Assembly (NCBI RefSeq): GCF_009931435.1 | Contig: NZ_CP043414.1 | Length of the DNA: 64,000 nucleotides | Origin: Escherichia coli | GTDB lineage: Bacteria; Pseudomonadota; Gammaproteobacteria; Enterobacterales; Enterobacteriaceae | Direction: 5' to 3' (one strand) | Shown here: positions 1-64,000 of the stretch, piece after piece | Numbering within the stretch: position 1 is the first letter of the stretch | Layout of the letters: every line of letters starts with the position of its first letter | The notes under the pieces: generated by a model | Databases searched by the model: none | What the model saw: the letters and a program-made list of their open reading frames with translations, nothing else | What the model was told of the DNA's origin: nothing | Position numbers and translations under genes: made by a program

Positions 1-9
1 AAACATCCC

Positions 10-1309
10 TTACACTGGTGTGTTCAGCAAATCGTTAACGGCATCAGATGCCGGGTTACCTGCAGCCAGCGGTGCCGGTGCCCCCTGCATCAGACGATCC
101 AGCGCAGTGTCACTGCGCGCCTGTGCACTCTGTGGTGCAGCTGCCAGAATGCGGCGGGCCGTTTCCACGGTCATACCGGGGGTTTCGGCCAGCACGCGTG
201 CCTGTTCTTCGCGTCCGTGAGCCTCCTCACAGTTGAGGATCCCCATAATGCGACTGTTTTCTGCCGCAACCGCTGCGGTGATCTGCGCGTTCACGTCCGG
301 CTGCGCCGCGCTGGCGTTCTCGCCCTCCGTCGCTTGCACCACGCCAGTAACGTCAGCCTGCGAAGCAGTGGCTGAAACAGTTGTTGATTGAGTCTCTTTG
401 GTCATTCGCCCTCCTGAGAGACGGGATTTACGTGCATCCAGTGCATCACGCATGACGGTGATCGCATCGGTACTGTTAACAAGTTCATCAGCCAGTCCGG
501 CATCAATGGCCTCCTGACCGCTGTACACTGCAGCCTCGGTATCCAGCACAGCCTGCACGGACAGGCCGGTATATGCCGACACCTTCTGTGCAAACATCCG
601 GCGGGTTGCATCCATCCGGGACTGCAGTGTTTCCCGGACATCATCCGGTAGATGGCTGTAGGGGTTGCCATCCACCTTATGGCTGCCGCTGTAAATCAGC
701 GTGATTTCCACGCCCTGTTTCTCCAGCGCAGCACCGTAATTACTGTGAGCCATCATGACGCCGATGGAGCCTGTCCGGGCGGTCTGCGTGACCAGACGTC
801 GGGAGGCGGCGCTGGCAAGCAACTGACCTGCACTGCAGTTCATGTCGTTGGCCAGCGCCCATACCGGCTTTATGTCACGCACACGGGCGATGATGTCAGC
901 GCAGTCAAATGCCCCTGCCACCATCCCGCCTGGCGTATCCATATCGAGCAGAATGCCGTCCACCATCGGGTCGCTGGCAGCCTGTTGCAGACGGGCGATA
1001 ATGCCGTTGTAACCGGTCATCCCCGAATACGGCTGCAGCGCCCGTGTCCGGCTGACCAGCGTGCCGGAAACCGGCAGCACGGCGATGCCGTTCATGACCT
1101 GATAACTGCGGGCCTGTCGTGGTCCGTCATCATCAACGGATAACGCCAGCGCCGCGGGTGCCTCTCCGGCAGTCAGGCTGTCGCCGGATACCGCATCCGT
1201 CAGGCGGCTGATCCCAAGCTGGCCTGCAAGCGCACAAAAGAAAACCCGCGCATAGGCGGGTTCAAGCATCAGCGGCTCATTAAAGGCCATACTGGCAATA
1301 TGCGGGAGA

Positions 1310-1329
<20 letters not shown>
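10..1329 (-). CDS. C: Head maturation protease / minor capsid protein C (S49 ClpP-like), with in-frame scaffold Nu3 region
   Basis: Translation matches lambda gpC N-terminus (MTAELRNLPHIASMAFNEPL...) from a GTG start at 1329; the ORF-track ORF extends upstream to 1464. Confidence 0.85.
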
Positions 1330-5010
<3,681 letters not shown>

Positions 5011-5036
<26 letters not shown>

Positions 5037-5556
5037 TCAGCAACCCCGGTATCAGTTCATCCAGCGCGGCTGCTTTGTTCATGGCTTTGATGATATCCCG
5101 TTTCAGGAAATCAACATGTCGGTTTTCCAGTTCCGGAAAACGCCGCTGCACCGACAGGGGGATCCCGTCGAGAATACTGGCAATTTCACCTGCGATCCGC
5201 GACAGCACGAAAGTACAGAATGCGGTTTCCACCACTTCAGCGGAGTCTCTGGCATTTTTCAGCTCCTGTGCGTCGGCCTGCGCACGCGTAAGTCGATGGC
5301 GTTCGTACTCAATAGTCCCTGGCTGGAGATCTGTCTCGCTGGCCTGCCGCAGTTCTTCAACTTCCCGGCGCAGCTTTTCGTTCTCAATTTCAGCATCCCT
5401 TTCGGCATACCATTTTATGACGGCGGCAGAGTCATAAAGCACCTCATTACCCTTGCCACCGCCTCGCAGAACGGGCATTCCCTGTTCCTGCCAGTTCTGA
5501 ATGGTACGGATACTCGCACCGAAAATGTCAGCCAGCTGCTTTTTGTTGACTTCCAT
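5011..5556 (-). CDS. nu1: Terminase small subunit (Nu1 homolog)
   Basis: 181 aa ORF starting MEVNKKQLADIFGASIRTIQNWQEQG (HTH), lambda Nu1-like; immediately downstream of cos. Confidence 0.9.
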
Positions 5557-5745
5557 TGCTCATTCCACGGACAAAAACAGAGAAAGGAAACGACAGAGGC
5601 CAAAAAGCTCGCTTTCAGCACCTGTCGTTTCCTTTCTTTTCAGGGGGTATTTTAAATAAATACATTAAGTTACGACGAAGAAGAACGGAAACACCTTAAA
5701 CCGGAAAATTTTCATAAATAGCGAAAACCCGCGAGGTCGCCGCCC
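5557..5745. other. cos site: cosB region plus cosN 12-nt cohesive-end sequence (aggtcgccgccc at 5734-5745, reverse complement of GGGCGGCGACCT)
   Basis: Sequence 5701-5745 is the reverse complement of the lambda left end; 5746-5766 matches the lambda right end. Confidence 0.85.
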
Positions 5746-5944
5746 CGTAACCTGTCGGATCGCCGGAAAGGACCCACAAAATGATAATAATTATCATCTA
5801 CATGTCACAACGTGCATCTACGCCATCAAACCACGTCAAATAATCAATTATGACGCAGGTATCGTATTAATTGATCTGCATCAACTTAACGTAAAAACAA
5901 CTTCAGACAATACAAATCAGCGACACTGAATACGGGGCAACCTC

Positions 5945-6139
5945 ATGTCAACGAAGAACAGAACCCGCAGAACAACAACCCGCAACATCCGCTTTCCTAA
6001 CCAAATGATTGAACAAATTAACATCGCTCTTGAGCAAAAAGGGTCCGGGAATTTCTCAGCCTGGGTCATTGAAGCCTGCCGTCGGAGGCTAACGTCAGAA
6101 AAGAGAGCATATACATCAATTAAAAGTGATGAAGAATGA
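5945..6139 (+). CDS. ylcI: Small RHH-like protein (YlcI / DUF3950 family), lambda right-end ORF
   Basis: 64 aa ORF adjacent to cos, basic N-terminus; resembles recalled YlcI. Confidence 0.6.
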   Translation: MSTKNRTRRTTTRNIRFPNQMIEQINIALEQKGSGNFSAWVIEACRRRLTSEKRAYTSIKSDEE

Positions 6140-6303
6140 ACATCCCGCGTTCTTCCCTCCGAACAGGACGATATTGTAAATTCACTTAATTACGAGGGCA
6201 TTGCAGTAATTGAGTTGCAGTTTTACCACTTTCCTGACAGTGACAGACTGCGTGTTGGCTCTGTCACAGGTTAAGTAGTTTGAATGATTAGCAGTTATGG
6301 TGA

Positions 6304-6510
6304 TCAGTCAACCACCAGGGAATAATCCTTCATATTATTATCGTGCTTCACCAACGCTGCCTCAATTGCCCTGAATGCTTCCAGAGACACCTTATGTTCT
6401 ATACATGCAATTACAACATCAGGGTAACTCATAGAAATGATGCTATTAAGCATATTTTTTACACGAATCAGATCCACGGAGGGATCATCAGCAGATTGTT
6501 CTTTATTCAT
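6304..6510 (-). CDS. ybcW: Hypothetical prophage protein (YbcW-like)
   Basis: 68 aa ORF, AT-rich, in the K-12 DLP12 ybcW position. Confidence 0.5.
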
Positions 6511-6795
6511 TTTGTCGCTCCATGCGCTTGCTCTTCATCTAGCGGTTAAAATATTACTTCAAATCTTTCTGTATGAAGGTTTGAGCACGTTGGCCTTACA
6601 TACATCTGTCGGTTGTATTTCCCTCCAGAATGCCAGCAGGACCGCACTTTGTTACGCAACCAATACTATTAATTGAAAACATTCCTAATATTTGACATAA
6701 ATCATCAACAAAACACAAAGAGGTCAGACCAGATTGAAGCGATAAAAACGATAATGCAAACTACGCGCCCTCGTATCACATGGAAGGTTTTACCA

Positions 6796-7206
6796 ATGGC
6801 TCAGGTTGCCATTTTTAAAGAAATATTCGATCAAGTGCGAAAAGATTTAAACTGTGAATTGTTTTATTCTGAACTAAAACGTCACAATGTCTCACATTAT
6901 ATTTACTATCTAGCCACAGATAATATTCACATTGTGTTAGAAAACGATAACACCGTGTTAATAAAAGGACTTAAAAAGGTTGTAAATGTTAAATTCTCAA
7001 GAAATACGCATCTTATAGAAACGTCCTATGATAGGTTGAAATCAAGAGAAATCACATTTCAGCAATACAGGGAAAATCTTGCTAAAGCAGGAGTTTTCCG
7101 ATGGATTACAAATATCCACGAACATAAAAGATATTACTATACCTTTGATAATTCATTACTATTTACTGAGAGCATTCAGAACACTACACAAATCTTTCCA
7201 CGCTAA
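6796..7206 (+). CDS. ybcV: DUF1398-family prophage protein (YbcV-like)
   Basis: 136 aa from the internal ATG preceded by GGAAGG; the track ORF starts at 6673. Confidence 0.55.
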
Positions 7207-7496
7207 ATCATAACGTCCGGTTTCTTCCGTGTCAGCACCGGGGTGTTGGCATAATACAATACATGTACGCGCTAAACCCTGTGTGCATCGTTTTTAATTA
7301 TTCCCGGACACTCCCGCAGAGAAGTTCCCCGTCAGGGCTGTGGACATAGTTAATCCGGGAATACAATGACGATTCATCGCACCTGGCATACATTAATAAA
7401 TATTAACAATATGAAATTTCAACTCATTGTTTAGGGTTTGTTTAATTTTCTACACATACGATTCTGCGAACTTCAAAAAGCATCGGGAATAACACC

Positions 7497-7790
7497 ATGA
7501 AAAAAATGCTACTCGCTACTGCGCTGGCCCTGCTTATTACAGGATGTGCTCAACAGACATTTACTGTTCAAAACAAACAGACAGCAGTAGCACCAAAGGA
7601 AACCATCACCCATCATTTCTTCGTTTCTGGAATTGGGCAGAAGAAAACTGTCGATGCAGCTAAAATTTGTGGCGGCGCAGAAAATGTTGTTAAAACAGAA
7701 ACCCAGCAAACATTCGTAAATGGATTGCTCGGTTTTATTACTTTAGGCATTTATACTCCGCTGGAAGCGCGTGTGTATTGCTCAAAATAA
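7497..7790 (+). CDS. bor: Bor lipoprotein (serum-resistance outer-membrane lipoprotein)
   Basis: 97 aa, MKKMLLATALALLITGCAQQ lipobox, near-identical to lambda Bor. Confidence 0.95.
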   Translation: MKKMLLATALALLITGCAQQTFTVQNKQTAVAPKETITHHFFVSGIGQKKTVDAAKICGGAENVVKTETQQTFVNGLLGFITLGIYTPLEARVYCSK

Positions 7791-7821
7791 TTGCATGAGT
7801 TGCCCATCGATATGGTCAGCT

Positions 7822-8295
7822 CTATCTGCACTGCTCATTAATATACTTCTGGGTTCCTTCCAGTTGTTTTTGCATAGTGATCAGCCTCTCTCTGAGGGTG
7901 AAATAATCCCGTTCAGCGGTGTCTGCCAGTCGGGGGGAGGCTGCATTATCCACGCCGGAGGCCGTGGTGGCTTCACGCACTGACTGACAGACTGCTTTGA
8001 TGTGCAACCGACGACGACCAGCGGCAACATCATCACGCAGAGCATCATTTTCAGCTTTCGCATCAGCTAACTCCTTCGTGTATTTTGCATCGAGCGCAGC
8101 AACATCACGCTGACGCATCTGCATGTCAGTAATTGCCGCGTTCGCTAGCTTCAGTTCTCTGGCATTTTTGTCGCGCTGGACTTTGTAGGCGATTGCGTTA
8201 TCACGGTAATGATTGACCGCCCATGACAGGCTGACGATGATGCAGATAATCAGAGCGGATATAATCGCGGTTACTCTGCTCACTGTTGCCCCCAC
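7822..8295 (-). CDS. rzpD: Spanin, inner-membrane subunit (Rz)
   Basis: 157 aa, matches lambda Rz over its length. Confidence 0.9.
7881..8063 (-). CDS. rzoD: Spanin, outer-membrane lipoprotein subunit (Rz1), embedded in the +1 frame of Rz
   Basis: 60 aa ORF wholly inside Rz; lipobox VVGCTS; proline-rich C-terminus. Confidence 0.85.
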
Positions 8296-8777
8296 AAACA
8301 GACTTCACGCTCAATCTCACGACGAGTCATCAGGCCTTTCCATTGCTTACCGCCAGCGTATGTCCAGCGACGCAGCTGATCACATGCGCCTTTGATATCG
8401 CCCTGGTTTATTTTGCGAAGAAGCGTCGATGTTCTAAAATTGCCAGCACCCACGTTGTAAACGAATGAGTAAAGAGCGCCGCGCGTTGTTTCCGGTATAT
8501 CGACTTTGATATACGGGTTAATTTGTCTGGCGACAGTGGCAAGGTCTTTATTCAAGAGTGCTTTGCATTCTGCTTTGGTATACGTTTTACCGAGCATGAT
8601 GTCTTTTCCGGTGTGTCCGTGACATACAGTCCATACACCAACAATATCTTTGTATGGTATGTAGCTGACACCTTCCAGACCATCGTTACCACTTGGGCCA
8701 GTGATTAACACTGATGCTATAGCAATTGCTCCGCCACCAATAGCAGCAGCAACGGCTTTTCGTAATGATGGAGGCAT
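8280..8777 (-). CDS. rrrD: SAR endolysin (T4-lysozyme-like, GH24) with N-terminal signal-anchor-release domain
   Basis: 165 aa; Gly/Ala-rich hydrophobic N-terminus followed by a lysozyme-like domain; phage 21 R / RrrD-like. Confidence 0.9.
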
Positions 8778-8992
8778 TATTCACCTCTCGCAGCCTTGCG
8801 CTTATCTTCTTTAATCTTGAAATAAAGGTTTGTCAGGTACGTCAGCAGGCCAAATACCAGGCTACCCAGCACACCTATTGCTGCCCACTGTGAGGGAGTG
8901 ACTTTATCTAGCAGCTGTAAAAACCAGTACCCGGCACTACCTGCTGAGGTGCCATAGGCGACACCCGTTGTTAACTTATCCATGGATTTCAT
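8777..8992 (-). CDS. essD: Pinholin (S21-type holin)
   Basis: 71 aa with two TMDs, immediately upstream of the SAR endolysin. Confidence 0.85.
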
Positions 8993-9115
8993 AACCCCAC
9001 CTCGCAGACAAAGCGGGTGTAAATTGAGGGAATACTACGAAACGTAACAGACTCGGAGTCAGTGAATAACTCAGGTATTGGGTTATCAGCTAATATCGAG
9101 ACTCAAAAAATGGAA

Positions 9116-9137
9116 AAACCCGCTCGACGGCGGGTTT
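9116..9137 (-). terminator. Candidate intrinsic terminator on the minus strand between the porin promoter region and the holin gene
   Basis: 8-bp GC-rich stem (aaacccgc / gcgggttt) followed by a U-rich tract on the minus strand. Confidence 0.3.
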
Positions 9138-9564
9138 AAGCTGTGTGACGAAGTAACCACTCTTAACAGCATAACCAATTTTTTACGTACGTAAACCACT
9201 AAATGATATTTGAGAGAATGCTACCGAGTATTGAAAACACCACTACAAATACATAAGCAAATCTCAACAAATAACCAAAAAATAATTTCCAGTGTTATTT
9301 TTAGCCGGTTTAAATTGAACCTTCAAATTATAGAACACTTATAAATAACAGCCGTTAATATAAATTGGCTAATAGATTTATTTTTATTCAGCCAAGAGCC
9401 ATGAATAGGATTCGATAGAAAAAAGTTCAGATAAAAATAGAGATCTACTTCACAAATCAAACGAGAAACCAAAACTTACATCTTGAAATAATCACATTGA
9501 TTAGATGAATATTTATCGCGCAGTGACATCATTTTTTAATAATAGTTCAAAAAAAGGGCTCACG

Positions 9565-10662
9565 ATGAAAAAATTAACAGTGGCAATTTCTGCTGTAGCT
9601 GCATCAGTACTGATGGCGATGTCTGCTCAGGCAGCTGAAATTTATAATAAAGACAGTAACAAGCTGGATCTGTACGGGAAAGTTAATGCTAAGCACTACT
9701 TCTCCTCTAATGATGCAGATGATGGTGATACTACTTATGCCCGTCTTGGCTTCAAAGGTGAAACCCAAATCAACGATCAACTGACTGGTTTCGGTCAGTG
9801 GGAATATGAATTCAAAGGCAACCGCGCTGAATCTCAAGGTTCCTCCAAAGATAAAACCCGTCTTGCCTTCGCTGGCCTGAAATTCGGTGACTACGGCTCC
9901 ATCGATTACGGCCGTAACTACGGTGTAGCATACGACATCGGTGCGTGGACTGACGTCCTGCCAGAATTCGGTGGTGACACTTGGACTCAAACCGACGTGT
10001 TCATGACTCAACGTGCAACTGGTGTTGCAACCTATCGTAACAACGACTTCTTTGGTCTGGTTGATGGTCTGAACTTTGCTGCTCAGTACCAAGGCAAAAA
10101 CGATCGTAGCGATTTCGATAACTACACTGAAGGTAACGGTGATGGCTTCGGTTTCTCTGCTACCTATGAATACGAAGGATTCGGTATCGGTGCAACTTAT
10201 GCGAAATCTGATCGTACCGACACTCAAGTTAATGCAGGGAAAGTTCTTCCTGAAGTATTTGCTTCCGGTAAAAATGCAGAAGTTTGGGCCGCAGGTCTGA
10301 AATATGACGCTAACAACATTTACCTGGCCACTACCTATTCTGAAACCCAGAATATGACTGTATTTGCTGATCACTTCGTTGCTAATAAAGCCCAAAACTT
10401 CGAAGCTGTTGCACAATATCAGTTCGATTTCGGTCTGCGTCCGTCCGTTGCTTACCTGCAATCTAAAGGTAAGGATCTTGGAGTATGGGGCGATCAGGAC
10501 TTAGTCAAATATGTTGATGTAGGTGCAACCTATTACTTCAACAAAAATATGTCTACTTTCGTTGATTACAAAATCAACCTGCTTGACAAAAATGACTTCA
10601 CTAAAGCACTCGGTGTAAGCACTGATGACATCGTTGCTGTAGGTCTGGTTTACCAGTTCTAA
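9565..10662 (+). CDS. nmpC: Phage-encoded OmpC/OmpF-family general porin (NmpC-like), intact
   Basis: Signal peptide [24 protein letters not shown]-terminal ...VGLVYQF; AGGG SD upstream; no IS interruption. Confidence 0.9.
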
Positions 10663-10800
10663 TCTGATTACGAAAAAGATATGTTGCGGGAGGCGTTGCC
10701 TCCCCAACATATAAGTGGCTCCCTCAAGCCACTTCCTTTAGAAGCACAACCTTGCTTCTAACTATATAAACCTTCTGTTATATATTACCCTTTATTTTTG

Positions 10801-10824
10801 GGGGCGTCTCAACGCCCCATTTTT
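10801..10824 (+). terminator. Rho-independent terminator downstream of the porin gene
   Basis: ggggcg / cgcccc stem followed by a U-rich run. Confidence 0.5.
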
Positions 10825-10851
10825 AATAATTTTTAGTAAACAATTGGCATA

Positions 10852-11235
10852 TTAATTAGAGTTATTAACAACGATATCCATCTCTAACCGGATATCTAAT
10901 GCCATTAACATCCCTTCAATTATGCCCTCAGCCTTCTGTAACCTTTTCCCGATATAACCATCAGAGCAGCAATGCTTACCTGCCAGTGACATGAATGTCA
11001 TACCGACTACATAATAATCTACTAATAAATCGTGCAAATCGCTGTTGTTCTTTTTCAGACGGGCCATGCACCCGCAAATGATCATCGCGTCATCGTCACA
11101 ACATTGCGGGCGAGATTTTACTTTTGAAGTAATTAATCCCTTAAAACCGGCGGCAATGGACGACCAGGTCACATCTTCATGATTATTAGCCGCCCACGCT
11201 CCCCAACGCTCAAGAACCATCTGAATATCACGCAT
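10852..11235 (-). CDS. quuD: Late-gene antiterminator Q (phage 82 / QuuD type)
   Basis: 127 aa from [14 protein letters not shown]; Cys-rich zinc-binding region. Confidence 0.8.
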
Positions 11236-11320
11236 CAACTTACTCCACAAAAATCAGACCAGAACGCCAATTACAAGCAAAAATCAACAAAACAGTATTA
11301 GTTGATTGTTATCTCTGACT

Positions 11321-11458
11321 TCATACTCCTGCTCCTGTCAGGGTTTTGGCGTAATTCTTCAGTATTCGGTAATCGGTCAAAACAGAACCGGGGAAACGAT
11401 ATAAGCGCAGACGCCCCCAGCGGTGGCGAAGAAGTTCTGCCATATTAAACTCAAACAT
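11321..11458 (-). CDS. ylcG: Small prophage protein YlcG-like
   Basis: 45 aa ORF ([22 protein letters not shown]...) not in the ORF track; start overlaps the rusA stop (TGATG). Confidence 0.55.
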   Translation of the reverse strand: MFEFNMAELLRHRWGRLRLYRFPGSVLTDYRILKNYAKTLTGAGV

Positions 11459-11820
11459 CATTCATTCCCCATTTCGGTGATGGTCAGTTCCAGCCTCCCA
11501 CCTTTGGTAACAGGCATCTTCACAACGCGGTAATCAACGACCTGAGCATCATCCAGCCAGAAACCTGCTTTAGTGAGTGCGTCAAAAGCGGCTTTTTGCA
11601 GATTATCCAGGTCACGGCGACGGCGATCCGGCATGTGGCACTCAATGCGGATTTTCACAGGCATAGCCAGGCCGATATCCAGCATTGCGTTTTTAATGAT
11701 TCGGGCGACGTTATCGCGGTATGCCTGCCCCTCTGCGCTGACGTGCGTGCGCCCGCGATTATGGCGGTAATAGCGATTATTGCTCGGAGGCCAGGGTAAT
11801 GTGATGCTGTAGGTATTCAC
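11458..11820 (-). CDS. rusA: Holliday junction resolvase RusA
   Basis: 120 aa, recalled RusA homology. Confidence 0.9.
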
Positions 11821-12107
11821 GCCTTAATAACCCCCTCTTTCAGCCAGATAACCTGTGTTCTCGCCATACCTTCCAGCGCGCATTCTTTTGCATATCCAGC
11901 GTCAACAAAATGCGTGCGGCGGTCGATTTCGTCGTGGCAGGCAGAACATGCAATGGTGGCAATCAGGTCTGGCGGTTTCGTACCGGTGCCGCACAATCCA
12001 GTCAGCCGGATATGTGCCAGTACAGACGTTTCAGGGTTGCCATTACATACGCCAGGGATTCTTACCTGGCATTCCCGACCACGCGCTGCTTTTCTCAAAT
12101 CAGCCAT
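11817..12107 (-). CDS. ybcO: DUF1364-family putative nuclease (YbcO-like)
   Basis: 96 aa from [23 protein letters not shown]; Cys-rich. Confidence 0.75.
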
Positions 12108-12270
12108 GACTCCTCCTTGCTGCCAGTCGCAACCATTTTTTATCAACCAAGCTGGCGGTATATCCGAGCAGTGTTGGTATTTCGGATGGCTTCAGCTCAG
12201 GTTTACGCTTACGACGATTTGGTACTCTGTAGATGTGTCCGTTCATGACACGAATAAGCGGTGTAGCCAT
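12100..12270 (-). CDS. ninE: NinE protein
   Basis: 56 aa from [27 protein letters not shown]. Confidence 0.75.
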   Translation of the reverse strand: MATPLIRVMNGHIYRVPNRRKRKPELKPSEIPTLLGYTASLVDKKWLRLAARRSHG

Positions 12271-12725
12271 TACGCCTCCTGCTTGTCGCGCAGCAGCTGG
12301 AACTCGCAGCTCTGTGGAATAGTCAGGTGGCAACCAATATTCATCGCCCAGGCTTCAACCTTACACAGGAAGACATACATCTCTCCGGTATCAAGATCGG
12401 AGGTATGGCGTAACGACTGGATAGTGGTGATATCACCGGTTACGACATCAACCAGGTCTTTGGTTTCATAACCGAGATATGTGTGTTTGAGAGCATCTTT
12501 TACCCAAGCTGGAGTGGCGAACGTTTTACCCCTGCTGATGAGGTATTCACTGATTTCGCTGTACCACATGTGGCTGAGTGCATTCTGGGAAAGACTGCGT
12601 TTCTCACGCCACGGTTTAAGCACCATGCGAAAGCATTTGCCCTCCTCCAGATAAGGCTGGATCTGCCGACCGATAGCGGTGAAGTTGCCGCGATGTAATT
12701 TGATGCCGTCTTGTGAGAGGTTCAC
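12270..12725 (-). CDS. ybcN: NinB/YbcN-family DNA-binding protein
   Basis: 151 aa, in the nin-region position. Confidence 0.7.
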
Positions 12726-12939
12726 GCTTCCCCTCCGCAGAGGTCAAACGCTAGATGCAAAGAATTGCAGGTGCATTTCTGCATCTGTGAAGGGAGAAGA
12801 GAGTTTGGATTGTATGTGCGCATAAACGTCCCCGTTTAGCGCAGAAGTCACCGGAGTTGTTCAGGCTCCGGTGACATAATTATGCCGTGTTGATTTCCCA
12901 AAATCAAAATCGATAGAATTGCTCCTTCTTAAAACACTT

Positions 12940-13737
12940 TTACTCTCTGGAAGCTTTTCTTATCTCTCTTGGTGTTATATTAAAACGATTATGAAATCTT
13001 TCAGTAAAACGAGAAGGACACTTATAACCATTTTCTCTGGCAATCTCGCTTATAGGTTTTACCGTCGTTTGTATAGCAGACAACGCATTATTTAACCTCA
13101 CATCGTCCAGTATACTTTGGAAACTTACCCCCTCGCTTGCTAGACGGCGATGTAATGTAGAAACAGAAATGTAGAGATATCGAGCAACCTTGTTTGCTGT
13201 CCATTTTGTGCCGGGTTCGGATAGCAGCAGGTTATAACAACGACTTATCAATGATTGTTTACTATATGATAAAAGTAAATGATTAACATGATTCACTCCT
13301 AACGAAAGTAGAACGCCCATTGCTAAGTGCTCCTGAATTTTAGTTGAGAAGCCTCGGGAAACAGATGTTTTTAGTTGCTCCCAACAATATATTAACTCAG
13401 GATTCTGAGGTAAAAAGAAACTTGTTTTGTTACGTATTTGATCAGTTACCGTATAAAGTTTTTGGAAACTCTCAATTAAATCAATGGGTAAGTAAAGCAT
13501 TTCTGCAAGATAAAGCCCTGCTTCAGGATAATTCTCAATATAAAATTCATAACCACAAGGAAATAATATTATTTGATTATTATCAACAGTTAAAGTATGC
13601 GTCTCCCAATTGATAACTTTCTTTCCCTGACGGATACGACACAAAGCTGGCATAAGAGGCTTAACCCTATGAATCTCATGATGTTTATGCATCCGTATTT
13701 CTTCGATCTTTAAGTTAGTCTTACCTCTTGCCAGCAT
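12940..13737 (-). CDS. ybcM: AraC-family transcriptional regulator (YbcM-like)
   Basis: 265 aa; C-terminal AraC HTH; AT-rich codon usage. Confidence 0.8.
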
Positions 13738-13746
13738 ACTCTCACC

Positions 13747-14298
13747 CTACTTTATCTCATAAACTGGTGTTATCTCAGCGGTTGCGATTTTATTAGCATT
13801 AAGCATATAACCAACTAACGCTCCGCTGGAGTTAGAATCTACAGGAATCTTTTCAGTTTTTAGAGCCCATACTTTAAACTGGTAATGATGTGGTTTATCT
13901 CCTTTAGGAGGACATGCGCCACCAAACCCAGCATAGCCAAAATCATTTCGGCCTTGAACAGCACCAGTCGGCAGTTTTGTTCCATCACGTCTCCCTGCAT
14001 CAACGGGCAAATATGTTACTGTTGCTGGAATATTAACAACAGTCCAATGCCACCAACCACTGCCTGTAGGTGCATCTGGATCATATACAGTTACGGCAAA
14101 GCTTTTGGTACCTTCAGGAACACCAGACCAGGTTAATGAGGGCGATGTATTACCACCTTCACACCCAAATCCAGAAAAGACATGAGACGTTGTAAGTTGC
14201 TCTCCTGTTTTTATTTCATTACTAGTGACCTGAAATGCTGCAGCCTGCGCAGAAAATGTTATGAATGCCAATACAGTTGAAACGATAAGTGTTTTCAT
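13747..14298 (-). CDS. ybcL: Periplasmic PEBP/YbhB-family protein (YbcL-like)
   Basis: 183 aa with signal peptide MKTLIVSTVLAFITFSAQAAA. Confidence 0.8.
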   Translation of the reverse strand: MKTLIVSTVLAFITFSAQAAAFQVTSNEIKTGEQLTTSHVFSGFGCEGGNTSPSLTWSGVPEGTKSFAVTVYDPDAPTGSGWWHWTVVNIPATVTYLPVDAGRRDGTKLPTGAVQGRNDFGYAGFGGACPPKGDKPHHYQFKVWALKTEKIPVDSNSSGALVGYMLNANKIATAEITPVYEIK

Positions 14299-14514
14299 AA
14301 AAACCTCTTTGTTATGACCTATCGTTATTTTATTTGATATTCCTTTATCTCATTATGCATAAAGGCGCAATGTTCATGCAAAAGCAATCACAATTGTACC
14401 CCCAACCCAATTATTTGCCACAATATACACAAAGCACATTGATACTATCTAAAAACTCTGCTTTATTATTAGTAACACCTACGAAAGTCGGTGTTATTTT
14501 TTAACCTACCATTC

Positions 14515-14564
14515 AAAATACGTGACATACACCATTTTGCTCATAATAATTTGTCACGTATTTT
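14515..14564. repeat. Perfect 13-bp inverted repeat (aaaatacgtgaca ... tgtcacgtatttt) with 24-bp spacer, between ybcK and ybcL
   Basis: Read directly from sequence. Confidence 0.8.
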
Positions 14565-14762
14565 CAGTATTTGAATCTGCGACCAAGAGTTCTCACCTAA
14601 CAAATGATTAAGATTGTATAGCTCATTTACTACCCCAATACAGCCGTACAAAACTCGCTTGTGGGAGCAAACAAAGTAATTACCCATTAAGTTTCGTCAA
14701 AGATAATTAATTCTGTCTTGCACTTTATCACCATAGCATAACTTAAAATCCGAGATCATTAT

Positions 14763-16289
14763 TTAGAAATAAATCTCACCATCAACCATATATTTGAGAG
14801 CACTTATCGCCTGCTGGGCGGATATTACTTTCATTAAAGGATAGTGTTTAAAAACAATGCCATTCATAAAATAGATATCACAGGTTTTATTATCCGTATT
14901 AATTATGATTTTTTCGAATGTTTTATAGGCAAGTGTACGGCATAACTCTCGTCCATTTTTACTGGTTAAGTCAATAGCATAAAAATCACTGAATGAATTT
15001 ACACCTTTACTCTTCAAAGTTTTCAATGATACCGAAGCCCTTCGTAATTCCTTATCTAATAGTCTTATTTTCTCTGCTATAGCGGTAACTTCAGGCGCGA
15101 CAGACAATGCAACGATTAAATTATTAATTTTCATCTGAAGCTCAATAATTTTTAACTCTAAAGTTTCATTAGCATCTTTCTTGTTTTCAACTGGTTGAAT
15201 TTTGCTACAATTAAAAAGCAATTCATTAATGATATTATAATCAACCAAATCTCTTTTTATTGATGGCCTGTCACATCGATGTAATCTTCTCATCGGACAA
15301 ACATAATAGCCATGCAAACTTCCAGATACCGCATGAACAATCATGGTATTACCACAAGCCTCACACTTCATAACTGTTCGAAGTAGATTTATTAGCATAG
15401 GATTCTTGCTACTATTGCTAATACCAAAAGGTGCCAACCGAATTTCCTGTACAGCGTAAAACAAATCATCTGATATGACTCTGGGATAATAGCCAGCGAT
15501 TTCACTTATCCCTTTCCCTCTTGCACGATATGAAGGTACGCAAATACCTATCAGAGCTTTATTCGCTAATAATTTTTCAATTACAGAAGGTCCCCATGCA
15601 CTTTCTTTTCCTGAGAAATTCTTTACAGCATGATCATTTAAATACTTGGCTATTGCATTCAATGAGCGCCTTTCCATCCTGAGTTTAAAAATTAGCTCAA
15701 TAGTTTTCACCCTGTCTGGGTCTGGAACAAAAGCCGTTCTTTTGTCATCTAAGGAGAGCCATCTCGGATAAGACGCCGTCATAATCGTACCTGATTCCAG
15801 TGCATCCTGCCGTTTTTTCTTCCATGATAATTTAACCCGACTTGACTTTATCTCGCTTTCTTCATTTGCCCTTTGTGCTATAAGTATGGCTTTTATTAAT
15901 GAATATGGCTCATTCAAAGAGTCAATATTATAGACTGTATTGTCGCAAAGAGTTATAACATCAATACCGTGATTCAAAATCAATTTCAGACGTTCAATCG
16001 CTTCACCGACTTTTTCTCTTGAAAGTCTGTCCAGACTTTCAACTAACAATGTAGTTCCTGGCAATATATAACCATGCTCTATAGCATCTAAAAATTCCGA
16101 AAAAGCTCCTGATTGTGCATGCTTTCCTTTGAATGCACTTAATCCTAAATCTTCATATGTTATGGTATCAAGATAATAATCACTATTTACCTTTAACCAT
16201 TCAGCAATAAGTCTTCTCTGTCGGTTTAATGAGTCGCCAGACATCTGACCTGGTGATGAAAATCGCATATATGCTATGGCTTTTTTCAT
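14763..16289 (-). CDS. ybcK: Large serine recombinase (resolvase/invertase N-terminal domain; YbcK-like)
   Basis: 508 aa; N-terminal catalytic serine motif (AIAYMRFSSPGQ); large C-terminal domain with Cys cluster. Confidence 0.85.
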   Translation of the reverse strand: MKKAIAYMRFSSPGQMSGDSLNRQRRLIAEWLKVNSDYYLDTITYEDLGLSAFKGKHAQSGAFSEFLDAIEHGYILPGTTLLVESLDRLSREKVGEAIERLKLILNHGIDVITLCDNTVYNIDSLNEPYSLIKAILIAQRANEESEIKSSRVKLSWKKKRQDALESGTIMTASYPRWLSLDDKRTAFVPDPDRVKTIELIFKLRMERRSLNAIAKYLNDHAVKNFSGKESAWGPSVIEKLLANKALIGICVPSYRARGKGISEIAGYYPRVISDDLFYAVQEIRLAPFGISNSSKNPMLINLLRTVMKCEACGNTMIVHAVSGSLHGYYVCPMRRLHRCDRPSIKRDLVDYNIINELLFNCSKIQPVENKKDANETLELKIIELQMKINNLIVALSVAPEVTAIAEKIRLLDKELRRASVSLKTLKSKGVNSFSDFYAIDLTSKNGRELCRTLAYKTFEKIIINTDNKTCDIYFMNGIVFKHYPLMKVISAQQAISALKYMVDGEIYF

Positions 16290-16543
16290 GGTGACACCTG
16301 CTAACGTATGCTTTTATAAACCTTAGTGGTGGGATATAATTTTTGTTTATTTTTTATTTAAAAAGACAATTAAGGTCACATTATCTTGAATATACAACAA
16401 TAATCGTATTGCAATTTTCTTACGCCATAATCTTGAAAGCACAAAAGAATACATAAAAAATAAAGACATTAACAAAAAGCATAAAACGAGGCTCATATAA
16501 ATATAAGAGCCTCCATATTTTAGTCGTTTAGAAACAAATTATT

Positions 16544-16876
16544 TTAATGTGGTGTGCTTCGTGACAATAAATTAATAATCAACACACCGGCACAAATCAA
16601 CATCATGCCTATAATGGCTGGCAGGTCCAGCCGTTGGCCGAAAAATCCCCATGACAGTAAGCTAATCAGGACAATACCGACTCCTGACCAGATAGCATAA
16701 GCAATCCCTGTAGGAATATAAGCCAGCGTCTGAGCTAATAACCAGAATGATGCACAATAACAAATAATTGTACCAACAGATGGCCATAACCGTGTAAAAC
16801 CTTCTGAAAACTTCATTAAGGTTGTACCAATGACCTCTGCAAGTATTGCACCACCAAGATAAATATAAGGGTTCAT
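16544..16876 (-). CDS. emrE: SMR-family multidrug efflux transporter EmrE
   Basis: 110 aa from MNPYIYLGGAILAEVIGTTLMKFSEGF, matches recalled EmrE. Confidence 0.95.
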   Translation of the reverse strand: MNPYIYLGGAILAEVIGTTLMKFSEGFTRLWPSVGTIICYCASFWLLAQTLAYIPTGIAYAIWSGVGIVLISLLSWGFFGQRLDLPAIIGMMLICAGVLIINLLSRSTPH

Positions 16877-16943
16877 AGCATATTCTTTCCTGTTCAAACT
16901 GGAGAGAATTGTACTACAGTTTGAACTCAACTCACCTGTTTCA

Positions 16944-17246
16944 TCATTGTGTTCCCATTGATGTTCTTTTATATACCCTCAATACCCGTTTCATCGCGGC
17001 ACTCTGGCGACACTCCTTAAAAATCAGATTCGTGCTCACCTTTCCTTCCCATTCTTCTCTGGTAGCGAACCGGTAATACACCGTTCGCCAGACCTTACCA
17101 TCAACGACCAGGATTCCTGCCCGCGCCATTTTAGCCGCAGCCTGATTTATGCTGGTTACGGTTGCGCCTGTTACCGCGGCAACGTCCTGTGCACAGAAGC
17201 TCTTATGCGTCCCCAGGTAATGAATAATTGCCTCTTTGCCCGTCAT
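16944..17246 (-). CDS. ren: Ren protein
   Basis: 100 aa, MTGKEAIIHYLGTH... matches lambda Ren. Confidence 0.85.
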   Translation of the reverse strand: MTGKEAIIHYLGTHKSFCAQDVAAVTGATVTSINQAAAKMARAGILVVDGKVWRTVYYRFATREEWEGKVSTNLIFKECRQSAAMKRVLRVYKRTSMGTQ

Positions 17247-17944
17247 ACACTTGCTCCTTTCAGTCCGAACTTAGCTTTAATTTCTGCGATCTTCGCCAGA
17301 GCCTGTGCACGATTTAGAGGTCTACCGCCCATAACAGGAAGTTGTTTTACTGGTTCAGGTATCGTCTCACCACGGTTAATTCGCGCTGTCATACAGGTCA
17401 GTTCATCGGCAGCCTTGCGCCGTAATTCCGCGTCAGCCAGCGCATTGGCCCGCATGTTCTGGTACAAGTTGGTAACCAACCAGTAATGCGCGTTCGATTT
17501 CCACGGATAAGACTCTGCATCCGGATACAGGCCACGCTTCCGGCAATACTCGTAAACCATATCAACCAGCTCGCTGACGTTTGGCAGCCCGGCGTTAACA
17601 GATGCTTCTTCCCGGCACCAGGCGACAAACTGCCCGGGTGATGGCAGGAATGGTCGATTCTGCCGACGGGCTACGCGCATTCCAGCGTTAACCTGTTCCA
17701 TTGTGGTGATCCCGTTTTCCCGGAAAGCCAGAACCCACTGGCGGCGGATTTCGTTCAGTTCATTCTGGTCACGGTTAGCCAGGCTAGCCGGGAAAGTTGC
17801 CAGTAACTGGCTGAACACACCGTTGATGATCTGCGCTACCTGCTGTACCTGCGGCTTTTCGTCGTACTGTTCCGGCATATTGTTGGCGATCCGGCGCATC
17901 TGCTCACGGTCAAAGTTAACCATCTGTGCGGCGATGTTTTTCAT
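17243..17944 (-). CDS. P: Replication protein P (DnaB helicase loader)
   Basis: 233 aa, lambda P-like. Confidence 0.9.
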   Translation of the reverse strand: MKNIAAQMVNFDREQMRRIANNMPEQYDEKPQVQQVAQIINGVFSQLLATFPASLANRDQNELNEIRRQWVLAFRENGITTMEQVNAGMRVARRQNRPFLPSPGQFVAWCREEASVNAGLPNVSELVDMVYEYCRKRGLYPDAESYPWKSNAHYWLVTNLYQNMRANALADAELRRKAADELTCMTARINRGETIPEPVKQLPVMGGRPLNRAQALAKIAEIKAKFGLKGASV

Positions 17945-18870
17945 AAATCCACCCCGTAAATCCAGTCAGTGTTCGTCAGGTCGAGTTTTGGTTTGCCGGC
18001 TGTCACGCCAGCCTGTTGCTTGTTTCGGTTGATTTCGAGCTGGGTCCACTTGTCGCGGAGTTTGGCCGGACTCAGCACGTTACCGGACCAGAAGTTGTCC
18101 TGGCATGCCCAGCGGAACAGCACGCACATGTCGCGGTGGTTACGTCCGTCACGTTCACGCATCAGGCGGATATCGTTAGCCCACCCTGCAAAATTCGGTT
18201 TTCTGGCTGATGGCGCGATGGTCTTCACCATGTCAAACATCCACTCTGCGGCGGTCAGGTCTTCTGCTGTCCCCCACTTGCTGCCACTCTGAATTGCAGC
18301 ATCCGGTTTCACCACAGGAAGGTCGTTTTCTGGCTGGTCAGAGGATTCGCCAGAATTCTCGGACGAAAAAGGTTTTATATTGTCTTTTGTTAGTTTGTCT
18401 TTTGTGTTTACCTGATTCGGGTAAACGCCTTTACCTGATTTGGGTAAACTTTTCTTACCTGATTCAGGTAAATTTACCTCTTTCAGGTAAACTTTATTTT
18501 TCTTACCTGATTCGGGTAATGTTGACCATTCACTGACCACATTATTAATGCCGATATTTCGCCCGCTCTGAATAAGAATCCCACGCTTTACCAGAACGCT
18601 TTTTGCAGCAGAACACTTGTGCGGCAATATCCCGGTCAATTCGGAAAGTTGCTCGTTGCTCACCCAATCCAGTCTTTTATTAAAGCCATATGTTTTGCGC
18701 ATGACAGCCAGGAAGACCAGAAGCTGGTGCTGTGTTAATCCGGCCAGCATCACAGCTTCCAGCAACTCATTTGCAATGCGCGTATAACCATCATCGAGAT
18801 CTGCCACGCGCGGCTCCTTTTGTGCCGCATCCGGCACTGGAAAATTGAATATCTCAGCAGTGTTTGCCAT
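17941..18870 (-). CDS. O: Replication initiator O (contains ori iterons)
   Basis: Lambda O-like N-terminus; start MANTAEIFNF preceded by GGGAGG SD (track ORF starts earlier at 18960); iterons inside the gene. Confidence 0.85.
   Translation of the reverse strand: MANTAEIFNFPVPDAAQKEPRVADLDDGYTRIANELLEAVMLAGLTQHQLLVFLAVMRKTYGFNKRLDWVSNEQLSELTGILPHKCSAAKSVLVKRGILIQSGRNIGINNVVSEWSTLPESGKKNKVYLKEVNLPESGKKSLPKSGKGVYPNQVNTKDKLTKDNIKPFSSENSGESSDQPENDLPVVKPDAAIQSGSKWGTAEDLTAAEWMFDMVKTIAPSARKPNFAGWANDIRLMRERDGRNHRDMCVLFRWACQDNFWSGNVLSPAKLRDKWTQLEINRNKQQAGVTAGKPKLDLTNTDWIYGVDL
18372..18520. repeat. Origin of replication: five 18-bp iterons (ttacctgattcgggtaaa and variants) plus adjacent AT-rich tract, inside O
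   Basis: Iterons at about 18408-18425, 18431-18448, 18455-18472, 18474-18491, 18503-18520; AT-rich 18372-18406. Confidence 0.85.
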
Positions 18871-18956
18871 AATTCCTCCCGCAATGAGTGTGTTACGATT
18901 TGCACCTGAAAGTCGGTTCTGTTCCCGCAGACCGACTTTCGCCATTTCTGAACCTA

Positions 18957-19496
18957 TCATATTGCCCCCAGCATGGTGGTCACCATCGCCATTAATGGAC
19001 CAGCCAGATCCGGGTCCACACGAAACATCGACACAATACCTTCACTCATTTCCTTCAGTTTCTGGTGGCGTGGTGCGTTGAGAATGACAGCCTGTTTTGC
19101 CTCACTGAGTTCCTTTTCCATTTCAGCCAACCGAGTCATGAAGCTATCCTGCTCAACCAGGTAACCGCGATATTCCAGCGGTAGTACCGCCAGAATTGCC
19201 GGGGTCAGTTCACGCACGTTATTTCGGTATTTTTCAGAATCGAATTTGTTATCGAGGAAGCGGAACAGCTTCTGGCGTGCACGGCTGACATCATCAGGGA
19301 AATCGATGGTGCCGTCGCCCTGCTCCCGATACTCATTCACAATGAGTGCGGCAACGACATCCTGATTATCTACAGCCGACCAGGCGCGGACGGCATCACG
19401 GATTTTTTCGTGGCCTGGAGCTTGTTTTGTTTGAGAACGATTTATCACCGCAGTCGGAATAAATCCGCTAGTCTGTTGGTATGTAAGTGGTTGCAT
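18957..19496 (-). CDS. Early regulatory protein in the cII position (YdaT-like)
   Basis: 179 aa ORF between the cro-like gene and O. Confidence 0.6.
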   Translation of the reverse strand: MQPLTYQQTSGFIPTAVINRSQTKQAPGHEKIRDAVRAWSAVDNQDVVAALIVNEYREQGDGTIDFPDDVSRARQKLFRFLDNKFDSEKYRNNVRELTPAILAVLPLEYRGYLVEQDSFMTRLAEMEKELSEAKQAVILNAPRHQKLKEMSEGIVSMFRVDPDLAGPLMAMVTTMLGAI

Positions 19497-19565
19497 AATT
19501 GACTCCTTTAGTTTGAATTGACTGTTAAGTTGATTGCTTATTGTTAAAGAGCGTGAAATGGAAAT

Positions 19566-19796
19566 TTAAGCTGCGTTCTTTTCGGTGTGTGGAAACAACT
19601 TCGGAAGATCCGGGCGAATCTGGTATGCCTTCACAACTCCACCAGTAGCCGTAACAATGCTGCCGACATGTTCAGGGGATACCTTTGCTTTGTTGTGAAG
19701 CCACTTATAGACGGCCTGCTGTGAAACTTCGCAGGCATCGCCTAGTTTCTTTTGTGAACCAACGATATTGATCGCTGTTTTGATTGCTGGGTTCAT
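19566..19796 (-). CDS. cro: Cro-like HTH regulator (YdaS/Cro family)
   Basis: 76 aa, divergent from the cI gene across the operator region. Confidence 0.7.
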   Translation of the reverse strand: MNPAIKTAINIVGSQKKLGDACEVSQQAVYKWLHNKAKVSPEHVGSIVTATGGVVKAYQIRPDLPKLFPHTEKNAA

Positions 19797-19900
19797 AACA
19801 ACCTCCGTGGTTAATCCGAATCAAGATTAAAACTATGGTTGTTTTTAGTCAACAACCATTTTCGTTTGATGAAATAAAACCTTGGTTGTACATTTGATCT
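19797..19900. promoter_or_regulatory. Immunity-region divergent promoter/operator (OR-like); 9-bp-arm palindrome atggttgtt-N7-aacaaccat at 19835-19859
   Basis: Palindrome and repeated ACAACC/GGTTGT half-sites between divergent cro-like and cI genes. Confidence 0.6.
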
Positions 19901-20590
19901 ATGAAAACAACACTCTCAGAAAGACTTAAAGAAGCCAGATTAGCGCGAGGCCTTACACAAAAGGCGCTTGGGGATTTGGTCGGGGTTAGCCAGGCTGCTA
20001 TTCAGAAAATCGAAACAGGGAAAGCTAACCAAACAACTAAAATCGTGGAGATCGCGAACGCTTTGGGTGTACGCGCAGAATGGTTATCTTCTGGCGTTGG
20101 AAATATGTCAGACAGTACAGTGCAACCAATACAATCAACTGTCAGCCATTCCAAATACTTCAAAATTGACGTTCTTGATATAGAAGTCAGTGCCGGGCCA
20201 GGTGTAATCAACCGTGAGTTTGTAGAAGTTCTACGCTCGGTTGAGTACTCGTTTGACGATGCTCGTCACATGTTCGATGGCAGGAAGGCGGAAAATATCC
20301 GCATCATTAACGTGCGAGGTGACAGCATGTCAGGGACGATCGAACCAGGTGACCTGCTGTTCGTTGATATCACTGTTAAATCTTTCGACGGTGATGGCAT
20401 CTATGCGTTTCTGTACGACGACACTGCCCATGTAAAACGTCTTCAAATGATGAAGGATAAGCTGCTGGTTATCTCTGATAACAAGAGCTACTCGCCGTGG
20501 GACCCGATCGAGAAAGACGAGATGAACCGGGTGTTCATATTCGGTAAGGTCATTGGAAGCATGCCGCAGACGTACAGGAAGCATGGTTAA
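19901..20590 (+). CDS. cI: CI-type prophage repressor (XRE HTH plus S24 LexA-like autopeptidase domain)
   Basis: 229 aa; N-terminal HTH; C-terminal GDSMSGTIEPGDLLFVD peptidase motif. Confidence 0.85.
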   Translation: MKTTLSERLKEARLARGLTQKALGDLVGVSQAAIQKIETGKANQTTKIVEIANALGVRAEWLSSGVGNMSDSTVQPIQSTVSHSKYFKIDVLDIEVSAGPGVINREFVEVLRSVEYSFDDARHMFDGRKAENIRIINVRGDSMSGTIEPGDLLFVDITVKSFDGDGIYAFLYDDTAHVKRLQMMKDKLLVISDNKSYSPWDPIEKDEMNRVFIFGKVIGSMPQTYRKHG

Positions 20591-20819
20591 TTTATCTACG
20601 ACTTAAGGGAGCGAAGGTTAAGGTTTATACCACTCGGATTAGATATTGCACTAAATTCTCTATAAGAACGCCAAATCTGTTTGCATATTTCAGTAAATAT
20701 TCTCGTTGTTAGCTGAGATTTGTTGCTACTGTCAGCAAAATGTCTCCCTATCTCGTAGCGGTTTTTATTTCGAATCATTATGTTAAGATGTTTCTGATTA
20801 TAATGAATGGAAACATAAA

Positions 20820-21200
20820 ATGAGAAAAATCCTAATCGCTGCCATGATGGCATCTGTATTGGCTGGGTGTGCTTCTTCAGGCAACCAGCAACTCAAAAAT
20901 GAAACTGAAATTAGTGTCCAGTCTAAACTTCAGGAAGGTAAAACAACCAAGAATGAGGTTAAATCTTACTTTGGTTCTCCTGATGCTGTTTCATATACTG
21001 ACAGTGGAAAGGAGATCTGGAAGTACGCCTTTGCAAAAGTAAAAGTTAATGGCACCACTTTTATTCCATTCTATGGATTATTCCATAACGGAACGAACGG
21101 TACGAAAAAAGAACTTACTATTCTTTTTAACGATGACACGATTAAGAAATACACAATGTCAGAAACCCAAATAAACTCGAAATCAGGTTGGGCTGACTGA
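20820..21200 (+). CDS. Lipoprotein of unknown function encoded downstream of cI (rexAB position)
   Basis: 126 aa; signal peptide with lipobox LAGC; followed by a terminator. Confidence 0.75.
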   Translation: MRKILIAAMMASVLAGCASSGNQQLKNETEISVQSKLQEGKTTKNEVKSYFGSPDAVSYTDSGKEIWKYAFAKVKVNGTTFIPFYGLFHNGTNGTKKELTILFNDDTIKKYTMSETQINSKSGWAD

Positions 21201-21207
21201 TAATCAT

Positions 21208-21236
21208 ACCCGGCAACCGCGCCGGGTTTTCTTTTC
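21208..21236 (+). terminator. Rho-independent terminator after the cI-lipoprotein unit
   Basis: acccggc / gccgggt stem followed by tttcttttcc. Confidence 0.7.
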
Positions 21237-21350
21237 CTCCCCCTCATAACTCATACCGTCCAAAAAACCACCACACCTCACTTCAGTTATCGCTATGCGA
21301 TGCAAGTCACAAAATAAATCCATCCTAAATACAACCAGTTATATTTAAAA

Positions 21351-21404
21351 CAACCGATAAAACAACTTTTGTTGTTGACGATAAAACAACTATAGTTTTA
21401 AATA
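21351..21404 (+). promoter_or_regulatory. Candidate early-left promoter/operator (pL/OL-like): palindrome aacaac-tttt-gttgtt overlapping a TTGACG -35 element
   Basis: Palindrome 21361-21376; TTGACG at 21375-21380; AT-rich -10 candidates about 17 bp downstream; shares the ACAAC half-site with the OR region. Confidence 0.45.
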
Positions 21405-21596
21405 AATTCATCGCAACGACACAACGATACGGTAACCACCTGTTTCACCGTTGCGATGACCGCTTAGATCCGCAGTTTGAATTTCAGCAGGCTTCGGGGA
21501 GTGCGAGGGGTGAAACGGACGCGTGAACGTCGGTGTGACCAGCTGAAATCAACACAACACTTTATACCTCAGTCGCTTCAACGAGGCGGCTTAGTT

Positions 21597-21887
21597 ATGA
21601 CAACCGGCGGCCATCCACCGCCTGAATACGCGCAGAAGTCTCTATATGTTCAGCAGCCCAGCTTACGGGCAGGAGTTTTTATGGTTCATCAACATTACGG
21701 AACGCAGACCGTTAATCGAGGTGCGGTCATGCCAGGAATGCTGGTCAAACACAAAGATGGTACCTGGACTGCATCAGCTAATTTACGCGGACGGCTTTAT
21801 CTGCATCGCGGCATCGAGCGCACTTATACCCGTGATTTGCTCGTGGAAGTTTTTCTCGACGGACGCGGTAACGGCCTGAATCGCTAA
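21597..21887 (+). CDS. Hypothetical early-left protein (96 aa from ATG with GAGG SD; possible 136-aa form from TTG at 21477)
   Basis: ORF between the pL-like region and gam; the longer form has an arginine-rich N-terminus. Confidence 0.4.
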
Positions 21888-21962
21888 TCCCCTTTCCTGT
21901 TTTCCTAATCAGCCTGGCATTTCGCGGGCGATATTTTCACAGCCATTTTCAGGAGTTCAGCC

Positions 21963-22259
21963 ATGAACGCTTATTACATTCAGGATCGTCTTGAGGCTCA
22001 GAGCTGGGCGCGTTACTACCAGCAGATCGCCCGTGAAGAGAAAGAGGCAGAACTGGCAGACGACATGGAAAAAGGCCTGCCCCAGCACCTGTTTGAATCG
22101 CTATGCATCGATCATTTGCAACGCCACGGGGCCAGCAAAAAAGCCATTACCCGTGCGTTTGATGACGATGTTGAGTTTCAGGAGCGCATGGCAGAACACA
22201 TCCGGTACATGGTTGAAACCATTGCTCACCACCAGGTTGATATTGATTCAGAGGTATAA
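21963..22259 (+). CDS. gam: Gam (RecBCD inhibitor), short GamS-length form
   Basis: 98 aa matches the C-terminal 98 residues of lambda Gam; AGGAG SD; in-frame stop upstream at 21906. Confidence 0.9.
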
Positions 22260-22264
22260 AACGG

Positions 22265-23050
22265 ATGAGTACAGCACTCGCAACGCTGGCAGGGAAGCTG
22301 GCTGAACGTGTCGGCATGGATTCTGTCGACCCACAGGAACTGATCACCACTCTTCGCCAGACGGCATTTAAAGGTGATGCCAGCGATGCGCAGTTCATCG
22401 CATTGCTGATCGTCGCCAACCAGTACGGCCTTAATCCGTGGACGAAAGAAATTTACGCCTTCCCTGATAAGCAGAACGGCATCGTTCCGGTGGTGGGCGT
22501 TGATGGCTGGTCCCGCATCATCAATGAAAACCAGCAGTTTGATGGCATGGACTTTGAGCAGGACAACGAATCCTGTACATGCCGGATTTACCGCAAGGAC
22601 CGTAATCATCCGATCTGCGTTACCGAATGGATGGATGAATGCCGCCGCGAACCATTCAAAACCCGCGAAGGCAGAGAAATCACGGGGCCGTGGCAGTCGC
22701 ATCCCAAACGGATGTTACGGCATAAAGCCATGATTCAGTGTGCCCGTCTGGCCTTCGGATTTGCTGGTATCTATGACAAGGATGAAGCCGAGCGCATTGT
22801 CGAAAATACTGCATACACTGCAGAACGTCAGCCAGAACGCGACATCACTCCGGTTAACGATGAAACCATGCAGGAGATTAACACTCTGCTGATCGCCCTG
22901 GATAAAACATGGGATGACGACTTATTGCCGCTCTGTTCCCAGATATTTCGCCGCGACATTCGCGCATCGTCAGAACTGACACAGGCCGAAGCAGTGAAAG
23001 CTCTTGGATTCCTGAAACAGAAAGCCACTGAGCAGAAGGTGGCAGCATGA
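22265..23050 (+). CDS. bet: Bet (Red-beta single-strand annealing protein)
   Basis: 261 aa, matches lambda Bet. Confidence 0.95.
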
Positions 23051-23727
23051 TACCGGACATTATCCTGCAGCGTACCGGGATCGACGTGAGAGCTGTCGAA
23101 CAGGGGGATGATGCATGGCACAAATTACGGCTCGGCGTCATCACCGCTTCAGAAGTTCACAACGTGATAGCAAAGCCCCGCTCAGGAAAGAAGTGGCCTG
23201 ACATGAAAATGTCCTACTTCCACACCCTGCTGGCTGAGGTTTGCACCGGTGTGGCTCCGGAAGTTAATGCTAAGGCGCTGGCCTGGGGAAAACAGTACGA
23301 GAACGACGCCAGAACCCTGTTTGAATTCACTTCCGGCGTGAATATTACTGAATCCCCGATCATCTATCGCGACGAAAGTATGCGCACCGCCTGCTCTCCC
23401 GATGGTTTATGCAGTGACGGCAACGGCCTTGAACTGAAATGCCCGTTTACCTCCCGGGATTTCATGAAATTCCGGCTCGGTGGTTTCGAGGCAATAAAAT
23501 CGGCTTACATGGCCCAGGTGCAGTACAGCATGTGGGTGACGCGAAAAGATGCCTGGTACTTTGCCAACTATGACCCGCGCATGAAGCGTGAAGGCCTGCA
23601 TTATGTCGTGATTGAGCGGAATGAAAAGTACATGGCGAGTTTTGACGAGATGGTGCCGGAGTTCATCGAAAAAATGGACGAGGCACTGGCTGAAATTGGT
23701 TTTGTATTTGGGGAGCAATGGCGATGA
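23047..23727 (+). CDS. exo: Exo (lambda exonuclease)
   Basis: 226 aa, near-identical to lambda Exo; full length. Confidence 0.95.
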
Positions 23728-23906
23728 CGCATCCTCACGATAATATCCGGGTAGGCGCGATCACTTTCGTCTACTCCGTTACAAAGCGAGGCTGGGTATT
23801 TCCCGGCCTTTCTGTTATCAGAAATCCACTGAAAGCACAGCGGCTGGCTGAGAAGATAAATAATAAACGGGAGGCGGTATGCACAAAGCATCTCCTGTTG
23901 AGTTAA
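23718..23906 (+). CDS. Lambda orf60a-like small protein
   Basis: 62 aa, matches recalled lambda orf60a. Confidence 0.6.
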
Positions 23907-24070
23907 GAACGAGTATTGAGATGGCACATAGCCTTGCTCAAATTGGAGTCAGGTTTGTGCCAATACCAGTAGAAACAGACGAAGAATTTCATACGTTAGC
24001 CACATCCCTTTCACAAAAGCTGGAAATGATGGTGGCGAAAGCAGAAGCAGATGAGAGAGACCAGGTATGA
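23879..24070 (+). CDS. Lambda orf63-like small protein
   Basis: 63 aa, matches recalled lambda orf63. Confidence 0.6.
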   Translation: MHKASPVELRTSIEMAHSLAQIGVRFVPIPVETDEEFHTLATSLSQKLEMMVAKAEADERDQV

Positions 24071-24150
24071 CAACCACTGAATGCATTTTTCTGGCAGCGG
24101 GCTTCATATTCTGTGTGCTTATGCTTGCCGACATGGGGCTTGTTCAATGA
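24067..24150 (+). CDS. Candidate 27-aa hydrophobic peptide (MTTTECIFLAAGFIFCVLMLADMGLVQ), translationally coupled to neighbours
   Basis: ATGA overlaps at both ends (24067 and 24147); not in the ORF track. Confidence 0.35.
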   Translation: MTTTECIFLAAGFIFCVLMLADMGLVQ

Positions 24151-24362
24151 CACCTCAGCAAGAAAACGCCCTTCGCAGCATTGCCCGTCAGGCTAATTCT
24201 GAAATCAAAAAAGCCAGACAGCATTTTCCGGATAAAAACGTCGATGACATTTGCCGTAGCGTACTAAAGAAGCACCGCGAAACGGTAACGCTGATGGGAT
24301 TCACACCGACTCATTTAAGCCTGGCGATCGGCATGTTGAACGGCGTCTTTAAGGAACGGTGA
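24147..24362 (+). CDS. Hypothetical small prophage protein
   Basis: 72 aa from MTPQQENALRSIARQ; the track ORF starts earlier at 24081. Confidence 0.5.
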   Translation: MTPQQENALRSIARQANSEIKKARQHFPDKNVDDICRSVLKKHRETVTLMGFTPTHLSLAIGMLNGVFKER

Positions 24363-24460
24363 ACATGAAAAGCAAAATCATCAGGGAGCTACAGGCTCCT
24401 TTTTTATTATTCGCATTTACCCTCAAGCGTATTAACCAACAATTCAGGGATTAATGAAAG

Positions 24461-24679
24461 ATGGCAGACATCATTGATTCAGCATCAGAAATCGAAGAAT
24501 TACAGCGCAATACAGCAATAAAAATGCGTCGTCTGAACTACCAGACTGTATCCGCAACTCATTGTTGTGAGTGTGGCGATCCGATAGATGAGCGAAGACG
24601 CCTGGCTGTTCAGGGTTGTCGGACTTGTGCGAGTTGCCAGGAGGAGATCGAACTTAAGAACAAACAATGGGGACTGTGA
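24461..24679 (+). CDS. TraR/DksA-family C4 zinc-finger protein
   Basis: 72 aa with CxxC-N17-CxxC (CCECGDP ... CRTCASC). Confidence 0.7.
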   Translation: MADIIDSASEIEELQRNTAIKMRRLNYQTVSATHCCECGDPIDERRRLAVQGCRTCASCQEEIELKNKQWGL

Positions 24680-24726
24680 TGGCCTCAAAGCAGCAAATTT
24701 CAACATCGTCCAACTGAGGTGTAAAA

Positions 24727-25005
24727 ATGTTCAGAATCATTTTTCCTAACACCTGGTACGTCGACCACCACGGCACTCCCTGCAAAATCCTGCGTTCTAC
24801 CCACAACAAAGTTCACTACATCCGAAAAGGCAGAACATGTATCGCCAGCATGTTCCGCTTTAATCATGACTTTGAACCTGTGAATAAAGCTGATGCAGAT
24901 CGGATAGCAGAAGAGATCGAAACGGCAGAACACATTAAGAAGTTACGTGACATGCGTTCAAAAAGCAGAGGTAACCATGGAATCATACAGCCTCACACTC
25001 GATGA
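24727..25005 (+). CDS. Hypothetical prophage protein
   Basis: 92 aa ORF upstream of xis. Confidence 0.4.
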   Translation: MFRIIFPNTWYVDHHGTPCKILRSTHNKVHYIRKGRTCIASMFRFNHDFEPVNKADADRIAEEIETAEHIKKLRDMRSKSRGNHGIIQPHTR

Positions 25006-25348
25006 GGCCTGTCAGTTTCTTAAGATATCCAGACCAACCGCCACCAACTGGATACGAACAGGCCGCCTACAGGCAACACGTAAAGATCCAACCAAGCCAA
25101 AATCTCCTTACCTCACAACACGGCAAGCCTGCATTGCGGCGCTTCAGTCTCCGCTGCATACTGTCCAGGTGAGCGCGGGTGATGGCATAACAGAGGAAAG
25201 AAAATGTCACTCTTCCGCAGAAATGAAATATGGTATGCCTCGTATTCGCTCCCGGGCGGGAAACGAATTAAGGAATCTCTTGGCACAAAGGACAAGCGGC
25301 AAGCTCAGGAGTTGCACGACAAGCGAAAAGCAGAACTCTGGCGAGTAG
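24977..25348 (+). CDS. xis: Putative excisionase; 3' end uncertain, ORF overlaps the int start
   Basis: ORF directly upstream of int with HTH-like N-terminus ([26 protein letters not shown]); possibly a pseudogene as in K-12 xisD. Confidence 0.45.
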
Positions 25349-26367
25349 AAAAGCTAGGGGATTTACCTGATGTCACTTTTGAAGAGGCCTGCCTAAGATG
25401 GCTTGAGGAAAAAGCTGATAAAAAATCTCTCGATTCAGATAAAAGCCGGATTGAGTTCTGGCTTGAACATTTTGAGGGTATAAGGCTTAAAGATATCTCG
25501 GAGGCAAAGATTTACTCTGCTGTAAGCAGAATGCATAACAGAAAGACGAAAGAAATATGGAAACAGAAAGTTCAGGCCGCCATCAGGAAAGGTAAAGAAC
25601 TGCCTGTTTATGAACCAAAGCCAGTATCAACTCAGACAAAGGCAAAGCATCTTGCCATGATAAAGGCCATTCTCCGTGCTGCAGAACGCGACTGGAAGTG
25701 GCTGGAAAAAGCGCCTGTCATCAAGATACCAGCGGTCAGAAACAAGCGAGTCAGATGGCTGGAAAAGGAGGAAGCAAAACGCCTTATTGATGAGTGCCCC
25801 GAACCACTGAAATCTGTCGTCAAGTTTGCGCTGGCAACTGGTCTGAGAAAGTCGAACATCATAAATCTGGAATGGCAACAAATCGACATGCAGCGACGAG
25901 TTGCCTGGGTGAATCCAGAAGAGAGCAAATCAAACCGCGCCATTGGTGTGGCGCTGAACGATACCGCCTGTAAAGTGTTGCGTGATCAAATAGGCAAGCA
26001 TCACAAATGGGTGTTTGTACATACCAAGGCGGCTAAGCGAGCAGATGGAACATCAACGCCTGCGGTCAGGAAGATGCGCATCGACAGCAAGACATCATGG
26101 CTATCAGCTTGTCGTCGTGCAGGAATTGAAGATTTCCGTTTCCATGACCTCAGACACACCTGGGCAAGCTGGCTGATTCAGTCAGGCGTCCCATTATCAG
26201 TGCTTCAGGAAATGGGCGGATGGGAGTCCATAGAAATGGTTCGTAGGTATGCTCACCTTGCGCCTAATCATTTGACAGAGCATGCGAGGAAAATAGACGA
26301 CATTTTTGGTGATAATGTCCCAAATATGTCCCACTCTGAAATTATGGAGGATATAAAGAAGGCGTAA
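25204..26367 (+). CDS. intD: Tyrosine integrase (DLP12 IntD-type)
   Basis: 387 aa; C-terminal R...HxxR...Y catalytic region; adjacent to tRNA-Arg. Confidence 0.95.
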
Positions 26368-26382
26368 CTGATTGAATTGTAA

Positions 26383-26459
26383 TGGCGCGCCCTGCAGGAT
26401 TCGAACCTGCGGCCCACGACTTAGAAGGTCGTTGCTCTATCCAACTGAGCTAAGGGCGC
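26383..26459 (-). tRNA. argU: tRNA-Arg (anticodon UCU), argU; phage attachment site at its 3' end
   Basis: 77-nt reverse complement gives acceptor stem GCGCCCU/AGGGCGC, anticodon loop CUUCUAA, T-arm GGTTCGAATCC, 3' CCA. Confidence 0.95.
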
Positions 26460-26701
26460 GTTGATACCGCAATGCGGTGTAATCGCGTGAATTATACGGT
26501 CAACCCTTGCTGAGTCAATGGCTTTTGATCTGGTTGCTGAACAAGTGAACGACCGCGTCTGATTTTCTGATTTATTTCGCTATAGCGGCAAACAAACGTA
26601 CACCGCTGCGCGTCTGAATCAAGAAAACCCGTATTTTCATGTATCAAAGTACAATTTCCCGCCCTAACGGAAAATTGTCCGATCCTATGAGACTGATAAC
26701 T

Positions 26702-27334
26702 ATGAAACCAACGTCGGTGATCATTATGGATACTCATCCTATCATCAGAATGTCTATTGAAGTTCTGTTGCAAAAAAACAGTGAATTGCAGATTGTCCTG
26801 AAAACGGATGATTACCGCATAACCATCGACTATCTCCGAACCCGTCCTGTTGATTTAATCATTATGGATATAGACTTGCCCGGTACAGACGGTTTTACCT
26901 TCCTGAAAAGGATCAAACAAATCCAGAGTACAGTGAAAGTATTATTTTTATCATCGAAATCAGAATGCTTTTATGCTGGCAGAGCGATACAAGCTGGTGC
27001 TAACGGTTTTGTCAGTAAATGCAATGATCAGAATGATATTTTTCATGCCGTTCAGATGATTCTCTCTGGATACACTTTTTTTCCCAGCGAAACGCTCAAC
27101 TATATAAAAAGCAATAAATGCAGTACGAATAGTTCAACGGTCACTGTGCTATCTAATCGTGAAGTGACCATATTACGTTATCTGGTTAGTGGATTATCTA
27201 ATAAAGAAATTGCCGATAAGTTATTACTTAGCAATAAAACAGTTAGTGCGCATAAATCTAATATTTATGGCAAGCTAGGTTTGCATTCAATTGTAGAGCT
27301 TATCGACTACGCCAAATTATATGAATTAATATAA
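26702..27334 (+). CDS. fimZ: LuxR-family response regulator FimZ
   Basis: 210 aa from MKPTSVIIMDTHPII; receiver domain plus C-terminal LuxR HTH. Confidence 0.9.
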   Translation: MKPTSVIIMDTHPIIRMSIEVLLQKNSELQIVLKTDDYRITIDYLRTRPVDLIIMDIDLPGTDGFTFLKRIKQIQSTVKVLFLSSKSECFYAGRAIQAGANGFVSKCNDQNDIFHAVQMILSGYTFFPSETLNYIKSNKCSTNSSTVTVLSNREVTILRYLVSGLSNKEIADKLLLSNKTVSAHKSNIYGKLGLHSIVELIDYAKLYELI

Positions 27335-27336
27335 TA

Positions 27337-27852
27337 TTAATTATAATTGATCATGAATATCGCATCCGCTTTCGCCACACCTGGTTGGACACCGCTGGCT
27401 AACGCTCGATAATTGGCAAAAAAGTTTAGCGTTACATTGCCATTTGCATCTACCTCCTCAGTCGGGCTCGCCTCGCCCAGCGCAAGCCGGGAGCGATCGC
27501 TCTTGCGTAATTCGATGGCGACGGTTTGTGCCATTGCGGGATCGTCCAGGGCCAGCAGGTTGGCATCGGATGCCGGCGTTCCCGTAAATAAAATCGCGAC
27601 TGATCCCGGAGGACATCCTTCCAGGCGCAGACTAAAAGGAACAAGTGCCGTGGTATCGCCAGCGGCCAGCAATTGTGTCGTGGGCCATCTGCCTAAATCT
27701 ACCGTCTTATCAACATCCGCTGTGTTTACGGTACAGGAGAAATCAACAACGTTACCGTGCAAATTGATATTAATCGTTCCTAAAGGGTCAGCTGCCCATC
27801 CACTGGAACTCCACAGTAGCCCGCAGAAACAGCTAAAGATTACTCTTCTCAT
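27337..27852 (-). CDS. sfmF: Fimbrial-like protein SfmF
   Basis: 171 aa from MRRVIFSCFCGLLW; fimbrial subunit features. Confidence 0.8.
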   Translation of the reverse strand: MRRVIFSCFCGLLWSSSGWAADPLGTININLHGNVVDFSCTVNTADVDKTVDLGRWPTTQLLAAGDTTALVPFSLRLEGCPPGSVAILFTGTPASDANLLALDDPAMAQTVAIELRKSDRSRLALGEASPTEEVDANGNVTLNFFANYRALASGVQPGVAKADAIFMINYN

Positions 27853-27862
27853 TCTCCGTACC

Positions 27863-28870
27863 TCATTGATAATCGACGCGTAAATACCCCAGCGCGCTAA
27901 ACGGTCCTTCGGCAGGTTTTTGACCAGTAATACTGATAGGCCAGGCGCGAAGTGTGACATTGGCTGCCGCAGCTGCATCCAGACGGAAAGGAATAACGCT
28001 ATTGAGATCGTTAGGCGTGATCGGCGTATCGTTCTGATCGGCGACAATAAAACCTAAATCCTGATTGTCCGACACCATCGCCTGACCAGAAACGGCACTG
28101 GCTTCCAGACGCATTGTTAAATAAGCCTGCGCAGCAACATTCGTACATTTGATCGCAATATTCTTGGTTTGTGGCATGACACCATTAGGTCGATTCCCCG
28201 GCCCTGCCGCACTAAATAACGATGCACCGATATCACCAAAATCAAATTCAACAATTTGCCCGGCATTTAATTCGCAGTTTTGCGGTACTTCAACCCGGCC
28301 ACCAAAACTAATGGTATAAACAGGTGTAACCAACGGATCGTAAGGCGTTGATGTCACATACACGGTAAACATCACCTGTCTGGGGATCTCCACCATGTTA
28401 ATAAAAGGACGAATAACCTTTAAACGAAATATCAAACGAGAATCCATCACCCCGAACGGAAGGTTTTGCGAAACGTTAGGATCTGTTCCCATACGGATAT
28501 AATTTTGCGGGGGAAACTGAATATCCATCACGCTATCAACCAGACTCATCGCACCTAATAGATAATCATTTAATTGCATATATTTATAATTATCGATAGT
28601 TTCCTGAACAACAAAGTTGGTGACATAACTACGGTATGTATAATTCACCAGCGTGCCGGGTGGGCAAATTGCTGACACACCTACCCAGCCGGATTTTTCC
28701 GGTAAAACAACAATCTGACCTGGCTGGTTATTGGTGCTATTAAAGACATTTGAGAGATCATAGTGTTCATCTTCTGCTACGCCAGTACTATTTGCACAAA
28801 CAGTAGCCCAGGATATGTTTGTTAACCACAAACATGCCATTGCCAATAATGACCTGCAGATTATCTTCAT
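27863..28870 (-). CDS. sfmH: Fimbrial adhesin-like protein SfmH (start codon uncertain)
   Basis: 335 aa ORF with signal peptide, after the usher gene. Confidence 0.8.
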   Translation of the reverse strand: MKIICRSLLAMACLWLTNISWATVCANSTGVAEDEHYDLSNVFNSTNNQPGQIVVLPEKSGWVGVSAICPPGTLVNYTYRSYVTNFVVQETIDNYKYMQLNDYLLGAMSLVDSVMDIQFPPQNYIRMGTDPNVSQNLPFGVMDSRLIFRLKVIRPFINMVEIPRQVMFTVYVTSTPYDPLVTPVYTISFGGRVEVPQNCELNAGQIVEFDFGDIGASLFSAAGPGNRPNGVMPQTKNIAIKCTNVAAQAYLTMRLEASAVSGQAMVSDNQDLGFIVADQNDTPITPNDLNSVIPFRLDAAAAANVTLRAWPISITGQKPAEGPFSALGYLRVDYQ

Positions 28871-28882
28871 TGATAATTTCCT

Positions 28883-31492
28883 TTATGAGCCAGGATGTGT
28901 GCAAACTGCCGAAATAACAGTGACGGCTTGCTGTAAGCTTTGCTTCGGCAATACATAGTGCGCAATGCAACGTGAGTTCGCGCCGTCTCCCCACTGAACC
29001 AGTAATTCACCAGACAATGGCGCACCACTTAAATAAACTTGCCCGTCATCACCCACCATACTGGTTATTCCGGTACTGTTTTCCCGTACCAGTGATCCAA
29101 ACGGCACCGGTTTTCCGCCCTGGGTAACGGTAATGAGCGCCCGCACGCCTATGCGGGTATCAAAATTGGCACGAACCAACGCGCCTTGCGTCGGCACAAC
29201 GCTGCTAATATTTTTTTCAACATCAATGGAATTCCCCATCGTATTGGTATCAAGCGCGATACGGTTATACCGATAAACCGTGGCATACGGCATCACCGCA
29301 TAGCCGCGCCAGTCGGTTAAAATTCCAGTTTGATTTTCAATGCGTACACCGCCTGCGCCAGGCGCTTTAATCAAAACATTGGTATCCCCTAAAGGCTGGC
29401 TCAGCGTTATACCATTTTCATGCCCGACCACACCGCCAGACAGCTGCCAGTTAACGTCATGTTGATCGCGGTCGTAGTTATACCCGACCCCCAGCGTACC
29501 GTAAGCGGCCTGCCAGTTTGCCGTGGCGCTGCCCGTGTACCCATTATTCGAGGTATCGCCCTGGCTTACGTGATAACTCAGGTTGTGGCCTTCCAGTAAG
29601 GTCCCTCCAACGCCTGCCAGCCAGCTATTTTGCCCGTTGCTGTTACGGTTGGCGTTAAAGGAGGCATAAGCGCGATCGAGCGCATTTTCCCGGGTGTAGC
29701 GACGTTTGGTCAGAACATTGAAAGGCACTGAAACATTAAGTCCGACAATACGTTCGTTATCGGGGATCCCTACAGATTCATTCCACGAAAATGAGAGTGA
29801 ATAACTGATGCCAACCCAGCTGCTGGTATACCCCACCTGATACCAGGTATCTGAATCCGAAGTATTCCAGTATTTTTGATGGGTACCAGAAATATAAAGC
29901 GAGCCAAAGTCATTAAGTGATTGTGAAATATTTAACTGCAAACGGTCTTTACGACTAAAGCGTAAATTGTGGTAATTCACGATTATCGGTTCATCGCGAT
30001 GCTCACCGTCATAATCGTAATCATATTCGTACCCCTCCATTCGACGATACGCAACATCATCAAGGGTATAAAAACCTTGTGTCGAATAGCGGTAACCCAT
30101 TAACTGAAAATTGGTGCCGAAAGTGTTCATTGATTTCGCATAGAGGAAGCGAATGGAATCCCCCTCATGACGACTGTCGTCGGCTAACTGACTGCGCGCA
30201 TGCGTTACATCCAGCGACACTGCGCCCCAGTTCCCGAGGTTGCGCCCCAGCCCTAACAAAAAGGCGGTGTAATTTGCAGATAATTGCGTCCCGCCGTAGG
30301 CAGTAAATTCCTGTGGTAAACCGCCGAGTGCCGTGCCCTGAAAAAAGAAAGGCGACGATTGCTGACTATTACCGCTACGAAAATCGCCCGCCGTCAGGTC
30401 AAATTTGAAACGCCCTTCGCGTTGTAAAATTGGCACTGTTGAATACGGAATAGTGTAATTCTGCTGATTACCATCGCGCTCATCGATGGTGACGTCCAGA
30501 TCGCCATTTGAAGATGTCGGGTGCAAATCTGTAATTTCGAAAGCGCCGGGGGAAACATAGCTTTGATAGATAATAAAACCATTTTGCCGAATCGTTAGCT
30601 GGGCCGCCGTACGGGCAATCCCACGTACCGTTGGGGCAAACCCTTGCTGGCTATCTGGATACATATTATCAGAAGAATAAAGCCGTACACCTCGAAATCC
30701 GACGCCATCGAAAATATCACTCCCTGTATTACCGTCTCCCATTACCAGTTCACTTTTCAGCGGAATAATGGCGCGCTGTACCCAGGTGCCAATATTATTC
30801 CACTGTTCTGAATGATATCCATTTCCGCGAAAATAGTTCCAGGAACCATTGTTGCGTAAACGCCACGGGCCAATATTAATCCCACTGAGTTCACTAAAAA
30901 AATAGCTATCGTTACCATTACCTCTGTTACCGGTAAAATTATAATTCAGGAGTAAAGCAGGAATACCTTCATCCCACTCTTCAGGCGGAATGTAACCGTG
31001 AGCGCTACTCAACAACGCTATCTGAGGAATAGTGATGTTCAGGCGCATCGCTGCAAAATCAAAGTTAATTGTGGCATCAGGTACAGCTTTCAGTAAATTA
31101 ATGCATTTATTATTTTGCTGCTGGGCTAACTCGGGGAATGCACTGCTATTAAGGCCAATTCGTTCAAGGAGTGCCTGGTTAAAACAAGGCATTAACCCAC
31201 CTGATTTATCACCTGTATTTACTGTCGTCGATTCAAATACGATATCCTGTGAACCAATGAACTCATCATTACGCCAGAGATCCACCCGATACACACCCGC
31301 AGGTTGATGATTACCTTTCTCAAAGCGCGATAAATCAGCAACGGATGTACCATTCTCTAATAAAAATGCCGGGTTGAAATAACTTTCCGCATAGCTTAAA
31401 AAGGAGGGTAAAATGGCAATAGATGAATAACAAATTCCGGCCAGACACCAGGTATACCTCTGCGGAATATCCGTAGTAGTGGGTATTTTCAT
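28883..31492 (-). CDS. sfmD: Fimbrial outer-membrane usher SfmD
   Basis: 869 aa usher-family ORF. Confidence 0.9.
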
Positions 31493-31522
31493 AATTAGCT
31501 CTGATATTGTCAGATGATTCGG

Positions 31523-32215
31523 TTAGTTTAAGTTCACTTCTCTGACCGGGGTTACTGAACCATAATCATTAACGGTCTGAAATTTCAGCTTTCCCTGTAC
31601 TCCTGAGGGTAAGGGAATTTGTGAATTAACTCTGGGTGCAGCCATAGCATTCCCCAACTTTTGGCTGCCCACTTGCAGGTTAACCAGGGTGACATAAAAA
31701 GGTGATGGATTATGAACATTGATATAGTTACCGGATCGCGAAAACTTGAGTGTGTCCGGCGCTTCTGCGGGTAATTCTTGTAGTTGAATTGGACGGAGAA
31801 ATAACTTCATGCGCGATAAAATCGCCAGTTGCAAAACATTCCTGCCGTTCAATGCATTTTTATCTACCGAAGGGATCGTCTTAACATTCATCCAGAACAA
31901 AGACTCACGATCTGCCGCCAGCGGTGGACCGGTGTAAATAATACGCAAGGTATTTTCGCTTTTGGGTTCACTAACAAACAGTGGCGGTGTAATGATGAAT
32001 GACTTTTCTTTTACACCGCTACTGTTTTCAATCCACGAATTGACCAGAAAGCGCTCATTGGTATGGCTATTTCTAATCCATACCGCAGTCTGTTTAGCAT
32101 CAGCGGGATAAATAATACGCGTGGCACCTAATGCGATCCCTCCGGCAGCATGGGCGCTGGCCGAAATGATTAAATAAAATATAATGGGCATCAATAACTT
32201 TATTTTAGTCATCAT
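31523..32215 (-). CDS. sfmC: Periplasmic fimbrial chaperone SfmC
   Basis: 230 aa PapD-like chaperone. Confidence 0.9.
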
Positions 32216-32434
32216 AGTTAATACGCCTTGTGTATTCCTGACGGCAAAAATAAGGAGTGTAAAGAAATGATTGCTTTGGTTTATTACAACACATCATTCC
32301 CTTTTCATTTAATAAAGCGGCATGATACAAAGTGAGCGTGATTTCGATTTACATTGCCACCATACCGCTTCAGACAACCGGTACATTACTTTGTTATAAG
32401 ACGTGATATATAATTCAAAACTACGTAGTTTTGA

Positions 32435-32977
32435 TTATTCGTATCTCATAATAAAAGTCGCGTCAGCATTTGCTTGCCCTGCTGATGCACTTGTACCGGT
32501 GCCTTTATAACGCGCAGAAAAATGAAGAACGTTGGTCCCGGGGATCAAGTTCTGGTTGGTTGAGAAGCTATTCCCATCAGGTTTGAGAATTGCGGATGTA
32601 TTATCAAGTATTTCAATACCGACACCCGTTGCTGTTGTTGTATTGGTACTGGATGCAATGGCCAATAAATTATCATTGATTGCATCCGCCTGACCAGAAA
32701 ATGCAACGGCAGCATTAGCGGCAACAACAGGATCGCAGTCGTTCAACTGTATAGTGAATGGAATTAATGCAGAGGTATTACCAACAGCATTGAAAATATC
32801 GGTACGATATTGACCGAGTGTGACAACCTGGTCTGCCGAGTCAGTATTCACTGAACAGGCAGCATTCACCAGTTCGCCTTCAAAGTGAATTGTACCGCCA
32901 TCTACAACGGCAGCATAACTACCCGTAGCGGCGAATAGTGCGGCAGCCAGCGCAGACGAAATAAATCTTAATTTCAT
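32435..32977 (-). CDS. sfmA: Type 1-like fimbrial major subunit SfmA
   Basis: 180 aa from [22 protein letters not shown]. Confidence 0.85.
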
Positions 32978-33448
32978 ATATATTCCTTCAATCTCATTTA
33001 TCGACTCCACATCCGTATATAACCGATTACTTTATTTAAGACACTGATAGTAGTAAAATTCCTTTTTATCCTCTAAGAATGTCTTAATTGAAAATATGCA
33101 CTCTATTCTAAAAAATAGAGAGCCCCGTTAGATGAATATTCCCGCGCAAAATATATTCAACACAAATATAGACCTGAAGCGGTAAATTACCAGGCTGAAA
33201 ATTCTTTTTATATTGTCAGGTATTTCTTAAATTATCTTAATCCTTAGACAAGGAAATAAATCAGTTCCAGATTTACAACGTCATCATGGACGAAAAATGA
33301 AGCTTTCAATCTCAGCGACGGTGCGCCTCACCTTCACAAGAGGTCGCTTCACGCGATAAATCTGAAACGAAAACTGACAGCGCGCCCCGCTTCTGACAAA
33401 ATAGGCGCATCCCCTTCGACCTACGTAACAGATGGAATCCTCTCTCTG

Positions 33449-34315
33449 ATGGCAGCAAAGATTATTGACGGTAAAACGATTGCGCAGCAGGTGCGCTCTG
33501 AAGTTGCTCAAAAAGTTCAGGCACGTATTGCAGCTGGACTGCGGGCACCAGGACTGGCCGTAGTACTGGTGGGTAGCAACCCTGCATCGCAAATTTATGT
33601 CGCAAGCAAACGCAAAGCTTGTGAAGAAGTCGGGTTCGTCTCCCGTTCTTATGACCTCCCGGAAACCACCAGCGAAGCGGAGCTGCTGGAGCTTATCGAT
33701 GCGCTGAATGCCGACAACACCATTGATGGCATTCTGGTCCAACTGCCGTTACCGGCGGGTATTGATAACGTCAAAGTGCTGGAACGAATTCACCCGGACA
33801 AAGACGTTGACGGTTTCCATCCTTATAACGTCGGTCGTCTGTGCCAGCGCGCGCCACGTCTGCGCCCCTGCACCCCGCGTGGTATCGTCACACTGCTTGA
33901 GCGATACAACATCGATACCTTCGGTCTCAACGCCGTGGTGATTGGCGCATCGAATATCGTCGGTCGCCCAATGAGTATGGAACTGCTGCTTGCAGGTTGC
34001 ACCACCACCGTGACTCACCGCTTCACTAAAAATCTGCGTCATCACGTAGAAAATGCCGATCTGTTGATCGTTGCCGTCGGTAAACCGGGCTTTATTCCTG
34101 GTGACTGGATCAAAGAAGGCGCGATTGTGATTGATGTTGGCATCAACCGTCTGGAAAATGGCAAAGTTGTGGGCGACGTGGTGTTTGAAGACGCGGCTAA
34201 ACGCGCCTCATACATTACGCCTGTTCCGGGCGGCGTTGGCCCGATGACGGTTGCCACGCTGATCGAAAACACGCTACAGGCGTGCGTTGAATATCATGAT
34301 CCACAGGGTGAGTAA
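33449..34315 (+). CDS. folD: Bifunctional methylenetetrahydrofolate dehydrogenase/cyclohydrolase
   Basis: 288 aa, [23 protein letters not shown]... Confidence 0.95.
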
Positions 34316-34316
34316 C

Positions 34317-34529
34317 ATGGCGACATTTTCTTTAGGTAAACATCCGCACGTTGAGCTGTGCGACTTGCTGAAACTGGAAGGCTGGAGCGAAAGCGGCGCG
34401 CAGGCGAAAATCGCGATTGCCGAAGGCCAGGTGAAAGTCGACGGCGCGGTTGAAACGCGCAAACGCTGCAAAATCGTCGCCGGTCAGACAGTGAGTTTTG
34501 CAGGTCACAGCGTACAGGTTGTTGCCTGA
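34317..34529 (+). CDS. ybcJ: S4-like RNA-binding protein YbcJ
   Basis: 70 aa from MATFSLGKHPHVEL. Confidence 0.85.
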   Translation: MATFSLGKHPHVELCDLLKLEGWSESGAQAKIAIAEGQVKVDGAVETRKRCKIVAGQTVSFAGHSVQVVA

Positions 34530-34636
34530 TCCCTTTCCCGGCCTGTATCAACAGGCCGGTTCTCTTTTCAGACTTTTGCCCTCTACGCCCCGTTCATCCA
34601 TGCTGATAGCATCGACATTTTGCCGAAGCGACCATC

Positions 34637-35158
34637 ATGCCAACCGTTATTACGCACGCCGCCGTTCCCCTTTGCATTGGTTTAGGGTTGGGTTCGAAAG
34701 TCATCCCTCCGCGCCTGTTATTTGCCGGAATCATCCTGGCGATGCTGCCCGATGCCGACGTATTGTCGTTTAAATTTGGCGTTGCTTACGGCAATGTTTT
34801 TGGTCATCGCGGGTTTACCCATTCGCTGGTGTTTGCGTTTGTTGTCCCGCTGTTATGTGTGCTGATTGGACGTCGATGGTTCAGGGCTGGGCTGATTCGC
34901 TGCTGGCTGTTTTTAACCGTTTCGTTGCTATCGCACAGCTTGCTGGATTCGGTAACCACTGGCGGTAAAGGCGTTGGCTGGCTGTGGCCGTGGTCAGATG
35001 AACGCTTTTTCGCTCCCTGGCAGGTGATTAAAGTCGCGCCGTTTGCATTGTCTCGTTACACCACGCCGTACGGGCATCAGGTGATTATTTCTGAATTGAT
35101 GTGGGTGTGGTTGCCGGGGATGCTACTGATGGGAATGTTGTGGTGGCGCAGACGATAA
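34637..35158 (+). CDS. ybcI: Inner-membrane metal-dependent hydrolase-like protein YbcI
   Basis: 173 aa multi-TMD ORF. Confidence 0.85.
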   Translation: MPTVITHAAVPLCIGLGLGSKVIPPRLLFAGIILAMLPDADVLSFKFGVAYGNVFGHRGFTHSLVFAFVVPLLCVLIGRRWFRAGLIRCWLFLTVSLLSHSLLDSVTTGGKGVGWLWPWSDERFFAPWQVIKVAPFALSRYTTPYGHQVIISELMWVWLPGMLLMGMLWWRRR

Positions 35159-35193
35159 CCGGATGCGAAAACTCGCATCCGGCAATAGCGCAA

Positions 35194-36579
35194 TTACTTA
35201 CGACGCCAGGTGGTCCCTTGCGGGCCATCTTCCAGCACGATCCCCATCTCGTTAAGACGGTCACGCGCCGCATCTGCCGCCGCCCAGTCTTTCGCTTTAC
35301 GGGCATCCAGACGCTGTTGAATTAAGGCTTCAATCTCAGCCACTTCGCTGTCGTCTGCCTGCGCGCCGCTTTGCAGGAATGCTTCTGGTTCTTGCTCCAG
35401 CAGGCCCAGCACGGCAGAAAGTTTACGCAGATGAGACGCCATTGCGTTCGCCGCTGCCATATCTTCTGCTTTCAGACGGTTCACTTCACGCGCCATATCA
35501 AACAGCACGGAATAGGCTTCCGGGGTGTTGAAATCGTCGTCCATCGCTTCAATAAAGCGCGCTTCAAACGCTTCGCCACCGGCAGGCGCAACGGTTTTAT
35601 CTGTGCCACGCAGCGCAGTGTAGAGGCGCTCCAGCGCCGCACGCGCCTGCTTCAGGTTCTCTTCGCTGTAGTTCAGCTGGCTGCGATAGTGGCCCGACAT
35701 CAGGAAGTAACGCACGGTTTCCGCGTCGTAGTATTTCAGCACATCACGCACGGTAAAGAAGTTACCCAGCGATTTGGACATCTTCTCTCGGTCAACCATT
35801 ACCATCCCCGAGTGCATCCAGTAGTTCACATACTGACCATCATGGGCACAGGTGGACTGAGCGATTTCGTTTTCGTGGTGTGGGAACATCAGGTCTGAAC
35901 CACCGCCGTGGATATCAAAGTGGTTACCCAACTGCTTGCAGTTCATTGCCGAACATTCAATGTGCCAGCCTGGACGGCCCGCGCCCCACGGAGACGGCCA
36001 GCTCGGTTCGCCCTCTTTCGACATCTTCCACAGAACGAAGTCCATCGGGTTGCGTTTGTCGTCGACCACGTCAACGCGCGCGCCTGCCTGCAGCTGGTCG
36101 AGATCCTGACGCGACAGCACGCCATAGGTCGGATCGGTCGGTACGTCGAACATCACGTCGCCATTGTCCGCCACATAAGCGTGACCTTTGGCGATCAGTT
36201 GTTCAGTGAGTTCAATAATTTCTGCGATATGGTGCGTCGCACGCGGTTCCATATCCGGGCGCAGAATATTCAAAGCATCAAAATCTTTGTGCATTTCGGC
36301 GATCATGCGATCCACCAGCGCTACAAAGCTTTCGCCATTTTCATTGGCGCGTTTGATGATTTTGTCGTCGATATCAGTAATGTTGCGCACATACTTCAGC
36401 TTATAGCCGAGGAAACGCAGATAGCGCGCAACCACGTCAAAGGCAACAAAGGTACGCCCGTGACCGATATGACAGAGATCGTAAACGGTGATTCCACACA
36501 CGTACATGCCGACTTCCCCGGCGTGAATAGGCTTAAATTCCTCTTTTTGGCGTGTCAGAGTATTGAAGATTTTTAGCAT
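35194..36579 (-). CDS. cysS: Cysteinyl-tRNA synthetase
   Basis: 461 aa; HIGH motif ([16 protein letters not shown]), KMSKS. Confidence 0.95.
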
Positions 36580-36752
36580 CGAAGATTCCGTTTAGACATG
36601 TGTGGGTAATTGAGTTGCGTATAATACCCATATTTCCCGCGCGAATCAGCATACATTGCGTGATGATCCGATCGTGCGGTTATGCTATAACACCACCCTA
36701 TATATGACCCGAATCGGGTTGAAGCACCAATCAAACGGAACAGGATGCAAAA

Positions 36753-37247
36753 ATGGTTACTTTCCACACCAATCACGGCGATATTGTCATCAAAACTTTT
36801 GACGATAAAGCACCTGAAACAGTTAAAAACTTCCTGGACTACTGCCGCGAAGGTTTTTACAACAACACCATTTTCCACCGTGTTATCAACGGCTTTATGA
36901 TTCAGGGCGGCGGTTTTGAGCCAGGCATGAAGCAAAAAGCCACCAAAGAACCGATCAAAAACGAAGCCAACAACGGTCTGAAAAACACCCGCGGTACGCT
37001 GGCAATGGCCCGTACTCAGGCACCGCACTCTGCAACTGCACAGTTCTTCATCAACGTGGTTGATAACGACTTCCTGAACTTCTCTGGCGAAAGCCTGCAA
37101 GGTTGGGGTTACTGCGTGTTTGCTGAAGTGGTTGAAGGCATGGACGTGGTAGACAAAATCAAAGGTGTTGCAACCGGTCGTAGCGGTATGCACCAGGACG
37201 TGCCAAAAGAAGACGTTATCATTGAAAGCGTGACCGTTAGCGAGTAA
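36753..37247 (+). CDS. ppiB: Peptidyl-prolyl cis-trans isomerase B
   Basis: 164 aa cyclophilin. Confidence 0.95.
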
Positions 37248-37249
37248 TC

Positions 37250-37972
37250 GTGGCGACACTCTTTATTGCAGATCTTCATCTCTGCGCGGAAGAACCGGCG
37301 ATCACCGCCGGTTTTCTGCGTTTTTTAGCGGGGGAAGCCCGCAAGGCCGACGCACTGTATATTCTTGGCGATCTGTTTGAAGCATGGATTGGCGATGACG
37401 ATCCCAACCCACTCCATCGCCAGATGGCCGCAGCGATCAAAGCGGTATCCGATTCCGGCGTTCCCTGCTATTTCATTCATGGCAACCGTGATTTTCTGCT
37501 CGGCAAACGCTTTGCCCGTGAGAGTGGCATGACGTTATTGCCGGAAGAAAAAGTGCTCGAACTTTATGGTCGTCGGGTGTTGATTATGCATGGCGACACG
37601 CTGTGCACCGATGACATCGGTTATCAGGCATTTCGCGCCAAAGTCCACAAGCCGTGGCTGCAAACGCTATTCCTCGCCCTGCCGTTGTTTGTGCGCAAAC
37701 GCATTGCTGCGCGAATGCGAGCGAACAGCAAAGAAGCAAACAGCAGTAAATCGCTGGCGATCATGGACGTTAACCAAAACGCGGTGGTTAGTACGATGGA
37801 AAAACATCAGGTGCAATGGTTGATTCACGGGCATACCCATCGCCCGGCGGTCCATGAACTTATCGCCAATCAGCAACCTGCTTTTCGCGTGGTACTCGGT
37901 GCCTGGCATACAGAAGGGTCGATGGTGAAAGTCACGGCGGATGACGTTGAGCTGATCCATTTTCCATTTTAA
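37250..37972 (+). CDS. lpxH: UDP-2,3-diacylglucosamine hydrolase
   Basis: 240 aa metallophosphoesterase, [11 protein letters not shown]. Confidence 0.95.
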
Positions 37973-38088
37973 AAACCCGCAACCTTGCTGATTTCATAGC
38001 CACGCAACCGTTTTCCTTGCTCTCTTTCCGTGCTATTCTCTGTGCCCTCTAAAGCCGAGAGTTGTGCACCACAGGAGTTTTAAGACGC

Positions 38089-38598
38089 ATGTCTTCCCGC
38101 AATAATCCGGCGCGTGTCGCCATCGTGATGGGGTCCAAAAGCGACTGGGCTACCATGCAGTTCGCCGCCGAAATCTTCGAAATCCTGAATGTCCCGCACC
38201 ACGTTGAAGTGGTTTCTGCTCACCGCACCCCCGATAAACTGTTCAGCTTCGCCGAAAGTGCCGAAGAGAACGGTTATCAGGTGATTATTGCGGGCGCAGG
38301 CGGCGCAGCGCACCTGCCGGGCATGATTGCCGCCAAAACGCTGGTGCCAGTGCTGGGTGTGCCAGTACAGAGCGCCGCACTGAGCGGTGTCGATAGCCTC
38401 TACTCCATCGTACAAATGCCGCGCGGCATTCCGGTGGGTACGCTGGCGATTGGTAAAGCTGGCGCGGCAAACGCGGCGTTACTGGCAGCACAAATTCTTG
38501 CGACTCATGATAAAGAACTGCACCAGCGTCTGAATGACTGGCGCAAAGCACAAACTGATGAAGTGCTGGAAAACCCGGACCCGCGAGGTGCGGCATGA
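38089..38598 (+). CDS. purE: N5-carboxyaminoimidazole ribonucleotide mutase
   Basis: 169 aa from [20 protein letters not shown]. Confidence 0.95.
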
Positions 38599-39662
38599 AA
38601 CAGGTTTGCGTCCTCGGTAACGGGCAGTTAGGCCGTATGTTGCGCCAGGCAGGCGAACCGTTAGGCATTGCTGTCTGGCCGGTCGGGCTGGACGCTGAAC
38701 CGGCGGCGGTGCCCTTTCAACAAAGCGTGATTACCGCTGAGATCGAACGCTGGCCGGAAACCGCATTAACGCGCGAGTTGGCACGCCATCCAGCCTTTGT
38801 GAACCGCGATGTGTTCCCAATTATTGCCGACCGTCTGACTCAGAAGCAGCTTTTCGACAAGCTTCACCTGCCGACTGCACCGTGGCAGTTACTTGCCGAT
38901 CGCAGTGAGTGGCCTGCGGTGTTTGATCGTTTAGGTGAACTGGCGATTGTTAAGCGTCGTACTGGTGGCTATGACGGTCGCGGTCAATGGCGTTTACGCG
39001 CCGATGAAACCGCACAGTTACCGACTGAATGCTACGGCGAATGTATTGTCGAGCAGGGCATTAACTTCTCTGGCGAAGTATCGCTGGTTGGCGCGCGCGG
39101 CTTTGATGGCAGCACTGTGTTTTATCCGCTGACGCATAACCTGCATCAGGACGGTATTTTGCGCACCAGCGTCGCTTTCCCGCAGGCCAACGCACAGCAG
39201 CAGGCGCAGGCCGAAGAGATGCTGTCGGCGATTATGCAGGATCTGGGCTATGTGGGCGTGATGGCGATGGAGTGTTTTATCACTCCGCAAGGTCTGCTGA
39301 TCAACGAACTGGCTCCGCGTGTGCATAACAGTGGTCACTGGACACAAAACGGTGCCAGCATCAGCCAGTTTGAGCTGCATCTGCGGGCGATTACCGATCT
39401 GCCGTTACCGCAACCGGTGGTAAATAGCCCGTCAGTGATGATCAACCTGATTGGTAGCGATGTGAACTATGACTGGCTGAAACTGCCGCTGGTGCATCTG
39501 CACTGGTACGACAAAGAAGTGCGTCCGGGCCGTAAGGTGGGGCATCTGAATTTGACCGACAGCGACACATCGCGTCTGACCGCAACGCTGGAAGCCTTAA
39601 TCCCGCTGCTGCCGCCAGAGTATGCCAGCGGCGTGATGTGGGCGCAGAATAAGTTCAGTTAA
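38595..39662 (+). CDS. purK: N5-carboxyaminoimidazole ribonucleotide synthase
   Basis: 355 aa ATP-grasp protein, overlaps purE stop. Confidence 0.95.
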
Positions 39663-39679
39663 CCTGGTGCTCATATTCT

Positions 39680-39980
39680 TGCCGGATGCAGCGTGAACGC
39701 CTTATCCGGCCTACTAATCCGGTACCCATTGTAGGCCTGATAAGACGCGTCAAGCATCGCATCAGGCATGGTGCGCCGATTACCGGATGCGGCGTGAACG
39801 CCTTATCCGGCCTACTAATCCGGTACCCATTGTAGGCCTGATAAGACGCGTCAAGCGTCGCATCAGGCATGGTGCGCCGATTACCGGATGCGGCGTGAAC
39901 GCCTTATCCTACTACCAATCCGGTACCCATTGTAGGCCTGATAAGACGCGTCAAGCGTCGCATCAGGCATGGTGCGCCAT
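39680..39980. repeat. BIME cluster: three tandem copies of a roughly 100-bp unit made of REP palindromes
   Basis: Repeated gccggatgcggcgtgaacgccttatccggcctac and tgtaggcctgataagacgcgtcaagcgtcgcatcaggc units between purK and ybcF. Confidence 0.9.
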
Positions 39981-39996
39981 ATGCTGGATGCTCCCA

Positions 39997-40893
39997 TCAC
40001 GACAGCGAAATACAGGTCCCCGCTTCGCCCGCCAGCGTCTCTTCAATCCGCGATAACGCCCCAATCCACGCAGGTTTACCACGGCTTCTGACATAGCCAC
40101 TCACCGCCGTTACCTTCGGTCCCATCGCCCCATCGGCTTTGGCAAATGGCGCTAACTCATCCGGTGTGGCATGGCGAATGGCGCGTTGCTGCGGCGTTCC
40201 CCAGTTTTCATAAACCGCGTCAGCATCGGTGAGGATCACCAGTCCATCGGCATTAATCTGCTCGGCAAGCAACGCCGCGGCGAGATCTTTATCAATCACC
40301 GCTTCACTCCCTGCTCCGTTATCCATCACCGGAACACCGCCGCCGCCACTGCAAATCACCACATGCCCCTCTTTGAGCAACAACTCGATGGCTTCGCTGT
40401 CGAGAATTTTACGAGGCTGGGGAGATGCCACCACCCGGCGTAAATATTTGCCATCACGCTTCATTTTCCAGCCGTAAGCCGTTTCCAGTGCCTCTTGTTC
40501 TTCTGGCTGATAAACCGGGCCGATAAACTTCTCTGGCTGCAAAAACGCCGGATCATCAGACGAAACCTCAATGCGCGTCAGCACCGTCGTGACAGGCGGC
40601 ATCTGCGGCTGTGCGCTCAAGCTCTGCGCCAGCATATAGCCAATCATCCCCTGGCTTTCCGCCACCAGCACATCCAGTGGATACGGTTCGACCTCTTTCC
40701 ACGCCAGATTCTGTAACGCCAACAATCCCACCTGCGGCCCGTTGCCGTGAACAATCGCCAGCCGATAAGTACGCGCCAGGCGCGCCAGCGCGGGAACAGC
40801 ACTGGCAATGTTGCGATATTGATTTTCTGCCGTCAGCGCCTCACCGCGCTGGAGTAAGGCATTGCCCCCAAGAGCTACAACCAGTGTTTTCAT
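39997..40893 (-). CDS. ybcF: Carbamate kinase-like protein
   Basis: 298 aa, carbamate kinase family. Confidence 0.85.
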
Positions 40894-41705
40894 GGTGTTC
40901 CTTGTAATAATTGTTGACCAAGCCAGAACCCCAGCAGCGTATCAGCCCCTGACGTATGCCCCAGCGCCAGCAGCGAATCAATCGCCACAGCGGTACGTTT
41001 CGGGCAACTCAGAGCATGAACAAAGTGCAGGAGTGGCGAGGCGAAATATCCTTGCGCGGCATAACGTAAATAATTAACGCTCACCGCTGTGGTAACGAGT
41101 TGAAGATTGTCGGAACAGGCAAAAAACGGGCGACCGGAGCGCGCATCTAAAGCGCCATAATACCAGGCTGCCAGCAGCATTCCCGTTAGCGTGTCATCAT
41201 GACTCGGCGTTAATCCCGGCCCTTTACCCAGCCAGTGCCGCCAGTCGGTCTTAACGCCATTGAGCGCGGCCTGAAAACAGTGACGAAACTGGCGTAATTC
41301 AGCGGGAAGCGGATCGCCTGCCGCCAACGCCAGCGGCCCGAAAAGCCCGGTTTCCTCCGCGCGTTGCATCCATGCCGCTGCAAGCGGTTGGGGATGCGCA
41401 GGCGGCGTAATACGCAGCAAACAATAACGCTGTGGCTGTTTAACCGTGAAACGCCCGAGGCGAATCCCTTGAGCCACAACCTGTGGTCGTTCATTGCCGC
41501 ATAATCCACCGCATAACGCATCGAATTGTGCGCGGCGAAGCACCCATCCTCCGGGACCGAAACCACTACCCTGACGATGCAGCGTTAACAATTCACCGCT
41601 TTCCGTCATCAGGTTAATCGCCCGCCGCCACACGCCCGCTAACCGCCAGGGCTGGCGATAATTCGGTGAACTACGGCTGGCAAGCAGAGGATGGATGATC
41701 GTCAT
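40890..41705 (-). CDS. ylbF: Putative allantoin-catabolism protein YlbF
   Basis: 271 aa from [16 protein letters not shown]. Confidence 0.75.
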
Positions 41706-41715
41706 TGCGCGTTCC

Positions 41716-42975
41716 TCAACCAATACCCATGCTTTCAGCCAGTGCTTCCAGCGCCTGTTCAAAGCACGCCAGCGGTGCCCGCACAGTGCCTGCACCAATC
41801 TGCCCGATCCCCGCTTCTTTATGGGCGATACCGGTATTGATGAGCGGCGTAATGCCGGTTTCTACCACGCGACGAATATCCAGCCCCAGACACGCGCCCT
41901 GGAAATCCCAGCCAGGGATCTGCAACTGCATATTGCGCTCAAGGAAGATTTCTGCCATCTCTTCAGATACTGCTCTGGCTGCTTCCATACCACCCGCACC
42001 GACAAAGCGTGTTACGCCAGGGGCGGCGATCATTGCCGCACCACCGATACCAAAGGTTTCGGTAATCGCGCTATCGCCCATATCCGGGTTCGCCTGCTCC
42101 TGCGAGAAGCCGGTGAAAAATAGACCTTGGGGAGTGTTTACAGGCGCAGTAAACCAGCGTTCGCCCAGCCCGCTGACCCGAATCCCGAACATATTGCCGT
42201 TGCGGGTCATAGCCGTGACGATGCTGCCTGCGCGGATCATCGCACCAGCATCCATCGCCGCCTTGCAGTAAGCCATCGCGAGGTTAAGGAAGAACTGATC
42301 GGTCACGCTGAGGAAATCCATCACTTCCGCGATGTGTTGTTTATCATGATCGAGGCGAGCAATTTGTGGGGCCAGCGCACGCATTAACAGTGCTGAGGAA
42401 GCAATATTGCGCTGATGGAACTCATCGCCCATGGTAATGCCCTGCGCCATCATCGCGGTGAGATCGATACCGCGCTCCATGCGCCCCAGCGCCGCGCTTA
42501 ATACTGGCATTAACACATCGCGCATCCAGCGATGGCGAGTCAGGACATCTTCGCCGTAAGCGCCAAAACGCATCACTTTGCCGATACCTTCGTTGAGGTT
42601 GCAGTACGCCCGATTGCCGTCGGTCACGTTCTCGACCACCAGCATCGGCATACTGGCAGAAGTAATGCCGCCCATTGGCCCGACAGCATTCACATGGTGA
42701 CAAGGAATGAAGTTCACTTCCCCCTGCTCCAGCATTGCCAGTGCCTGCGCTTCATCTTTCGCCCAGCCTTCAAACAGACATGCGCCCACACATGCCCCTT
42801 TCATGGGTCCGGTCATCTCCTGCCAGCGCATCGGCGGCCCGGCGTGAAGCAGTGTTTTACCCTGATTTAATTCATTAATGAGTGAAGAAGCCGGTTGCAC
42901 ATCCAGCCAGTGTGGACGAGCGCGACGAATTTGTTCGATAACCGCAGCATTGGCTTGCGCCACTGATGTAAACAT
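41716..42975 (-). CDS. ylbE: DUF1116-family protein YlbE (intact)
   Basis: 419 aa uninterrupted ORF. Confidence 0.8.
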
Positions 42976-42984
42976 GGGAACCCC

Positions 42985-44651
42985 TTATTGCAAACGTTCT
43001 AATAAACGAGCCAGTTTTTTATTGCCGCCAGCGACTGGCGACCATTGGTAATGCACAACCGGTTTGTTGGCGCTTTGTAGCTCCAGCGCAAAGCTGCGTA
43101 ATCCGATGTTAATCACGGCGACGTTTTCCAGTAATGACGGTGTATGTTGCTGTGCGGCAGGCGAGAGCGGATGAATTAACGCCGCCGCCAGCAAGGTGGC
43201 TTCCGGTAGCGAACTCACTACCGCGATCCCCGCATCTTCCAGCGTGGCGATTTGCTGCGAGCGGCATTGCGGTCACGTTCAGTGCCTGTCACCGTGGCAA
43301 TGGCATACAGTGGTTGATTGTCTGGACGCGCGGCACAGGCTTTTTGCCAGGCGCTTACCAGCGGGGCAGCAGGATCGGTGGTCGCACCGAAGCCAATCAC
43401 CACATCAAGCAGCAATACGCGCACTTGCGGTTTAGCGCCGAGATCGGCAATTAACTGGTTGCGTAAGGTTGGGTCAATCATCGGATGGGGACGCCCGACG
43501 GTGTAGAAATCATCGCCGAGGTCAATAATCTGGTGACCATCGGCGTCGAGCATCATGCCGTGATGATGGGTATCGTCGGCTACCACGCCAAGATGCGCGG
43601 CAAGTAATCCCGCCGCTTCGGCGGCTAACGTACCGCCGGTATACAAGCCGCAAATAAATCCGCTGCTGGCAGGCGCTATCGCGTTACGTCGCGCCGTAAC
43701 GCGTGAAAGCAGGCAAGCCAGGCGCGCAGCCTCATCCAGCGAGGAGGCAAACCAGACATTCTCGTCGCGGGCCACCGCCGGGATATAACCTAAAAACAGC
43801 GCCACCGTCGGTTTGCCGGTTGCTTTCATGGCATTAACAATTTTCAGACGCACAGCTTCGGCAGGCGGTTTTGAAACAAACGCCAGCACTTCGCTTTTCT
43901 CGTCTACACTGAGCATTTCCAGCGCCGTTAGCGCACTGATGCCGCCCACTTCACGGCTGAGATCGCGCCCGCCAAGACCAATCGCGTGAGTAATTCCCTC
44001 ACCTGCCAGCGCAATCTGTGAGCACAGCTCCTGAATCCCGGTACCGGAAGCGCCAATGACGCCAATGTTGCCTTCCGGCATCACGTTAGCAAAAGCCAGC
44101 GGCGTGGCGGCAATCATCGATGTACCGCAGTCCGGCCCCATCACCAGCAAACCTTTTTCCCGCGCGCGGGTTTTAAGTTGGATTTCATCTTCCAGCGTGA
44201 CGTTATCGGAGAACATCATCACGTTGAGGTTGCGATCCAGCGCCTGGTTCGCCAGTTCCGCCGCATACTCGCCAGCCACTGAAATCAGCGCCAGATTGGC
44301 ATTGGGTAATTTCTGACTGGCACTGTCCCAGCGACGTACCTGCGTCAACGCCTGGCTGCTGCCCGTTCCCTGCGCCAGTTGCTTTAGCGCCTCTTCAAGC
44401 TGCTGCATAATCGCCTGCGCGATCCCCGCATCCGCAGCTTCGCTACGAATTGCCACGCAAATATCGTTCGGCGTGGCGTGATTAAAATCGTCATGCCAGA
44501 AACCTGTAGTCTCTAGTAACGCTTTATTGGCGGGCGTACCCATCATTACGGAAACATCATCAACATTTTCTGATTCGCTGAGTTTTCGTGAAATAATCAT
44601 TAAACTGACTGAATCCTGAAAACACCCTTTTTTAATAAAGGCGTGGATCAT
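42985..44651 (-). pseudogene. fdrA: fdrA (acyl-CoA synthetase-like protein) split by a -1 frameshift near 43271
   Basis: ORFs 43218-44651 and 42985-43218 are consecutive frames; adding one G in the GG run at 43271-43272 restores a 555-aa protein. Confidence 0.75.
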
Positions 44652-44967
44652 AACAACTCCTTAAAAATTGCACCCATGGCAATTGCACGAGCAGTGTTAA
44701 TGTGGCGATTACGGTATCGATGACAACGAGTAAATAAGGTGATGAATATCACACAGACATTATTAACAAAAGAATTCAAATAACCGCCAGACTATTACAC
44801 GTTATTTTTTAATAAGCATAGTTGTTTTAAAAACCAGGTTAAAAGCGAGCGGATTATCAAATAAATTCTAACTATATTTTTTTGCCTGTCTGGATCACAT
44901 AATCCAGATATTTTCCCTGTATGTTAATTGCAGTCATGCTTCACACCATCGTTAAAAAGGAAGACAG

Positions 44968-46017
44968 ATGAAAATCAGTCGGGAAACACTCCACCAGTTA
45001 ATTGAGAATAAACTCTGTCAGGCTGGGTTAAAACGTGAGCACGCTGCAACCGTGGCTGAAGTATTGGTTTACGCCGATGCCAGAGGGATCCACTCTCATG
45101 GCGCGGTGCGCGTTGAATACTACGCAGAGCGCATATCAAAAGGCGGCACCAACCGCGAACCAGAGTTTCGTCTTGAAGAAACCGGACCGTGCTCGGCAAT
45201 TTTACATGCCGACAATGCCGCCGGACAGGTCGCGGCAAAAATGGGTATGGAACATGCCATTAAAACAGCACAACAACATGGCGTGGCGGTGGTTGGCATC
45301 AGCCGAATGGGTCACAGCGGCGCAATCTCTTATTTTGTGCAGCAGGCAGCCCGCGCCGGATTGATTGGCATTTCGATGTGCCAGTCCGATCCAATGGTGG
45401 TGCCGTTTGGCGGCGCGGAAATTTACTACGGCACTAACCCACTGGCCTTTGCCGCGCCGGGAGAAGGCGACGAGATTCTTACTTTTGATATGGCGACTAC
45501 CGTACAGGCATGGGGAAAAGTGCTCGACGCCCGCTCGCGCAATATGTCTATCCCGGATACCTGGGCGGTCGATAAAAACGGTGCACCAACAACCGATCCC
45601 TTCGCGGTTAACGCCCTGCTCCCGGCTGCCGGACCGAAAGGTTATGGCCTGATGATGATGATTGACGTCCTCTCAGGCGTCTTACTCGGCTTACCGTTCG
45701 GGCGTCAGGTCAGTTCGATGTATGACGATTTACACGCCGGACGTAATTTGGGGCAATTACATGTAGTTATTAATCCGAACTTTTTCTCCTCCAGCGAATT
45801 ATTCCGTCAACATCTTAGCCAGACCATGCGCGAATTAAATGCCATTACCCCCGCGCCCGGTTTTAACCAGGTTTATTATCCCGGACAGGATCAGGATATT
45901 AAACAACACAAAACCGCCGTCGAAGGCATCGAAATTGTTGATGATATTTACCAGTATTTAATTTCCGACGCGCTTTATAACACGTCATACGAAACGAAAA
46001 ATCCCTTTGCGCAATAA
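44968..46017 (+). CDS. allD: Ureidoglycolate dehydrogenase
   Basis: 349 aa, Ldh_2 family. Confidence 0.9.
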   Translation: MKISRETLHQLIENKLCQAGLKREHAATVAEVLVYADARGIHSHGAVRVEYYAERISKGGTNREPEFRLEETGPCSAILHADNAAGQVAAKMGMEHAIKTAQQHGVAVVGISRMGHSGAISYFVQQAARAGLIGISMCQSDPMVVPFGGAEIYYGTNPLAFAAPGEGDEILTFDMATTVQAWGKVLDARSRNMSIPDTWAVDKNGAPTTDPFAVNALLPAAGPKGYGLMMMIDVLSGVLLGLPFGRQVSSMYDDLHAGRNLGQLHVVINPNFFSSSELFRQHLSQTMRELNAITPAPGFNQVYYPGQDQDIKQHKTAVEGIEIVDDIYQYLISDALYNTSYETKNPFAQ

Positions 46018-46038
46018 TTGTTGAGACAGGACTTTCTT

Positions 46039-47274
46039 ATGATTACACATTTCCGTCAAGCTATAGAAGAAACGCTGCCCTGGCTTTCCTCTTTTGGCGC
46101 TGACCCAGCGGGTGGGATGACCCGTTTACTTTATTCGCCGGAGTGGCTGGAAACCCAGCAGCAATTTAAAAAAAGAATGGCAGCAAGTGGGCTGGAAACA
46201 CGTTTCGATGAAGTGGGGAATTTATACGGCCGCCTGAACGGCAGCGAATACCCTCAGGAAGTGATTCTGAGCGGTTCGCATATTGATACCGTGGTTAACG
46301 GCGGTAACCTCGACGGACAATTCGGCGCACTGGCGGCGTGGCTGGCGATTGACTGGCTGAAAACGCAATACGGCGCGCCGCTGCGAACGGTCGAAGTGGT
46401 GGCAATGGCGGAAGAAGAAGGCAGCCGCTTCCCGTATGTCTTCTGGGGCAGTAAAAATATCTTTGGGCTGGCGAATCCTGACGACGTGCGGAATATCTGT
46501 GATGCCAAAGGAAATAGTTTTGTCGATGCAATGAAGGCTTGCGGATTTACTCTGCCGAACGCCCCACTAACTCCGCGCCTGGACATCAAAGCCTTTGTCG
46601 AACTGCATATCGAACAGGGTTGTGTGCTGGAAAGTAATGGTCAGTCAATTGGCGTGGTGAATGCGATTGTCGGGCAACGTCGCTACACGGTGACGCTGAA
46701 CGGCGAATCAAACCATGCAGGCACCACGCCGATGGGTTATCGTCGTGATACGGTTTACGCTTTCAGTCGCATTTGCCATCAGTCAGTTGAGAAAGCGAAA
46801 AAGATGGGCGATCCGCTGGTGCTGACCTTTGGCAAGGTGGAGCCGCGCCCGAATACGGTGAATGTAGTGCCGGGTAAAACCACGTTCACTATTGATTGTC
46901 GTCATACCGACACTGCCGTGTTGCGCGATTTTACCCAACAGTTAGAAAACGACATGCGGGCGATTTGCGATGAAATGGACATTGGTATTGATATCGATTT
47001 ATGGATGGACGAAGAACCCGTGCCGATGAACAAGGAGCTTGTCGTCACCCTGACAGAATTGTGTGAAAGCGAAAAACTGAATTACCGGGTAATGCACAGT
47101 GGTGCCGGGCACGACGCACAAATTTTCGCGCCTCGCGTGCCGACCTGCATGATTTTCATTCCCAGCATCAACGGGATCAGCCATAACCCGGCGGAACGCA
47201 CTAATATTAACGACCTTGCCGAAGGGGTCAAAACGTTGGCACTCATGCTTTATCAACTTGCCTGGCAGAAATAA
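46039..47274 (+). CDS. allC: Allantoate amidohydrolase
   Basis: 411 aa M20 peptidase family, from MITHFRQAIEETL. Confidence 0.9.
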   Translation: MITHFRQAIEETLPWLSSFGADPAGGMTRLLYSPEWLETQQQFKKRMAASGLETRFDEVGNLYGRLNGSEYPQEVILSGSHIDTVVNGGNLDGQFGALAAWLAIDWLKTQYGAPLRTVEVVAMAEEEGSRFPYVFWGSKNIFGLANPDDVRNICDAKGNSFVDAMKACGFTLPNAPLTPRLDIKAFVELHIEQGCVLESNGQSIGVVNAIVGQRRYTVTLNGESNHAGTTPMGYRRDTVYAFSRICHQSVEKAKKMGDPLVLTFGKVEPRPNTVNVVPGKTTFTIDCRHTDTAVLRDFTQQLENDMRAICDEMDIGIDIDLWMDEEPVPMNKELVVTLTELCESEKLNYRVMHSGAGHDAQIFAPRVPTCMIFIPSINGISHNPAERTNINDLAEGVKTLALMLYQLAWQK

Positions 47275-47284
47275 GGAGTCATAA

Positions 47285-48070
47285 ATGGGATATTTAAATA
47301 ACGTCACCGGTTACCGCGATGATTTACTGGCTAACCGTGCGATTGTTAAACACGGTAATTTCGCGCTGCTAACCCCGGACGGTCTGGTAAAAAATATTAT
47401 TCCGGGCTTTGAAAATTGTGACGCGACAATCCTCTCCACGCCAAAGCTGGGGGCCTCTTTTGTTGATTATCTGGTCACACTGCATCAAAACGGCGGCAAC
47501 CAACAGGGCTTCGGTGGTGAAGGAATTGAAACGTTCCTGTATGTGATCTCTGGAAATATCACTGCCAAAGCCGAAGGGAAAACATTTACCTTAAGCGAAG
47601 GTGGTTATCTTTATTGCCCGCCAGGCTCCTTAATGACTTTTGTTAACGCCCAGGCCGAAGACAGCCAAATCTTTTTATATAAGCGTCGCTATGTTCCGGT
47701 AGAAGGTCATGCGCCGTGGCTGGTTTCTGGCAATGCCAGCGAACTGGAACGCATTCATTATGAAGGCATGGACGATGTTATTCTGCTGGATTTTCTGCCC
47801 AAAGAGTTAGGTTTTGATATGAACATGCATATCCTCTCTTTTGCGCCAGGTGCCAGCCACGGTTATATCGAAACTCACGTCCAGGAACACGGTGCCTATA
47901 TTCTTTCCGGTCAGGGGGTTTATAACCTCGACAATAACTGGATCCCGGTGAAAAAAGGCGATTACATCTTTATGGGCGCTTATTCCTTACAGGCCGGTTA
48001 TGGCGTAGGGCGTGGTGAAGCGTTTAGTTATATTTACTCGAAAGATTGTAACCGCGACGTTGAGATTTAA
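47285..48070 (+). CDS. allE: Ureidoglycine aminohydrolase (cupin)
   Basis: 261 aa bicupin ORF. Confidence 0.85.
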   Translation: MGYLNNVTGYRDDLLANRAIVKHGNFALLTPDGLVKNIIPGFENCDATILSTPKLGASFVDYLVTLHQNGGNQQGFGGEGIETFLYVISGNITAKAEGKTFTLSEGGYLYCPPGSLMTFVNAQAEDSQIFLYKRRYVPVEGHAPWLVSGNASELERIHYEGMDDVILLDFLPKELGFDMNMHILSFAPGASHGYIETHVQEHGAYILSGQGVYNLDNNWIPVKKGDYIFMGAYSLQAGYGVGRGEAFSYIYSKDCNRDVEI

Positions 48071-48199
48071 GTCATACCACACGCCTGATTATTTTTAGCT
48101 ATGTTGGATTTTGCCACGGTTTATACCGTGGCTTTTTTTGTAGTCAATTCAGGTAAAAAAAAGATGCGATATAAATCGCATCCGCTTTAAAGGTAAGAG

Positions 48200-49345
48200 T
48201 CAGTTTTTAATTCCCTGACCTATTTTAATGGCGCAGGCAATATTTCGCGCACAGTTGAAGAGATTGGTTTCACCGCTTGCGAGCACTTCGGCTAAAGGTG
48301 CCAGACGTGGCAAAATGCTGAATACCGCGTCAATGCCGTACTGGTGCACCACTTCCACGCCATCACCCAATACGCCAGCAATCCCAATCACCGGTACATT
48401 AAACTGCTTCGCCACCGATGCCACACCCAGCGGCGCTTTACCGCCTGCCGTTTGCGAGTCGATGCGCCCTTCCCCGGTGATCACCAGTGCTGCACCCTGC
48501 ACCGCCTGCGCAAGATTGACCGCATTCAACACAATCTCAATACCCGGTTTAATATCCGCATTGAGGAATACCGCCGCCGCAATGCCCATGCCTCCGGCAG
48601 CACCGCCGCCCGCCATCTGGCAGACGTTGATTTCAGTTAGCTGTTGTAAAACACGGGCGTAATTTTGCAGCCCCTGTTCCAGCTCTTCGACCATTTCTGG
48701 CGTTGCCCCTTTTTGCGGGCCAAACACCGCCGCCGCGCCGCGTGCCCCTACTAACGGATTATCTACATCGCACGCTACTTCAATATGGCAGTTCGCCAGG
48801 CGCGGATCGCACTCCTCCATCTCAATGCTTGCCACGCGCGCTAAATTGCCACCGTTAGCCGCCAGCGCCTGACCGTCGGCATCAAGGAAACTCGCACCAA
48901 GCGCCTGCGCCATGCCCATACCGCCGTCGACCGTCGCGCTACCACCAATGCCGAGAATAATATGGCGAATACCGTTATCCAGCGCATGACGAATCAGCTC
49001 GCCAGTGCCATAACTTGACGCCAGCAACGGATTACGCTTCTCAGGCGCGACCAGCATCAGGCCACTTGCCGCCGCCATCTCAATCACCGCCGTTTTCCCG
49101 TCGCCGGTAAGGCCATAAAAAGCATTCACTTTTTCGCCCATCGGTCCACAGACTTCAAGTGTTACGATTTTGCCGCCCGTCGCTGCGACCATCGCCTCCA
49201 CCGTCCCTTCGCCGCCATCCGCTATCGGCAAACAGATATAGTGCGCATCGGGAAAGAGGGTCGAAAACCCGGCTTTAATTGCCTGACAACATTTTTCTGC
49301 ACTTAAGCTCTCTTTAAACGAGTCTGGCGCAATGACAATCTTCAT
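48200..49345 (-). CDS. glxK: Glycerate 2-kinase
   Basis: 381 aa from [14 protein letters not shown]. Confidence 0.9.
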
Positions 49346-49366
49346 TATCAATCCTTTTTCAAAAAA

Positions 49367-50668
49367 TTATTCGATACGTTCCCACGGAATAAGATTATCC
49401 ATAAGAACAGCCAGTAAAATTCCGACCAGTAAGCCGTTACTGAGCAGAGGGCGAAGCGTTAATGGAAGGTCTTGCAGATACACAGGCGGTAATGCCATTA
49501 AAAATATGCCGACAAATAACGGCAATGCGAGTCGATAAATATTGCGAGCAGTAAATGTTATTTGTTGGCTAAATACCAGCGCGGAAAAGAGTAAAGGCAG
49601 ATAAGAAACTAGCATGACCGCGCTACTCACCGGTAAGGGGATACTACAAAACAGTCGCGTGAGTGCCGGAACCAGTGCCACCAGCAGGCAAATAACGCTG
49701 CCATAAATAAACGAACGCCGCGTGTAATCGCCAGTCTGGGTTAATAAACCAATGGATGAAACAAACGGTGAAAATGGAATTACCGCCAGCGGCACGGTTA
49801 TCAGCGTCATAAATCCGGTCGCCACAAAGCTGCGACGATAACGCGTATTCCCCGCGCCCTGTTGCGGATAAAAAACATCCGTGCCACGAATCGCACCGTA
49901 GGTATTGCTGATATTTACCAGACCTGTAATCACCGCCGTCAGAATAATCCCCGGCAACAAAGCACCGCCACTGCCGAGCGGGAACCACTGCCAGTGCAAC
50001 TCACCGGAAAGCGAGTGCGAAGAAGGAAAGCAAAAGTACCACAACAACCAGCCGGTTATCGTACCGACCAGCAGGCCATAACGGGCAAAACGTTGCGGCA
50101 GGAAGATAATCATCGCCAGTACCAGGCACATCACCGCCACCGAGAGCGCGAACGGCGGTAACTGAATTTTAAAATTTGGGTCGGCTATGCCAAACGGCAG
50201 GCCGAGCATACCTTTGAAAAAGATAGTGGTCAGCTGCGCGCCCAGCATCAACATAAACAAGACCATCACAGACGGCGTAAATAACCGCGCCAGGCGATGA
50301 CCTAATCCGCTAAAACCAATCAACATCGTCAGCACGCCAGAAATCGCAATCCCTACCGCCAGACTGGTAGCGATATCGTTGATCGGGGTCCCGCGCGATG
50401 CTTCGCCAAGGGTAATAGTAAGGATGGTTCCCCACCACAGGCCGCCCGGACCTTCCATAATAGCGCGACGATGGCCGCAGAACGCCTGAGCGAAACAGGC
50501 TAGCGCGGTAGCAAGAAAAGCATATTGCGTGAGCGTAAGCAGGCTACTTTGCGGCAACTGAAAAGCCGAAAGTAGCGTAGGAGGAACCACAACCGTGTTA
50601 CAAAAAATAAAGAAAAACCACTGAAATCCTGATAACAGGCTTTCACGGCTCACTGCAAAATTGAACAT
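49367..50668 (-). CDS. ybbY: NCS2-family putative purine permease YbbY
   Basis: About 433 aa polytopic membrane protein. Confidence 0.8.
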   Translation of the reverse strand: MFNFAVSRESLLSGFQWFFFIFCNTVVVPPTLLSAFQLPQSSLLTLTQYAFLATALACFAQAFCGHRRAIMEGPGGLWWGTILTITLGEASRGTPINDIATSLAVGIAISGVLTMLIGFSGLGHRLARLFTPSVMVLFMLMLGAQLTTIFFKGMLGLPFGIADPNFKIQLPPFALSVAVMCLVLAMIIFLPQRFARYGLLVGTITGWLLWYFCFPSSHSLSGELHWQWFPLGSGGALLPGIILTAVITGLVNISNTYGAIRGTDVFYPQQGAGNTRYRRSFVATGFMTLITVPLAVIPFSPFVSSIGLLTQTGDYTRRSFIYGSVICLLVALVPALTRLFCSIPLPVSSAVMLVSYLPLLFSALVFSQQITFTARNIYRLALPLFVGIFLMALPPVYLQDLPLTLRPLLSNGLLVGILLAVLMDNLIPWERIE

Positions 50669-50724
50669 AAACACACCTTAACCGGAGAATGCCCGCCGCA
50701 AGGACGGGCATTGCAGGGGCCAGA

Positions 50725-52086
50725 TTACTGCTGATGTTTAAGGATAAATTGACCTTTCGGCGCAACAGGGAAACCCTGTTCGATGTCGTAAATCACATCA
50801 CCACGTAAGAGGGTTTTCGTGATACGCGCGCCAATGGTACGGCCAACATACGGGCTGACTTTGTGGCGATATTCCAGATCGTCATTGGTAAGAACATAGC
50901 TGCTATTCGGCTGAATGAAGACGAAGTCGGCATCTTTTCCTGGGGCGATCCGGCCTTTTTGCTGCAAACCGAAAATATCTGCTGCGTTAGTTGCCATTAA
51001 TTTGCCGAACATCGGCAGAGACATACCACGTTTCTGTACTGCTTCATCGAACATCACGTCCATGCAGCTTTGCAGACCGGCGATACCGCCCCATGCTTTC
51101 ATGATGTTGCCTGCTTTCATTTCCGGCGGGCATGGAGAGTGGTCGGAAACCAGGCAGTCGATTTCACCGTTAAACAGTTTTTCCCACATGCCTTTCTGGT
51201 TTTCCAGATCGCGGATCGGCGGTGAACACTTCGCCAGAGTACCGATTTCTTCGAACTGATCGGTATCCAGTACAAAGTAATGCGGGCAGGATTCACAGGT
51301 AACGTCCTGGCCTTCCTGACGCGCACGAGTCACCTCTTCAACACCTTCCGGGCTGCTGATGTGGCAAACGTGCAGACGGCAACCGGCGACTTTCGCCAGG
51401 TACAGTACGCGGCGAATCGCTTCCACTTCGGTAAACACCGGACGCGAAGCCACATAGTCATGAGCGGTTACGCGACCTTCGCGCTTCGCTTCTTCTCCCA
51501 GTTCGTCACAGATCAGCGCATTTTCGCAGTGCACCAGCACTGGCTGACCCAGTTCGCCCAGCTTCTGCGCACCTTTGAAGAACTGCCAGTCATTGACGTC
51601 ACGGAAGTCGTTGTCGATACCGCGATCGCCACAGGTCGCAACGAAGCATTTGAAGCCGACAACGCCCACTTCATCCAGCTCATGCAGACGGTCGATGTTG
51701 TAAGACACCAGGCCACCGAGTTGCGCCGCATCGATAGTCAGCTTGCCTTTAGCGGCATCAAACTTCAGTTCAATCGATGCGCGGTCAACCGTTGCAGGCA
51801 GCTGGTTGAGCGGCATTTCGATCATGGTGGTGATACCCCCTTTTGCCGCTGCGCGAGTACCCGTTTCATAACCTTCCCAGTGGCTACGACCCGGTTCAGA
51901 AATATGGGTGTGCGCATCAACCATGCCTGGCGAAACCACCAGACCAGACGCATCCATAACTTCTTTTGCATCGCCCAGATCCTGACCGATAGCAGCAATT
52001 TTTCCGCCTTTAACGGCGATATCTACAACGCGAGCTTCGTTTTCTAAAATAACGGTGCCGTTTTTAATGATTAAATCAAAAGACAT
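50725..52086 (-). CDS. allB: Allantoinase
   Basis: 453 aa from [14 protein letters not shown]; amidohydrolase motifs. Confidence 0.95.
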
Positions 52087-52146
52087 AACAAACTCCTTGT
52101 AAAATACAGATTGGTTTTTTAACTCAATGTTCAATATCGGGATTAA

Positions 52147-53601
52147 TTAACCTGTGACTTTTTGTTCTCCTGTTTTTTCTGCTGCAGTACGTTTCTTTAA
52201 TAAGGCGTAGGCCGCAAAGGCGACAATAACGCCGACAAACCATGAAACGCGTGATAAAGGCTCCATGAACGGAATAAATTTACCACCGAGAGATAAAATA
52301 ACGGCGACCAAAGTTACTGAGAACGCGGTAAGGTTAAAGCCGTTATCGTAATATTTGAAATCCCCTGCTGCGGTATACAGTTCATCAAGATTAATTTGTC
52401 CGCGCATCACCACAAAATAATGCGCCATCATCACACCAATTACTGGACCCAGCATTCCGCCGATAATATCGAGGAACAGATAAATGCTGTCCTGATTTTC
52501 CATTAATTTCCACGGACAGATCAGCAAACTGATAATACTGGCAATCAGTACGCCGTTTTTATAGGTCAGTTTCGTCGGTGCAATAGCGGCTATCTGATAA
52601 CCAGCCGGAATAATATTACCGGTGGCGTTAGTGGAGATAGTCGTCATCAGAATAACCAGTACCGCAAAGAACGAGGCAAACAGGCTATCCCAACGCTGAA
52701 CAATATCCAGCACGTTCCAGGTGTCAGCGCCGTAGTGAATACTGGCTCCGGCAATAATACATACCCCGGCGACCGCAAACAGAATATAGGCCACAACTAA
52801 ACCCAGCGTTTGCCCCAGCGCCTGCTCACGAAACGAGTGGGCGTTTTGCGTAAAGTCGGATGCGCTCACCGCCGGTGCCGCCCAGACCGCAACTACCGCG
52901 TTAATCACCACCAGGAACAGGAAGCCACCGTTTTCTGCTTTCTGAATACCGCTCGGAATGTAGTCAAAGATTGGACCGATCCCGACCAGCGAAATCGCCC
53001 AAATCGCCATACCGCCGAAGACAACATAGATACACGGGTTAAGAATGGCGGTGAATTTATTTAAAACTTTGCCACCACCGAAACCGATTCCGACGTTCAC
53101 CAGCCAGAAGAGTAAGAAAGTGATTAAGCCCGGTAGAGAAAGCCCTAACAGGGTAAAATCACCACCGAGAGTTAAAAATCCCGGCCAGATTTTGCCAATC
53201 AGGATCAAGCAGGCCAGCGATCCGGCGTAACATTGCAGGCCAAACCACATAATGGCAGCAATCCCGCCTCTTAATAATCCGGGAAACAGTGCACCACGTA
53301 CGCCATAAGAAGCACGCAGGATCATGGCAAATGGTACGCCGTATTTACTGCCCGCAGCACCGTTCAATACCATTACCGCAGCAATAAAAAAGGCGCTAAG
53401 AATAATGGCCAGCATAATACTAAAGGTAGACAAGCCGAGAATAAAAAAGCCGCCGACCATCACATAATTGGGAACGTTATGAACCGAACCCATCCATAAG
53501 GTAAAATAGTTAAATGTTTTCCAGGTCCGCTGGCTTTGCGTTTTCGGCAATAGATCTTCGCTATAGCCGCGTTGCTGGAATAGTTTTCTCTGATGTTCCA
53601 T
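52147..53601 (-). CDS. ybbW: Allantoin permease (NCS1 family)
   Basis: 484 aa polytopic transporter. Confidence 0.9.
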   Translation of the reverse strand: MEHQRKLFQQRGYSEDLLPKTQSQRTWKTFNYFTLWMGSVHNVPNYVMVGGFFILGLSTFSIMLAIILSAFFIAAVMVLNGAAGSKYGVPFAMILRASYGVRGALFPGLLRGGIAAIMWFGLQCYAGSLACLILIGKIWPGFLTLGGDFTLLGLSLPGLITFLLFWLVNVGIGFGGGKVLNKFTAILNPCIYVVFGGMAIWAISLVGIGPIFDYIPSGIQKAENGGFLFLVVINAVVAVWAAPAVSASDFTQNAHSFREQALGQTLGLVVAYILFAVAGVCIIAGASIHYGADTWNVLDIVQRWDSLFASFFAVLVILMTTISTNATGNIIPAGYQIAAIAPTKLTYKNGVLIASIISLLICPWKLMENQDSIYLFLDIIGGMLGPVIGVMMAHYFVVMRGQINLDELYTAAGDFKYYDNGFNLTAFSVTLVAVILSLGGKFIPFMEPLSRVSWFVGVIVAFAAYALLKKRTAAEKTGEQKVTG

Positions 53602-53770
53602 AAATCCCTCTTAATTTCACGTATCGAATAACGCTGTTTTTAATCTAGCTATGAGGAACAAATAAAATAAAAATATTATTTTTAATACTGAAGCAACATC
53701 TTTGGCTGCTTTCTTTTTTAATATTGCTGGCCGATTCATTTTCTGATATCGGCCATTTTTATTGCGGGTA

Positions 53771-54649
53771 TCAGGCCAGTTTATGGTTAGCCATTAATTC
53801 CAGCGCCTGCACTAACGCAGAGTGATCCAACTGGCTGCCACCGTTTGCCGCACAGGTATTAAATAACTCCTGGCAGGTCGCGGTGTTTGGCAGGTTCAGC
53901 GCCAGTGCTTTCGCACTTTGCAGTGCCAGGTTGAGATCTTTCTGGTGCAGCGCAATTTTAAAACCTGGATTAAAGGTGCGTTTAATCATGCGCTCACCGT
54001 GAACTTCCAGAATACGTGAGGAAGCAAAGCCGCCCATCAGCGCCTGCCGCACCCGTACCGGATCCGCTCCGGCTTTTGAAGCAAACAGCAGGGCTTCAGA
54101 AACCGCTTCAATATTGAGCGCCACGATAATCTGATTTGCCACTTTGCAGGTCTGGCCGTCGCCGTTACCGCCCACGAGGGTGATATTTTTACCGAGCAAT
54201 TCAAACAGCGGTTTAACACGTTCAAATACCGCTTCGTCGCCGCCAACCATAATCGACAACGTCCCTTCACGCGCGCCGATTTCACCGCCGGAGACGGGCG
54301 CATCGAGATAATCGCCGCCCAGTTCATTCACCTGACGAGCGAAACGCTTAGTTTCAATCGGGGAAATGGAGCTCATATCAACAATGGTTTTGCCCTTCAG
54401 TGAGGCTTTGGTACAACCATTTTCACCAAACAGAACTTCTTCAACCTGTGGCGTATCCGGCACCATAATAAAAATGATGTCCGATGCTTCCGTTACCTGG
54501 CGCGCAGTTTCAACACTGACGGCACCCAGTGACAGTAATTCATCAACAACCGGACCAATGGTTGTGACATGCAGTTGATGACCGGCACGCGCCAGATTAA
54601 TGGCCATCGGTGTACCCATAATGCCTAAGCCAATAAATCCCAGTTTCAT
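53771..54649 (-). CDS. glxR: Tartronate semialdehyde reductase
   Basis: 292 aa, MKLGFIGLGIMG NAD-binding motif. Confidence 0.95.
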   Translation of the reverse strand: MKLGFIGLGIMGTPMAINLARAGHQLHVTTIGPVVDELLSLGAVSVETARQVTEASDIIFIMVPDTPQVEEVLFGENGCTKASLKGKTIVDMSSISPIETKRFARQVNELGGDYLDAPVSGGEIGAREGTLSIMVGGDEAVFERVKPLFELLGKNITLVGGNGDGQTCKVANQIIVALNIEAVSEALLFASKAGADPVRVRQALMGGFASSRILEVHGERMIKRTFNPGFKIALHQKDLNLALQSAKALALNLPNTATCQELFNTCAANGGSQLDHSALVQALELMANHKLA

Positions 54650-54748
54650 AATTAACCTCTTTTAAATTTCGCTTTTCCTGAATTCAGACAACACGATCCC
54701 CTGCCAACTTAGCGGCCTAAAAAAGCATTGCCTGAACAGCGTTACGTT

Positions 54749-55525
54749 TTAACGGTACGGATCCATCCAGTGTAAACCGGCTTCCGTGGTGGTTTGGGGT
54801 TTATATTCACACCCAACCCAACCGTTGTAGTCAGAATTTTCAATTACCGTAAAGAGATACTCATAATTAATTTCTCCGGTTCCCGGTTCGCCGCGATGCG
54901 GATTATCGGCAATTTGCAGGTGACCAATTTTATCGGCCCATTGAGTCATAGTGTTGGTTAATTCACCTTCCATCCGCTGCATATGATAAATGTCATACTG
55001 AATTTTCAAATTGCAGCAACCAACATCATCAATCAATTTCAGCGCCTGTTGAGTTCCGGTGAGATAGAAACCAGGAATATCAAAATGGTTAATAGGTTCA
55101 ATCAGTAATAAAATATCTTCTTTCATCAGCATATTCGCGGCATAACGCAGGTTTTCTACAAGCGTTGCGTGAATCTGTTCACTGCTGAAACCAGCCGGCG
55201 TTTTACCGACCAGACAGTTAATTTTTTTATTACCCAGCGCACGAGCATAACGAATCGCTGCTGCTACGCCATCCCGAAACTCTTCTTCACGGCCAGGAAT
55301 ACAAGCAATACCGCGCTCCCCCGCCGCCCAGTCACCCGCCGGTAAATTGTGCAGAGTATGTTCGAGTTTATTACTCGCCAGCACCTGTTTTAATTCTTCA
55401 ATGTCGTAGTCATAAGGAAACATAAATTCAACGCCGCGAAAACCACACTGCGCTGCTTTCTCAAAACGGGCGAGAAAATCATATTCACCAAATAACATCG
55501 ATAAATTCGCAGAGAAACGTAACAT
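54749..55525 (-). CDS. hyi: Hydroxypyruvate isomerase
   Basis: 258 aa TIM-barrel ORF. Confidence 0.95.
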   Translation of the reverse strand: MLRFSANLSMLFGEYDFLARFEKAAQCGFRGVEFMFPYDYDIEELKQVLASNKLEHTLHNLPAGDWAAGERGIACIPGREEEFRDGVAAAIRYARALGNKKINCLVGKTPAGFSSEQIHATLVENLRYAANMLMKEDILLLIEPINHFDIPGFYLTGTQQALKLIDDVGCCNLKIQYDIYHMQRMEGELTNTMTQWADKIGHLQIADNPHRGEPGTGEINYEYLFTVIENSDYNGWVGCEYKPQTTTEAGLHWMDPYR

Positions 55526-55537
55526 TATTTATCTCCC

Positions 55538-57319
55538 TTATTCATAGTGCATGAAGCAGGTTTCAGTCGGTGCGTCCGCTGCGTTATCGGCGATATCTTC
55601 AAATTCCATCACATTATCGAGTTCGCTGCCCATTGAAATATTGGTTACGCGCTCGAGAATGATTTCCACTACCACAGGTACACGGTATTGATTCATTAAT
55701 GCTTTCGCCTGTTCAAATGCCGGTGCAATATCTTCCGGTTTGAAGACCCGAATAGCTTTACAACCTAAACCTTCCGCTACTTTTACGTGGTCGACGCCGT
55801 AACCGTTCACTTCGCTGGAGTTAATATTTTCGAATGCGAGCTGTACGCAGTAATCCATATCAAACGCGCGCTGCGACTGGCGAATCAGACCCAGATAGGC
55901 GTTATTGACCAGTACATGGATGTACGGAATGTTGAACTGTGCGCCAACGGCTAATTCTTCAATCAGGAACTGGAAGTCGAAGTCACCGGAAATCGCCACC
56001 ACATTGCGCTCTGGATCAGCGGCACACACGCCCAGCGCCGCCGGAATGGTCCAGCCCAACGGGCCTGCCTGCCCACAGTTGATCCAGTGGCGGTCTTTAA
56101 AGACATGCAGCATTTGTGCCGCAGCGATTTGTGACAGACCAATGGTGGTGACATAACAAACATCGCGACCAAAGGCTTTGTTCATCTCTTCATACACGCG
56201 CTGCGGTTTCACCGGCACATTGTCGAAGTGGGTTTTGCGCAGCAAAGTGCGTTTGCGCTGCTGGCAGTCGGCGACCCATTCTTTACGACACGGCAGACGA
56301 CCCGCTTTTTGCATCTCCTGCGCCACTTCAACCAGTAAAGTCAGGGCAGCTTTAGCATCAGAGACAATCCCCAGATCCGGGCACAGCACGCGGCCAATTT
56401 GCGTCGGCTCAATATCGATATGGACGATTTTGCGCCCTTCGGTGTATTTCTCTACCGAACCGGTATGACGATTGGCGAAACGGTTACCGATACCAAACAC
56501 CATATCGGACGCCAGCAGCGTTGCATTACCGTAACGATGTGCGGTTTGCAGCCCCACCATCCCGGCCATCAGTTCGTGGTCATCCGGAATACAGCCCCAG
56601 CCCATCAGCGTTGGGATCACCGGAACGCTGGTCAGTTCAGCAAACTGTTGTAACAGTGCAGCTGCGTCAGCATTGATGACTCCGCCCCCGGCAACAATTA
56701 CCGGACGTTCAGCCTGGATTAACATTTCGACCGCTTTTTCAATCTGCATACGGCTGGCCGCTGGTTTGTAGACCGGCAACGGTTCGTACATGTCAGGATC
56801 AAACTCGATTTCCGCCACCTGAACGTCGAACGGTAAATCCACCAGTACCGGACCCGGACGACCAGAACGCATCAGGTGAAATGCCTGTTGCAGCACACGA
56901 GGCACGAGCGCCGCTTCACGTACTGTAACCGCCATTTTACTTACCGGCTTGGCGATAGCTTCGATATCAACAGCCTGGAAATCTTCTTTATGCAGACGAG
57001 CACGCGGTGCCTGACCAGTGATGCACAAAATAGGAATGGAATCAGCAGAAGCGGAATAGAGCGCGGTGATCATGTCCGTGCCCGCAGGACCGGAAGTCCC
57101 CAGACATACGCCGATATTCCCTGCCGTTGCGCGGGTATAACCTTCCGCCATGTGCGAAGCACCTTCCACATGACGCGCCAGAATGTGACGAATACCGCCG
57201 TGCTTACGCATCGCTGAGTAGAACGGATTGATTGCAGCTCCCGGAACGCCGAAGGCGGTGGTGATACCTTCTTTCTCCAGCACATACATTGCCGCGTCAA
57301 CGGCTCTCATTTTTGCCAT
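55538..57319 (-). CDS. gcl: Glyoxylate carboligase
   Basis: 593 aa from [18 protein letters not shown]; TPP enzyme. Confidence 0.95.
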
Positions 57320-57408
57320 TTTATTCCTACCTCTATTAATTGGAAAAATTTTCCAACTTTCAAATTTTGTCAAAAAAACCCGCTCCGCAGAGCGGGATGC
57401 GACAGACA

Positions 57409-58224
57409 CTATGGATGTGCTTTCAGTCCCAACGCCGTGCTGATATCGCGGGCGGTGTCTCTGACCAGCTCACCCTGACTGACAAAACGATCTTCTGTCA
57501 GTCTTGAAGAAGGCCCGGAGATGGAGATAGCGGCAACAACGCTACCTACATCATCGTAAATTGCTGAAGCTATGCAATTCAGACCTACAACATGCTCTTC
57601 TTTATCTACGGTATAGCCCAGTTCACGCGCTTGTTCCAGGTCCTTCAGCAAGGTGGGCATATCCACAAGCGTAGTTGGCGTAAACTGCTGCAAACCGGTT
57701 TGCAGAATGATGCTCATCAACTCCTCTTCCGCCAGCGGATAAAGCAGCGCTTTGCCCGCACCGGAAGCATGCAGCGGCAGACGACTGCCCAGCGGCGCAC
57801 ACATCCTGACCATCGATTTACATTCTAACTGACCAATTAATACTGCTTCATTGCCGTTACGAATCGCGACATTGACCGTTTCGCCGGAAAGTAACATCAG
57901 GCGGCGCATAAATGGCCCAGCGACGGAGAGGACATCGCGGTTATGGATGTACGCCGCACCGACGTTAAAGACACCTAATCCTATATGCCACCAGCCTAAC
58001 TGACTGTCCTGATAGACAAAATCCGCTGCCTGTAAAACCTTCAGCAAGCGAAAGGTCGTGGAGAGCGGCAAATCCAGATTGAGAGAAATATCGCTAACCG
58101 ACGAACTTCCCCCACTTTTTTCCAGATATTGCAGAATCGCAATTCCCCGCTCTAACGCCTGTGCGCCCTTTTGTGCCACAGGCTCCGCCTGTCCTGGCCT
58201 GCCGCGCCGTCTAACTTCCGTCAT
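57409..58224 (-). CDS. allR: IclR-family repressor of the allantoin regulon
   Basis: 271 aa IclR-type ORF. Confidence 0.95.
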
Positions 58225-58301
58225 ACCTACGTTAACTCCGACCTACAAGTGAGCATAAACAATGAACAATTAGTTTATCTTATGCAAGTCGGTTGCAGGC
58301 G

Positions 58302-58784
58302 TCACGCAAAACAGAGTTCCTGTTCAGGAATACTTTCAACATCACAGTTGTCACTGCCGCCGCGATCGATGGTCAGAAAATCGGTGACGCGCTGCCAGGC
58401 GAAAAGTGGGTGATGCCAGACGTTACGATGGTAATTCACTCCCTGTTCACCGTTGGTAATAAACGCCCGCAGGGTTGACAGGTCTGGTTTGTCGTCACCT
58501 AAGGCCACGACCACCACAAACACTTCCCCTTTCATCGGAATAAAGGCCTGAGTGCCCAGCGGATGACGTTCGAGTTCGTGAATGGTCAGCGGCAGATTCG
58601 CCGGTTGCGCGCGGTTAATGCTGATAAGCGTACGGTCTTGCTCAAGAATCTCAACCAGCGCCAAATCGTGGTAACGCTCCACCAGGCCATTGTTAATATG
58701 GAAAAAATCCCGTTGCTGCGTTTCGATTACGTCGCCATAAGCACTAAAGGCTTCCTGACTTAACGGTAATACCTGAAGTTTCAT
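58302..58784 (-). CDS. allA: Ureidoglycolate lyase
   Basis: 160 aa ORF divergent from allS. Confidence 0.95.
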
Positions 58785-59012
58785 CTTTTTGTCCTTGTAA
58801 CATAATTCCGTTCAACCACCGCCGACCGGTCAATGTGGTTCAATAACAGGCAATCTAAAACCTTAAGAGAACAACATCAACACAAAAGTTGGAATATTTT
58901 TCCAAAACTAGATTTAGTCCACAAATCACACAGGGTTATCATGTAAAAATACTGATAAATCAGAGGATAAGAAAATCACGCAACTTGCGGATTTAAAAGG
59001 GGATACCTGAAG

Positions 59013-59939
59013 ATGTTCGATCCAGAAACCTTGCGGACTTTCATTGCGGTTGCTGAAACAGGAAGTTTTTCAAAAGCGGCAGAACGATTATGTAAAACCA
59101 CGGCGACGATCAGTTATCGCATTAAACTTCTGGAAGAGAATACCGGAGTGGCGCTGTTTTTCCGCACGACTCGCAGCGTGACGTTGACAGCGGCTGGCGA
59201 GCATCTACTTTCTCAGGCCAGAGACTGGCTGAGCTGGCTGGAAAGTATGCCCAGCGAGCTGCAACAGGTGAATGATGGCGTGGAACGCCAGGTGAATATT
59301 GTCATCAACAACCTGCTCTACAACCCCCAGGCCGTCGCCCAGCTGCTGGCGTGGCTGAATGAACGTTACCCCTTTACCCAGTTTCACATCTCCCGACAAA
59401 TCTATATGGGCGTCTGGGACTCGCTATTGTACGAAGGTTTTTCACTGGCTATCGGCGTCACGGGAACCGAAGCTCTGGCAAATACTTTTAGCCTTGATCC
59501 CTTAGGTTCGGTGCAATGGCGCTTTGTCATGGCGGCGGATCACCCGCTGGCGAAAGTTGAAGAGCCACTCACAGAAGCGCAGTTACGGCGCTTTCCGGCG
59601 GTTAATATTGAAGACAGCGCCCGCACCTTAACCAAGCGCGTCGCCTGGCGTTTGCCGGGGCAAAAAGAGATTATTGTTCCCGATATGGAAACGAAAATCG
59701 CCGCCCATCTGGCGGGCGTTGGCATTGGTTTTTTGCCAAAATCACTTTGCCAGTCAATGATCGATAATCAACAATTGATCTGCCGGGTAATCCCAACGAT
59801 GCGCCCTCCTTCGCCATTGAGTCTGGCATGGCGCAAATTTGGCAGTGGCAAAGCGGTAGAAGATATTGTGACCTTGTTTACTCAGCGCAGGCCGGAAATC
59901 AGCGGATTTTTAGAAATTTTCGGCAACCCACGCAGTTAA
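59013..59939 (+). CDS. allS: LysR-family activator of allD
   Basis: 308 aa LysR-type ORF. Confidence 0.95.
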
Positions 59940-59992
59940 AAATCAAGTTTCCTTGCGCGTTGGCGCGTAAAATAGCGTGCAAGCTGATTTGA

Positions 59993-61102
<1,110 letters not shown>

Positions 61103-61162
61103 TGGGCGATATTCTGAAACGGCGATTGTCGTGAGAACAGAATGGTTGCATCAGAATACAGA

Positions 61163-61254
61163 TATAAAAAAACCGACATGACAGTCGGTTTTTTTATTTT
61201 TTCCGCCCAAGACTTGGTGGTTCCGGGCAGAAATGAAACAGTCCTCATCTAGCA
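61163..61254 (-). ncRNA. Candidate antitoxin small RNA (type I TA), about 90 nt
   Basis: Minus-strand promoter TTGAAT-17bp-TATAAT (plus-strand 61283-61288 and 61260-61265); predicted 5' end is complementary to the 16-nt toxin leader motif; ends at the bidirectional terminator. Confidence 0.5.
61166..61200. terminator. Bidirectional intrinsic terminator (mnmH terminator; also positioned to terminate the candidate minus-strand sRNA)
   Basis: aaccgac / gtcggtt stem flanked by an A-run upstream and a T-run downstream. Confidence 0.7.
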
Positions 61255-61513
61255 AGTGAATTATAAGTCAGGATGCCTACATATTCAAACAGCTATGTTG
61301 GCGATACAATCCCGACGCTAGTAGTGATACTGCCTCAAGGGATTACCGCAGTGCGGAAAAGTACTTTTAAGTCCTGGTCAGGATACAGGTGGTGCTGATT
61401 CTGGTGCTCTAATTTGGAGAGAGGCAGTCCTCATCTAGCACATGAAGAAAATCATAGTTACAGGCAACGTAAGGGTAAGCTGTGATTGTCTTTCTCCCTT
61501 AAGGGAGCAACGG

Positions 61514-61597
61514 ATGAAAACTTTTCTCGATAAAGTTCTCATCGTTCTTAAGGCGCTAATCGCGCTGCTGGAACTGATCCGTCAGTTTATTGAATAA
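61514..61597 (+). CDS. Candidate type I toxin: 27-aa amphipathic/hydrophobic peptide MKTFLDKVLIVLKALIALLELIRQFIE
   Basis: ATG with AAGGGAG SD 7 nt upstream; intrinsic terminator follows (61614-61643); resembles DinQ-type toxins. Confidence 0.55.
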   Translation: MKTFLDKVLIVLKALIALLELIRQFIE

Positions 61598-61700
61598 CTG
61601 AGGAAACGTAGCTAAGGCCGAAGGTTTACCACCTTCGGCCTTTAAAAAAACCGACATGACAGTTGGTTTCAGATTTATTGCCAAAATGCACACTGTTCAT

Positions 61701-61786
61701 GCCGGATGCGGCGTGAACGCCTTATCCGGCCTACGGTTAAGTGCAGTTTTGTAGGCCTGATAAGACGCGCCAGCGTCGCATCAGGC
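61701..61786. repeat. REP element pair between the small-peptide module and ybbP
   Basis: gccggatgcggcgtgaacgccttatccggcctac ... gtaggcctgataagacgcgccagcgtcgcatcaggc. Confidence 0.85.
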
Positions 61787-61802
61787 AATCTAACGCCTGT
61801 CA

Positions 61803-64000
61803 TCACCCCGCAAACTGCCTGAACAGCGCCTTACCCTTAACCAGTCGCGCGCCCAGCCAGCCGCCGAAAAGTGACAGCAGCAGCGCACCGCTACACGGCA
61901 ACACAATCCACAATCGCCAGTCTGGCTCCCACGGGAAATCAAACACTTTCGCCTGCAGTACCGCCAGCGCCGTTTCCGCACCAATTGCGGCCACCAGGCC
62001 GGATACAAACCCGAGCATGGCGAACTCACACCATAATGTCGTGCGCAGCAGCTTTTTCCCCGCACCGAGTGTGCGCCACACCACCAGCTCCTGATGACGC
62101 TGACGCATTCCCACCTGCACCTGTGCCAGCAACAGCAACATACCGCAGGCGGTGACCAGCACCACCATCACTTCCAGCGCCCGACTTACCTGCTCCAGCA
62201 CCTGACCGACCTGTTTTAAAATCGCGCCAATGTCTAACAGGCTAATGGTCGGGAACTGGCGGTTGAGTTGCGTCAACATGCCGTTGCCATTCTCCCAGCG
62301 GAAACTGGTAAGCCAGCTCTGCGGTTGCCCGTCTAATGCCCCTTCCGGGAAAATAAAATAGAAATTAGGCCGCAGACTTTCCCAGTCCACTTTGCGCAGG
62401 CTGGTCACTTTAGCGCGGAACTCCTGGGTATCGCCCATAAAAGTCACGGTATCGCCGAGGGCAACGTTTAAGCGTTTCGCCAGCCCCTCTTCCATCGATA
62501 CTTCATCGGCTTTTGGCGGCCAGTTACCGGCGACAATTGGATTATGATCGGGCCGCGTATTTTGCCAGGTGAGATTGAGTTCGCGATTGAGCGCCTCATC
62601 TTCATTGCCTTCTGTCGGCTTATCGTTAATCGCCGTCAACCGCGCCCGCACTACCGGATAAAACGATTCCGGGACTATTTGATGTTCCGCGAGGAACGCT
62701 TTTAGCGGCGTAACCTGTTCTGTGGCGATGTTGATTAAAAAGTAGTTCGGGCTTTCTGGCGGTAGCTGCTGTTGCCAGCGGTCGAGCAGATCGCCACGCA
62801 ACACCAGCAACAGTGCCAGCAGCATAAAGGAGAGCGAAAATGCCGAAAGCTGGCTTAACGTTGACCACGGCTGACGTAACAGGCGGCTAACCGCCAGGCG
62901 CAGAGGTAGCGATTTCAGCGTCATGCGGCGAAGTACATTCAGCAGCATCCAGCCCAGGACACCGCACAGCAAAGCCAGTACTACCGCGCCCGCCAGCACC
63001 GCCCAGAGCAGCATACTGCCGCCCATCAGTCCGGCGAGCAGTAGCACAACCACCACACTGACAATCGGCAGATAAAACTTCAGCGGCCAGACGTTTGCAA
63101 CCACATCATTACGTAACACGCGTAAAGGCTGCGTTGCCAACAACAGGCGGTATGGTCGCAGCCCCACCAGCAGCGAGATGACCGTCATGGTGCCAAGCGC
63201 CCACAGCCATGGCCAGAGGCTGGCAGGCGGTAGTGCGGCAGGCAGAACGGGCTTGAGCAGCACCATCAACACGTTTTCGAACAACAGGCCTATCGCCCCG
63301 CCGGTAACGGCTGAAAGCGCCAGCACCATCAGCCACTGACCGACGATTAGCTTACGCAGTTGCGCTCGCCCAGCCCCCAGCGTTTTGAGGATCGCCACCA
63401 GATCGTAGCGACTACGACAGTAATGATTCATCGCCACCGCCACCGCCGCCACCGCCAGCAGCAAGGTCAGAAGCGCCGAAAGCAGCAGAAACTGTTGCGA
63501 GCGTTCCATCGATCGCCCCAGCGCGCCTTCGTCCTGTTCCAGACCGTACCAGCGTTGTTCGGGTTTAAGCTGAGGTAACAACCATTTCTCATAGCCGTCG
63601 AGCTGGTTCTCGTTGCCGCCGAATTTATAACGCCAGGTGACCCGACTCCCCGGCTGCACGGCTCCGGTTTTATCGACATCCGCCAGATTCATCATCAGAC
63701 GCGGGGCCATCTGGAAGGGGTTAAAACCGGAATCCGGTTCCTGAATCACTTCTCCGGCAATCCGCAAGGTGGTATCGCCCACGTCAATGGTGTCGCCCGT
63801 TTTCAGGTTAAGCAGTGCCATCAAGCGTGGGGCCAGCAATACGCTGCCCGCCTGCGGTTTCAGGCCTGGAGGATTGGTTTGCAGATCGCCATACATCGGG
63901 TAGATATCATCCACCGCTTTGACGTTCGCCAGCTGCGGTGTGTCGCCCGCAAAAGTCATCGTGGCGAAAGTCAGCTGCTTGCCGACTTTCAGGCCGCGCT
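61803..64000 (-). CDS. ybbP: ABC transporter permease YbbP (FtsX-like), 3' portion; N-terminus beyond window end
   Basis: 718-aa ORF fragment running to the window edge; multi-TMD. Confidence 0.85.
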   Translation of the reverse strand, partial: RGLKVGKQLTFATMTFAGDTPQLANVKAVDDIYPMYGDLQTNPPGLKPQAGSVLLAPRLMALLNLKTGDTIDVGDTTLRIAGEVIQEPDSGFNPFQMAPRLMMNLADVDKTGAVQPGSRVTWRYKFGGNENQLDGYEKWLLPQLKPEQRWYGLEQDEGALGRSMERSQQFLLLSALLTLLLAVAAVAVAMNHYCRSRYDLVAILKTLGAGRAQLRKLIVGQWLMVLALSAVTGGAIGLLFENVLMVLLKPVLPAALPPASLWPWLWALGTMTVISLLVGLRPYRLLLATQPLRVLRNDVVANVWPLKFYLPIVSVVVVLLLAGLMGGSMLLWAVLAGAVVLALLCGVLGWMLLNVLRRMTLKSLPLRLAVSRLLRQPWSTLSQLSAFSLSFMLLALLLVLRGDLLDRWQQQLPPESPNYFLINIATEQVTPLKAFLAEHQIVPESFYPVVRARLTAINDKPTEGNEDEALNRELNLTWQNTRPDHNPIVAGNWPPKADEVSMEEGLAKRLNVALGDTVTFMGDTQEFRAKVTSLRKVDWESLRPNFYFIFPEGALDGQPQSWLTSFRWENGNGMLTQLNRQFPTISLLDIGAILKQVGQVLEQVSRALEVMVVLVTACGMLLLLAQVQVGMRQRHQELVVWRTLGAGKKLLRTTLWCEFAMLGFVSGLVAAIGAETALAVLQAKVFDFPWEPDWRLWIVLPCSGALLLSLFGGWLGARLVKGKALFRQFAG

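Follow-up and report, generated by a model that had tools for sequence, protein, structure and literature searches.

Organization of the prophage in the window

The window, by which we mean the whole 64-kb stretch of DNA analyzed here, opens with 26.4 kb of prophage. With gene names taken from annotated relatives, the order is C-B-W-A-nohD, then cos, then ylcI-ybcW-ybcV-bor-rzpD-rrrD-essD-porin-quuD-ylcG-rusA-ybcO, continuing with ninE-ybcN-ybcM-ybcL-ybcK-ylcJ-emrE-ren-P-O-cII-like-cro, and ending with repressor-lipoprotein-kil-gam-bet-exo-...-xis-intD-argU-fimZ-sfm. All 43 prophage genes between positions 1 and 26367 are intact open reading frames, and no IS elements are present in the 26.4 kb of prophage within the window. 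The genes from Nu1 to C all lie to one side of cos:

5011–5556, minus strand: Nu1 (nohD), terminase small subunit, 181 aa, start codon at 5556; 98.9% identical to lambda Nu1
3111–5036, minus strand: A, terminase large subunit (ATPase and nuclease), 641 aa, intact; 99.5% identical to lambda gpA (T334S, E534G, V570G)
2908–3114, minus strand: W, head-tail joining protein, 68 aa; 100% identical to lambda gpW and above the cut-off of NF047331
1310–2911, minus strand: B, portal protein, 533 aa; 98.5% identical to lambda gpB
10–1329, minus strand: C, prohead protease, 439 aa, full length, with the nested Nu3 scaffold at 10–615; 97.7% identical to lambda gpC

These five genes are uninterrupted and of lambda length, with 2, 3, 0, 8 and 10 substitutions in Nu1, A, W, B and C respectively. 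The only changes in Nu1 are A75T and L132I, and its N-terminal winged-helix domain is therefore identical to that of lambda; a single residue distinguishes it from K-12 NohD. The B product matches TIGR01539 (portal_lambda) with 466 bits against a cut-off of 172.7. At the nucleotide level, window 1–5830 is 98.17% identical to circularized lambda over 5831 nt, with one gap and 106 mismatches. Because the window begins 9 nt beyond the C stop codon, genes D, E, FI, FII and the tail genes fall outside it. The preliminary description had credited the locus with a full packaging and head module and with full-length Nu1, A, W, B and C flanking cos; the five genes are indeed full length and the module runs from Nu1 to C, but they flank cos on one side only, and the head set is incomplete here, with D, E, FI and FII beyond the window edge.

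The cos site

On the minus strand, window 5557–5790 aligns unambiguously with the junction of circularized phage lambda, and a complete lambda-type cos occupies 5581–5775 (minus strand), comprising cosQ, cosN, R3, an IHF site, an inverted R2, and R1. Subsites are defined according to Murialdo & Feiss 2022 (PMC9026076), from which the 16 bp definition of cosN is taken, and Feiss et al. 2015 (PMC4669245), which describes the role of cosQ:

5769–5775, minus strand: cosQ, GGGTCCT, packaging-termination subsite, corresponding to lambda 48473–48479; its sequence and distance to cosN are identical to those of lambda
5732–5747, minus strand: cosN, nicking site, partly two-fold symmetric, identical to lambda (at the junction), flanks included
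5734–5745, minus strand: 12-nt cohesive end GGGCGGCGACCT, inside cosN; identical to lambda
5746/5745 and 5734/5733: predicted nicks in cosN, on the phage top strand and bottom strand respectively
5681–5696, minus strand: cosB R3, the critical TerS (Nu1) binding site, corresponding to lambda bp 50–65, with C53T at its edge (window 5693)
5655–5667, plus strand: I1, IHF-consensus match AATAAATACATTA between R3 and R2, corresponding to lambda bp 79–91
5622–5637, plus strand: cosB R2, CTGTCGTTTCCTTTCT, inverted relative to R3 and R1; an exact 16-mer of lambda bp 109–124
5581–5596, minus strand: cosB R1, CTGTCGTTTCCTTTCT; an exact 16-mer of lambda bp 151–166

The 25-mer GGTTACGGGGCGGCGACCTCGCGGG, in which the cohesive end is embedded, occurs once in the 64-kb window, at 5728–5752 (minus strand), and its chance expectation in shuffled sequence is 0, even with 3 mismatches allowed, so that a chance resemblance to lambda cos is rejected. 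The preliminary description had placed an intact lambda-type cos here, which is borne out on the minus strand, cosQ lying 3 nt beyond the interval it gave yet being intact. Its statement that 5701–5766 reproduces lambda exactly needs correcting, as this segment is identical to lambda (NC_001416) at 65 of 66 positions, the sole mismatch being lambda 48486 T>C at window 5762. Across 5557–5766 there are six substitutions relative to lambda (48486 T>C, 53 C>T, 73 A>G, 85 T>A, 102 T>C and 187 A>G) and one base pair is missing at lambda bp 138/139, a deletion found in lambda DE3 too. The R1-R2 spacing is 1 bp shorter than in lambda, as it likewise is in lambda DE3. No indel is seen in the alignment from cosN to R2 (lambda bp 1 to 137), and the critical cosN-cosB spacing is thus kept.

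All of these changes spare cosQ, cosN, the TerS-contacted core of R3, R2 and R1. TerS contacts R3 at bp 55–63 (PMC9026076), and these positions are unchanged from lambda in the alignment. The I1 region carries three substitutions relative to lambda; I1 itself has one mismatch to the IHF consensus WATCAANNNNTTR, as many as lambda has, with T85A falling at an N position. The C53T change in R3 is also found in K-12 DLP12 and in phage PhiR29_1. This change and those in the I1 region are presumably neutral in effect, the one ground for this being that K-12 DLP12 and PhiR29_1 carry them too. From cosQ to the Nu1 ATG the sequence is identical in PhiR29_1. The subsites stand in the order R3-I1-R2-R1 with R2 inverted and the cosN-R3 spacing that of lambda, as in a lambda-type cosB, and adjacent genes encode a cognate TerS with a matching winged-helix domain together with the large subunit, as is characteristic of a lambda-type cos. 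At the level of sequence, this site has every feature that marks membership of the lambda cos family.

Sequences of this kind are widespread in the species. A lambda-type match spanning at least 80% of the cos region (window 5540–5800) turns up in about 3980 of the 5426 complete genomes of E. coli, and 525 records among complete E. coli genomes are at least 99% identical over the lambda-type cos region, one of them 100% identical.

Regulatory, replication, lysis and integration genes

The remaining modules of the prophage are as follows:

7822–11235, minus strand: late control and lysis block (Q, S, R, Rz and Rz1)
10852–11235, minus strand: Q (quuD), intact; 100% identical to the K-12 DLP12 protein
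9565–10662, plus strand: porin gene, between Q and S, intact
8777–8992, minus strand: S (essD), intact; 100% identical to the K-12 DLP12 protein
8280–8777, minus strand: R (rrrD), intact; 100% identical to the K-12 DLP12 protein
7822–8283, minus strand: Rz, intact; 100% identical to the K-12 DLP12 protein
7881–8063, minus strand: Rz1, intact; 100% identical to the K-12 DLP12 protein
17243–17944, minus strand: replication gene P, intact
17941–18960, minus strand: replication gene O, with five ~22-nt iterons at 18403–18519
19566–21401: immunity region (cro, OR, repressor, lipoprotein gene, OL)
19566–19796, minus strand: cro, by PHROG assignment, in the immunity region
19827–19870: OR, sharing AAAACAAC..GTTGTTTT-type operators with OL
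19901–20590, plus strand: S24/LexA-type repressor, by PHROG assignment, with Ala-Gly, GDSM and KRL motifs
21355–21401: OL, sharing its operator type with OR
21681–23727, plus strand: kil, gam, bet and exo, intact
24977–25348, plus strand: xis, P22 type, 123 aa, overlapping int by 145 nt
25204–26367, plus strand: int (intD), 387 aa; 387/387 residues identical to K-12 IntD

A repressor of the SOS-cleavable type, its operators, and the replication, excision and lysis functions are all intact at the sequence level, and the earlier claim of intact Bet, Exo, Gam, O, P with iterons, repressor and integrase stands, with five iterons and a repressor of S24 type. Bet, Exo and Gam (98 aa) are 99.6%, 97.8% and 85% identical to their lambda counterparts. 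The xis product covers positions 2–117 of the 117-position excisionase profile phrog_2907 (E = 6e-46). PGAP treats xis as a pseudogene in relatives, as a 66-nt 'incomplete HTH'; we reject this reading for an ORF that is full length against phrog_2907, and the call appears to be an annotation artefact. In 434B, a viable phage, the Q-to-lysis segment of K-12 DLP12, acquired by recombination, is functional (PMC9119081).

No homologue of lambda N is present between OL and kil (20590–21680), and early-gene control therefore differs from that of lambda. The plaque-forming phage PhiR26_1 has this N-less region in common with the window prophage. A perfect rrn-type boxA, CGCTCTTTAACAA, lies at 19541–19553 (minus strand) in the nutR position, 12 nt past the cro stop codon; there is no obvious boxB hairpin near it, and the pL side has no matching boxA. 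Terminator-like hairpins are found at expected places, following the porin gene and the repressor-lipoprotein unit and lying upstream of S. With Rfam at gathering thresholds the only matches are argU and host sRNAs, and the prophage yields no phage regulatory RNA.

The lipoprotein gene of the immunity region (20820–21200, plus strand) has a predicted product of 126 aa (phrog_3135) and occupies the position of rexAB in lambda as a cargo gene, with a terminator-like hairpin after it (slot 20820–21227). In sister phages the slot between repressor and OL holds HipA, GevT/GevA or PD-lambda-1 defence cargo.

Integration at argU and relationship to DLP12

The prophage ends at a tRNA gene that marks its site of integration:

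26381–26459, minus strand: attL, including the tRNA-Arg(UCU) gene argU at 26383–26459 (ARAGORN and Rfam)
26381–26427, minus strand: 47-bp attachment-site core at the 3' end of argU

The int gene ends at 26367, abutting argU, and the 140-nt junction is 100% identical to K-12. An identical repeat of the 47-bp core forms attR between ompT and envY in both K-12 and E. coli O169:H41, an arrangement of argU and attR that agrees with that described for DLP12 by Ramisetty & Sudhakari 2019 (PMC6379469). From emrE through nohD, the characteristic DLP12 gene set and order are the same in the window as in K-12. All DLP12 segments that K-12 MG1655 retains are 99.83–100% identical in nucleotide sequence, and 18 DLP12 proteins differ from those of K-12 by 0 or 1 residue. 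The two elements share the same argU integration site and the same 47-bp core, and their cos sites are one base apart, just upstream of the Nu1 ATG. As far as sequence can tell, the element has the testable defining features of DLP12, and the preliminary placing of a lambdoid prophage at the DLP12 locus is upheld by attL at argU and by the 99.8–100% identity to the retained K-12 segments.

The differences from K-12 are largely of presence and absence. K-12 DLP12 lacks window ~17554–23448 (P to exo), ~23753–25109 (the 3' part of exo to the 5' part of xis), and A beyond its first ~300 nt together with W, B and C, all of which the window copy has. After nohD, K-12 has a 309-nt A fragment (aaaD) and then tail-fibre remnants, which bears out the preliminary statement that K-12 DLP12 is without these structural genes. 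The IS3 and IS5 insertions of K-12 are absent from the window copy, and ren and the porin gene are thus intact there. Since segments are missing from the K-12 element, IS elements have been added, and the rest is 99.8–100% identical, K-12 DLP12 is best read as a deletion and IS-insertion derivative.

The relationship to lambda itself is of a different kind. The cohesive end, cosQ, R2, R1, the order of subsites, the cosN-R3 spacing and the Nu1 DNA-binding domain are identical to those of lambda, and the packaging and head proteins are 97.7–100% identical. To the right of Rz and bor, however, the prophage is not lambda; it has S and R of DLP12/21 type, a different Q, a different immunity and no N, and it carries P22-type int and xis at argU instead of residing at attB-lambda. 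We therefore read window 5581–5775 (minus strand) as the cos of an undeleted DLP12 prophage, a lambdoid temperate phage at the 3' end of argU, and judge from the sequence that this identification is very probably correct (about 0.9).

Published work names DLP12 as the most prevalent prophage of E. coli (PMC10057817; PMC6379469). The C-to-rusA block (window 1–12000) is at least 80% covered in 1071 complete E. coli genomes, and among the 5426 complete E. coli genomes there is no 100% match to the window.

Relatives and signs of mobility

A near-identical prophage in O169:H41 has a complete structural arm from D to tfa, and its attR lies ~47.4 kb from attL, a length that fits the packaging range of lambda, about 38–51 kb. 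Over 21.2 kb (window 5363–26598) there are 11 differences between the two prophages (99.95% identity), and directly past argU the density of differences rises to 1.4–2.7%. The chromosomal flank (window 26460–64000), with sfm, folD, cysS, purEK, the allantoin cluster and ybbP, is 95–97% identical to K-12, and its best matches among the 5426 complete E. coli genomes are 97.5–98.1% identical. Going by levels of divergence within Escherichia, the host looks like a divergent lineage of the genus, which could be a cryptic clade. Because the prophage is far more conserved than the host chromosomes, the comparison indicates that it has spread horizontally in recent time, which is consistent with an active phage. 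Elsewhere in the flank, at ~61104–61797, the 7.3-kb rhsD-ybbC-ylbH-ybbD segment of K-12 is missing, with ~0.7 kb of other sequence in its place, and an Rfam match to AgrB antisense RNA lies at 61164–61252.

The C, B and A genes (window 1–4000) are only 98.1–98.9% identical to the O169:H41 prophage, compared with 99.95% for 5363–26598. This suggests a head-gene block with its own recombination history, and hence mosaicism. The exact gpC protein is found in more than 5600 blocks of the sequence collection, and the 8 loci that were read are at most 98.8% identical in DNA over the phage region; no record of the exact gpA variant was found. In a contig scan with window 1–120, only a contig of E. 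albertii NBRC 107761 matched, at 98.2% identity.

Several isolated phages are closely related. PhiR34_1 (PV340559), which is propagated on MG1655, has a complete structural arm with a full set of tail genes, and its match to the window prophage extends over 92% of window 1500–26480, with 97.8% identity. It has in common with the window prophage int, the Red genes, O and P, the emrE-ybcK-ybcL-ybcM cargo and the nin region, and further Q, the porin gene, the lysis genes, cos, and Nu1 to C. It differs in its repressor region, and its right end has a pin-type recombinase where chromosomal relatives have appY/ompT cargo. The immunity region of the plaque-forming PhiR26_1 (PV340555) is 99.6% identical to that of the window, and the cos of PhiR29_1 (PV340556), which also forms plaques, is identical. 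PhiR34_1 and PhiR26_1 jointly account for nearly all of the modules visible in the window, and no single one of the isolated phages compared matches the whole window prophage. Phages of the PhiR series serve in plaquing assays as a panel of phages related to lambda (bioRxiv 10.1101/2025.11.03.685801); in the literature we found the phages only in that use and no paper on their origin. A literature search on DLP12 with qsr and cos found nothing.

The best match to window 1–12000 is in GPEC1446, where gene E is split by an 11.7-kb island and ybcN by IS3. In several close relatives E or B is split by a satellite of ~11.7 kb (locus L001, GPEC1446 6658–18612), which is also present in the related loci L013 and L018 (both from ~11.7 kb onward) and L015 and L016 (both ~1–9.2 kb). 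Among the satellite's genes are those for a P4-type integrase, AlpA, a D5-type primase and SSB, as well as an E-like capsid gene and a D-like decoration gene of its own; in some copies there is also a Nu1-like gene, together with a lambda-type cos that is 96% identical (L018 20607–21133). The satellites correspond to the helper-embedded PICIs that Tommasini, Mageeney & Williams described in 2023 (PMC10111431); these excise upon induction of the composite element and restore the interrupted gene. In the window, gene B is intact, and gene E, one of the two insertion points of the satellite in relatives, is just off the window.

Alternative explanations

The cos might belong to a phage satellite (PICI) and not to a phage, for lambda-type cos sites are known from PICIs of Gram-negative bacteria, some of which also have Nu1-like genes. 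Since the satellite in L018 carries a 96%-identical copy of cosQ, cos and part of Nu1, cos and Nu1 alone are not diagnostic of a phage. Here, however, full-length A, W, B and C adjoin cos without a break to one side, ylcI, ybcW, ybcV, bor and the lysis genes lie to the other, arranged as in lambda/DLP12, and no satellite integrase, AlpA or primase is near it. On this gene order a PICI origin is rejected as extremely improbable. Contamination with laboratory lambda or a cosmid vector, or a chimeric assembly, has in its favor only the 98.2% similarity to lambda over 5.8 kb. That same segment has 106 mismatches, the S, R, Q, int and immunity genes are of DLP12 type, and the joins to argU and to the sfm operon are clean; with collinearity over 37 kb to chromosomal loci of many natural E. 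coli genomes, we reject this reading as well, its likelihood being negligible.

Another reading accepts the cos and head genes as intact and places the damage beyond the window, where a tail deletion, an IS element or an unexcisable insertion would leave the prophage defective. The cos would then serve only in trans, for a superinfecting lambda-type terminase, or as a reservoir for recombination. K-12 DLP12, grossly deleted, is an example of such decay, as are the split genes of GPEC1446; prophages at the DLP12 locus have been called mostly 'grounded' (PMC6379469), and the gain of DLP12 late genes by phage 434B (PMC9119081) illustrates the role of a reservoir. Against this, 43 of the 43 visible genes are intact in 26.4 kb free of IS elements, a near-identical prophage in a host ~2% divergent argues for recent transfer as a phage, and relatives with complete tail modules exist. 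Even a satellite inserted in E would not necessarily be disabling, as helper-embedded satellites excise on induction and mend the gene they interrupt (PMC10111431). We regard a defective prophage as a possibility to be taken seriously, though not as the expected outcome.

Returning to the undeleted DLP12 prophage, we lean, with some reserve, towards its being complete and inducible as judged from the modules in the window; the estimate is held at this level because the half from D to the tail and attR are outside the window. The preliminary description made inducibility depend on tail genes upstream of the window, with a second att site to be looked for there; such an upstream region is favoured indirectly by the D-to-tfa arm and attR of the O169:H41 prophage and by the shared modules of the plaque-forming phages PhiR34_1 and PhiR26_1. 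That it is a complete and currently infectious DLP12, the living form of the cryptic prophage of K-12, recently arrived in a divergent Escherichia lineage, we put at even odds.

Proposed packaging pathway

The steps of packaging are established lambda biology, and the mechanism is carried over to the window cos because the two are nearly identical. Upon induction and rolling-circle replication, Nu1 dimers would bind R3 and R2 across an I1 bent by IHF, placing gpA to nick cosN at 5746/5745 and 5734/5733, 12 nt apart. The terminase-DNA complex would then dock on the gpB portal, and DNA would be pumped in leftwards with Nu1 and A first, until cosQ and the next cosN ended packaging and left GGGCGGCGACCT as 5' overhangs. 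From this correspondence we infer that cos would be cut in the source strain.

Significance

The biology of lambda cos and terminase, the residence of DLP12 at argU, and the existence of active DLP12-like phages are already established, and nothing here is new in those respects; beyond annotation the importance of the finding is small. What it means is that the source genome holds DLP12 in undeleted form, and that K-12 DLP12 has arisen from exactly such a phage by deletions and IS insertions. If the prophage is indeed an infectious DLP12, it would presumably carry appY and ompT cargo, as in its close relatives, and would run a lambda-like early program without any N homologue. In its sequence, the locus has what cos packaging requires, which bears on prophage prediction and on the possible mobilization of cargo, emrE and the porin gene in the window and additionally appY and ompT in relatives, as well as on the mobilization of cos-bearing satellites and on recombination with incoming lambdoid phages.

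Follow-up and report, generated by a model that had tools for sequence, protein, structure and literature searches.

The prophage locus described here raises the question of where late transcription begins when a porin gene on the opposite strand separates the antiterminator gene Q from the holin gene. It lies in the window, the 64,000-nt stretch of the E. coli contig NZ_CP043414.1 (assembly GCF_009931435.1) that was analysed. The Q gene quuD (PF06530 at 10852-11235) and the holin gene essD (PF04971 at 8777-8992) are both on the minus strand and flank a plus-strand porin gene, as the first-pass annotation had already recognised. The sequence identifies the locus as cryptic prophage DLP12 (qsr'). 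Identity to the DLP12 copy in E. coli ETEC4073 is 100%, with the gene order ybcL..rusA-ylcG-quuD / porin / essD-rrrD-rzpD-bor, and the K-12 copy is the same except for an IS5 in nmpC. The first gene of the late lysis cassette essD-rrrD-rzpD/rzoD is essD (names from RefSeq, for the identical ETEC4073 locus). Of 5426 complete E. coli genomes, 2391 carry the porin module at a query coverage of at least 80%, as do 36 phage records. Features of the locus are collected in Table 1.

Table 1. Genes and predicted regulatory features between bor and quuD, in window coordinates.
Feature	Position	Strand	Basis
bor, after Rz in the same prophage	7497-7790	reversed relative to lysis genes	
rzpD, lysis cassette	7822-8295	-	PF03245
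rzoD, lysis cassette, paired with rzpD	7881-8063	-	
rrrD, lysis cassette after essD	8280-8777	-	PF00959
essD, S21-type holin/antiholin, 71 aa, begins MKSMDKL	8777-8992	-	PF04971, E=2e-35
Predicted 5' leader of late transcript, +2 to +169, holds terminator	8993-9160	-	start-to-ATG distance
Putative tR'-type intrinsic terminator: AAACCCGC-CGTCGA-GCGGGTTT (9137-9116), U-tract TTTTTCCATTTTTT (9118-9105)	9105-9137	-	scan, 933W homology
Invariant block GTTAAGAGTGGTTAC spanning predicted start (A at 9161)	9153-9167	-	alignment
pR', predicted sigma-70 late promoter: -35 TTTACG 9195-9190, 16-nt spacer, -10 TATGCT 9173-9168	9168-9195	-	933W homology
nmpC regulatory region and 5' UTR, AT-rich	9196-9564	+	GC 28-30%; PA-2 record J02580
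Sigma-E-like motif GAACTA-N16-TCACT (9548-9522), start near 9517 = reconstructed essDp position	9517-9548	-	primers, motif search
nmpC, intact general porin, 365 aa	9565-10662	+	Pfam Porin_1 profile, solved-structure matches, RefSeq bounds
nmpC 3' UTR, stacked stem-loops and terminator, 167 nt	10663-10829	+	folding, conservation
Hairpin 10712-10679, then CTTTTTCG (10678-10671)	10671-10712	-	-25.5 kcal/mol for 71-nt stretch
nmpC terminator: stem 10801-10818, then ATTTTT, T-run 10820-10824	10801-10824	+	scan and folding
quuD, Q antiterminator, Q21/Q933W family, 127 aa	10852-11235	-	PF06530, E=4e-53

The open reading frame between Q and the holin encodes a complete OmpC-family porin, as first proposed. 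Porin_1 (PF00267) matches it over the whole model (1-337 of 337, E=4.7e-157), solved OmpC and OmpK36 chains match residues 24-365, up to the C-terminal Phe, with E~1e-137, and RefSeq annotates an identical gene with the same bounds in ETEC4073. The mature chains of the solved porins align from residue 24, and the PA-2 lc record annotates a signal peptide of 23 residues. The signal peptide of NmpC spans residues 1-23 (9565-9633), the mature chain starts with AEIYNK, and the C-terminus (...VYQF) carries the aromatic Phe typical of outer-membrane assembly. NmpC is 98.9% identical in amino acid sequence to Lc of phage PA-2, and its flanking genes are the same as in K-12 DLP12 and phage 434B; this near-identity and the opposite-strand site between Q and S-R-Rz place it among the NmpC/Lc phage-borne porins. 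By identity and position the porin is nmpC/lc, the long-known porin gene of DLP12-type lambdoid prophages, here intact. In strain B^E, nmpC is described as a 'quiescent' porin gene in the title of a 1998 paper by Prilipov. The porin locus is already known and ordinary, and what we correct is its transcription map.

The porin had also been credited with an AT-rich promoter of its own. The region upstream is AT-rich (28% GC at 9200-9500), and its proximal part (9473-9552) is 99-100% conserved among porin modules, but a simple consensus scan upstream of the porin found no sigma-70 promoter, and we infer the promoter itself. A PA-2 record from 1986 (J02580) annotates two CRP sites, mapping to ~9140-9160 and ~9436-9456. 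The first falls in the conserved initial transcribed region of the late promoter described below, and since this sequence is also kept in phages without a porin, a role for that site in porin regulation is doubtful.

Downstream of the porin, the 3' UTR folds with an MFE of -62.9 kcal/mol (z=-10.1) and is 96% conserved. It ends in the porin's own terminator (-14 kcal/mol, z=-4.0), which was as noted in the first reading and which none of 200 shuffles equalled. The minus strand reads CAAAAAT after this hairpin, with no T-run, so the terminator is strand-specific. This site and the minus-strand site before the holin both consist of a stem-loop followed by a U-tract on one strand only, and their opposite strands lack a T-run. 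IpeX is a 167-nt RNA encoded by DLP12; its transcription begins at the porin promoter, and it is released by processing of the phage porin transcript (review PMC12197685). It has been reported to repress host ompC and ompF. The 3' UTR fits IpeX in position and in its 167-nt length, from the stop codon through the terminator. A permissive-threshold Rfam search of 7000-13000 returned no match, either to IpeX or to a StxS-like RNA, and the K-12 RefSeq record carries no ipeX annotation. On the minus strand of the same region, a hairpin at 10712-10679 went unreported by the terminator scan, probably because of a bulge in its stem. More speculatively, this could be a terminator for transcription leaving quuD, just ahead of antisense entry into nmpC.

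Comparison with Stx phages points to a late promoter on the far side of the porin. In a pairwise comparison, 83 nt of the minus strand, 9196-9114, aligned with Stx2 phage II, 933W and Sakai Sp5 at 77% identity (E=2e-12). The homologous segment of the Stx phages starts 14 nt ahead of the Q stop and is labelled pR', qut and terminator in the GenBank record of 933W. The 28-nt 'pR' putative late promoter' within it, TTTACG-N16-TATCAT in 933W (NC_000924 20666-20693), is the counterpart of 9168-9195 in the alignment. For Sp5, Sy et al. used dRNA-seq to map the pR' start and Term-seq to map the 3' end at tR', with 258 nt between the two (PMC7547250). After conversion to NC_002695.2 coordinates, the start coincides with the A in TATCATgataagA-GTGG, 7 nt past the -10, and the 3' end with the final T of the tR' U-tract. 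The equivalent of the mapped A is present at 9161, 169 nt from the essD ATG at 8992. The core TAAGAGTGGTTAC is identical in six of six diverse phages aligned, whatever their upstream sequence, and 100% conserved in the porin modules. Across eight porin modules, conservation is 100% for the promoter and for +1 to +24 and 98% for the leader, compared with 89% for the porin coding sequence; just upstream of 9195 conservation falls to 81-90%, a drop that marks a module boundary. The -10 and -35 are only moderate consensus matches and lie below promoter-scan thresholds. By homology, the late promoter is placed between porin and holin at 9195-9161, with a start at ~9161, firing away from the porin. 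The invariant block GTTAAGAGTGGTTAC around the predicted start is a candidate Q-loading or sigma-dependent pause region, in which neither a -10-like pause element nor a Q21-type 8-bp direct repeat could be assigned.

The minus-strand hairpin at 9137-9116 (-12.0 kcal/mol) lies at +25 to +46 of the predicted late transcript, with the U-tract extending to +57, and RNA terminated here would be ~48-57 nt long. The raw terminator scan is non-significant by itself (3 sites found, 2.1 expected), and the folding energy of the 62-nt stretch around the hairpin is unremarkable (z=-1.4). What raises the site above chance is conservation: it is 98.5-100% identical in eight other porin-carrying phages and retained in distant Stx phages, being nearly invariant across six diverse phages. 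No covariation supporting the hairpin was seen across the aligned phages, the stems being conserved rather than compensated. In the 933W record the homologous hairpin is annotated as a 'possible rho-independent terminator' (NC_000924 20726-20748), and the idea that the hairpin is a tR'-like element has held up well. It is not a distant one, as had been suggested, given its place early in the late transcript, and the further suggestion that it shields the lysis genes from porin-promoter activity fails since the porin promoter fires in the opposite direction. In Sakai the pR' transcript is 258 nt long and extends beyond the homologous first hairpin (PMC7547250), which therefore stops transcription incompletely in the Stx phage. 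The supplement of a K-12 Term-seq study (PMC7815308) contains no transcript end near 577,229-577,285; the K-12 equivalent of 9161 is at about 577,229 on the plus strand.

Two parts of a Q-dependent late cassette, a Q of PF06530 and a late promoter with a close intrinsic terminator upstream of the late genes, can therefore be recognised by homology or sequence. A departure is that Q is not directly followed by the pR' unit, the distance from the Q stop (10852) to the predicted start being 1.69 kb. The reversed porin cassette fills this distance, and the departure concerns layout, not mechanism. We propose that nmpC is a self-contained lysogenic-conversion cassette, made up of a regulatory region, coding sequence, IpeX-bearing 3' UTR and terminator, which was inserted in reverse between the Q gene and pR' of a DLP12-type prophage. 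It would be expected to be transcribed independently in the lysogen, and its terminator would keep porin transcription from entering Q in antisense. The late operon would begin downstream of the cassette, at a sigma-70 pR' firing toward essD. Without Q, transcription would end at the hairpin and U-tract, whereas loading of QuuD near the start would let RNA polymerase continue into essD-rrrD-rzpD. With pR' downstream of the cassette, Q-dependent late transcription would not cross the porin, and only early-operon read-through out of Q could do so. We put the probability of this explanation as a whole at roughly 80%; late phage transcription most likely starts beyond the porin and does not run through it.

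A second candidate promoter lies in the same spacer. Citing Toba 2013 and Rueggeberg 2015, PMC7918800 describes the SRRz operon as controlled by RpoE and by a Q-type antiterminator; its regulatory region was cloned there as -121..+650 in the numbering of Rueggeberg 2015. The primers Pdlp12Fw/Rv of that study map to 9638-8868, placing +1 at ~9517, some 355 nt upstream of 9161. The lysis cassette might then be driven mainly by this RpoE-dependent essDp, with QuuD acting there, the hairpin at about +380 to +400 and pR' vestigial, and a sigma-E-like motif is indeed present at 9548-9522, in the stretch conserved at 99-100%. However, the same stretch is the promoter-proximal region and 5' UTR of nmpC, so that its conservation does not discriminate, and the cloned fragment includes the pR' homologue, so that reporter data do not separate the two promoters. 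Q proteins are known to load next to a promoter-proximal pause that depends on sigma-70 (bioRxiv 10.1101/651190), and the element common to phages with a 78-81% identical Q is the 9195-9105 block, not 9517. Porin-less phages that carry the block cannot have the 9517 motif, yet they must express their late genes. We therefore regard a leading role for essDp as unlikely. Both essDp and pR' lie between porin and holin, and neither would send late transcription through the body of the porin gene.

The layout assumed in the first-pass annotation, in which the late promoter adjoins Q as it does in lambda, 933W and PhiR5_1, late transcription crosses the porin cassette in antisense and 9137-9116 acts as a distant terminator before the holin, is very improbable here, although plausible in some relatives such as phage 1H12: scan and comparison found nothing promoter-like and no pR' homology on the minus strand from the Q stop to the porin stop (10851-10663), what immediately follows the Q stop is the porin terminator and IpeX hairpins read on the complementary strand, the conserved pR' block occurs in a single copy in the 64-kb window, at 9195-9105, and in related phages it keeps its place beside the late genes, the variable part being the insert on its Q side.

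The variable insert was surveyed at 120 loci among the matches listed, including 95 viral loci with a recognisable Q. Among these matches, Q lies upstream of the block on the same strand in all 95; it abuts the block (8-48 nt) in 20 and is separated from it by 626-3017 nt in the other 75. In 64 of the 75 insert loci among the matches listed, all cargo ORFs lie on the opposite strand, and 30 of these 64 carry the porin, which together with IpeX is the commonest occupant of the gap. Other opposite-strand cargo in the listed matches includes Kiwa and further defence-like genes, and the gap is also occupied by PDC-M53A, PDC-M68A/HNH, KAP NTPase, and GmrSD-like and methyltransferase genes. In a live phage, the module works as a late-control unit despite 1.2 kb extra between Q and holin. 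A different arrangement is seen in phage 1H12, with a Q identity of 87.5% over residues 1-120: directly after Q there is another promoter-like sequence with a strong plus-strand terminator, and a reversed lipocalin gene (blc) lies beyond. Antisense late transcription of the kind first suggested for the porin may thus exist in some relatives.

The survey suggests that the gap between Q stop and pR' is a general insertion hot spot for opposite-strand cargo in phages of the Q21/Q933W family, a generalisation which, together with its corollary for DLP12, we hold at even odds. Cargo in this position would lie outside the early and late operons and be expressed on its own terms in the lysogen. As a corollary, the Q-responsive lysis promoter of DLP12 may be the sigma-70 pR' homologue at 9195-9161, and not, or not only, the published sigma-E promoter. 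This pR' would constitutively yield a terminated ~50-nt RNA, comparable in origin to StxS and to the 6S RNA of lambda.

How the porin came to its position was also considered from the Q side. QuuD is 78-81% identical to Q of Stx phages, and Q933W runs on for 24 residues where QuuD is shorter. Insertion of the porin into the 3' end of Q was considered, and a truncation of QuuD is unproven: the tails past RLEMD differ in every Q compared, which indicates a module boundary rather than proof of truncation. The sequence at 9200-9181 (agtggtttacgtacgTAA) briefly resembles the 933W Q stop region and, while too short for proof, is consistent with an ancestral -35 overlapping the end of Q.

NmpC is a textbook phage-borne porin that alters the host outer membrane, and IpeX reportedly lowers host OmpC and OmpF, which is relevant to phage receptor availability and permeability. 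What is added here is the corrected map, in which late promoter and terminator would move together with the lysis genes, and the porin occupies the gap between Q and promoter. Studies of the DLP12 lysis cassette in biofilm and vesicle production clone the whole nmpC-essD spacer as 'the promoter', and this spacer has two candidate promoters. The slot may also be of wider interest as a place where defence and conversion genes accumulate in Stx-type and related prophages.

We finally compared the locus with known systems. NmpC of DLP12 (qsr') and Lc ('protein 2') of lambdoid phage PA-2 represent the same gene in the same place, with the flanks Q / reversed porin / S R Rz. In K-12, IS5 splits nmpC after codon 346, and in the B-strain derivative B-ZidR an IS1 lies in the porin gene, whereas the present copy is intact; apart from these interruptions nothing differs. 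The predicted RNA from 10663-10829, highly structured, fits IpeX in its 167-nt length and its origin in the porin transcript, and no difference was seen except that IS5 separates IpeX from the nmpC promoter in K-12, while the transcript would be continuous here. Q21 (6P18, 6JNX) belongs to the same Pfam family as QuuD but is only distantly similar (E=8e-7 over residues 8-87) and longer, with 162 residues compared to 127. Q21 binds a DNA element by the promoter, is loaded onto sigma-70-paused RNA polymerase, narrows the RNA exit channel and blocks terminator hairpins (bioRxiv 10.1101/651190). This mechanism is expected to be common to QuuD, with the invariant block as a candidate for its Q-binding and pause elements. 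The pR'-qut-tR' region of the Stx phages 933W and Sakai Sp5, the source of StxS, has its -35, -10, start region, first hairpin and Q family in common with the present locus. In those phages pR' reaches into the end of Q, and the StxS RNA runs to a second terminator 258 nt downstream; in the present locus Q and promoter are 1.69 kb apart with the reversed porin between them, and the first hairpin is the sole terminator before the holin, with no StxS-like 3' part. Like the porin, the lambda-type morons bor and lom and the Stx genes are accessory genes with their own signals in the lambdoid late region. However, stx is a Q-dependent gene of the late strand, downstream of pR', whereas the porin is found upstream of pR', on the opposite strand and outside both operons.

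The layout of the locus was taken from the ORF list and Pfam scans of the window (see table). As the first-pass annotation had proposed, a complete phage-borne porin of 365 residues, covering the full PF00267 model, lies between Q and the holin, both on the minus strand. The locus is the long-known nmpC/lc porin moron of DLP12/PA-2-type prophages, here intact. Over 8700-11300 its identity to the cryptic prophage DLP12 in E. coli ETEC4073, where the RefSeq gene names are quuD, porin, essD and rrrD, is 100%, and the porin shares 98.9% protein identity with Lc of the lambdoid phage PA-2, a sequence dating from 1986. The K-12 MG1655 copy of nmpC is interrupted by IS5. Of 5426 complete E. coli genomes, 2391 have the Q-porin-holin-lysozyme module at a query coverage of at least 80%, as do 36 phage records. 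The window's ybcL (13747-14298) is intact, while IS3 interrupts it in the otherwise identical ETEC4073 locus, so the source of the window is another, closely related strain.

Genes and predicted late-control elements of the porin locus, in window coordinates unless marked as positions on the predicted late transcript
Feature	Position	Strand	Basis
rusA	11458-11820	-	PF05866
ylcG	11321-11461	-	ORF list; RefSeq name
Q antiterminator (quuD)	10852-11235	-	PF06530, E=4e-53
Porin, 365 aa	9565-10662	+	PF00267 full model, E=4.7e-157
Predicted pR' -35, TTTACG	9195-9190	-	same arrangement as Sp5/933W
Predicted pR' spacer, 16 nt	between -35 and -10	-	same arrangement as Sp5/933W
Predicted pR' -10, TATGCT	9173-9168	-	same arrangement as Sp5/933W
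Predicted late start, equivalent A	9161	-	same arrangement as Sp5/933W
Hairpin	+25 to +46 of predicted late transcript	-	same arrangement as Sp5/933W
essD ATG	+170 of predicted late transcript	-	same arrangement as Sp5/933W
S21-type holin (essD)	8777-8992	-	PF04971
Endolysin	8280-8777	-	PF00959
Rz/Rz1	7822-8295	-	PF03245 (Rz); Rz1 = rzoD, ORF 7881-8063
bor	7497-7790	+	PF06291

QuuD is a Q21/Q933W-family protein (PF06530): it is 78-81% identical to the Q proteins of Stx phages, and its resemblance to the solved Q21, though weak, is significant (E=8e-7). A comparison of the Q-to-holin region against what lies downstream of Q in one 933W-type phage gave a single match besides the Q gene: minus-strand segment 9196-9114 (83 nt at 77%), whose counterpart starts 14 nt ahead of the Q stop codon. 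The match was found again in 933W, Sakai Sp5 and ~280 Stx phage records, and in the 933W record precisely this stretch carries the annotations pR' (TTTACG-N16-TATCAT), qut and a 'possible rho-independent terminator'. The Sp5 pR' start and tR' end have been mapped by dRNA-seq and Term-seq, respectively, 258 nt apart (Sy et al., PMC7547250). With an offset of +142 to fit the current Sakai record, the start falls on an A seven bases past TATCAT, and the 3' end coincides with the final T in the U-tract of tR'. Judged from this homology, Q-dependent late transcription most likely starts near 9161 and heads away from the porin, with no antisense crossing. The first-pass annotation had it running antisense through the porin gene, which is not borne out by a pR' homologue (9195-9161) that lies between porin and holin and would fire away from the former.

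The core of this element, TAAGAGTGGTTAC, and its hairpin are invariant or nearly so in six diverse phages, regardless of the upstream sequence. In eight other porin-carrying phages, identity is 100% across the promoter core and +1 to +24, 98.5% in the hairpin, 89% in the porin CDS and 81-90% in the spacer directly upstream of the -35 (9196-9400), a drop that places a module boundary exactly at the -35. The pR' block is present in the window as a single copy, and neither a scan nor the comparison found promoter-like or pR'-like sequence on the minus strand from the Q stop to the porin stop. No -10-like pause element and no 8-bp direct repeat of the Q21 kind could be assigned as pause or Q-binding element at the predicted pR'.

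A second candidate start has to be considered. An RpoE-dependent lysis-cassette promoter is attributed to Rueggeberg 2015 in PMC7918800, which clones -121 to +650. The primers of that study map to 9638-8868, which with these labels puts the published start near 9517. A sigma-E-like GAACTA-N16-TCACT is found on the minus strand at 9517-9548, overlapping the nmpC 5' region; its position is that of the published essDp, as far as this can be rebuilt from the primer sequences. The lysis-cassette leader may carry two promoters, ~355 nt apart. Since the cloned fragment also holds the pR' homologue, such constructs cannot tell the two apart. As the two candidate starts are both located between porin and holin, the conclusion on antisense transcription stands either way.

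The minus-strand hairpin before the holin (9137-9116) reads AAACCCGC-CGTCGA-GCGGGTTT, then TTTTTCCATTTTTT. It had been suggested to be either a distant tR'-like element or an insulator of the lysis genes from the porin promoter. Homology to the 933W terminator upholds its tR'-type nature, but it is promoter-proximal rather than distant; it cannot be such an insulator, as the porin promoter points the other way. The earlier transcriptional interpretation was thus mostly wrong, with the tR' idea right in kind. A terminator scan returned 3 hits vs. 2.1 expected, a count by itself no better than chance, and the case for the hairpin rests on conservation. The homologous first hairpin of Sakai lets enough transcription pass to yield a 258-nt RNA (PMC7547250). 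At +23 to +50, the StxS precursor RNA of Sakai Sp5 (L005 870-893) and 933W (L006 762-784) has a homologue of the DLP12 terminator, a terminator-like hairpin plus a 7-T run; a ~50-nt product there would fall outside the size ranges of the published Northern and Term-seq and be missed.

At the other end of the porin, a 7-bp GC-rich stem (10801-10818, plus strand) followed by ATTTTT (-14 kcal/mol, z=-4.0) has A's after the stem on the opposite strand. It is thus the porin's own, strand-specific terminator, as had been proposed. The porin promoter was not located by a consensus scan of the region. The 167 nt from porin stop through terminator form a row of stable stem-loops (-62.9 kcal/mol, z=-10.1), and their position and size fit the description of IpeX, a 167-nt DLP12 RNA that is part of the porin transcript and made from the porin promoter (PMC12197685), reported to repress ompC and ompF (PMC5069750; PMC3333887). 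Rfam has no model matching this region. Antisense entry into the porin could, we infer, come from early-operon read-through out of Q. On the minus strand, 10671-10712 holds one IpeX hairpin (10712-10679) with CTTTTTCG after it, immediately ahead of the porin stop codon. It may terminate transcripts coming out of quuD before such entry into nmpC; it is missing from the terminator scan output, probably because its stem is bulged.

Within the module, conservation is lowest in the porin CDS (89% nucleotide identity, against 97-100% in Q, the holin, lysozyme and pR'). Its amino acid differences group at residues ~182-190, 219-233, 268-272 and 340-351, probably surface loops, and two length classes occur, 365 and 360 aa.

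The DLP12 module is a working late-control unit that tolerates extra DNA between Q and holin. We found the pR'-terminator block (window 9195-9105) in at least 120 loci of a redundant sample of viral contigs. Among the matches listed, to which all the following counts refer, 95 have a recognisable Q, always in the orientation of the block and upstream of it. In 20 of these loci 8-48 nt separate the Q stop from the block; in the other 75 the distance is 626-3017 nt. A porin, always reversed, fills 30 of these 75; the others hold opposite-strand-only (34), mixed (4) or same-strand-only cargo (7), so that opposite-strand-only cargo, porin included, accounts for 64/75. The window counterpart of this slot is 9196-10851, and the loci are L019-L138 (viral contigs) with L009 and L011. 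In PhiR5_1 the block comes directly after Q; a single reversed gene separates the two in PhiR55_1, and two do so in vB_EcoS-569R4. Non-porin cargo includes Kiwa (KwaA/KwaB; KwaB E=2e-150), PDC-M53A, PDC-M68A/HNH protein, a KAP NTPase, a GmrSD-like protein (GmrSD_N) with a C5-methyltransferase, NA37 and DUF6731 proteins, and a lipoprotein. The porin thus sits in a Q-pR' slot where reversed accessory genes are often found, and the gap looks like a hot spot for defence and conversion genes. The pR' position and this slot are modest additions to a known porin.

In phage 1H12 (L004 3879-4010), Q is 87.5% identical to QuuD over residues 1-120, and the DLP12/933W pR' block is absent from the locus. 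This Q is immediately followed by promoter-like sequence of another kind and by a strong terminator (GCCAGCCTCCCCAAAGGCTGG, then T8); next come a reversed lipocalin gene (blc), a 2-thiouracil desulfurase-like gene, an AraC-type gene and the holin. With promoter-like sequence next to Q and blc reversed, some relatives may thus have the antisense layout. In phage 434B (L001 6255-7214), the late-control region of phage 434 itself has a reversed gene for an LpxR-like outer-membrane lipid A deacylase adjoining what remains of the 434 Q gene, another reversed outer-membrane cargo gene beside Q.

Follow-up and report, generated by a model that had tools for sequence, protein, structure and literature searches.

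A probable patchwork of accessory cassettes in a hypervariable slot of an Escherichia coli DLP12-type prophage: the emrE-ybcK-ybcL-ybcM block and its orphan serine recombinase

The window analysed here is a stretch of 64,000 nucleotides from Escherichia coli (contig NZ_CP043414.1) that carries a lambdoid prophage of the DLP12 type, integrated at argU. The integrase gene of this prophage (25204–26367) lies directly beside a tRNA-Arg(tct) gene (26383–26459), and its product has matches among the integrase PHROGs, phrog_1 being one of them; by its correspondence to intD of DLP12, it should be of the tyrosine type. Between ren and the nin/Q operon lies a block in which ybcM, ybcL, ybcK, ylcJ and emrE are encoded on the minus strand throughout. 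It is the well-known emrE-ybcK-ybcL-ybcM segment of DLP12-type lambdoid prophages, and as such ordinary and already known. The features of the region are as follows:

12270–12725: ybcN (ninB-like), flanking gene, from the ORF call
12847–12875: repeat with a 10-bp stem in the nin-side flank (hairpin dG -19.8, z -4.9)
12847–12907, minus strand: putative promoter of the nin-side flank (-35 at 12902–12907, -10 at 12879–12884), mapped from the annotation of the phage 82 record X92588
12910–16970, no strand: AT-rich accessory block that occupies the slot between ren and nin
12940–13737, minus strand: ybcM, AraC-family regulator of 265 aa with a C-terminal HTH (ORF; RefSeq name ybcM)
13747–14298, minus strand: ybcL, periplasmic PEBP/RKIP-like protein of 183 aa (NCBIfam PRK09818; PDB 1FUX)
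14366–14399, no strand: YbcM binding site, ChIP-exo peak with a signal/noise of 357 (inferred mapping of site 570015–570048, supplement of PMC8464067)
14393–14421, minus strand: sigma-70 promoter of ybcLM, GTGGCA-17-TACAAT (promoter-like site in the scan; hexamers in PMC3946193)
14454–14700, no strand: junction segment M3 of 247 bp, holding the hairpin and the inverted repeat, exclusive to the ybcK-ybcLM arrangement
14471–14502, plus strand: hairpin followed by T6, intrinsic-terminator-like, antisense to all genes (dG -11.7, z -3.45; weaker on the minus strand)
14515–14564, no strand: perfect 13-bp inverted repeat with a 24-bp spacer (arms 14515–14527 and 14552–14564), assessed by dG, z and simulation
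14763–16289, minus strand: ybcK, large serine recombinase of 508 aa (Pfam Resolvase, Recombinase, Zn_ribbon_recom)
15768–15770, minus strand: codon 174 of ybcK, TAT (Tyr) here and TGT (Cys) in all other copies (comparison with genomes and viral loci)
16347–16496, minus strand: ylcJ, small protein of 49 aa (ORF; sequence identical to ylcJ in PMC6001520)
16351–16379, minus strand: sigma-70 promoter of ybcK, GTGACC-17-TAAAAA, inside ylcJ (hexamers of PMC3946193 located in the window)
16483–16513, minus strand: terminator-like hairpin and U-run, directly downstream of emrE and overlapping the ylcJ start (dG -14.6, z -3.3)
16544–16876, minus strand: emrE, SMR multidrug and quaternary-cation efflux pump of 110 aa (NCBIfam SMR_efflux_EmrE; PDB 3B5D)
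16944–17246, minus strand: ren, flanking gene (ORF call), its final ~9 codons within the variable zone

The ORF call agrees with the gene positions and identities of the first-pass annotation, in which the emrE ORF was the correct one but its end at 16930 reflects an upstream TTG extension. Judged by its full-length match above a curated cutoff, the emrE product is the SMR transporter EmrE: it passes the NCBIfam SMR_efflux_EmrE exception model with 239.7 bits (cutoff 226), and PDB 3B5D matches residues 1–110. By the same kind of match, YbcL belongs to the YbhB/YbcL family of PEBP proteins, scoring 400.3 bits against PRK09818 (cutoff 277) and matching PDB 1FUX with an E of 1.6e-112. Residues 150–264 of YbcM align to many AraC-family models (E down to 1e-18) and supply the C-terminal double helix-turn-helix that defines AraC/XylS proteins. 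Because all of these matches stay below the equivalog cutoffs, no specific orthologue was assigned. Published ChIP-exo data place YbcM upstream of ybcLM, which answers the earlier question of whether it regulates ybcL, and an H2O2 phenotype has been reported for ybcM (PMC8464067). The site was placed in the window with NC_000913.2 coordinates assumed and the ylcJ coordinates of PMC6001520 as anchor; that paper gives the ylcJ protein sequence together with its location in K-12. So mapped, the peak falls on the ybcLM promoter and not on the 13-bp repeat, in the stretch that is best conserved with a locus lacking ybcK (see below). The promoter hexamers stem from genomic SELEX in vitro, which gave GTGGCA/TACAAT for the ybcK>ybcL spacer and GTGACC/TAAAAA for the emrE>ybcK spacer (PMC3946193).

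The GC content of the block is 0.363, whereas the whole window has 0.493, the nin-side flank 0.487 and the ren-P-O flank 0.510. In composition, the block thus differs from the adjoining phage genes as morons and hotspot cargo do, and it was correctly described at first as AT-rich cargo located between ren and the nin genes. Homology to phages and genomes with other cargo ends at ~12909 and restarts at ~16971, and in cargo-less phages the homology to ren/P likewise begins at ~16971. One edge falls within the 3' end of ren, the other just past the -35 element of the promoter annotated in phage 82 for the orf33-orf151-rus-Q operon. In the window, this putative promoter and the 10-bp-stem repeat belong to the ylcH-ybcN-ninE-ybcO-rusA-Q operon and mark the nin-side boundary. 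The block edges are therefore ordinary module junctions, the same two being used by unrelated cargo, a coincidence that had been named at first pass as speaking against an island.

What occupies these junctions varies widely, as seen in the differing slot contents of the phage records PhiR68_2, Perceval and PhiR26_1. Perceval carries emrE-ybcK and an esterase; in O157, emrE-ybcK stands alone, the short variant seen there amounting to a simple internal deletion. In another filling, emrE-ybcK is joined by an Ant-C-like ORF and by a gene of 309 aa that PADLOC identifies as BstA (E 3.6e-121), while recombinase-free fillings consist of PD-lambda-1 with Rha, or of two hypothetical genes. Across 91 viral loci, the genes downstream of ybcK fall into at least nine cargo classes, and live phages bear the entire block plus their own integrase. 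As in a hotspot, the contents are thus dispensable, and viable relatives have other genes between the same two junctions. Among E. coli genomes, ybcK-ylcJ-emrE-ren is colinear in 1392 and the full block is present in 669–674, whereas about 2700–2900 carry emrE-ybcLM without ybcK at a non-prophage site, in the order yedK-porin-ybcM-ybcL-emrE-fliE and with ~91% identity. The block has no collective identity, since emrE, ybcK and ybcLM assort independently. Separate promoters have been published for ybcK and ybcLM, in agreement with the promoter scan, and the terminators are predicted hairpins. An anti-phage defence system was considered and rejected for the window proteins: PADLOC returned no defence-model match for YbcM, YbcL, YbcK or EmrE, while the sibling cargo BstA does match.

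Taken together, the block is probably a patchwork of accessory cassettes in a hypervariable phage slot, swapped by ordinary phage mosaicism. The slot of DLP12/lambda-type phages would extend from the ren 3' end to the promoter of the ylcH-ybcN-...-Q operon, with the present block as its current filling, and at least three cassettes would have been assembled and exchanged by mosaic recombination at gene boundaries. The first would comprise emrE, a cation/drug efflux pump, with its hairpin, which would act as a terminator; the second ylcJ-ybcK, a stand-alone large serine recombinase with its own sigma-70 promoter; and the third ybcL-ybcM, a periplasmic PEBP protein with an AraC-type regulator that binds its own promoter. 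These cassettes would represent lysogen-expressed cargo, presumably of some benefit, rather than phage functions.

The joint between the second and third cassettes, M3, is lacking in the ybcK-less locus as well as in every other ybcK cargo class, occurs once each in 674 genomes and 3 phages, and showed no similarity to any other collected sequence. Both elements noted there at first pass, the perfect inverted repeat and an orphan plus-strand terminator between ybcK and ybcL, are real as structures. The repeat folds with a dG of -18.9 on the minus and -14.9 on the plus strand (z -4.2 and -4.5), and an A-run on its 5' side and a T-run on its 3' side lend it the look of a two-way terminator or insulator. 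Of 2000 first-order Markov simulations of the block, 21 (~1%) contained some perfect 13-bp repeat whose arms were at most 60 apart. Most likely, repeat and hairpin would serve as terminators or insulators, not as recombination sites. As a counterpoint, termination at either element is a prediction, and a generic terminator scan did not list the 14471–14502 hairpin and yielded no excess of terminators over shuffles. It seems quite unlikely that the repeat serves instead as an operator, bound by a dimeric protein, or belongs to an antisense promoter. Its dyad symmetry is perfect and a plus-strand promoter-like GTGACA-17-AATAAT lies within it, but such matches occur at chance level in the region (17 found versus 15.9 expected), the strong YbcM peak maps ~120–200 bp off, the 24-bp spacer was judged long for a simple operator, and the hairpin energy is well beyond shuffles on both strands.

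The most conspicuous resident of the block is YbcK. Pfam places Resolvase on residues 4–161 (E 2e-18), followed by PF07508 (recombinase) and PF13408 (zinc ribbon). R9, S11, Q15, D87, R88 and R91 are invariant across 19 family members, so that the catalytic serine, singled out for checking at first pass, is intact. Similarity to solved integrases is detectable by the family profile alone, of which positions 190–474 align to the C-terminal region of A118 integrase (4KIS, E 5.6e-16) and to SPbeta SprA, and this alignment adds a coiled-coil region to the architecture. By domains and catalytic residues, YbcK is a complete, intact-looking large serine recombinase, in keeping with the earlier remark that a 508-aa serine recombinase accompanies the prophage's own integrase. 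The window copy deviates at codon 174: its 61-mer at this site was found in none of 1144 genomes, the codon is TGT in 100 of 100 viral loci, and Cys is near-invariant in the family (at least 90%). The C174Y exchange may thus impair this particular copy. Otherwise, ybcK is under strong purifying selection (dN/dS 0.08–0.18) and therefore does something beyond what the patchwork reading specifies. A Rho/NusG-dependent terminator was reported in the untranslated region upstream of ybcK (PMC4150792), H-NS and Hfq binding has been published for the ylcJ-ybcK cassette, and silencing of ybcK in K-12 has been reported. The location of a recombinase beside a cargo slot with fast turnover is suggestive in its own right.

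Could YbcK excise, integrate or invert the block or part of it, via sites such as the 13-bp repeat? The first-pass annotation had proposed a nested mobile or invertible unit, and the enzyme does possess all catalytic and DNA-binding domains of a large serine recombinase. An attP site measures ~50 bp, and the repeat spans 50 bp; it is improbable by chance, as simulated above, and a ybcK-less emrE-ybcLM arrangement exists. Yet no inversion, excision or reordering was seen in 109 viral loci or in any sampled ybcK-positive genome, all consensus assemblies in which rare events are invisible, and order and orientation are fixed throughout. No second copy of the repeat, a search for which had been proposed at first pass, was found, nor any counterpart near ybcK orthologues. 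Att sites of large serine recombinases measure some 40–50 bp, with imperfect dyads and a common dinucleotide at the centre. The repeat is the sole dyad near ybcK and is not co-inherited with it, being missing in ~720 ybcK-positive genomes with other cargo, about half of the total. By inspection, the inner ends of the 14454–16536 segment lack dyad symmetry, the cargo junctions are common to recombinase-free phages, and the short O157 variant needs only the deletion mentioned above. We thus regard such an activity as highly improbable. Two specific versions were rejected: an invertible switch of the Hin/Gin type, given repeat arms just 24 bp apart, with no other copy and uniform orientation in 109 loci, and a recombinase-driven nested integrative element, given independently assorting genes and ends shared with recombinase-free cargo.

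The leading guess that accompanies the patchwork reading is that YbcK would be an active recombinase in most copies, acting in trans on a site outside the block. A rival proposal has YbcK as an accessory integrase- or excisionase-type recombinase that would act in trans on an external att pair, for example at a secondary chromosomal site or in another element, and provide the phage with a second option for integration or rearrangement. This rival is conceivable, if doubtful. It accords with the full integrase-type architecture including the coiled-coil, with the low dN/dS, and with orthologues of 41–61% identity that occupy the terminal phage position next to host DNA in Atlantibacter, Erwinia and Ewingella. 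The Atlantibacter gene converges with ssrA, in the way that intD converges with argU. However, no prophage among the sampled E. coli genomes ends at ybcK, the gene is silenced in K-12, and near-identical orthologues, located either at prophage ends or within the nin region, are homologous over the ORF and not beyond it. Because of this restriction, no flanking att site is co-inherited. Between genera, DNA homology around the orthologues likewise ends at ORF limits (-68 to stop, or -10 to stop).

The compactness of the moved unit, the ORF only, also invites the view of ybcK as a selfish self-mobilising mini-cassette, or as a factor for exclusion of or defence against incoming DNA, with its neighbours as bystanders. 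Indeed, ybcK occurs as a solitary gene in the accessory slots of numerous prophages and islands that are unrelated to each other, beside defence-type cargo such as SIR2-like, AbiEi and BstA genes. Against this, ordinary phage mosaicism also yields joints at ORF boundaries, PADLOC gave no match, and no conserved flanks, terminal repeats or conserved ends were found around ybcK orthologues. Genomes carry one copy, with a second in a few, and the E. coli context is always the same. We consider this proposal improbable. Slightly better placed, though still rather unlikely, is the idea that the YbcK-type proteins of enterobacterial temperate phages form a conserved class of large serine recombinases that stand alone, move between accessory slots as bare ORFs and do not integrate their own phage. 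Such enzymes might act in trans on a site of the host or a rival phage, in secondary integration, exclusion or a genetic switch, possibly with the Ant-C-like neighbour of 107 aa as directionality factor.

For the genes as such, little is new: the K-12 proteins EmrE, YbcL and YbcM have been studied before, and the block resides in a textbook cryptic prophage. It should not be treated as a single functional island or mobile element. Rather, DLP12/lambda-type phages have in their ren-to-nin slot a hotspot for cargo and defence genes, with BstA and PD-lambda-1 in siblings. YbcK is one of a family of orphan recombinases, widespread and maintained by selection, that could be a source of new recombinase/att pairs.

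Compared with large serine integrases (A118 and SPbeta SprA; phiC31 and Bxb1 type), YbcK shares the resolvase, recombinase and zinc-ribbon domains, the coiled-coil and the catalytic residues. It differs in the profile-level nature of this similarity, in having no att site found for it, and in residing inside a phage with its own integrase, with no prophage seen to end at its gene. With the serine invertases (Hin, Gin, Pin and Cin, acting on hix/gix sites), YbcK has the catalytic domain in common, and some orthologues directly follow tail-fibre assembly genes, like gin and pin. In contrast to these enzymes of ~190 aa with a C-terminal HTH, it has 508 aa and the DNA-binding domains of large recombinases, and the window has no inverted site pair, duplicated tail-fibre cassettes or inversion variants. 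Transposons and islands with large serine recombinases (TnpX of Tn4451, TndX of Tn5397, Ccr of SCCmec) also combine the recombinase with resistance or accessory genes. Yet ybcK is not at the end of a defined element with conserved ends or a precise presence/absence polymorphism, and emrE and ybcLM occur without it.

The closest relative is DLP12 of K-12 itself, with the same gene set, order and intergenic sequence, argU attachment and an integrase abutting the tRNA gene. As the first-pass annotation had stated, the genes are those of this prophage, K-12 strains being 100% identical to the window over 291 bp around the inverted repeat. In contrast, the window prophage retains an uninterrupted porin ORF as well as cI, cro, O and P, all of which are absent or disrupted in DLP12 of K-12; moreover, ren is cut by IS3 in K-12, and C174Y is private to the window. 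In its organization, finally, the locus resembles the moron and defence hotspots of prophages (P2 hotspots, bstA loci, PD-lambda-1). Its proteins match no known defence model; they comprise an efflux pump, a recombinase, and a PEBP protein plus the regulator of the latter. It does share with these hotspots a fixed slot between conserved phage modules, in which siblings harbor differing AT-rich, self-promoted accessory genes, including BstA and PD-lambda-1 (PMC9519451).

The AT-rich accessory block between ren and the nin genes that had been picked out in the first-pass annotation is borne out by base composition, with a GC content of 0.363 vs 0.487 and 0.510 in its flanks. It is bordered by ren (16944-17246) and by ylcH-ybcN (ybcN at 12270-12725), and its sequence matches the K-12 DLP12 segment, in agreement with the earlier identification of its genes. 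According to the ORF calls, every gene of the block is carried by the minus strand.

Genes of the AT-rich block
12940-13737, minus strand: ybcM, with an AraC-type HTH
13747-14298, minus strand: ybcL, a PEBP protein above the NCBIfam cutoff and with a match to PDB 1FUX
14763-16289, minus strand: ybcK, 508 aa, with Resolvase, Recombinase and Zn_ribbon_recom domains
16347-16496, minus strand: ylcJ, an ORF of 49 aa (PMC6001520)
16544-16876, minus strand: emrE

The same prophage encodes O, P, cI and a Q antiterminator, together with its own integrase (25204-26367), which abuts tRNA-Arg(tct) and which we take to be of the tyrosine type from knowledge of DLP12 intD. P, O, a CII-like ORF, a cro-like ORF and a cI-type repressor are all kept at 17243-20590, and the window prophage may therefore still be inducible; K-12 DLP12 is without these genes. 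Phage records near-identical to this prophage exist, with PhiR68_2 at 99.8%. Downstream of Q lies an uninterrupted OmpC/NmpC-like porin ORF (9505-10662); nmpC of K-12 DLP12 is broken by IS5. At an E threshold of 1, Rfam had no match within 12000-18000.

Set against 5,426 complete E. coli genomes and phage records, the interval from ~12910 to ~16970 emerges as a variable slot. Phages PhiR68_2, PhiR34_1 and PhiR70_1 and 669-674 genomes hold the full block there, while Perceval, 4A7 and others combine emrE-ybcK with an esterase gene on the opposite strand and O157 holds emrE-ybcK only. In a further slot type, emrE-ybcK is followed by a 107-aa ORF resembling the P22 antirepressor C-terminal domain and then by one variable gene, which in one of the variants encodes the abortive-infection protein BstA (PADLOC E 3.6e-121). 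Slot types lacking both emrE and ybcK contain PD-lambda-1 and Rha, or two hypothetical genes. Colinear ybcK-ylcJ-emrE-ren occurs in about 1392 genomes. In addition, about 2700-2900 genomes have a non-prophage locus without ybcK, yedK-porin-ybcM-ybcL-emrE-fliE, that is ~91% identical to the window and in which window 12733-14453 joins directly to 16537-16952. Relative to the window copy, its representative L001 shows 6 residue differences in YbcL and 24 in YbcM; in this example (NZ_OZ121072.1, 613247-627389) the nin genes are also absent. The ybcK-less locus resembles the remains of an old prophage of which only the cargo was retained.

Since emrE-ybcK, full-block and ybcK-less emrE-ybcLM arrangements all occur, emrE, ybcK and ybcLM assort independently, and the block is a patchwork and not a unit. 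One of its boundaries falls in the final codons of ren, and the nin-side boundary just past the -35 of the promoter annotated for the orf33-orf151-rus-Q operon in the phage 82 record. These two points are ordinary module junctions, and recombinase-free cargo uses them too. As sibling phages hold bstA or PD-lambda-1 in the same slot (L113 and related viral loci; L004 1823-2752; L006 3987-5489), the ren-to-nin slot is a defence and cargo hotspot, and the block is an ordinary accessory region of this hotspot that was known before. Most phages without ybcLM have a conserved 105-109-aa ORF (phrog_7640, P22 antirepressor C-terminal-domain-like) 116 nt after ybcK, for example at L004 2957-3274 and in cargo classes C-E, G and I, and in Pantoea a weak KilA-N ORF comes after the ybcK orthologue. 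The recombinase may have a conserved partner in the P22-antirepressor-like ORF behind ybcK.

A mobile or invertible unit nested in the prophage, as first suggested, is supported neither by these junctions nor by the uniformity of the region: in 109 ybcK-bearing viral-contig loci the order ren-emrE-ybcK-cargo-ybcN and every orientation are identical, and the sampled genome classes share this arrangement, so that no recombination at nearby repeats is seen in either set. Within the 64-kb window, no second copy of the 13-bp repeat exists beyond its two arms (3 matches with 2 mismatches vs 1.7 expected), and the repeats found on either side of ybcK and of the block, direct and inverted alike, are short AT-rich matches at chance level. 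An imperfect 7-bp TA(A/G)AAAC motif at 14450 and 16529 is, by inspection, missing from the ybcK-less locus. A shared breakpoint ~70-80 bp downstream of ybcK was rejected as an att site, as the O157 breakpoint, and with it the short O157 variant, traces back to a deletion within the orf107-type arrangement. Conserved dyads downstream of ybcK orthologues are ordinary GC-rich terminators only. Viral-contig scans for ybcK contexts outside E. coli mostly filled up with E. coli-type loci.

The 13-bp inverted repeat (14515-14527 / 14552-14564) is indeed perfect, and the plus-strand hairpin next to it (14471-14502, with a T6 run) was likewise recovered; a comparable 13-bp repeat arises in ~1% of composition-matched simulations. 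Both sit within a 247-bp joint between ybcK and ybcL (14454-14700) that is present only at ybcK/ybcLM contacts, is missing from about half of the ybcK-positive genomes and has no counterpart beside ybcK orthologues. This joint was dismissed as an independent element, given its single copy per genome in this context only, and it shows no similarity to the other cargo or orthologue loci collected. Folding energies of the repeat are -18.9 kcal/mol (minus strand, z about -4.2) and -14.9 kcal/mol (plus strand, z about -4.5); an A-run borders it at one end and a T-run at the other. Together, inverted repeat and hairpin probably separate two cassettes as a predicted pair of terminators or insulators. 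By analogy with Perceval, in which the terminator of the esterase gene faces ybcK, this pair may be what is left of a former convergent cargo gene.

Sigma-70 promoters and H-NS sites have been assigned to both spacers by genomic SELEX (PMC3946193).

Sigma-70 promoters (PMC3946193)
16351-16379, minus strand: ybcK promoter, GTGACC-17-TAAAAA
14393-14421, minus strand: ybcLM promoter, GTGGCA-17-TACAAT, which matches a promoter-like site found here

The regulation of ybcL by YbcM, raised in the first-pass annotation, has already been answered in the literature, where the strongest YbcM ChIP-exo peak lies at 570015-570048 with a signal/noise of 357 (PMC8464067). Placed on the window as NC_000913.2 coordinates with ylcJ as anchor, this peak would correspond to 14366-14399, i. 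e. 68-101 bp upstream of ybcL and distinct from the 13-bp repeat. The stretch holding this site is the one best conserved with the ybcK-less locus. A 56-aa plus-strand ORF (14334-14504) was not retained as a conserved gene, because stops break it in the 10%-diverged ybcK-less locus. The inverted repeat also contains a promoter-like match on the plus strand (GTGACA-17-AATAAT, 14522-14550), which follows directly on the terminator-like hairpin of that strand and points antisense into ybcK; promoter-like matches in the block region are at chance level overall. A terminator-like hairpin after emrE (16483-16513, minus strand) overlaps the ylcJ start codon, and with the ybcK promoter located inside ylcJ the signals of emrE, ylcJ and ybcK are tightly interleaved.

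The catalytic residues R9, S11, Q15, D87, R88 and R91 of YbcK are invariant across the family members compared, sampled from Escherichia, Atlantibacter, Yersinia, Pantoea, Erwinia, Kluyvera, Ewingella, Citrobacter and others. The family profile aligns to the DNA-binding and coiled-coil region of A118 integrase and to SPbeta SprA; these were reached by the profile only, and a single YbcK sequence as query matched no solved structure. Between E. coli alleles, a dN/dS of 0.08-0.18 indicates that selection maintains ybcK, which is also present in active phages. In K-12, the untranslated region ahead of ybcK is reported to hold a Rho/NusG-dependent terminator, and the gene itself to show Hfq/polyphosphate binding (PMC4150792, PMC10954037); one study found that ybcK over-expression confers sabinene tolerance, giving no mechanism (PMC7181518). 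A recombinase function of YbcK was not found in the part of the literature naming ybcK that full-text search covered. Our leading guess, tentative and rather unlikely in itself, is that YbcK acts in trans on a remote site. The window allele carries a private change at codon 174 (15768-15770), which reads TAT (Tyr); all compared alleles have Cys, as do at least 90% of family members, within a conserved CPRWL motif. The window's 61-mer over this codon is found in 0 of 1144 matched E. coli genomes, and TGT is present in 100 of 100 scorable viral loci. C174Y could be a genuine strain mutation or a sequencing error.

Orthologues of ybcK are solitary and in accessory positions: in Pantoea and unassigned lambdoid contigs they lie between replication genes and Q, and further ones reside in other islands. 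The nin region of lambdoid contigs encodes proteins 77-84% identical to the Atlantibacter copy, and DNA homology to the Atlantibacter locus is restricted to -68 or -10 through the stop codon. From these alignments, the moving unit is the bare ybcK ORF, with no flanking site travelling along. A self-mobile ybcK cassette, or else an exclusion role, is improbable and less likely than action in trans. In locus L054, 229 bp at 83% identity (9623-9851, 12609-12831), comprising codons 1-59 of a DUF1367 gene and ~50 bp upstream, flank a recombinase-KGG-DinI segment; at this length and identity, the duplication was read as a mosaic joint and not as an att duplication. A SIR2-domain protein lies just upstream (646 aa; 687 aa in L131). 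No L054-type recombinase was found in E. coli genomes.

In Atlantibacter, Erwinia and Ewingella, the orthologue follows a tail-fibre assembly gene and is the final phage gene before host DNA. The Yersinia orthologue, of the same tail-fibre group, lies between two prophages.

Orthologue loci after a tail-fibre assembly gene
8001-10432 in L008
10001-12954 in L014
10001-12159 in L016
8001-10232 in L010

Such orthologues at prophage ends may be the integrases of those prophages. The Atlantibacter copy is convergent with ssrA, the tmRNA gene, a topology that is the same as that of intD and argU.

Follow-up and report, generated by a model that had tools for sequence, protein, structure and literature searches.

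A five-iteron array inside gene O, very probably the replication origin of a DLP12/82-like lambdoid prophage of Escherichia coli

Lambdoid origins and the prophage that carries the array

In phages lambda, 434 and 21, the replication origin lies inside gene O, between the N- and C-terminal domains of the initiator, and comprises palindromic 18-bp iterons and an AT-rich region, with P as the helicase loader. The lambda-type origins of 434 and 21 each show four, in line with the number that a first-pass annotation of the DNA studied here had given for lambda. Stx phages of the 933W type have lambda-type iterons and the same four-iteron core, with two extra copies on the side away from the AT-rich box. 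In Stx phages, the four AT-proximal iterons alone were bound efficiently, and the extra two were still needed for efficient replication (PMC7466680). The ori of P22, in gene 18, has four iterons whose half-sites are separated by five bases (N5), and gp18 is partnered by the DnaB-type helicase gp12, not by lambda P.

Here we analyse a 64-kb stretch of an E. coli genome (64,000 nucleotides; hereafter the window), in which the first-pass annotation had noticed ori iterons of an O-type initiator. That assignment was borne out on every testable point: gene, palindromes, AT box, geometry and P gene. The array very probably constitutes the theta replication origin of an intact DLP12/82-like lambdoid prophage, and would follow the lambda plan with an initiator and iteron specificity of its own. 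As a kind of feature it is an ordinary, textbook lambdoid origin design; its iteron class differs from those of lambda/434/21, phi80, P22 and SEN34.

The lambdoid prophage in the window is complete, of DLP12 type and situated at argU/intD; it runs from intD through the head genes, in the order int, bet/exo/gam, cI/cro, a YdaT-domain "cII", O, P, ren, emrE, ybcK, ybcN, ninE, rusA, quuD, lysis and head genes. The gene directly upstream of O (18957-19496, minus strand) encodes a YdaT-domain protein (PF06254, E = 4e-30); it is labelled cII in related phage records and is not a homologue of lambda CII. In this respect the locus differs from lambda, as it does in that an Rfam scan of 16500-21000 detected no oop-type RNA, so regulatory details may differ from those of lambda. 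Just downstream of ren, at 14763-16930 (minus strand), lie emrE (an SMR multidrug efflux gene) and ybcK (a 508-aa serine recombinase), cargo in the early-right operon region that has the same placement in DLP12 and in phage Perceval. A small lipoprotein ORF at 20820-21200 (plus strand), beside the cI-type repressor gene and annotated as BamE-like in a matching RefSeq genome, is a candidate moron of the immunity region.

The array, the AT-rich box and the O protein

The features on which the analysis rests are as follows.

17941-18960, minus strand: ORF containing the array; Pfam Phage_rep_O (PF04492), E = 4e-34, at residues 51-145 of the 339-aa ORF
17941-18870, minus strand: gene O, replication initiator, 309 aa from the ATG at 18870, with the origin in mid-gene
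18517-18792, minus strand: folded N-terminal domain of O, a winged helix (residues 27-118, 309-aa form) that presumably recognises the iterons
18503-18519, minus strand: iteron 1 (O-sense order), TTACCCGAATCAGGTAA; codon phase 0, LPESGK
18474-18490, minus strand: iteron 2, TTACCTGAAAGAGGTAA; codon phase 2, VYLKEVN
18455-18471, minus strand: iteron 3, TTACCTGAATCAGGTAA, a perfect 8+1+8 palindrome; codon phase 0, LPESGK
18431-18447, minus strand: iteron 4, TTACCCAAATCAGGTAA; codon phase 0, LPKSGK
18408-18424, minus strand: iteron 5, TTACCCGAATCAGGTAA; codon phase 2, VYPNQVN
about 18366-18407, minus strand: AT-rich box, the presumed DNA-unwinding element; in O sense, ACACAAAAGACAAACTAACAAAAGACAATATAAAACCTTTTT
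17941-18365, minus strand: C-terminal half of O, the presumed P-interacting domain, with 94% DNA identity to 434/lambda (aligned stretch 17941-18417)
17243-17944, minus strand: gene P, lambda-type DnaB helicase loader; Pfam Phage_lambda_P, E = 2e-61

The array consists of five TTACCTGATTCRGGTAA palindromes at 18408-18519 (plus-strand numbering) with the core TTACC-N7-GGTAA. Five repeats beside an AT-rich tract had been proposed inside the O gene, and this is where they lie, within the Phage_rep_O ORF, at codons 148-185 of its 339-aa form. The inverted-repeat character attributed to them also stands, whereas the attributed length of 18 bp does not: the core measures 17 bp, and some copies extend to 19 bp (TTTACC...GGTAAA). 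The perfect form of the iteron is TTACCTGAaTCAGGTAA. Start-to-start spacing is 23, 24, 19 and 29 bp on the plus strand in ascending coordinates. With up to three mismatches allowed, the pattern matched these five sites alone in the 64 kb. Because each palindrome matches on both strands, the five sites count as ten strand-hits where 0.22 are expected, a total that no shuffle out of 100 attained.

The copies differ in position and in quality. Iteron 1 is an extra copy, 29 bp from iteron 2 and the most distant from the AT box. Iteron 2, the first of the four core iterons, has the most divergent centre of the five. Iteron 5 touches the AT-rich box directly, with no gap before ACACAAAAGACA, such that the box follows immediately downstream in O sense; the homology to lambda/434 ends inside this iteron. 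GC content is 27-40% over 18360-18520 (about 0.33 in the tract) and 50-65% in the flanks.

The AT box holds two direct copies of ACAAAAGACAA. It is kept in the origins of lambda, P22, SEN34 and the Klebsiella and Providencia phages, and in every compared origin but that of phi80 the last iteron abuts a conserved box, (A)CACAAAAGACA...ACAAAAGACAAT. The DNA of the box, including its two ACAAAAGACAA repeats, is kept in O classes whose proteins share only 41-56% identity, and in origins with different loaders (lambda P, DnaB-type and DnaC-type). This conservation across O classes and loaders suggests, from sequence comparison, that the box has a sequence-specific role beyond mere AT-richness.

Gene P lies directly downstream of O, and both genes are intact. 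Databases carry O in a 309-aa and a 339-aa form (start at 18960). A GGAGG Shine-Dalgarno sequence lies 5 nt before the ATG at 18870, and the 309-aa start aligns with those of lambda (MTNTAKILNF) and the Klebsiella phages (MANTAEVINF); the 339-aa annotation probably includes 30 codons too many. AlphaFold modelling of residues 1-166 of O gave a confidently predicted core of winged-helix topology at residues 27-118, in which a beta-hairpin wing follows three helices. A fold search against solved structures gave weak matches only (E of about 2e-3, TM of about 0.3), all of them winged-helix domains of dimeric palindrome-binding regulators such as CRP/FNR and MarR, and a sequence search of PDB structures found no solved O structure. 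Residues 119-166, which are encoded by the iterons and the AT box, have pLDDT <50 and apparently form a disordered linker between the two O domains. Such a location would explain the double use of this DNA as coding sequence and as a DNA site.

The steps of initiation are modelled here on lambda, whereas anatomy, geometry, conservation, mosaic boundaries and the pairing of N-terminal domains with iterons are observed directly. By analogy with lambda, we infer binding, unwinding and initiation in the following order. Dimers of the winged-helix N-terminal domain of O would bind each TTACC-N7-GGTAA palindrome; the bound array would form an O-some that strains and opens the adjoining AT-rich box; and the lambda-like C-terminal domain of O would recruit P-DnaB, whereby the host helicase would be loaded. 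Searchable literature yielded no binding, footprint or origin-mapping data for the TTACC-N7-GGTAA class.

Array geometry and selection on the DNA

We compared the layout of the array with those of other origins, reading each on the O sense strand and giving spacing from start to start in bp.

This window, Klebsiella GZ7 and phi8.2, and E. coli 2024CK: 5 iterons; 29, 19, 24, 23
Lambda-type (434, 21): 4 iterons; 20, 24, 23
Stx AU6 (933W-type): 6 iterons; 20, 19, 20, 24, 23
P22: 4 iterons; 20, 24, 23
Providencia PSTNGR2lys: 4 iterons; 20, 24, 23
SEN34: at least 3 iterons; 24, 23
phi80: 4 iterons; 21, 21, 21

Aligned in this way, the window origin is a conserved four-iteron lambdoid core plus one extra copy distal to the AT box. 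The core spacing is 19/24/23 here and 20/24/23 in lambda/434/21, and the last iteron abuts ACACAAAAGACA in both. The extra iteron corresponds to an insertion of 9-10 residues in the O protein alignment. It lies on the same side as the extra copies of the Stx phages, with the differences that it is single and of another iteron type. By this analogy, the distal fifth iteron is probably accessory, and the two additional copies of the Stx phages are its plausible counterparts.

Since the array is coding sequence, we considered whether the repeats are instead a peptide repeat, made of LPESGKK units in a flexible O linker and kept by selection on the protein, with no role as a DNA site. The translation does contain LPESGK, LPESGK and LPKSGK, the array-encoded region of O is predicted to be disordered, and copy number in Salmonella moves in steps of eight codons. 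However, the matching peptide repeats that the first-pass annotation had reported are confined to these three phase-0 copies; two of the five lie in the other reading frame and encode the unrelated peptides VYLKEVN and VYPNQVN. Every unit is moreover a DNA palindrome, and other O classes have a palindromic array at the equivalent place that encodes quite different peptides.

A comparison with Klebsiella phage GZ7, the N-terminal half of whose O has about 80% protein identity to that of the window, and whose iterons have gene coordinates equal to the window's, bears on the same question. The iteron arms (TTACC / GGTAA) are identical at 49 of 50 positions (98%), whereas identity is 77% in upstream coding DNA (Fisher p = 1e-4) and just 59% in the inter-iteron spacers, which are coding too (p = 2e-5). 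Third-codon positions are kept at 26 of 27 sites (96%) inside iterons and at 56% upstream (p = 3e-5). The conservation of arms and third positions, the use of two reading frames and the dyad symmetry therefore argue for selection on the DNA; in terms of sequence, the comparison shows that selection on the array works at that level and not on the peptide repeat. We reject the peptide-repeat explanation on the reading-frame and codon-position evidence, and consider it extremely improbable.

Iteron class, distribution and relation to phage 82

With the array read as a DNA site, we asked to which O/iteron class it belongs. Identities of the O N-terminal region to that of the window, and the associated iterons, are as follows.

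Related coliphages: 98%; iterons identical to the window's
Klebsiella phages: about 80%; TTACC-N7-GGTAA class
P22 and the Providencia phage: 54-55%; TTACC-N5-GGTAA
SEN34: 52%; TTAGC-N7-GCTAA
Lambda and 434: 41% (residues 1-166); TCCCTC-N6-GAGGGA
phi80: 38%; TTCCCG-N4-CGGGAA

Each O N-terminal class is thus paired with its own iteron type, the pairing holding class by class as the first-pass annotation had proposed to check, and, to judge from these alignments, the N-terminal domain and the iterons recombine as one specificity module, in keeping with the classical view. This module occurs with different C-termini and loaders, lambda P in the window and a DnaC-like ATPase in Klebsiella phages. 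Homology of high identity to lambda/434 (94%) is limited to 17941-18417, that is, to the C-terminal half of O and the AT box; this half of O and gene P are lambda-type. The iteron class, the 29/19/24/23 layout and the AT box recur in Klebsiella phages GZ7 and ST11-VIM1phi8.2 and in Salmonella prophages, with O N-terminal halves 73-82% identical to that of the window. The two Klebsiella phages have other O C-termini and a DnaC-like ATPase loader, not lambda P; the Salmonella prophages of this N-terminal class differ in the C-terminal domain, and Salmonella variants have 6 or 7 iterons through 24-bp duplications.

Several known classes do not fit. The lambda class (consensus ATCCCTCAAAACGAGGGA; lambda, 434, 21, Stx) has TCCCTC-N6-GAGGGA iterons where the window has TTACC-N7-GGTAA and one extra distal copy; N-terminal identity is 41%, and homology stops at the last iteron. 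Phages 21 and 434 do not match, both carrying a lambda-type four-iteron ori. The phi80 gp15 class (TTCCCGAAAACGGGAA, regular 21-bp spacing) differs in sequence and spacing, with 38% N-terminal identity. The P22 gene-18 class (TTTACC-N5-GGTAAA) does not fit either, the half-sites of the window being 2 bp wider in all five copies and N-terminal identity being 54%. The proposed alignment with lambda, 21 and phi80 ori regions gave an iteron sequence that differs from all three.

The first-pass annotation had suggested an O specificity distinct from that of lambda because the array has five imperfect copies with variable spacing. The suggestion itself is supported by the iteron sequence and by the 41% N-terminal identity, and not by either of the grounds then offered. 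Within this one class, E. coli and Klebsiella have 5 iterons but Salmonella has 6 or 7, and Stx phages have 6 of lambda type; the 19/24/23 spacing, for its part, is close to that found in lambda, 21, P22 and the Providencia phage (20/24/23). The comparison of origins shows that iteron sequence marks the putative specificity class, and that iteron number does not. A specificity distinct from lambda's is thereby supported for this O and its iterons.

P22 gp18 is among the closest relatives outside the class, and the P22 ori is the closest classic system by N-terminal identity (54%). The half-site bases TTACC/GGTAA are the same in the P22 and Providencia iterons as in the window, and the AT box and the spacing geometry (20/24/23) are alike, as would be expected if this O and gp18 recognised each other's iterons, such that the specificity were not distinct and the array belonged to the P22 ori class. 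We consider this unlikely. The half-sites are 2 bp wider here (N7 versus N5), so for a dimer both distance and helical phase change; the difference is fixed in all members examined of each class; and N-terminal identity is just 54%. We therefore retain a TTACC-N7-GGTAA class separate from that of P22.

Of 5,426 complete E. coli genomes, 2,412 (~44%) carry the array, O157:H7 strains among them; in 1,780 records, identity to it is 99% or more. Among full-length sampled hits, all but one equal the query in the bases spanned. The O gene is about 98% identical, with identical iterons, in at least 15 sequenced phages; matching coliphages include Perceval, 4A7, Lambda_4C10, 1W, 3W, several PhiR phages, Turner and IdasGreatGrand, and several of them list E. 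coli C or K-12 MG1655 as host. None of the matching records inspected annotates the iterons or the AT box. The TTACC-N7-GGTAA class reaches Salmonella, Klebsiella and Scandinavium.

Because the origin is coding, gains and losses keep O intact only in multiples of 3 bp (24, 48). Salmonella enterica prophages reach 6 or 7 iterons by tandem in-frame 24-bp duplications, with the peptide LPESGKKS repeated. The six-iteron form is common, its O protein being indexed in 878 blocks of the assembly collection; in the seven-iteron example, O and P are truncated. Rare variants, E. coli DS566 (NZ_CP092534) and strain S1-KEN-07-A, have the array minus 23 bp; in DS566, four iterons are left, the frame is shifted, and O is annotated as a frameshifted pseudogene. 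The O of Escherichia phage D2 (OM475427) is of the window type for about the first 112 codons (339-codon form) and then of the lambda type, with lambda iterons. The two parts are joined out of frame, and the record annotates them as two CDS. Either defective recombination or an artefact of assembly would account for phage D2 O. We had considered it as a natural domain swap that might locate the specificity determinant and rejected it, an out-of-frame hybrid being uninformative.

DLP12 is defective in E. coli K-12, and the neighbours of the array resemble DLP12. The origin might then be a dead relic in a defective prophage, with the right anatomy and its function lost, and decayed versions do exist, namely DS566 with its 23-bp deletion and frameshifted O and the Salmonella genome with truncated O and P. 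However, O and P are intact in the window, the prophage has all modules from int to head genes, and sequenced phages with ~98% identical O genes, among them Perceval and PhiR30_1, have exactly this array. A relic is thus very unlikely, and we favour an origin in an intact prophage.

The nin/rusA region of the window is 97% identical to a phage 82 record, X92588, a nin/rus fragment without gene O. We found no O or ori sequence of phage 82 in nucleotide and protein searches of the phage collection, among neighbouring accessions, among cluster and homologue source names or in the literature, and no source name links the O protein of the window to phage 82. In the 1979 comparisons of Moore et al. 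and of Grosschedl and Hobom, the phage 82 ori reportedly had five repeats. Because the nin region is 82-like and phage 82 reportedly has five repeats, the window origin may well be the classic phage 82 (rep82) origin. The iteron sequence occurs in no indexed paper. If it is not the phage 82 origin, TTACC-N7-GGTAA would represent an experimentally uncharacterised O/iteron class and a very common lambdoid module of E. coli, a possibility that we raise tentatively. Such a class would differ from that of P22 essentially by the 2-bp wider separation of its half-sites, and would offer a natural system for studying how a winged-helix initiator dimer re-tunes half-site spacing.

The four-iteron core geometry is common to several O classes. 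In practice, the findings can be used for annotation of the iterons and AT box, for correction of the O gene model and for typing, and rep type could serve as a predictor of which of the many E. coli lambdoid prophages, those of O157:H7 strains with this array included, are incompatible in replication or exclude one another.

Follow-up and report, generated by a model that had tools for sequence, protein, structure and literature searches.

Two genes whose products carry the family names of toxins lie between a divergent repressor gene and phage-type replication genes in a prophage of Escherichia coli. This arrangement raises the question of whether the two proteins form a toxin–antitoxin module or serve as the Cro and CII of a phage genetic switch. 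The locus was examined within a 64,000-nucleotide stretch of contig NZ_CP043414.1 (assembly GCF_009931435.1), hereafter referred to as the window.

Layout and occurrence of the immunity region

Positions 18957–20590 of the window comprise three genes, encoding proteins of 179 aa and 76 aa on the minus strand and a divergent 229-aa repressor on the plus strand; an ORF check confirmed all of the open reading frames at their coordinates. The best explanation, in which we have high confidence, is that this part of the window governs immunity and replication initiation in a lambdoid prophage at argU (the DLP12 site), with a layout like that of phi80 and HK639 and with the YdaS- and YdaT-family proteins acting as transcription factors and not as a toxin–antitoxin pair. 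The anatomy of the switch looks functional, with operators, PR and PL, a likely leaderless PRM, the CI cleavage residues, an oop-like RNA and origin repeats of its own.

A prior sequence-only reading had described a YdaS/YdaT-like pair beside a lambda-type CI and lambda O/P, implying that the pairing was odd. This implication could not be upheld, as phi80 and HK639 share the same architecture; the module is common, already annotated and of phi80 type, and the pairing is ordinary. As it was given, that reading is a correct description of little consequence. Of 5426 complete E. coli genomes, 2227 carry the 1.6-kb block. The phage record PhiR26_1 matches it at 99.9% identity and other phage records at 95–97%, with cI, cro and cII as the annotated gene names, and these matches are evidence for a module that functions in real phages. 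The Pfam labels "toxin YdaS/YdaT," propagated by RefSeq as "toxin YdaT domain-containing protein," are misleading; in this lineage, working temperate phages have YdaS/YdaT-family proteins as their Cro and CII.

Identity of the cro and cII gene products

The 76-aa gene (19566–19796, minus strand) is the first of the PR operon and encodes a small helix-turn-helix (HTH) protein, as is characteristic of the YdaS/Cro family. Its match to Pfam YdaS_toxin (PF15943) scored 61.5 bits against a gathering threshold of 30 (E = 7e-17), with P22_Cro falling under its own threshold (23 versus 30.2). The protein belongs to PHROG 35, "transcriptional repressor," is 63% identical to HK639 Cro and 30% identical to Rac YdaS, and matched the Cro entry 3bd1 in the PDB (E = 5e-3). 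As the first product of PR, Cro would be expected to compete for the operators of CI.

For the 179-aa gene (18957–19496, minus strand), Pfam, PHROG and fold were used in combination. The match to YdaT_toxin (PF06254) scored 104.5 bits against a gathering threshold of 21 (E = 4e-30, residues 67–154), so that both family names, given from recall in the sequence-only reading, proved right. PHROG 163, "CII-like activator," was matched over residues 17–179 (E = 1e-66), and identity to phi80 cII was 66% over 180 aa, that is, full length (E = 1e-90), with 52% identity to HK639 cII. No homology to lambda CII was detected (BLASTP E = 2.4), and YdaT_toxin was the sole Pfam family matched; homology to canonical CII, named earlier as a refuting result, thus extends to the long-annotated cII product of phi80 and not to that of lambda. 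The gene has a strong Shine–Dalgarno sequence (AAGGAG) ahead of its ATG, and it occupies the place typical of ydaT, immediately behind a cro-like gene, with the repressor gene facing the other way and the replication genes downstream.

Structural comparison led to the same assignment. A sequence search of the PDB returned 8bt1 (E = 5.5e-4). When an AlphaFold model (pLDDT 78.6) was compared with the PDB using Foldseek, the top five matches were all YdaT chains (3c4r and 8bt1), with a probability of 1.0 and TM scores of 0.67–0.69 over 117–123 aligned residues; the next match had a TM score of 0.24. The predicted fold consists of a POU-like, all-helical HTH domain with a long helix after it, placed at residues 119–138 in the monomer model. 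The protein is covered only in part by the solved YdaT structures; relative to the Rac and CP-933P proteins, it has an extra disordered N terminus of ∼27 aa and ∼40 additional C-terminal residues that include two helices.

In Rac and CP-933P, transcription of the repressor gene from a reverse promoter is activated by YdaT, and the literature has moved YdaS and YdaT from a toxin–antitoxin pair to Cro and CII analogues (PMC5917428, PMC8630535, PMC9986795, PMC11879457). By analogy, the CII encoded here, the second product of PR and of phi80 type, would probably be a tetramer and would push toward lysogeny after infection through a reverse promoter from which it drives synthesis of the repressor. 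Homologues of cIII and N were not found in the region by BLAST against lambda or by ORF inspection, so lambda cannot serve as the model for how CII stability and antitermination are controlled.

A site for CII close to its own gene was sought with the TTGATT-N6-AATCAA box bound by the CP-933P and Rac YdaT proteins. The nearest match in or near cII, GTGATA-AATCGT-TCTCAA at 19431–19448 (cII codons 17–22), has 4 mismatches in 12 positions. In none of the nine phi80-type cII genes compared did another position match the box better than this offset, +48, which has 2–4 mismatches. Synonymous-codon identity is highest in cII codons 1–15 (0.73, compared with 0.38–0.60 in the other 15-codon blocks), which encode a stretch predicted to be disordered. 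A candidate internal CII site at 19431–19448 is put forward as a hypothesis only. No inverted repeat near the cII start was common to all eight phages enumerated. A 6-N6-6 repeat over the cII ATG was discarded as a CII site, being absent from phi80 and mEp237, as was a candidate PRE −10 element (CATAAT, 19494–19499), which is not kept in phi80.

The cro–cII gap carries, on the PR transcript, a boxA-like element, CGCTCTTTAACAA (19541–19553, minus strand), which we take to resemble the rrn/nut boxA consensus. The 12-mer GCTCTTTAACAA has a single exact copy in the window, and no boxB-like hairpin follows the element.

The CI repressor, its operators and promoters

The cI gene (19901–20590, plus strand) encodes an N-terminal 434-like HTH domain (Pfam HTH_3, E = 5e-13) and a C-terminal S24 autopeptidase domain (Peptidase_S24, E = 1e-18). 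In this architecture the description "lambda-type CI with S24" holds; in sequence it does not, with only 23% identity to lambda CI (E = 0.025). The closest named relative is HK639 CI, at 44% identity and the same 229-aa length. Ala98–Gly99, Ser142 (in GDSM) and Lys179 (in VKRL) are the counterparts of the cleavage site and catalytic pair of lambda CI and LexA, which points to a self-cleaving repressor of the LexA/CI type. RecA-stimulated cleavage at Ala98–Gly99 would then lead to prophage induction.

Three 14-bp operators make up OR (19829–19889): OR1 at 19829–19842, OR2 at 19852–19865 and OR3 at 19876–19889. They take the form ACAACC-N4-TTTT/TCGT, with centres 23–24 bp apart. Only two places in the 64 kb have at least five ACAAC half-sites per 110 bp, namely OR and OL. 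The PR candidate, read from the sequence, is TTGACT, 17 nt, TAATCT (19824–19852, minus strand), with OR1 within its spacer and OR2 adjoining its −35 element. PL has the same layout. OL and PL together occupy 21331–21403 (plus strand), with operators at 21386–21399, 21362–21375 and 21331–21344 and a promoter composed of TTGACG (21375–21380), 17 nt and TTAAAT (21398–21403). CI would bind the three operators at each of OR and OL and turn PR and PL off.

The PRM candidate (TTGATG, 17 nt, TACATT; 19866–19894, plus strand), likewise read from the sequence, has OR3 within its spacer. Its predicted start lies at or adjacent to the cI ATG (19901), where a Shine–Dalgarno sequence is absent. By analogy with lambda and CP-933P (PMC8630535), the cI mRNA is likely leaderless, and the supply of CI would be maintained from PRM in this form.

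Among solved structures, the CI N-terminal domain is nearest to the phage 434 repressor (E = 2e-9). The operators of 434 are also 14 bp long and begin with ACAA. Three glutamines in the 434 recognition helix contact bases; two of these three are changed here (TQQSIEQ to SQAAIQK) and the inner operator bases also differ, and a different immunity is therefore expected.

Downstream of cI and the PL leader

Downstream of cI, where lambda has rexAB, lies a gene for a 126-aa lipoprotein (20820–21227, plus strand; terminator at 21208–21227). It belongs to PHROG 3135 (function unknown), matched BamE weakly (E = 2e-4) and matched NCBIfam lipoprotein models under their cut-offs.

The PL leader and kil follow at 21410–21887 (plus strand). 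The leader, of ∼270 nt with a hairpin at 21408–21459, is common to phages of different immunity, in which it begins exactly at the predicted +1 (∼21410); kil occupies 21681–21887. Neither N nor cIII is present in 21410–21887, and homology to lambda (gam, bet, exo) picks up again at 21881. An ORF at 21477–21887 with an arginine-rich N terminus was considered as an N-like protein and rejected: it has a TTG start without a ribosome-binding site, only its residues 60–135 find a match, which is to Kil, and kil has a strong ribosome-binding site of its own at 21681. Pairwise alignment and folding against HK639 for a put-like antiterminator RNA after PL returned short strings (CAGCAG, GCGAGGGG) and no convincing homology; the HK022 record has no put annotation.

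Replication genes, origin and oop-like RNA

The O reading frame as annotated extends from 17941 to 18960 (minus strand), which is probably 30 codons too long. Residue 1 of lambda O aligns to residue 31 here, the Met31 codon is invariant in an alignment with the phi80, HK639 and mEp237 loci, and GGAGG is found 6 nt upstream of it. The true start is most likely Met31 at 18870, giving O coordinates of 17941–18870. The overextension, which RefSeq and phage records probably share, hides an oop/M3-like unit in the gap between cII and O (18845–18956, plus strand). A promoter scan located TTGAAT, 17 nt and (TG)CATAAT at 18845–18873, followed by a hairpin at 18908–18940 (−24.6 kcal/mol, z = −3.8), and the gap aligns with the annotated M3 RNA of phi80 and the M3-like RNA of HK639. 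The unit would produce a small antisense RNA between cII and O. A scan of 16500–26500 with Rfam at E values up to 1 gave the argU tRNA alone, with other matches far under their gathering scores; the oop-like RNA and the PL leader thus fall outside known RNA families.

The O protein matches Pfam Phage_rep_O. Its C-terminal part matches lambda O, with 67% identity overall, making it a hybrid. P (17243–17944, minus strand) is 97.4% identical to lambda P (Phage_lambda_P, E = 2e-61), and ren (16944–17246, minus strand; PHROG 142) is 89% identical to lambda Ren. The description "lambda O/P" therefore stands for P and, in O, for the C-terminal part. Within O, beside a T-rich tract, five repeats of ∼18 bp (TTACCTGATTCGGGTAA) form the replication origin (18403–18519). 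DNA homology to lambda begins at window position 18407, equivalent to lambda 39119, right after the fourth lambda origin repeat. As lambda homology stops at the array, the unit TTACCTGATTCGGGTAA is distinct and the lambda iterons are annotated separately, the repeats are not those of lambda. Thus a lambda-type O/P module is present, with Phage_rep_O, Phage_lambda_P, repeats inside O and the shared O C-terminal part, and lambda origin specificity, meaning the lambda repeats and the N-terminal domain of lambda O, is not. O would bind its own origin repeats and recruit P via the lambda-type C-terminal domain.

Comparison with related phages and prophages

Phi80 has the same order and domains: a CI with HTH and S24, then a Cro of YdaS type (gene 30), a CII of YdaT type, an oop-like M3 RNA between cII and O, and replication genes (15 and 14) for an O-type initiator, with origin repeats inside its gene, and a loader of P type. 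Its nin promoter also has a palindromic box and a hairpin. The phi80 CI, however, is only 24% identical and its Cro gave no BLAST match at E ≤ 0.01, so the two phages differ in immunity specificity. Identity is 41% for O and 49% for P, as those of the window are of lambda type. An N gene and nut sites, present in phi80, are missing here. HK639 provides the closest named relatives of both CI and Cro, and shares the YdaT-type cII, the M3-like RNA and the lack of N; it differs in part of the replication module and in an annotated put-like antiterminator RNA after pL.

A comparison with Rac, suggested by the sequence-only reading, was extended to CP-933P. Rac racR–ydaS–ydaT (K-12) and CP-933P paaR2–ydaS–ydaT (O157:H7) have the same Cro and CII Pfam families, gene order and CII-analogue fold, at only 30–34% identity. 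Their repressors lack S24, in PaaR2 according to PMC8630535 and in RacR from its 158-aa sequence, and Rac ydaU and ydaV gave no BLAST match to O or P.

Lambda itself shares the circuit logic, gene order, tripartite OR and OL and an oop-type RNA. The exo–bet–gam arm is 97% identical and, judged by sequence, the recombination genes, P and ren are nearly those of lambda. Cro and CII are unrelated in sequence to their lambda counterparts, and N, cIII, rexAB and sieB are absent. In module terms, lambda DNA homology lies outside window positions 18407–21881, where 3.5 kb replaces the 5.9-kb kil-to-O-N-terminus segment of lambda.

Toxin–antitoxin and decay readings

That the 76-aa and 179-aa proteins form a toxin–antitoxin, or toxin–repressor, module of the prophage is suggested by the Pfam names YdaS_toxin and YdaT_toxin, by two 2017 papers in which Rac YdaS/YdaT were toxic on RacR depletion and by the filamentation and death that follow Rac YdaT induction (PMC11879457). 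The names, however, go back to a prediction made in 2007, for which an experimental study of 2010 gave no confirmation; later work disputed it both on argument and by experiment (PMC5917428, PMC8630535). Overexpression toxicity, the test proposed in the sequence-only reading along with rescue by the 76-aa protein, does not discriminate: overproduced lambda CII is toxic as well as Rac YdaT, and CP-933P YdaT is not (PMC8630535). PADLOC gave no match for either gene, or for the lipoprotein gene, and the YdaT fold is that of a DNA-binding domain with an oligomerisation helix. Inheritance also argues against a cognate pair. Phage 4A7 is 97% identical up to the cII ATG and then swaps only the cro–cII gap, cro, OR and the CI DNA-binding domain. 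By sequence this is the classic immunity-cassette pattern, and 4A7 presumably has a different immunity. With recombination joints exactly at the cII ATG in different-immunity phages, and other phages combining the same cII with a different cro and repressor, cro and cII are not inherited as the matched unit expected of a type II toxin–antitoxin system. We consider a toxin–antitoxin role highly improbable.

A reading of the region as a decayed remnant with inactive regulators, like DLP12 of K-12, is improbable too, if not to the same degree. The prophage is at the DLP12 locus, the K-12 copy lacks window positions 17554–23448, which is exactly this region, and some strains with an identical block have IS insertions and pseudogenes nearby. 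Here, in contrast, all ORFs are intact with good ribosome-binding sites, the operator and promoter set is complete, the CI catalytic residues are kept and the near-identical PhiR26_1 is a phage record. The left side of the prophage extends beyond the window edge; at the left end of the window are ORFs of 641 and 533 aa, lengths that correspond to those of terminase A and portal B in lambda. Under the preferred reading of an intact phi80-type switch, the window shows the state of K-12 DLP12 prior to loss of the immunity region.

A YdaT box in the nin–Q promoter

A scan for YdaT boxes found a single zero-mismatch copy in the window, 6.6 kb from cII, embedded in the promoter at the head of nin–Q (12847–12907, minus strand). 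The box forms the −35 element and spacer of a near-consensus promoter with 17-nt spacing upstream of ylcH–ybcN–nin–Q, reading TTGATT (−35), TTGGGA, AATCAA, CACGG and CATAAT (−10). Box and promoter occupy 12879–12907, and a hairpin with an invariant loop follows the −10 element (12875–12847). In seven phages the half-sites and −10 element do not vary, in contrast to a hypervariable spacer, and phi80 shows a compensatory T/A swap. A box with at most one mismatch was found at 64 of 74 independently ascertained viral loci. YdaT-type cII co-occurs with it in all 21 complete phage records and at 52 of 61 assessable viral loci, an association that is inflated by phage relatedness; the element is also found at five viral loci with lambda-type cII and at four without detectable cII. 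The putative recognition helix of the 179-aa protein, QKLFRFLD, resembles QKIFRWLD of CP-933P YdaT, which binds TTGATT-N6-AATCAA.

Within the literature searched, no YdaT box is reported for DLP12 or for the nin region, and the finding may be new. From the sequence evidence, we tentatively propose that the nin–Q box would be a second, high-affinity, undescribed target of phi80-type CII, acting directly on transcription toward Q; this is possible, with the balance somewhat against it. In lambda, a comparable role is filled by the CII-activated antisense promoter paQ. The box is the one item at this locus that could yield new biology, and it would explain how CII proteins of this class hold back the lytic pathway.

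Going further, phi80-type CII might act mainly by repressing rightward late-gene transcription through this box, instead of or besides activating a PRE-like promoter. The overlap of the sole perfect box with the −35 element and spacer, the conserved half-sites about a variable spacer, the co-occurrence with YdaT-type cII and the similar recognition helix are in favor, as is the weakness of the match local to cII. The loci with lambda-type or no cII and the effect of relatedness weigh against it, as does the activation, not repression, by Rac and CP-933P YdaT at their own loci. We regard such a mainly repressive role as rather unlikely. The direct-target proposal extends to K-12, where DLP12 has lost its own cII and keeps the exact box (NC_000913, 572284–572312), which would, if the proposal is correct, be a candidate cross-talk target for Rac YdaT.

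Identity of the immunity-region genes

Open reading frames for cII (179 aa; 18957-19496, minus strand), cro (76 aa; 19566-19796, minus strand) and cI (229 aa; 19901-20590, plus strand) were found where the sequence-only reading had placed them, and for every family name proposed there the Pfam match was well above the curated threshold. The likeness to YdaT proposed for the 179-aa protein was borne out by YdaT_toxin (104.5 bits, E = 4e-30), that of the 76-aa protein to YdaS by YdaS_toxin (61.5 bits), and the 229-aa protein carried both HTH_3 and Peptidase_S24, as expected for a CI repressor with an S24 autopeptidase domain. PHROGs described the 179-aa protein as a "CII-like transcriptional activator" (E = 1e-66), the 76-aa protein as a "transcriptional repressor", O (listed as 17941-18960, minus strand) as "replication initiation O-like", P (17243-17944, minus strand) as a "P-like helicase loader" and ren (16944-17246, minus strand) as "Ren-like". 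The identification of the genes is supported, and the observation on the immunity region is confirmed.

The 179-aa protein had been set apart from canonical CII. This holds for lambda CII, to which no similarity was found (E = 2.4), and fails for phi80: the protein is a full-length ortholog of the phi80 gene annotated cII (66% identity over 180 aa), with 66% identity to mEp237 CII and 52% to HK639 cII. Rac YdaT is 34% identical across 96 residues, and the CP-933P YdaT structure 8bt1 was matched with an E of 5.5e-4. An AlphaFold model (27 homologs as input, mean pLDDT 78.6) gave YdaT chains from 3c4r and 8bt1 as its five best PDB fold matches (probability 1.0, TM 0.67-0.69), the next match having a TM of only 0.24. 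Compared with the solved YdaT proteins, the 179-aa protein is longer at both ends, by some 27 disordered residues at the N-terminus and by two helices at the C-terminus. The cII gene is itself mosaic: two alleles of its C-terminal half (18957-19160, residues from about 113 on), …VDPDL… and …LMPEQ…, are joined to differing N-terminal DNA-binding halves across phages.

Module boundaries and the phi80/HK639-type arrangement

Two segments matched lambda: 16971-18407 (lambda 40555-39119, 93.8%), covering ren, P and the C-terminal part of O, and 21881-24656 (lambda 33193-30418, 97.1%), covering gam, bet, exo and three small ORFs. Between these segments lie 3.5 kb of non-lambda sequence. The origin consists of five repeats of TTACCTGATTCGGGTAA at 18403-18519, and the right-hand lambda joint lies directly after these repeats; the fourth origin repeat of lambda itself ends at lambda 39118. 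O is therefore a hybrid of its own origin-binding half and a lambda P-binding half, so that the lambda O/P replication module claimed earlier stands as far as Phage_rep_O and Phage_lambda_P are both matched, and not for the origin-binding half of O. With Rac, the other comparison proposed, likeness was at the protein level only (30-34% for YdaS and YdaT); RacR lacks S24, and no match was found between the Rac replication genes and O or P of the window.

In phage 4A7, whose cro and CI DNA-binding domain are different, identity was 97% from 16458 to 19497, ending exactly at the cII ATG, and returned at 20034-20589 (87%), in the CI C-terminal domain. These limits define an exchangeable immunity cassette at 19498-20033, which has the base preceding the cII ATG at one end and the CI hinge at the other and contains the cro-cII gap, cro, the operators OR and the CI DNA-binding domain. 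The joint at the cII ATG implies separate inheritance of cro and cII, and this speaks against the two being cognate toxin and antitoxin; the reading of the 76-aa and 179-aa proteins as a toxin-antitoxin pair is not supported. In published work, too, YdaS and YdaT are already regarded as analogues of Cro and CII, and a toxin-antitoxin role is rejected (PMC5917428, PMC8630535, PMC9986795, PMC11879457); one of these papers also points out that CP-933P YdaT is a homolog of phi80 CII and has an o gene after it (PMC8630535).

The pairing of these genes is a classical one. The same organization was found in phi80, with an HTH and S24 CI, gene 30 matching the YdaS profile (29.8 bits), a cII matching YdaT, an M3 RNA labelled as homologous to oop, gene 15 as Phage_rep_O with internal origin repeats and gene 14 as Phage_lambda_P. 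HK639 has a 229-aa HTH and S24 CI (44% identical to that of the window), a YdaS-type Cro (63% identical), a YdaT-type cII and an M3-like RNA. In mEp237, CobraSix and a Klebsiella phage the same cII family stands beside repressors of 127-155 aa, too short for S24, and beside DnaB- or DnaC-type replication modules; as a module, this cII reassorts freely. The window carries a phi80/HK639-type immunity region of an ordinary kind, one that is widespread and has been annotated before, combined with lambda-type P and recombination genes.

Anatomy of the switch

The switch was read from the sequence, and functions are assigned to its elements on that basis as putative. The CI DNA-binding domain had the 434 repressor as its nearest match. 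Between cI and cro lie three 14-bp operators, ACAACCATAGTTTT (19829-19842), ACAACCATTTTCGT (19852-19865) and ACAACCAAGGTTTT (19876-19889), spaced by 23-24 bp, and a second trio lies at 21331-21399; within the 64 kb, at least five ACAAC half-sites per 110 bp were found at these two clusters only. Candidate promoters PR (TTGACT, 17 nt, TAATCT) and PL (TTGACG, 17 nt, TTAAAT) each hold an operator in the spacer. Candidate PRM (TTGATG, 17 nt, TACATT; 19866-19894) has its predicted start at the cI ATG, before which no Shine-Dalgarno sequence was found, so a leaderless cI transcript is predicted, of the kind known in lambda and CP-933P. CI retains Ala98-Gly99, Ser142 and Lys179. Downstream of cI, in the position of lambda rexAB, is a gene for a 126-aa lipoprotein (20820-21227; PHROG 3135, weak BamE-like match), which has a terminator of its own and for which no defence-system match was found.

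Unlike lambda, the region has neither N nor cIII, and neither lies between PL and kil (21404-21680). Downstream of PL come a leader of about 270 nt, which opens with a 52-nt hairpin (21408-21459), and then kil. Phages of different immunity share this transcript exactly from the predicted +1, at about 21410, which supports the PL assignment; a put-like RNA was looked for in the leader, with no demonstrable match. The PR transcript carries GCTCTTTAACAA, which matches the rrn-type boxA consensus, in exact form between cro and cII (19541-19553, minus strand; CGCTCTTTAACAA); this boxA-like element is present once in the window and has no boxB-like hairpin after it.

Residue 1 of lambda O aligned with residue 31 of the listed O ORF, and the ATG at 18870, preceded by GGAGG, did not vary when the phi80, HK639 and mEp237 loci were aligned with it. 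A start there opens an 86-bp cII-O gap that aligns with the annotated M3 RNA of phi80 and the M3-like RNA of HK639. The 339-aa O annotation overlapping cII, as found in RefSeq and phage records, therefore probably includes 30 codons too many, and 18870 would be the true start. The gap would encode an oop/M3-like antisense RNA with its own predicted promoter (TTGAAT, 17 nt, TG-CATAAT; 18845-18873, plus strand) and strong hairpin (−24.6 kcal/mol, z = −3.8; 18908-18940, plus strand).

Prophage locus and prevalence

The window covers the DLP12 locus at the tRNA-Arg gene argU, with intD at 25204-26367, emrE and ybcK to the left, and flanks 99.8-100% identical to K-12. DLP12 of K-12 MG1655 lacks 17554-23448 (the whole immunity region, O, part of P and kil-gam-bet) as well as 23753-25109, and the K-12 insertions IS3 (in ren) and IS5 (in nmpC) are both absent here; the window therefore shows DLP12 in a less decayed state. 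The left end of the window (10-5036, minus strand) contains large ORFs of 641, 533 and 484 aa, of which the first two agree in size with lambda terminase A and portal B. This suggests that the prophage carries late genes and extends past the left edge, and it may be complete.

Of 5426 complete E. coli genomes, 2227 carry the 1634-bp block, 1503 of these with at least 80% of it. In the phage record PhiR26_1, whose host is given as K-12 MG1655, identity over the block was 99.9%; it was 95-97% in several further phage records, where the genes are annotated cI, Cro, cII and O. Phage 4A7 (genus Bievrevirus) has the order emrE-ren-P-O-cII, as in the window.

Candidate sites of CII action

YdaT of Rac and CP-933P binds TTGATT-N6-AATCAA, the Rac box spanning the ydaT start codon, and the recognition helix of CP-933P YdaT (QKIFRWLD) is close to the stretch aligned with it in the 179-aa protein (QKLFRFLD). 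The closest match near cII was a candidate site with four mismatches, GTGATA-AATCGT-TCTCAA (19431-19448). Its offset, +48, gave the best or joint-best in-gene match in all nine phi80-type cII genes (2-4 mismatches; two in mEp237 and a Klebsiella phage). Codons 1-15 of cII had the highest synonymous-codon identity (0.73, against 0.38-0.60 for other 15-codon blocks) despite encoding a segment predicted to be disordered. Such conservation at the start of the gene could instead reflect translation-initiation constraints; taken with the +48 match, it is suggestive of a CII site within cII.

The sole perfect YdaT box in the window was unexpected, lying 6.6 kb from cII at 12890-12907 (minus strand, TTGATT-TTGGGA-AATCAA). 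Its first half-site is the −35 (TTGATT) of a predicted near-consensus promoter (−10 CATAAT, 12884-12879), and the rest of the box lies in the 17-nt spacer; the promoter is followed by a hairpin with an invariant loop (12875-12847, minus strand) and by ylcH-ybcN-ninE-ybcO-rusA-ylcG-quuD. Across seven phages the half-sites and −10 of this nin-Q promoter were invariant, the 6-bp spacer differed in nearly each and the upstream flank was unrelated; in phi80 a compensatory change (TTGATA-N6-TATCAA) keeps the symmetry. Among 74 IMG/VR loci ascertained by the hairpin only, the box was perfect in 34 and had one mismatch in 30, with 41 distinct spacers.

The element co-occurs with YdaT-type cII, which was present in 21/21 complete phage records carrying it, the background being 46 cII records of YdaT type and 348 of lambda type. 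At viral loci with the element, cII was YdaT-type in 52, lambda-type in 5, absent in 4 and not assessable in 101. Both sets of counts are inflated by phage relatedness, and the exceptions are real. No link of the element to YdaT or CII was found in the searchable literature; a 1996 record of phage 82 had marked the −35, the −10 and the hairpin ("possible regulator-binding site"). The YdaT box within the nin-Q promoter is the single item here that deserves experiment, and K-12 DLP12 retains its exact sequence at 572284-572312.

Follow-up and report, generated by a model that had tools for sequence, protein, structure and literature searches.

The open reading frame considered here lies in the immunity region of a lambdoid prophage carried in the window, the term used below for the whole 64,000-nucleotide stretch of Escherichia coli DNA that was analysed. 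The prophage, which we take to resemble a complete relative of the K-12 cryptic prophage DLP12, also has ren, an EmrE-like gene, a serine recombinase and a porin gene, and its integrase gene (25204–26367) adjoins a tRNA-Arg(TCT) gene. The arrangement around the repressor (Table 1) is shared with PhiR26_1, an induced phage that is 99.7% identical across the region, in which cI is likewise annotated and the reading frame of interest is labelled 'hypothetical protein, putative lipoprotein'.

The gene begins 229 bp after the end of cI, and the spacer between them is AT-rich. No convincing plus-strand terminator was found in this spacer, which folds no better than its shuffled versions (z of 0.23 and −1.5), so that read-through from the cI promoters is possible. 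Among phage records the spacer sequence is matched in PhiR26_1 only, and it is missing from phage PhiR34_1 despite the same cI. An antisense reading frame of 85 aa (20596–20853) was treated as spurious, as it has no PHROG match and no RefSeq annotation and falls in this lineage-specific AT-rich stretch.

On its other side, the gene is followed 7 nt past its stop codon by an intrinsic terminator with a 7-bp stem containing six GC pairs and then UUUUCUUUU, whose folding energy of −14.1 kcal/mol corresponds to a z of −3.2 relative to shuffles. This terminator ends the cI/lipoprotein transcription unit. Because it is kept in PhiR34_1, which is without the lipoprotein gene, it must be regarded as part of the phage backbone, and a terminator, which together with an own promoter is among the features by which a moron is recognised, is present here but shared with phages that do not have the gene. 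Further along lies an OL/PL-like region whose operator-like half-sites recur in a palindrome between cro and cI (19835–19859), and 3' of it on the plus strand come kil, gam, bet, exo and int. As the operator-like repeats, the PL-like site and these genes all come after the lipoprotein gene, the latter is placed between cI and OL/PL, and we infer that the OL/PL-like region is the downstream edge of the slot. The original prediction had put the gene directly downstream of cI on the same strand, in the position of rexAB and closed by a strong terminator. Strand and slot hold; immediate adjacency gives way to the 229-bp spacer, and the terminator is indeed strong but belongs to the backbone and not to the gene.

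Table 1. Features of the prophage immunity region in the window, with positions counted from its first nucleotide.
Feature	Position	Strand	Remarks
O/P		−	Immunity region of the window prophage
YdaT-like gene		−	At the cII position
cro	19566–19796	−	
cI repressor	19901–20590	+	HTH and S24 peptidase; phrog_4, E 8.7e-73
AT-rich spacer	20591–20780	+	First part of the inserted cassette
Predicted extended −10 element TGnTAxxAT	20781–20789	+	TGTTAAGAT; about 39 nt before the start codon
Likely Shine-Dalgarno GGAAA	20809–20813	+	GGA invariant in an upstream alignment of 18 loci
Lipoprotein gene	20820–21200	+	126 aa; sole sizeable plus-strand ORF of the interval
Signal peptide	20820–20867	+	Codons 1–16
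Lipidated Cys17 codon	20868–20870	+	
Mature domain	within 20820–21200	+	About 109 aa; predicted BamE-like fold
Intrinsic terminator	21208–21236	+	Stem 21208–21227 and U-run
Putative OL/PL-like region	about 21346–21403	+	AACAAC/GTTGTT repeats; TTGACG-17-TTAAAT

A constrained lipoprotein of a catalogued family

The precursor starts with MRKILIAAMMASVLAGC followed by ASS, and thus has the basic n-region, hydrophobic core and lipobox (L-A-G-C) of a lipoprotein signal, with Cys17 as the lipidated residue and Ala, not Asp, at +2. A lipoprotein that lacks Asp at +2 is sorted to the outer membrane, and this is probably the destination here; on both points, the nature of the 126-aa product and its likely targeting, the original prediction is borne out.

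It had not recognised the protein as a characterised family, but a family can be named for it: residues 1–124 match the full length of PHROG 3135 (profile positions 1–114 of 114; E 7.7e-48), a family catalogued as of 'unknown function' whose members are automatically annotated as SmpA/OmlA or BamE. There are 227 close homologues at 71–99% identity, in Escherichia, Citrobacter, Enterobacter, Cronobacter, Leclercia, Kluyvera and Phytobacter, and a profile built from 17 close relatives gathers a wider family of 1752 clusters at 50% identity, with E values below 1e-10 for 458. When those 17 relatives are aligned, 57 of the 126 positions are invariant across genera. Pairwise dN/dS in the mature part is 0.04–0.06 at dS of about 1.7–2, where synonymous sites are saturated, and the signal peptide, unlike the mature part, diverges freely in sequence. 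By these substitution ratios the mature lipoprotein is under strong purifying selection. We found no published functional work on the PHROG 3135 lipoprotein family in the literature, and no defence-protein model of PADLOC-DB 2.0 matched at E≤1.

A BamE-like fold and its departures from BamE

Direct sequence searches of solved structures gave little, the single sequence returning only a signal peptide match to ApoE and a profile reaching BamE at E of about 0.1, so that comparison by fold and between profiles was required. The AlphaFold2 model, computed from a diverse-family alignment, has an overall pLDDT of 86.5, exceeding 95 for residues 21–70, and is confidently folded from about residue 20 onward. 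Its best Foldseek matches in the PDB are E. coli BamE chains of BAM complexes, at a probability of 1.0, a TM-score of 0.63–0.70 normalised to BamE and about 20% identity, and hhalign aligns the family profile with that of E. coli BamE at 89.6% probability (E 1.9e-6). The Pfam BamE family (PF04355) is matched weakly by the protein itself (i-E 4e-4) and, among 54 diverse members, by 28 at E≤1e-3 and 46 at E≤0.1. The nearest neighbours in the AlphaFold database are 'SmpA/OmlA-domain lipoproteins' of about 130 aa from many Proteobacteria, the listed descriptions being generic annotations, and among viral structures the matches are to SmpA/OmlA lipoproteins from the Pseudomonas phages PP9W2 and B3. 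Judged by predicted structure and profile, then, the lipoprotein is a remote paralogue of the BamE/SmpA-OmlA domain.

The resemblance to BamE is that of two outer-membrane lipoproteins (predicted in our case) that are alike in size, have the alpha-alpha-beta-beta-beta domain in common and share the motifs G-x-T-x-x-x-V...G-x-P, W-x-Y and L-T-L-x-F. In the hhalign alignment 11 residues of the BamE N-terminal extension are missing, Tyr28 among them, so that only about 3 residues separate Cys17 from the folded domain, a tether far shorter than the 11–14-residue extension of BamE. Tyr28 is needed for contact with BamA and for outer-membrane integrity, and BamE residues Y37, L63, M64, D66, F68 and R78 contact BamA or BamD (bioRxiv 10.1101/2024.10.31.621230). 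These six align with Q23, D55, A56, S58, S62 and A72 of the lipoprotein, with the reservation that the alignment near D66 is ambiguous by 1–2 positions and the conserved D61 of the lipoprotein is close by. Unlike BamE, the lipoprotein has a conserved C-terminal GWAD and an inserted loop (FIPFYGLFHNG...) of about 14 residues, which contains FIPFYGLFHNGTNGTKK (residues 81–97), the motif that is best conserved in the close family, and is modelled at low confidence (pLDDT about 56–76). We infer that this loop, invariant in sequence and unfixed in the model, may be an element that binds a partner.

RefSeq names some alleles 'outer membrane protein assembly factor BamE' and not others that differ by 1–2 residues, and in the absence of the N-terminal extension and most of the BAM-contact residues we consider the label an over-annotation. 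No NCBIfam BamE model was matched at E≤0.1. BamE is encoded by a core, single-copy housekeeping gene, whereas the cassette is confined to 68 of the 5426 complete E. coli genomes, and both of the carrier loci inspected are prophage immunity regions with the same context; BamE proper was therefore rejected as an identity for this rare prophage gene, the curated model being unmatched and the extension and most of the contacts missing. It is accordingly extremely improbable that the gene is a housekeeping copy of bamE whose RefSeq label is correct, for all that some RefSeq and JGI records use the name, and the companion idea, that the reading frame was mis-called, is just as improbable, since a spurious ORF is excluded by the strong purifying selection and the more than 1700 family clusters. 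The original prediction had said that confident homology to a housekeeping lipoprotein would count against it; what was found is similarity to the BamE domain in a protein that is not BamE proper, and so the prediction does not fall on that account.

A different question is whether a protein that is not BamE might nevertheless act as a mimic, docking on BAM or its clients instead of or beside BamE and so altering outer-membrane protein assembly in the lysogen. The possible effects include fewer receptor porins, aid to the prophage's own barrels (porin, Lom, omptin) or an altered BamA conformation. The structural matches to BamE within BAM complexes, the hhalign result and the Pfam matches in 28 of the 54 members fit such a role, and genes for outer-membrane barrel proteins are present in PhiR26_1 as well as in the window prophage; loss of BamE, moreover, lowers the assembly of LamB and OmpF (bioRxiv 10.1101/2024.10.31.621230). 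Set against this are the missing extension with Tyr28, the lack of conservation at most BamA/BamD contact residues, the unmatched NCBIfam models and an identity to BamE of only about 20–27%, and a fold as small and as common among periplasmic modules as that of BamE says little by itself about the partner. Taken together, we regard mimicry as unlikely. It is tempting to go a step further and imagine a temperate-phage BamE paralogue that engages BAM, or nascent or mature barrels, from the periplasmic side through its invariant loop and, as a regulator of outer-membrane biogenesis, reprogrammes the lysogen surface into a broad, receptor-independent form of exclusion, for example by locking BamA or a porin in a form that could not be used by incoming phages (such as BamA-dependent Stx-type phages) or by contact-dependent toxins, but this we would call quite improbable.

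Insertion sites, carriers and expression signals

Phages PhiR34_1 and Turner have a matching cI (about 96% identity, identical at its end) and the terminator, and the cassette is absent from both, a stretch of about 115 bp of unrelated sequence standing in place of its roughly 615 bp. The GC content of the cassette is 0.36–0.38, as against 0.47–0.53 in the flanks. The cI allele itself (at least 80% coverage) is present in 1519 of the 5426 complete E. coli genomes, many more than the 68 that have the cassette. These comparisons mark the lipoprotein gene as an accessory (moron) gene, self-contained, that entered a DLP12-like lambdoid prophage between its cI and the terminator of the immunity region.

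The association with the repressor extends well beyond E. coli. In all ten Citrobacter and Enterobacter loci examined the gene follows, on the same strand, a cI-type repressor gene, whose product is of the S24 type in eight loci and of the HTH/Phage_CI_repr type in one (locus L004), and other cargo sometimes lies between repressor and lipoprotein gene. The order is cI, NYN-domain protein, lipoprotein gene and N in three Cronobacter loci, and cI, two uncharacterised genes, lipoprotein gene and N in Salmonella phage S107. The gene was downstream of a cI-type repressor in 15 of the 17 genome or phage loci examined, which encode proteins at least 71% identical to that of the window.

The IMG/VR database gives a more mixed picture. 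We analysed the best 80 of 142 loci there, with proteins 78–100% identical, and in this set 52 had the gene downstream of a cI-like gene, 22 had it within 2 kb upstream of an ORF of 700–1260 aa and 6 were without clear placement. For two of the 22 the long ORF is the tape-measure gene by PHROGs, and in one of these two a major tail gene lies upstream. More distant members (48–63% identity) lie shortly before the tape-measure gene in Klebsiella phage RAH1, one Yersinia prophage and one Salinicola prophage, and these tail-cluster homologues match PHROG 3135 too. The gene thus lands preferentially at two sites, in the cI-PL slot or in the tail cluster, and is better described as a mobile cassette than as a dedicated occupant of the rexAB slot; the notion of a gene strictly of that slot is ruled out by the tail-cluster placement of 22 of the best 80 of 142 viral loci. 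The argument from position to a protective role, on which the original prediction leaned, keeps its slot and loses some of its force, as near-identical genes are found in tail clusters as well.

Members also occur in non-phage neighbourhoods, in Gilliamella, in Serratia and on one metagenome contig, which suggests a role in the cell envelope that is not necessarily phage-related. This bears on the possibility that the protein is a factor of lysogenic conversion that improves survival of the host (under stress, bile, serum or antimicrobial peptides, or in colonisation), as do lipoproteins of the Bor/OsmE type. The ordinary chromosomal neighbourhoods of the wider family point in that direction, as do the SmpA/OmlA- or BamE-domain neighbours from many Proteobacteria in the AlphaFold database, the other envelope morons of the window prophage (Bor, Lom, porin and omptin) and the many listed E. 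coli carriers that are animal or ETEC isolates. That pattern of host sources may, however, reflect clonal sampling only, and the strong association with the repressor slot and tail cluster of temperate phages matches known anti-phage morons at least equally well, so that a fitness factor strikes us as rather unlikely, though deserving of consideration.

As for how the gene might be expressed, Citrobacter, Enterobacter, Cronobacter, Salmonella and Yersinia loci have in common, despite saturated synonymous sites, a non-coding block with TGTTAAGAT, TGTTAGGAT or TGATATGAT in it; GGA and the ATG come about 30 nt further on. In these loci the upstream gene ends in an intrinsic terminator (z of about −3.5), and the conserved block begins some 15–20 bp past it. 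The TGnTAxxAT motif lies at −50 to −25 in 55 of the best 80 of 142 viral loci, and we take it to be a putative extended −10 promoter of the lipoprotein gene. A scan of the plus strand of the spacer for consensus sigma-70 promoters listed none, the TGnTAxxAT site included, and the proposal therefore rests on comparative conservation. In 16 of the same best 80 of 142 loci the motif is absent and the gene starts 47–48 bp after the cI stop codon; the one spacer of this class that was read (L056) holds only the Shine-Dalgarno-like AAGGAAAT and no terminator, and the gene is therefore apparently operonic with cI, which would imply expression in the lysogen. In the window, with no terminator between cI and the gene, both routes, cI read-through and an own promoter, are possible, and on these signals it is plausible that the lipoprotein gene is expressed in the lysogen.

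Superinfection exclusion as the favoured reading

The reading that we favour, with a probability of roughly 0.45, is that the protein is a moron lipoprotein that would be made by the lysogen, reside in the outer membrane and exclude superinfecting phages. The case is one of position and analogy: moron and defence genes are known from the cI-N slot, and the mEpimmI lipoproteins, Cor and Llp exclude phages. Cor (of phi80, N15, HK022 and mEp167) and Llp of T5 are, like the protein here, small phage-encoded lipoproteins, with an outer-membrane location that is predicted in our case. They are made in lysogens or early in infection and block the receptor from its periplasmic side; their target is FhuA, and their genes adjoin receptor-binding genes.

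Kinship to either protein, with which the original prediction had drawn a functional parallel, was not found. The match to PHROG 1119 (Cor) has an E of 0.064 and is confined to the signal peptide, so that there is no sequence relationship to Cor, and neither Llp nor a chain of an FhuA complex is among the top 50 Foldseek matches in the PDB. Comparison by hhalign with Lpp010 (82 aa; phrog_12984) gave 44% probability, again in the signal peptide only. With no homology to Cor or Lpp010 and no Llp-like fold match, the analogy to these proteins is a functional one only.

Lipoproteins encoded in the structural clusters of mEpimmI phages exclude phages when expressed from plasmids: Lpp021 excluded mEp021 and mEp515, which use OmpA, and Lpp010 excluded LamB-dependent phages, lambda included (PMC11893012). 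The tail-cluster copies of the PHROG 3135 family lie within structural genes as do the genes of Lpp021 and Lpp010, although the protein itself is unrelated to Lpp010 in sequence. The interval from repressor to N, for its part, is a recognised site of moron and defence genes (PMC7067206). The gene shares its cI-N slot position with lambda rexAB, HK022 nun and BTP1 bstA, and some of its relatives are, as noted, apparently operonic with cI. Those are cytoplasmic or inner-membrane systems of abortive infection or transcription termination, whereas here there is a single lipoprotein, predicted to be exported, with no homology to them. A further likeness is to lambda Bor and HK97 gp15, which are also small envelope proteins carried by autonomous moron cassettes that some related phages have and others lack, but they belong to other protein families and lie at other genomic locations. 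Bor confers serum resistance, and gp15 of HK97 blocks DNA entry at the inner membrane.

Were exclusion the function, it might proceed as follows. The lysogen would make the lipoprotein through read-through from the cI promoters, from the gene's own extended −10 promoter or from both, and the Lol system would sort it to the inner leaflet of the outer membrane. There the short tether would hold it near the membrane, and its conserved loop could bind the periplasmic face of a conserved component of the outer membrane or envelope. Thus bound, it would keep superinfecting phages from adsorbing or from passing their DNA into the cell, much as Cor, Llp or Lpp010 do, with an unrelated fold.

Some observations sit less easily with exclusion. 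The exclusion lipoproteins known so far are as a rule linked to the receptor-binding genes of the phage that encodes them, and the PHROG 3135 lipoprotein gene travels with immunity regions that are mosaic relative to tails; family members are also present in non-phage chromosomal contexts. It should be borne in mind that exclusion, mimicry of BamE and a contribution to host fitness are not fully mutually exclusive.

What is new here is a prophage moron lipoprotein that is a candidate exclusion factor on a fold other than that of Cor or Llp, and at a practical level the RefSeq name 'BamE' is misleading for the PHROG 3135 lipoprotein. The gene is only 381 bp long, and PhiR34_1 and Turner, which are without it, provide natural isogenic-like controls for PhiR26_1. 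There may be little in this to surprise phage biologists unless the partner is the BAM machine, in which case it would be a rare example of a virus tuning outer-membrane biogenesis. If exclusion is true, a widespread family with a prophage range that takes in Escherichia, Salmonella, Citrobacter, Enterobacter, Cronobacter, Klebsiella and Yersinia would join the short list of lipoprotein-based superinfection-exclusion factors. The near-invariance of the mature sequence suggests a conserved envelope target, and such a target, if this is correct, could be a general vulnerability in phage entry that bears on the host range of therapeutic phages.

The interval between cI and PL

The window cI allele (19901-20590) is very common: of 5426 complete E. 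coli genomes, 1519 have it at a coverage of at least 80%, and just 68 of them also carry the lipoprotein cassette; a cI at least 99% identical to the window copy is present in 55 genomes. Alleles of the lipoprotein (20820-21200) that lie one or two residues apart carry different names in RefSeq, some 'hypothetical protein' and others 'outer membrane protein assembly factor BamE'; the latter name is unsupported by the feature tests.

The antisense ORF at the 5' end of the lipoprotein gene is probably spurious, a product of the high AT content, as it is without a family match and is not annotated in RefSeq. On the other side, the Kil match is limited to residues 60-135 of its ORF, and the stretch from the leftward promoter-like site PL to kil in the window showed no ORF for an N-type antiterminator.

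Features of the window prophage and of related loci
Feature	Location	Strand	Remarks
Porin-like gene	9505-10662	+	phrog_410; named OmpD in PhiR26_1; late region
Serine recombinase gene, 507 aa	14763-16289	-	Just past ren, with transporter gene
SMR/EmrE-QacE-like transporter gene	16544-16930	-	Just past ren
ren	16944-17246		Borders cargo at 14763-16930
Antisense ORF, 85 aa	20596-20853	-	Overlaps spacer and lipoprotein gene start
Mechanical ORF, 136 aa, TTG start	21477-21887	+	Kil (phrog_294) match
Integrase gene	25204-26367	+	Adjoins tRNA-Arg(TCT) gene
tRNA-Arg(TCT) gene	26383-26459	-	Beside integrase gene
NYN-domain protein, 287 aa	L024-L026 (Cronobacter), 4039-4902		Between cI and lipoprotein gene
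302-aa protein	L005-L008 (Citrobacter), 5003-5911		Between cI and lipoprotein gene
255-aa and 62-aa proteins	L018 (Salmonella phage S107), 2989-3911		Between cI and lipoprotein gene
ORF, 63-75 aa	L004-L013, ~6410-6722; L018, 4423-4650; L024, 5420-5611	-	Directly 3' of lipoprotein gene

Exchangeable cargo

In relatives, the uncharacterised proteins encoded between cI and the lipoprotein gene are candidate defence proteins; the 302-aa Citrobacter protein has no Pfam match. An opposite-strand ORF immediately beyond the lipoprotein gene recurs in the Citrobacter, Enterobacter, Cronobacter and Salmonella loci and is absent in the window. The cargo beside ren occupies another exchangeable slot, since in the near-identical phage PhiR26_1 the defence gene PD-lambda-1 replaces the transporter and recombinase genes at the same position.

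Integration site and outer-membrane genes

Host DNA lies beyond the tRNA-Arg(TCT) gene, and the junction of integrase and tRNA genes matches argU, where the cryptic prophage DLP12 is attached in K-12; the prophage of the window seems to be an intact relative of DLP12. Genes for Bor, Lom and an omptin are present in PhiR26_1 as well and, taken with the porin-like gene, these indicate that the prophage has several means of remodelling the outer membrane.
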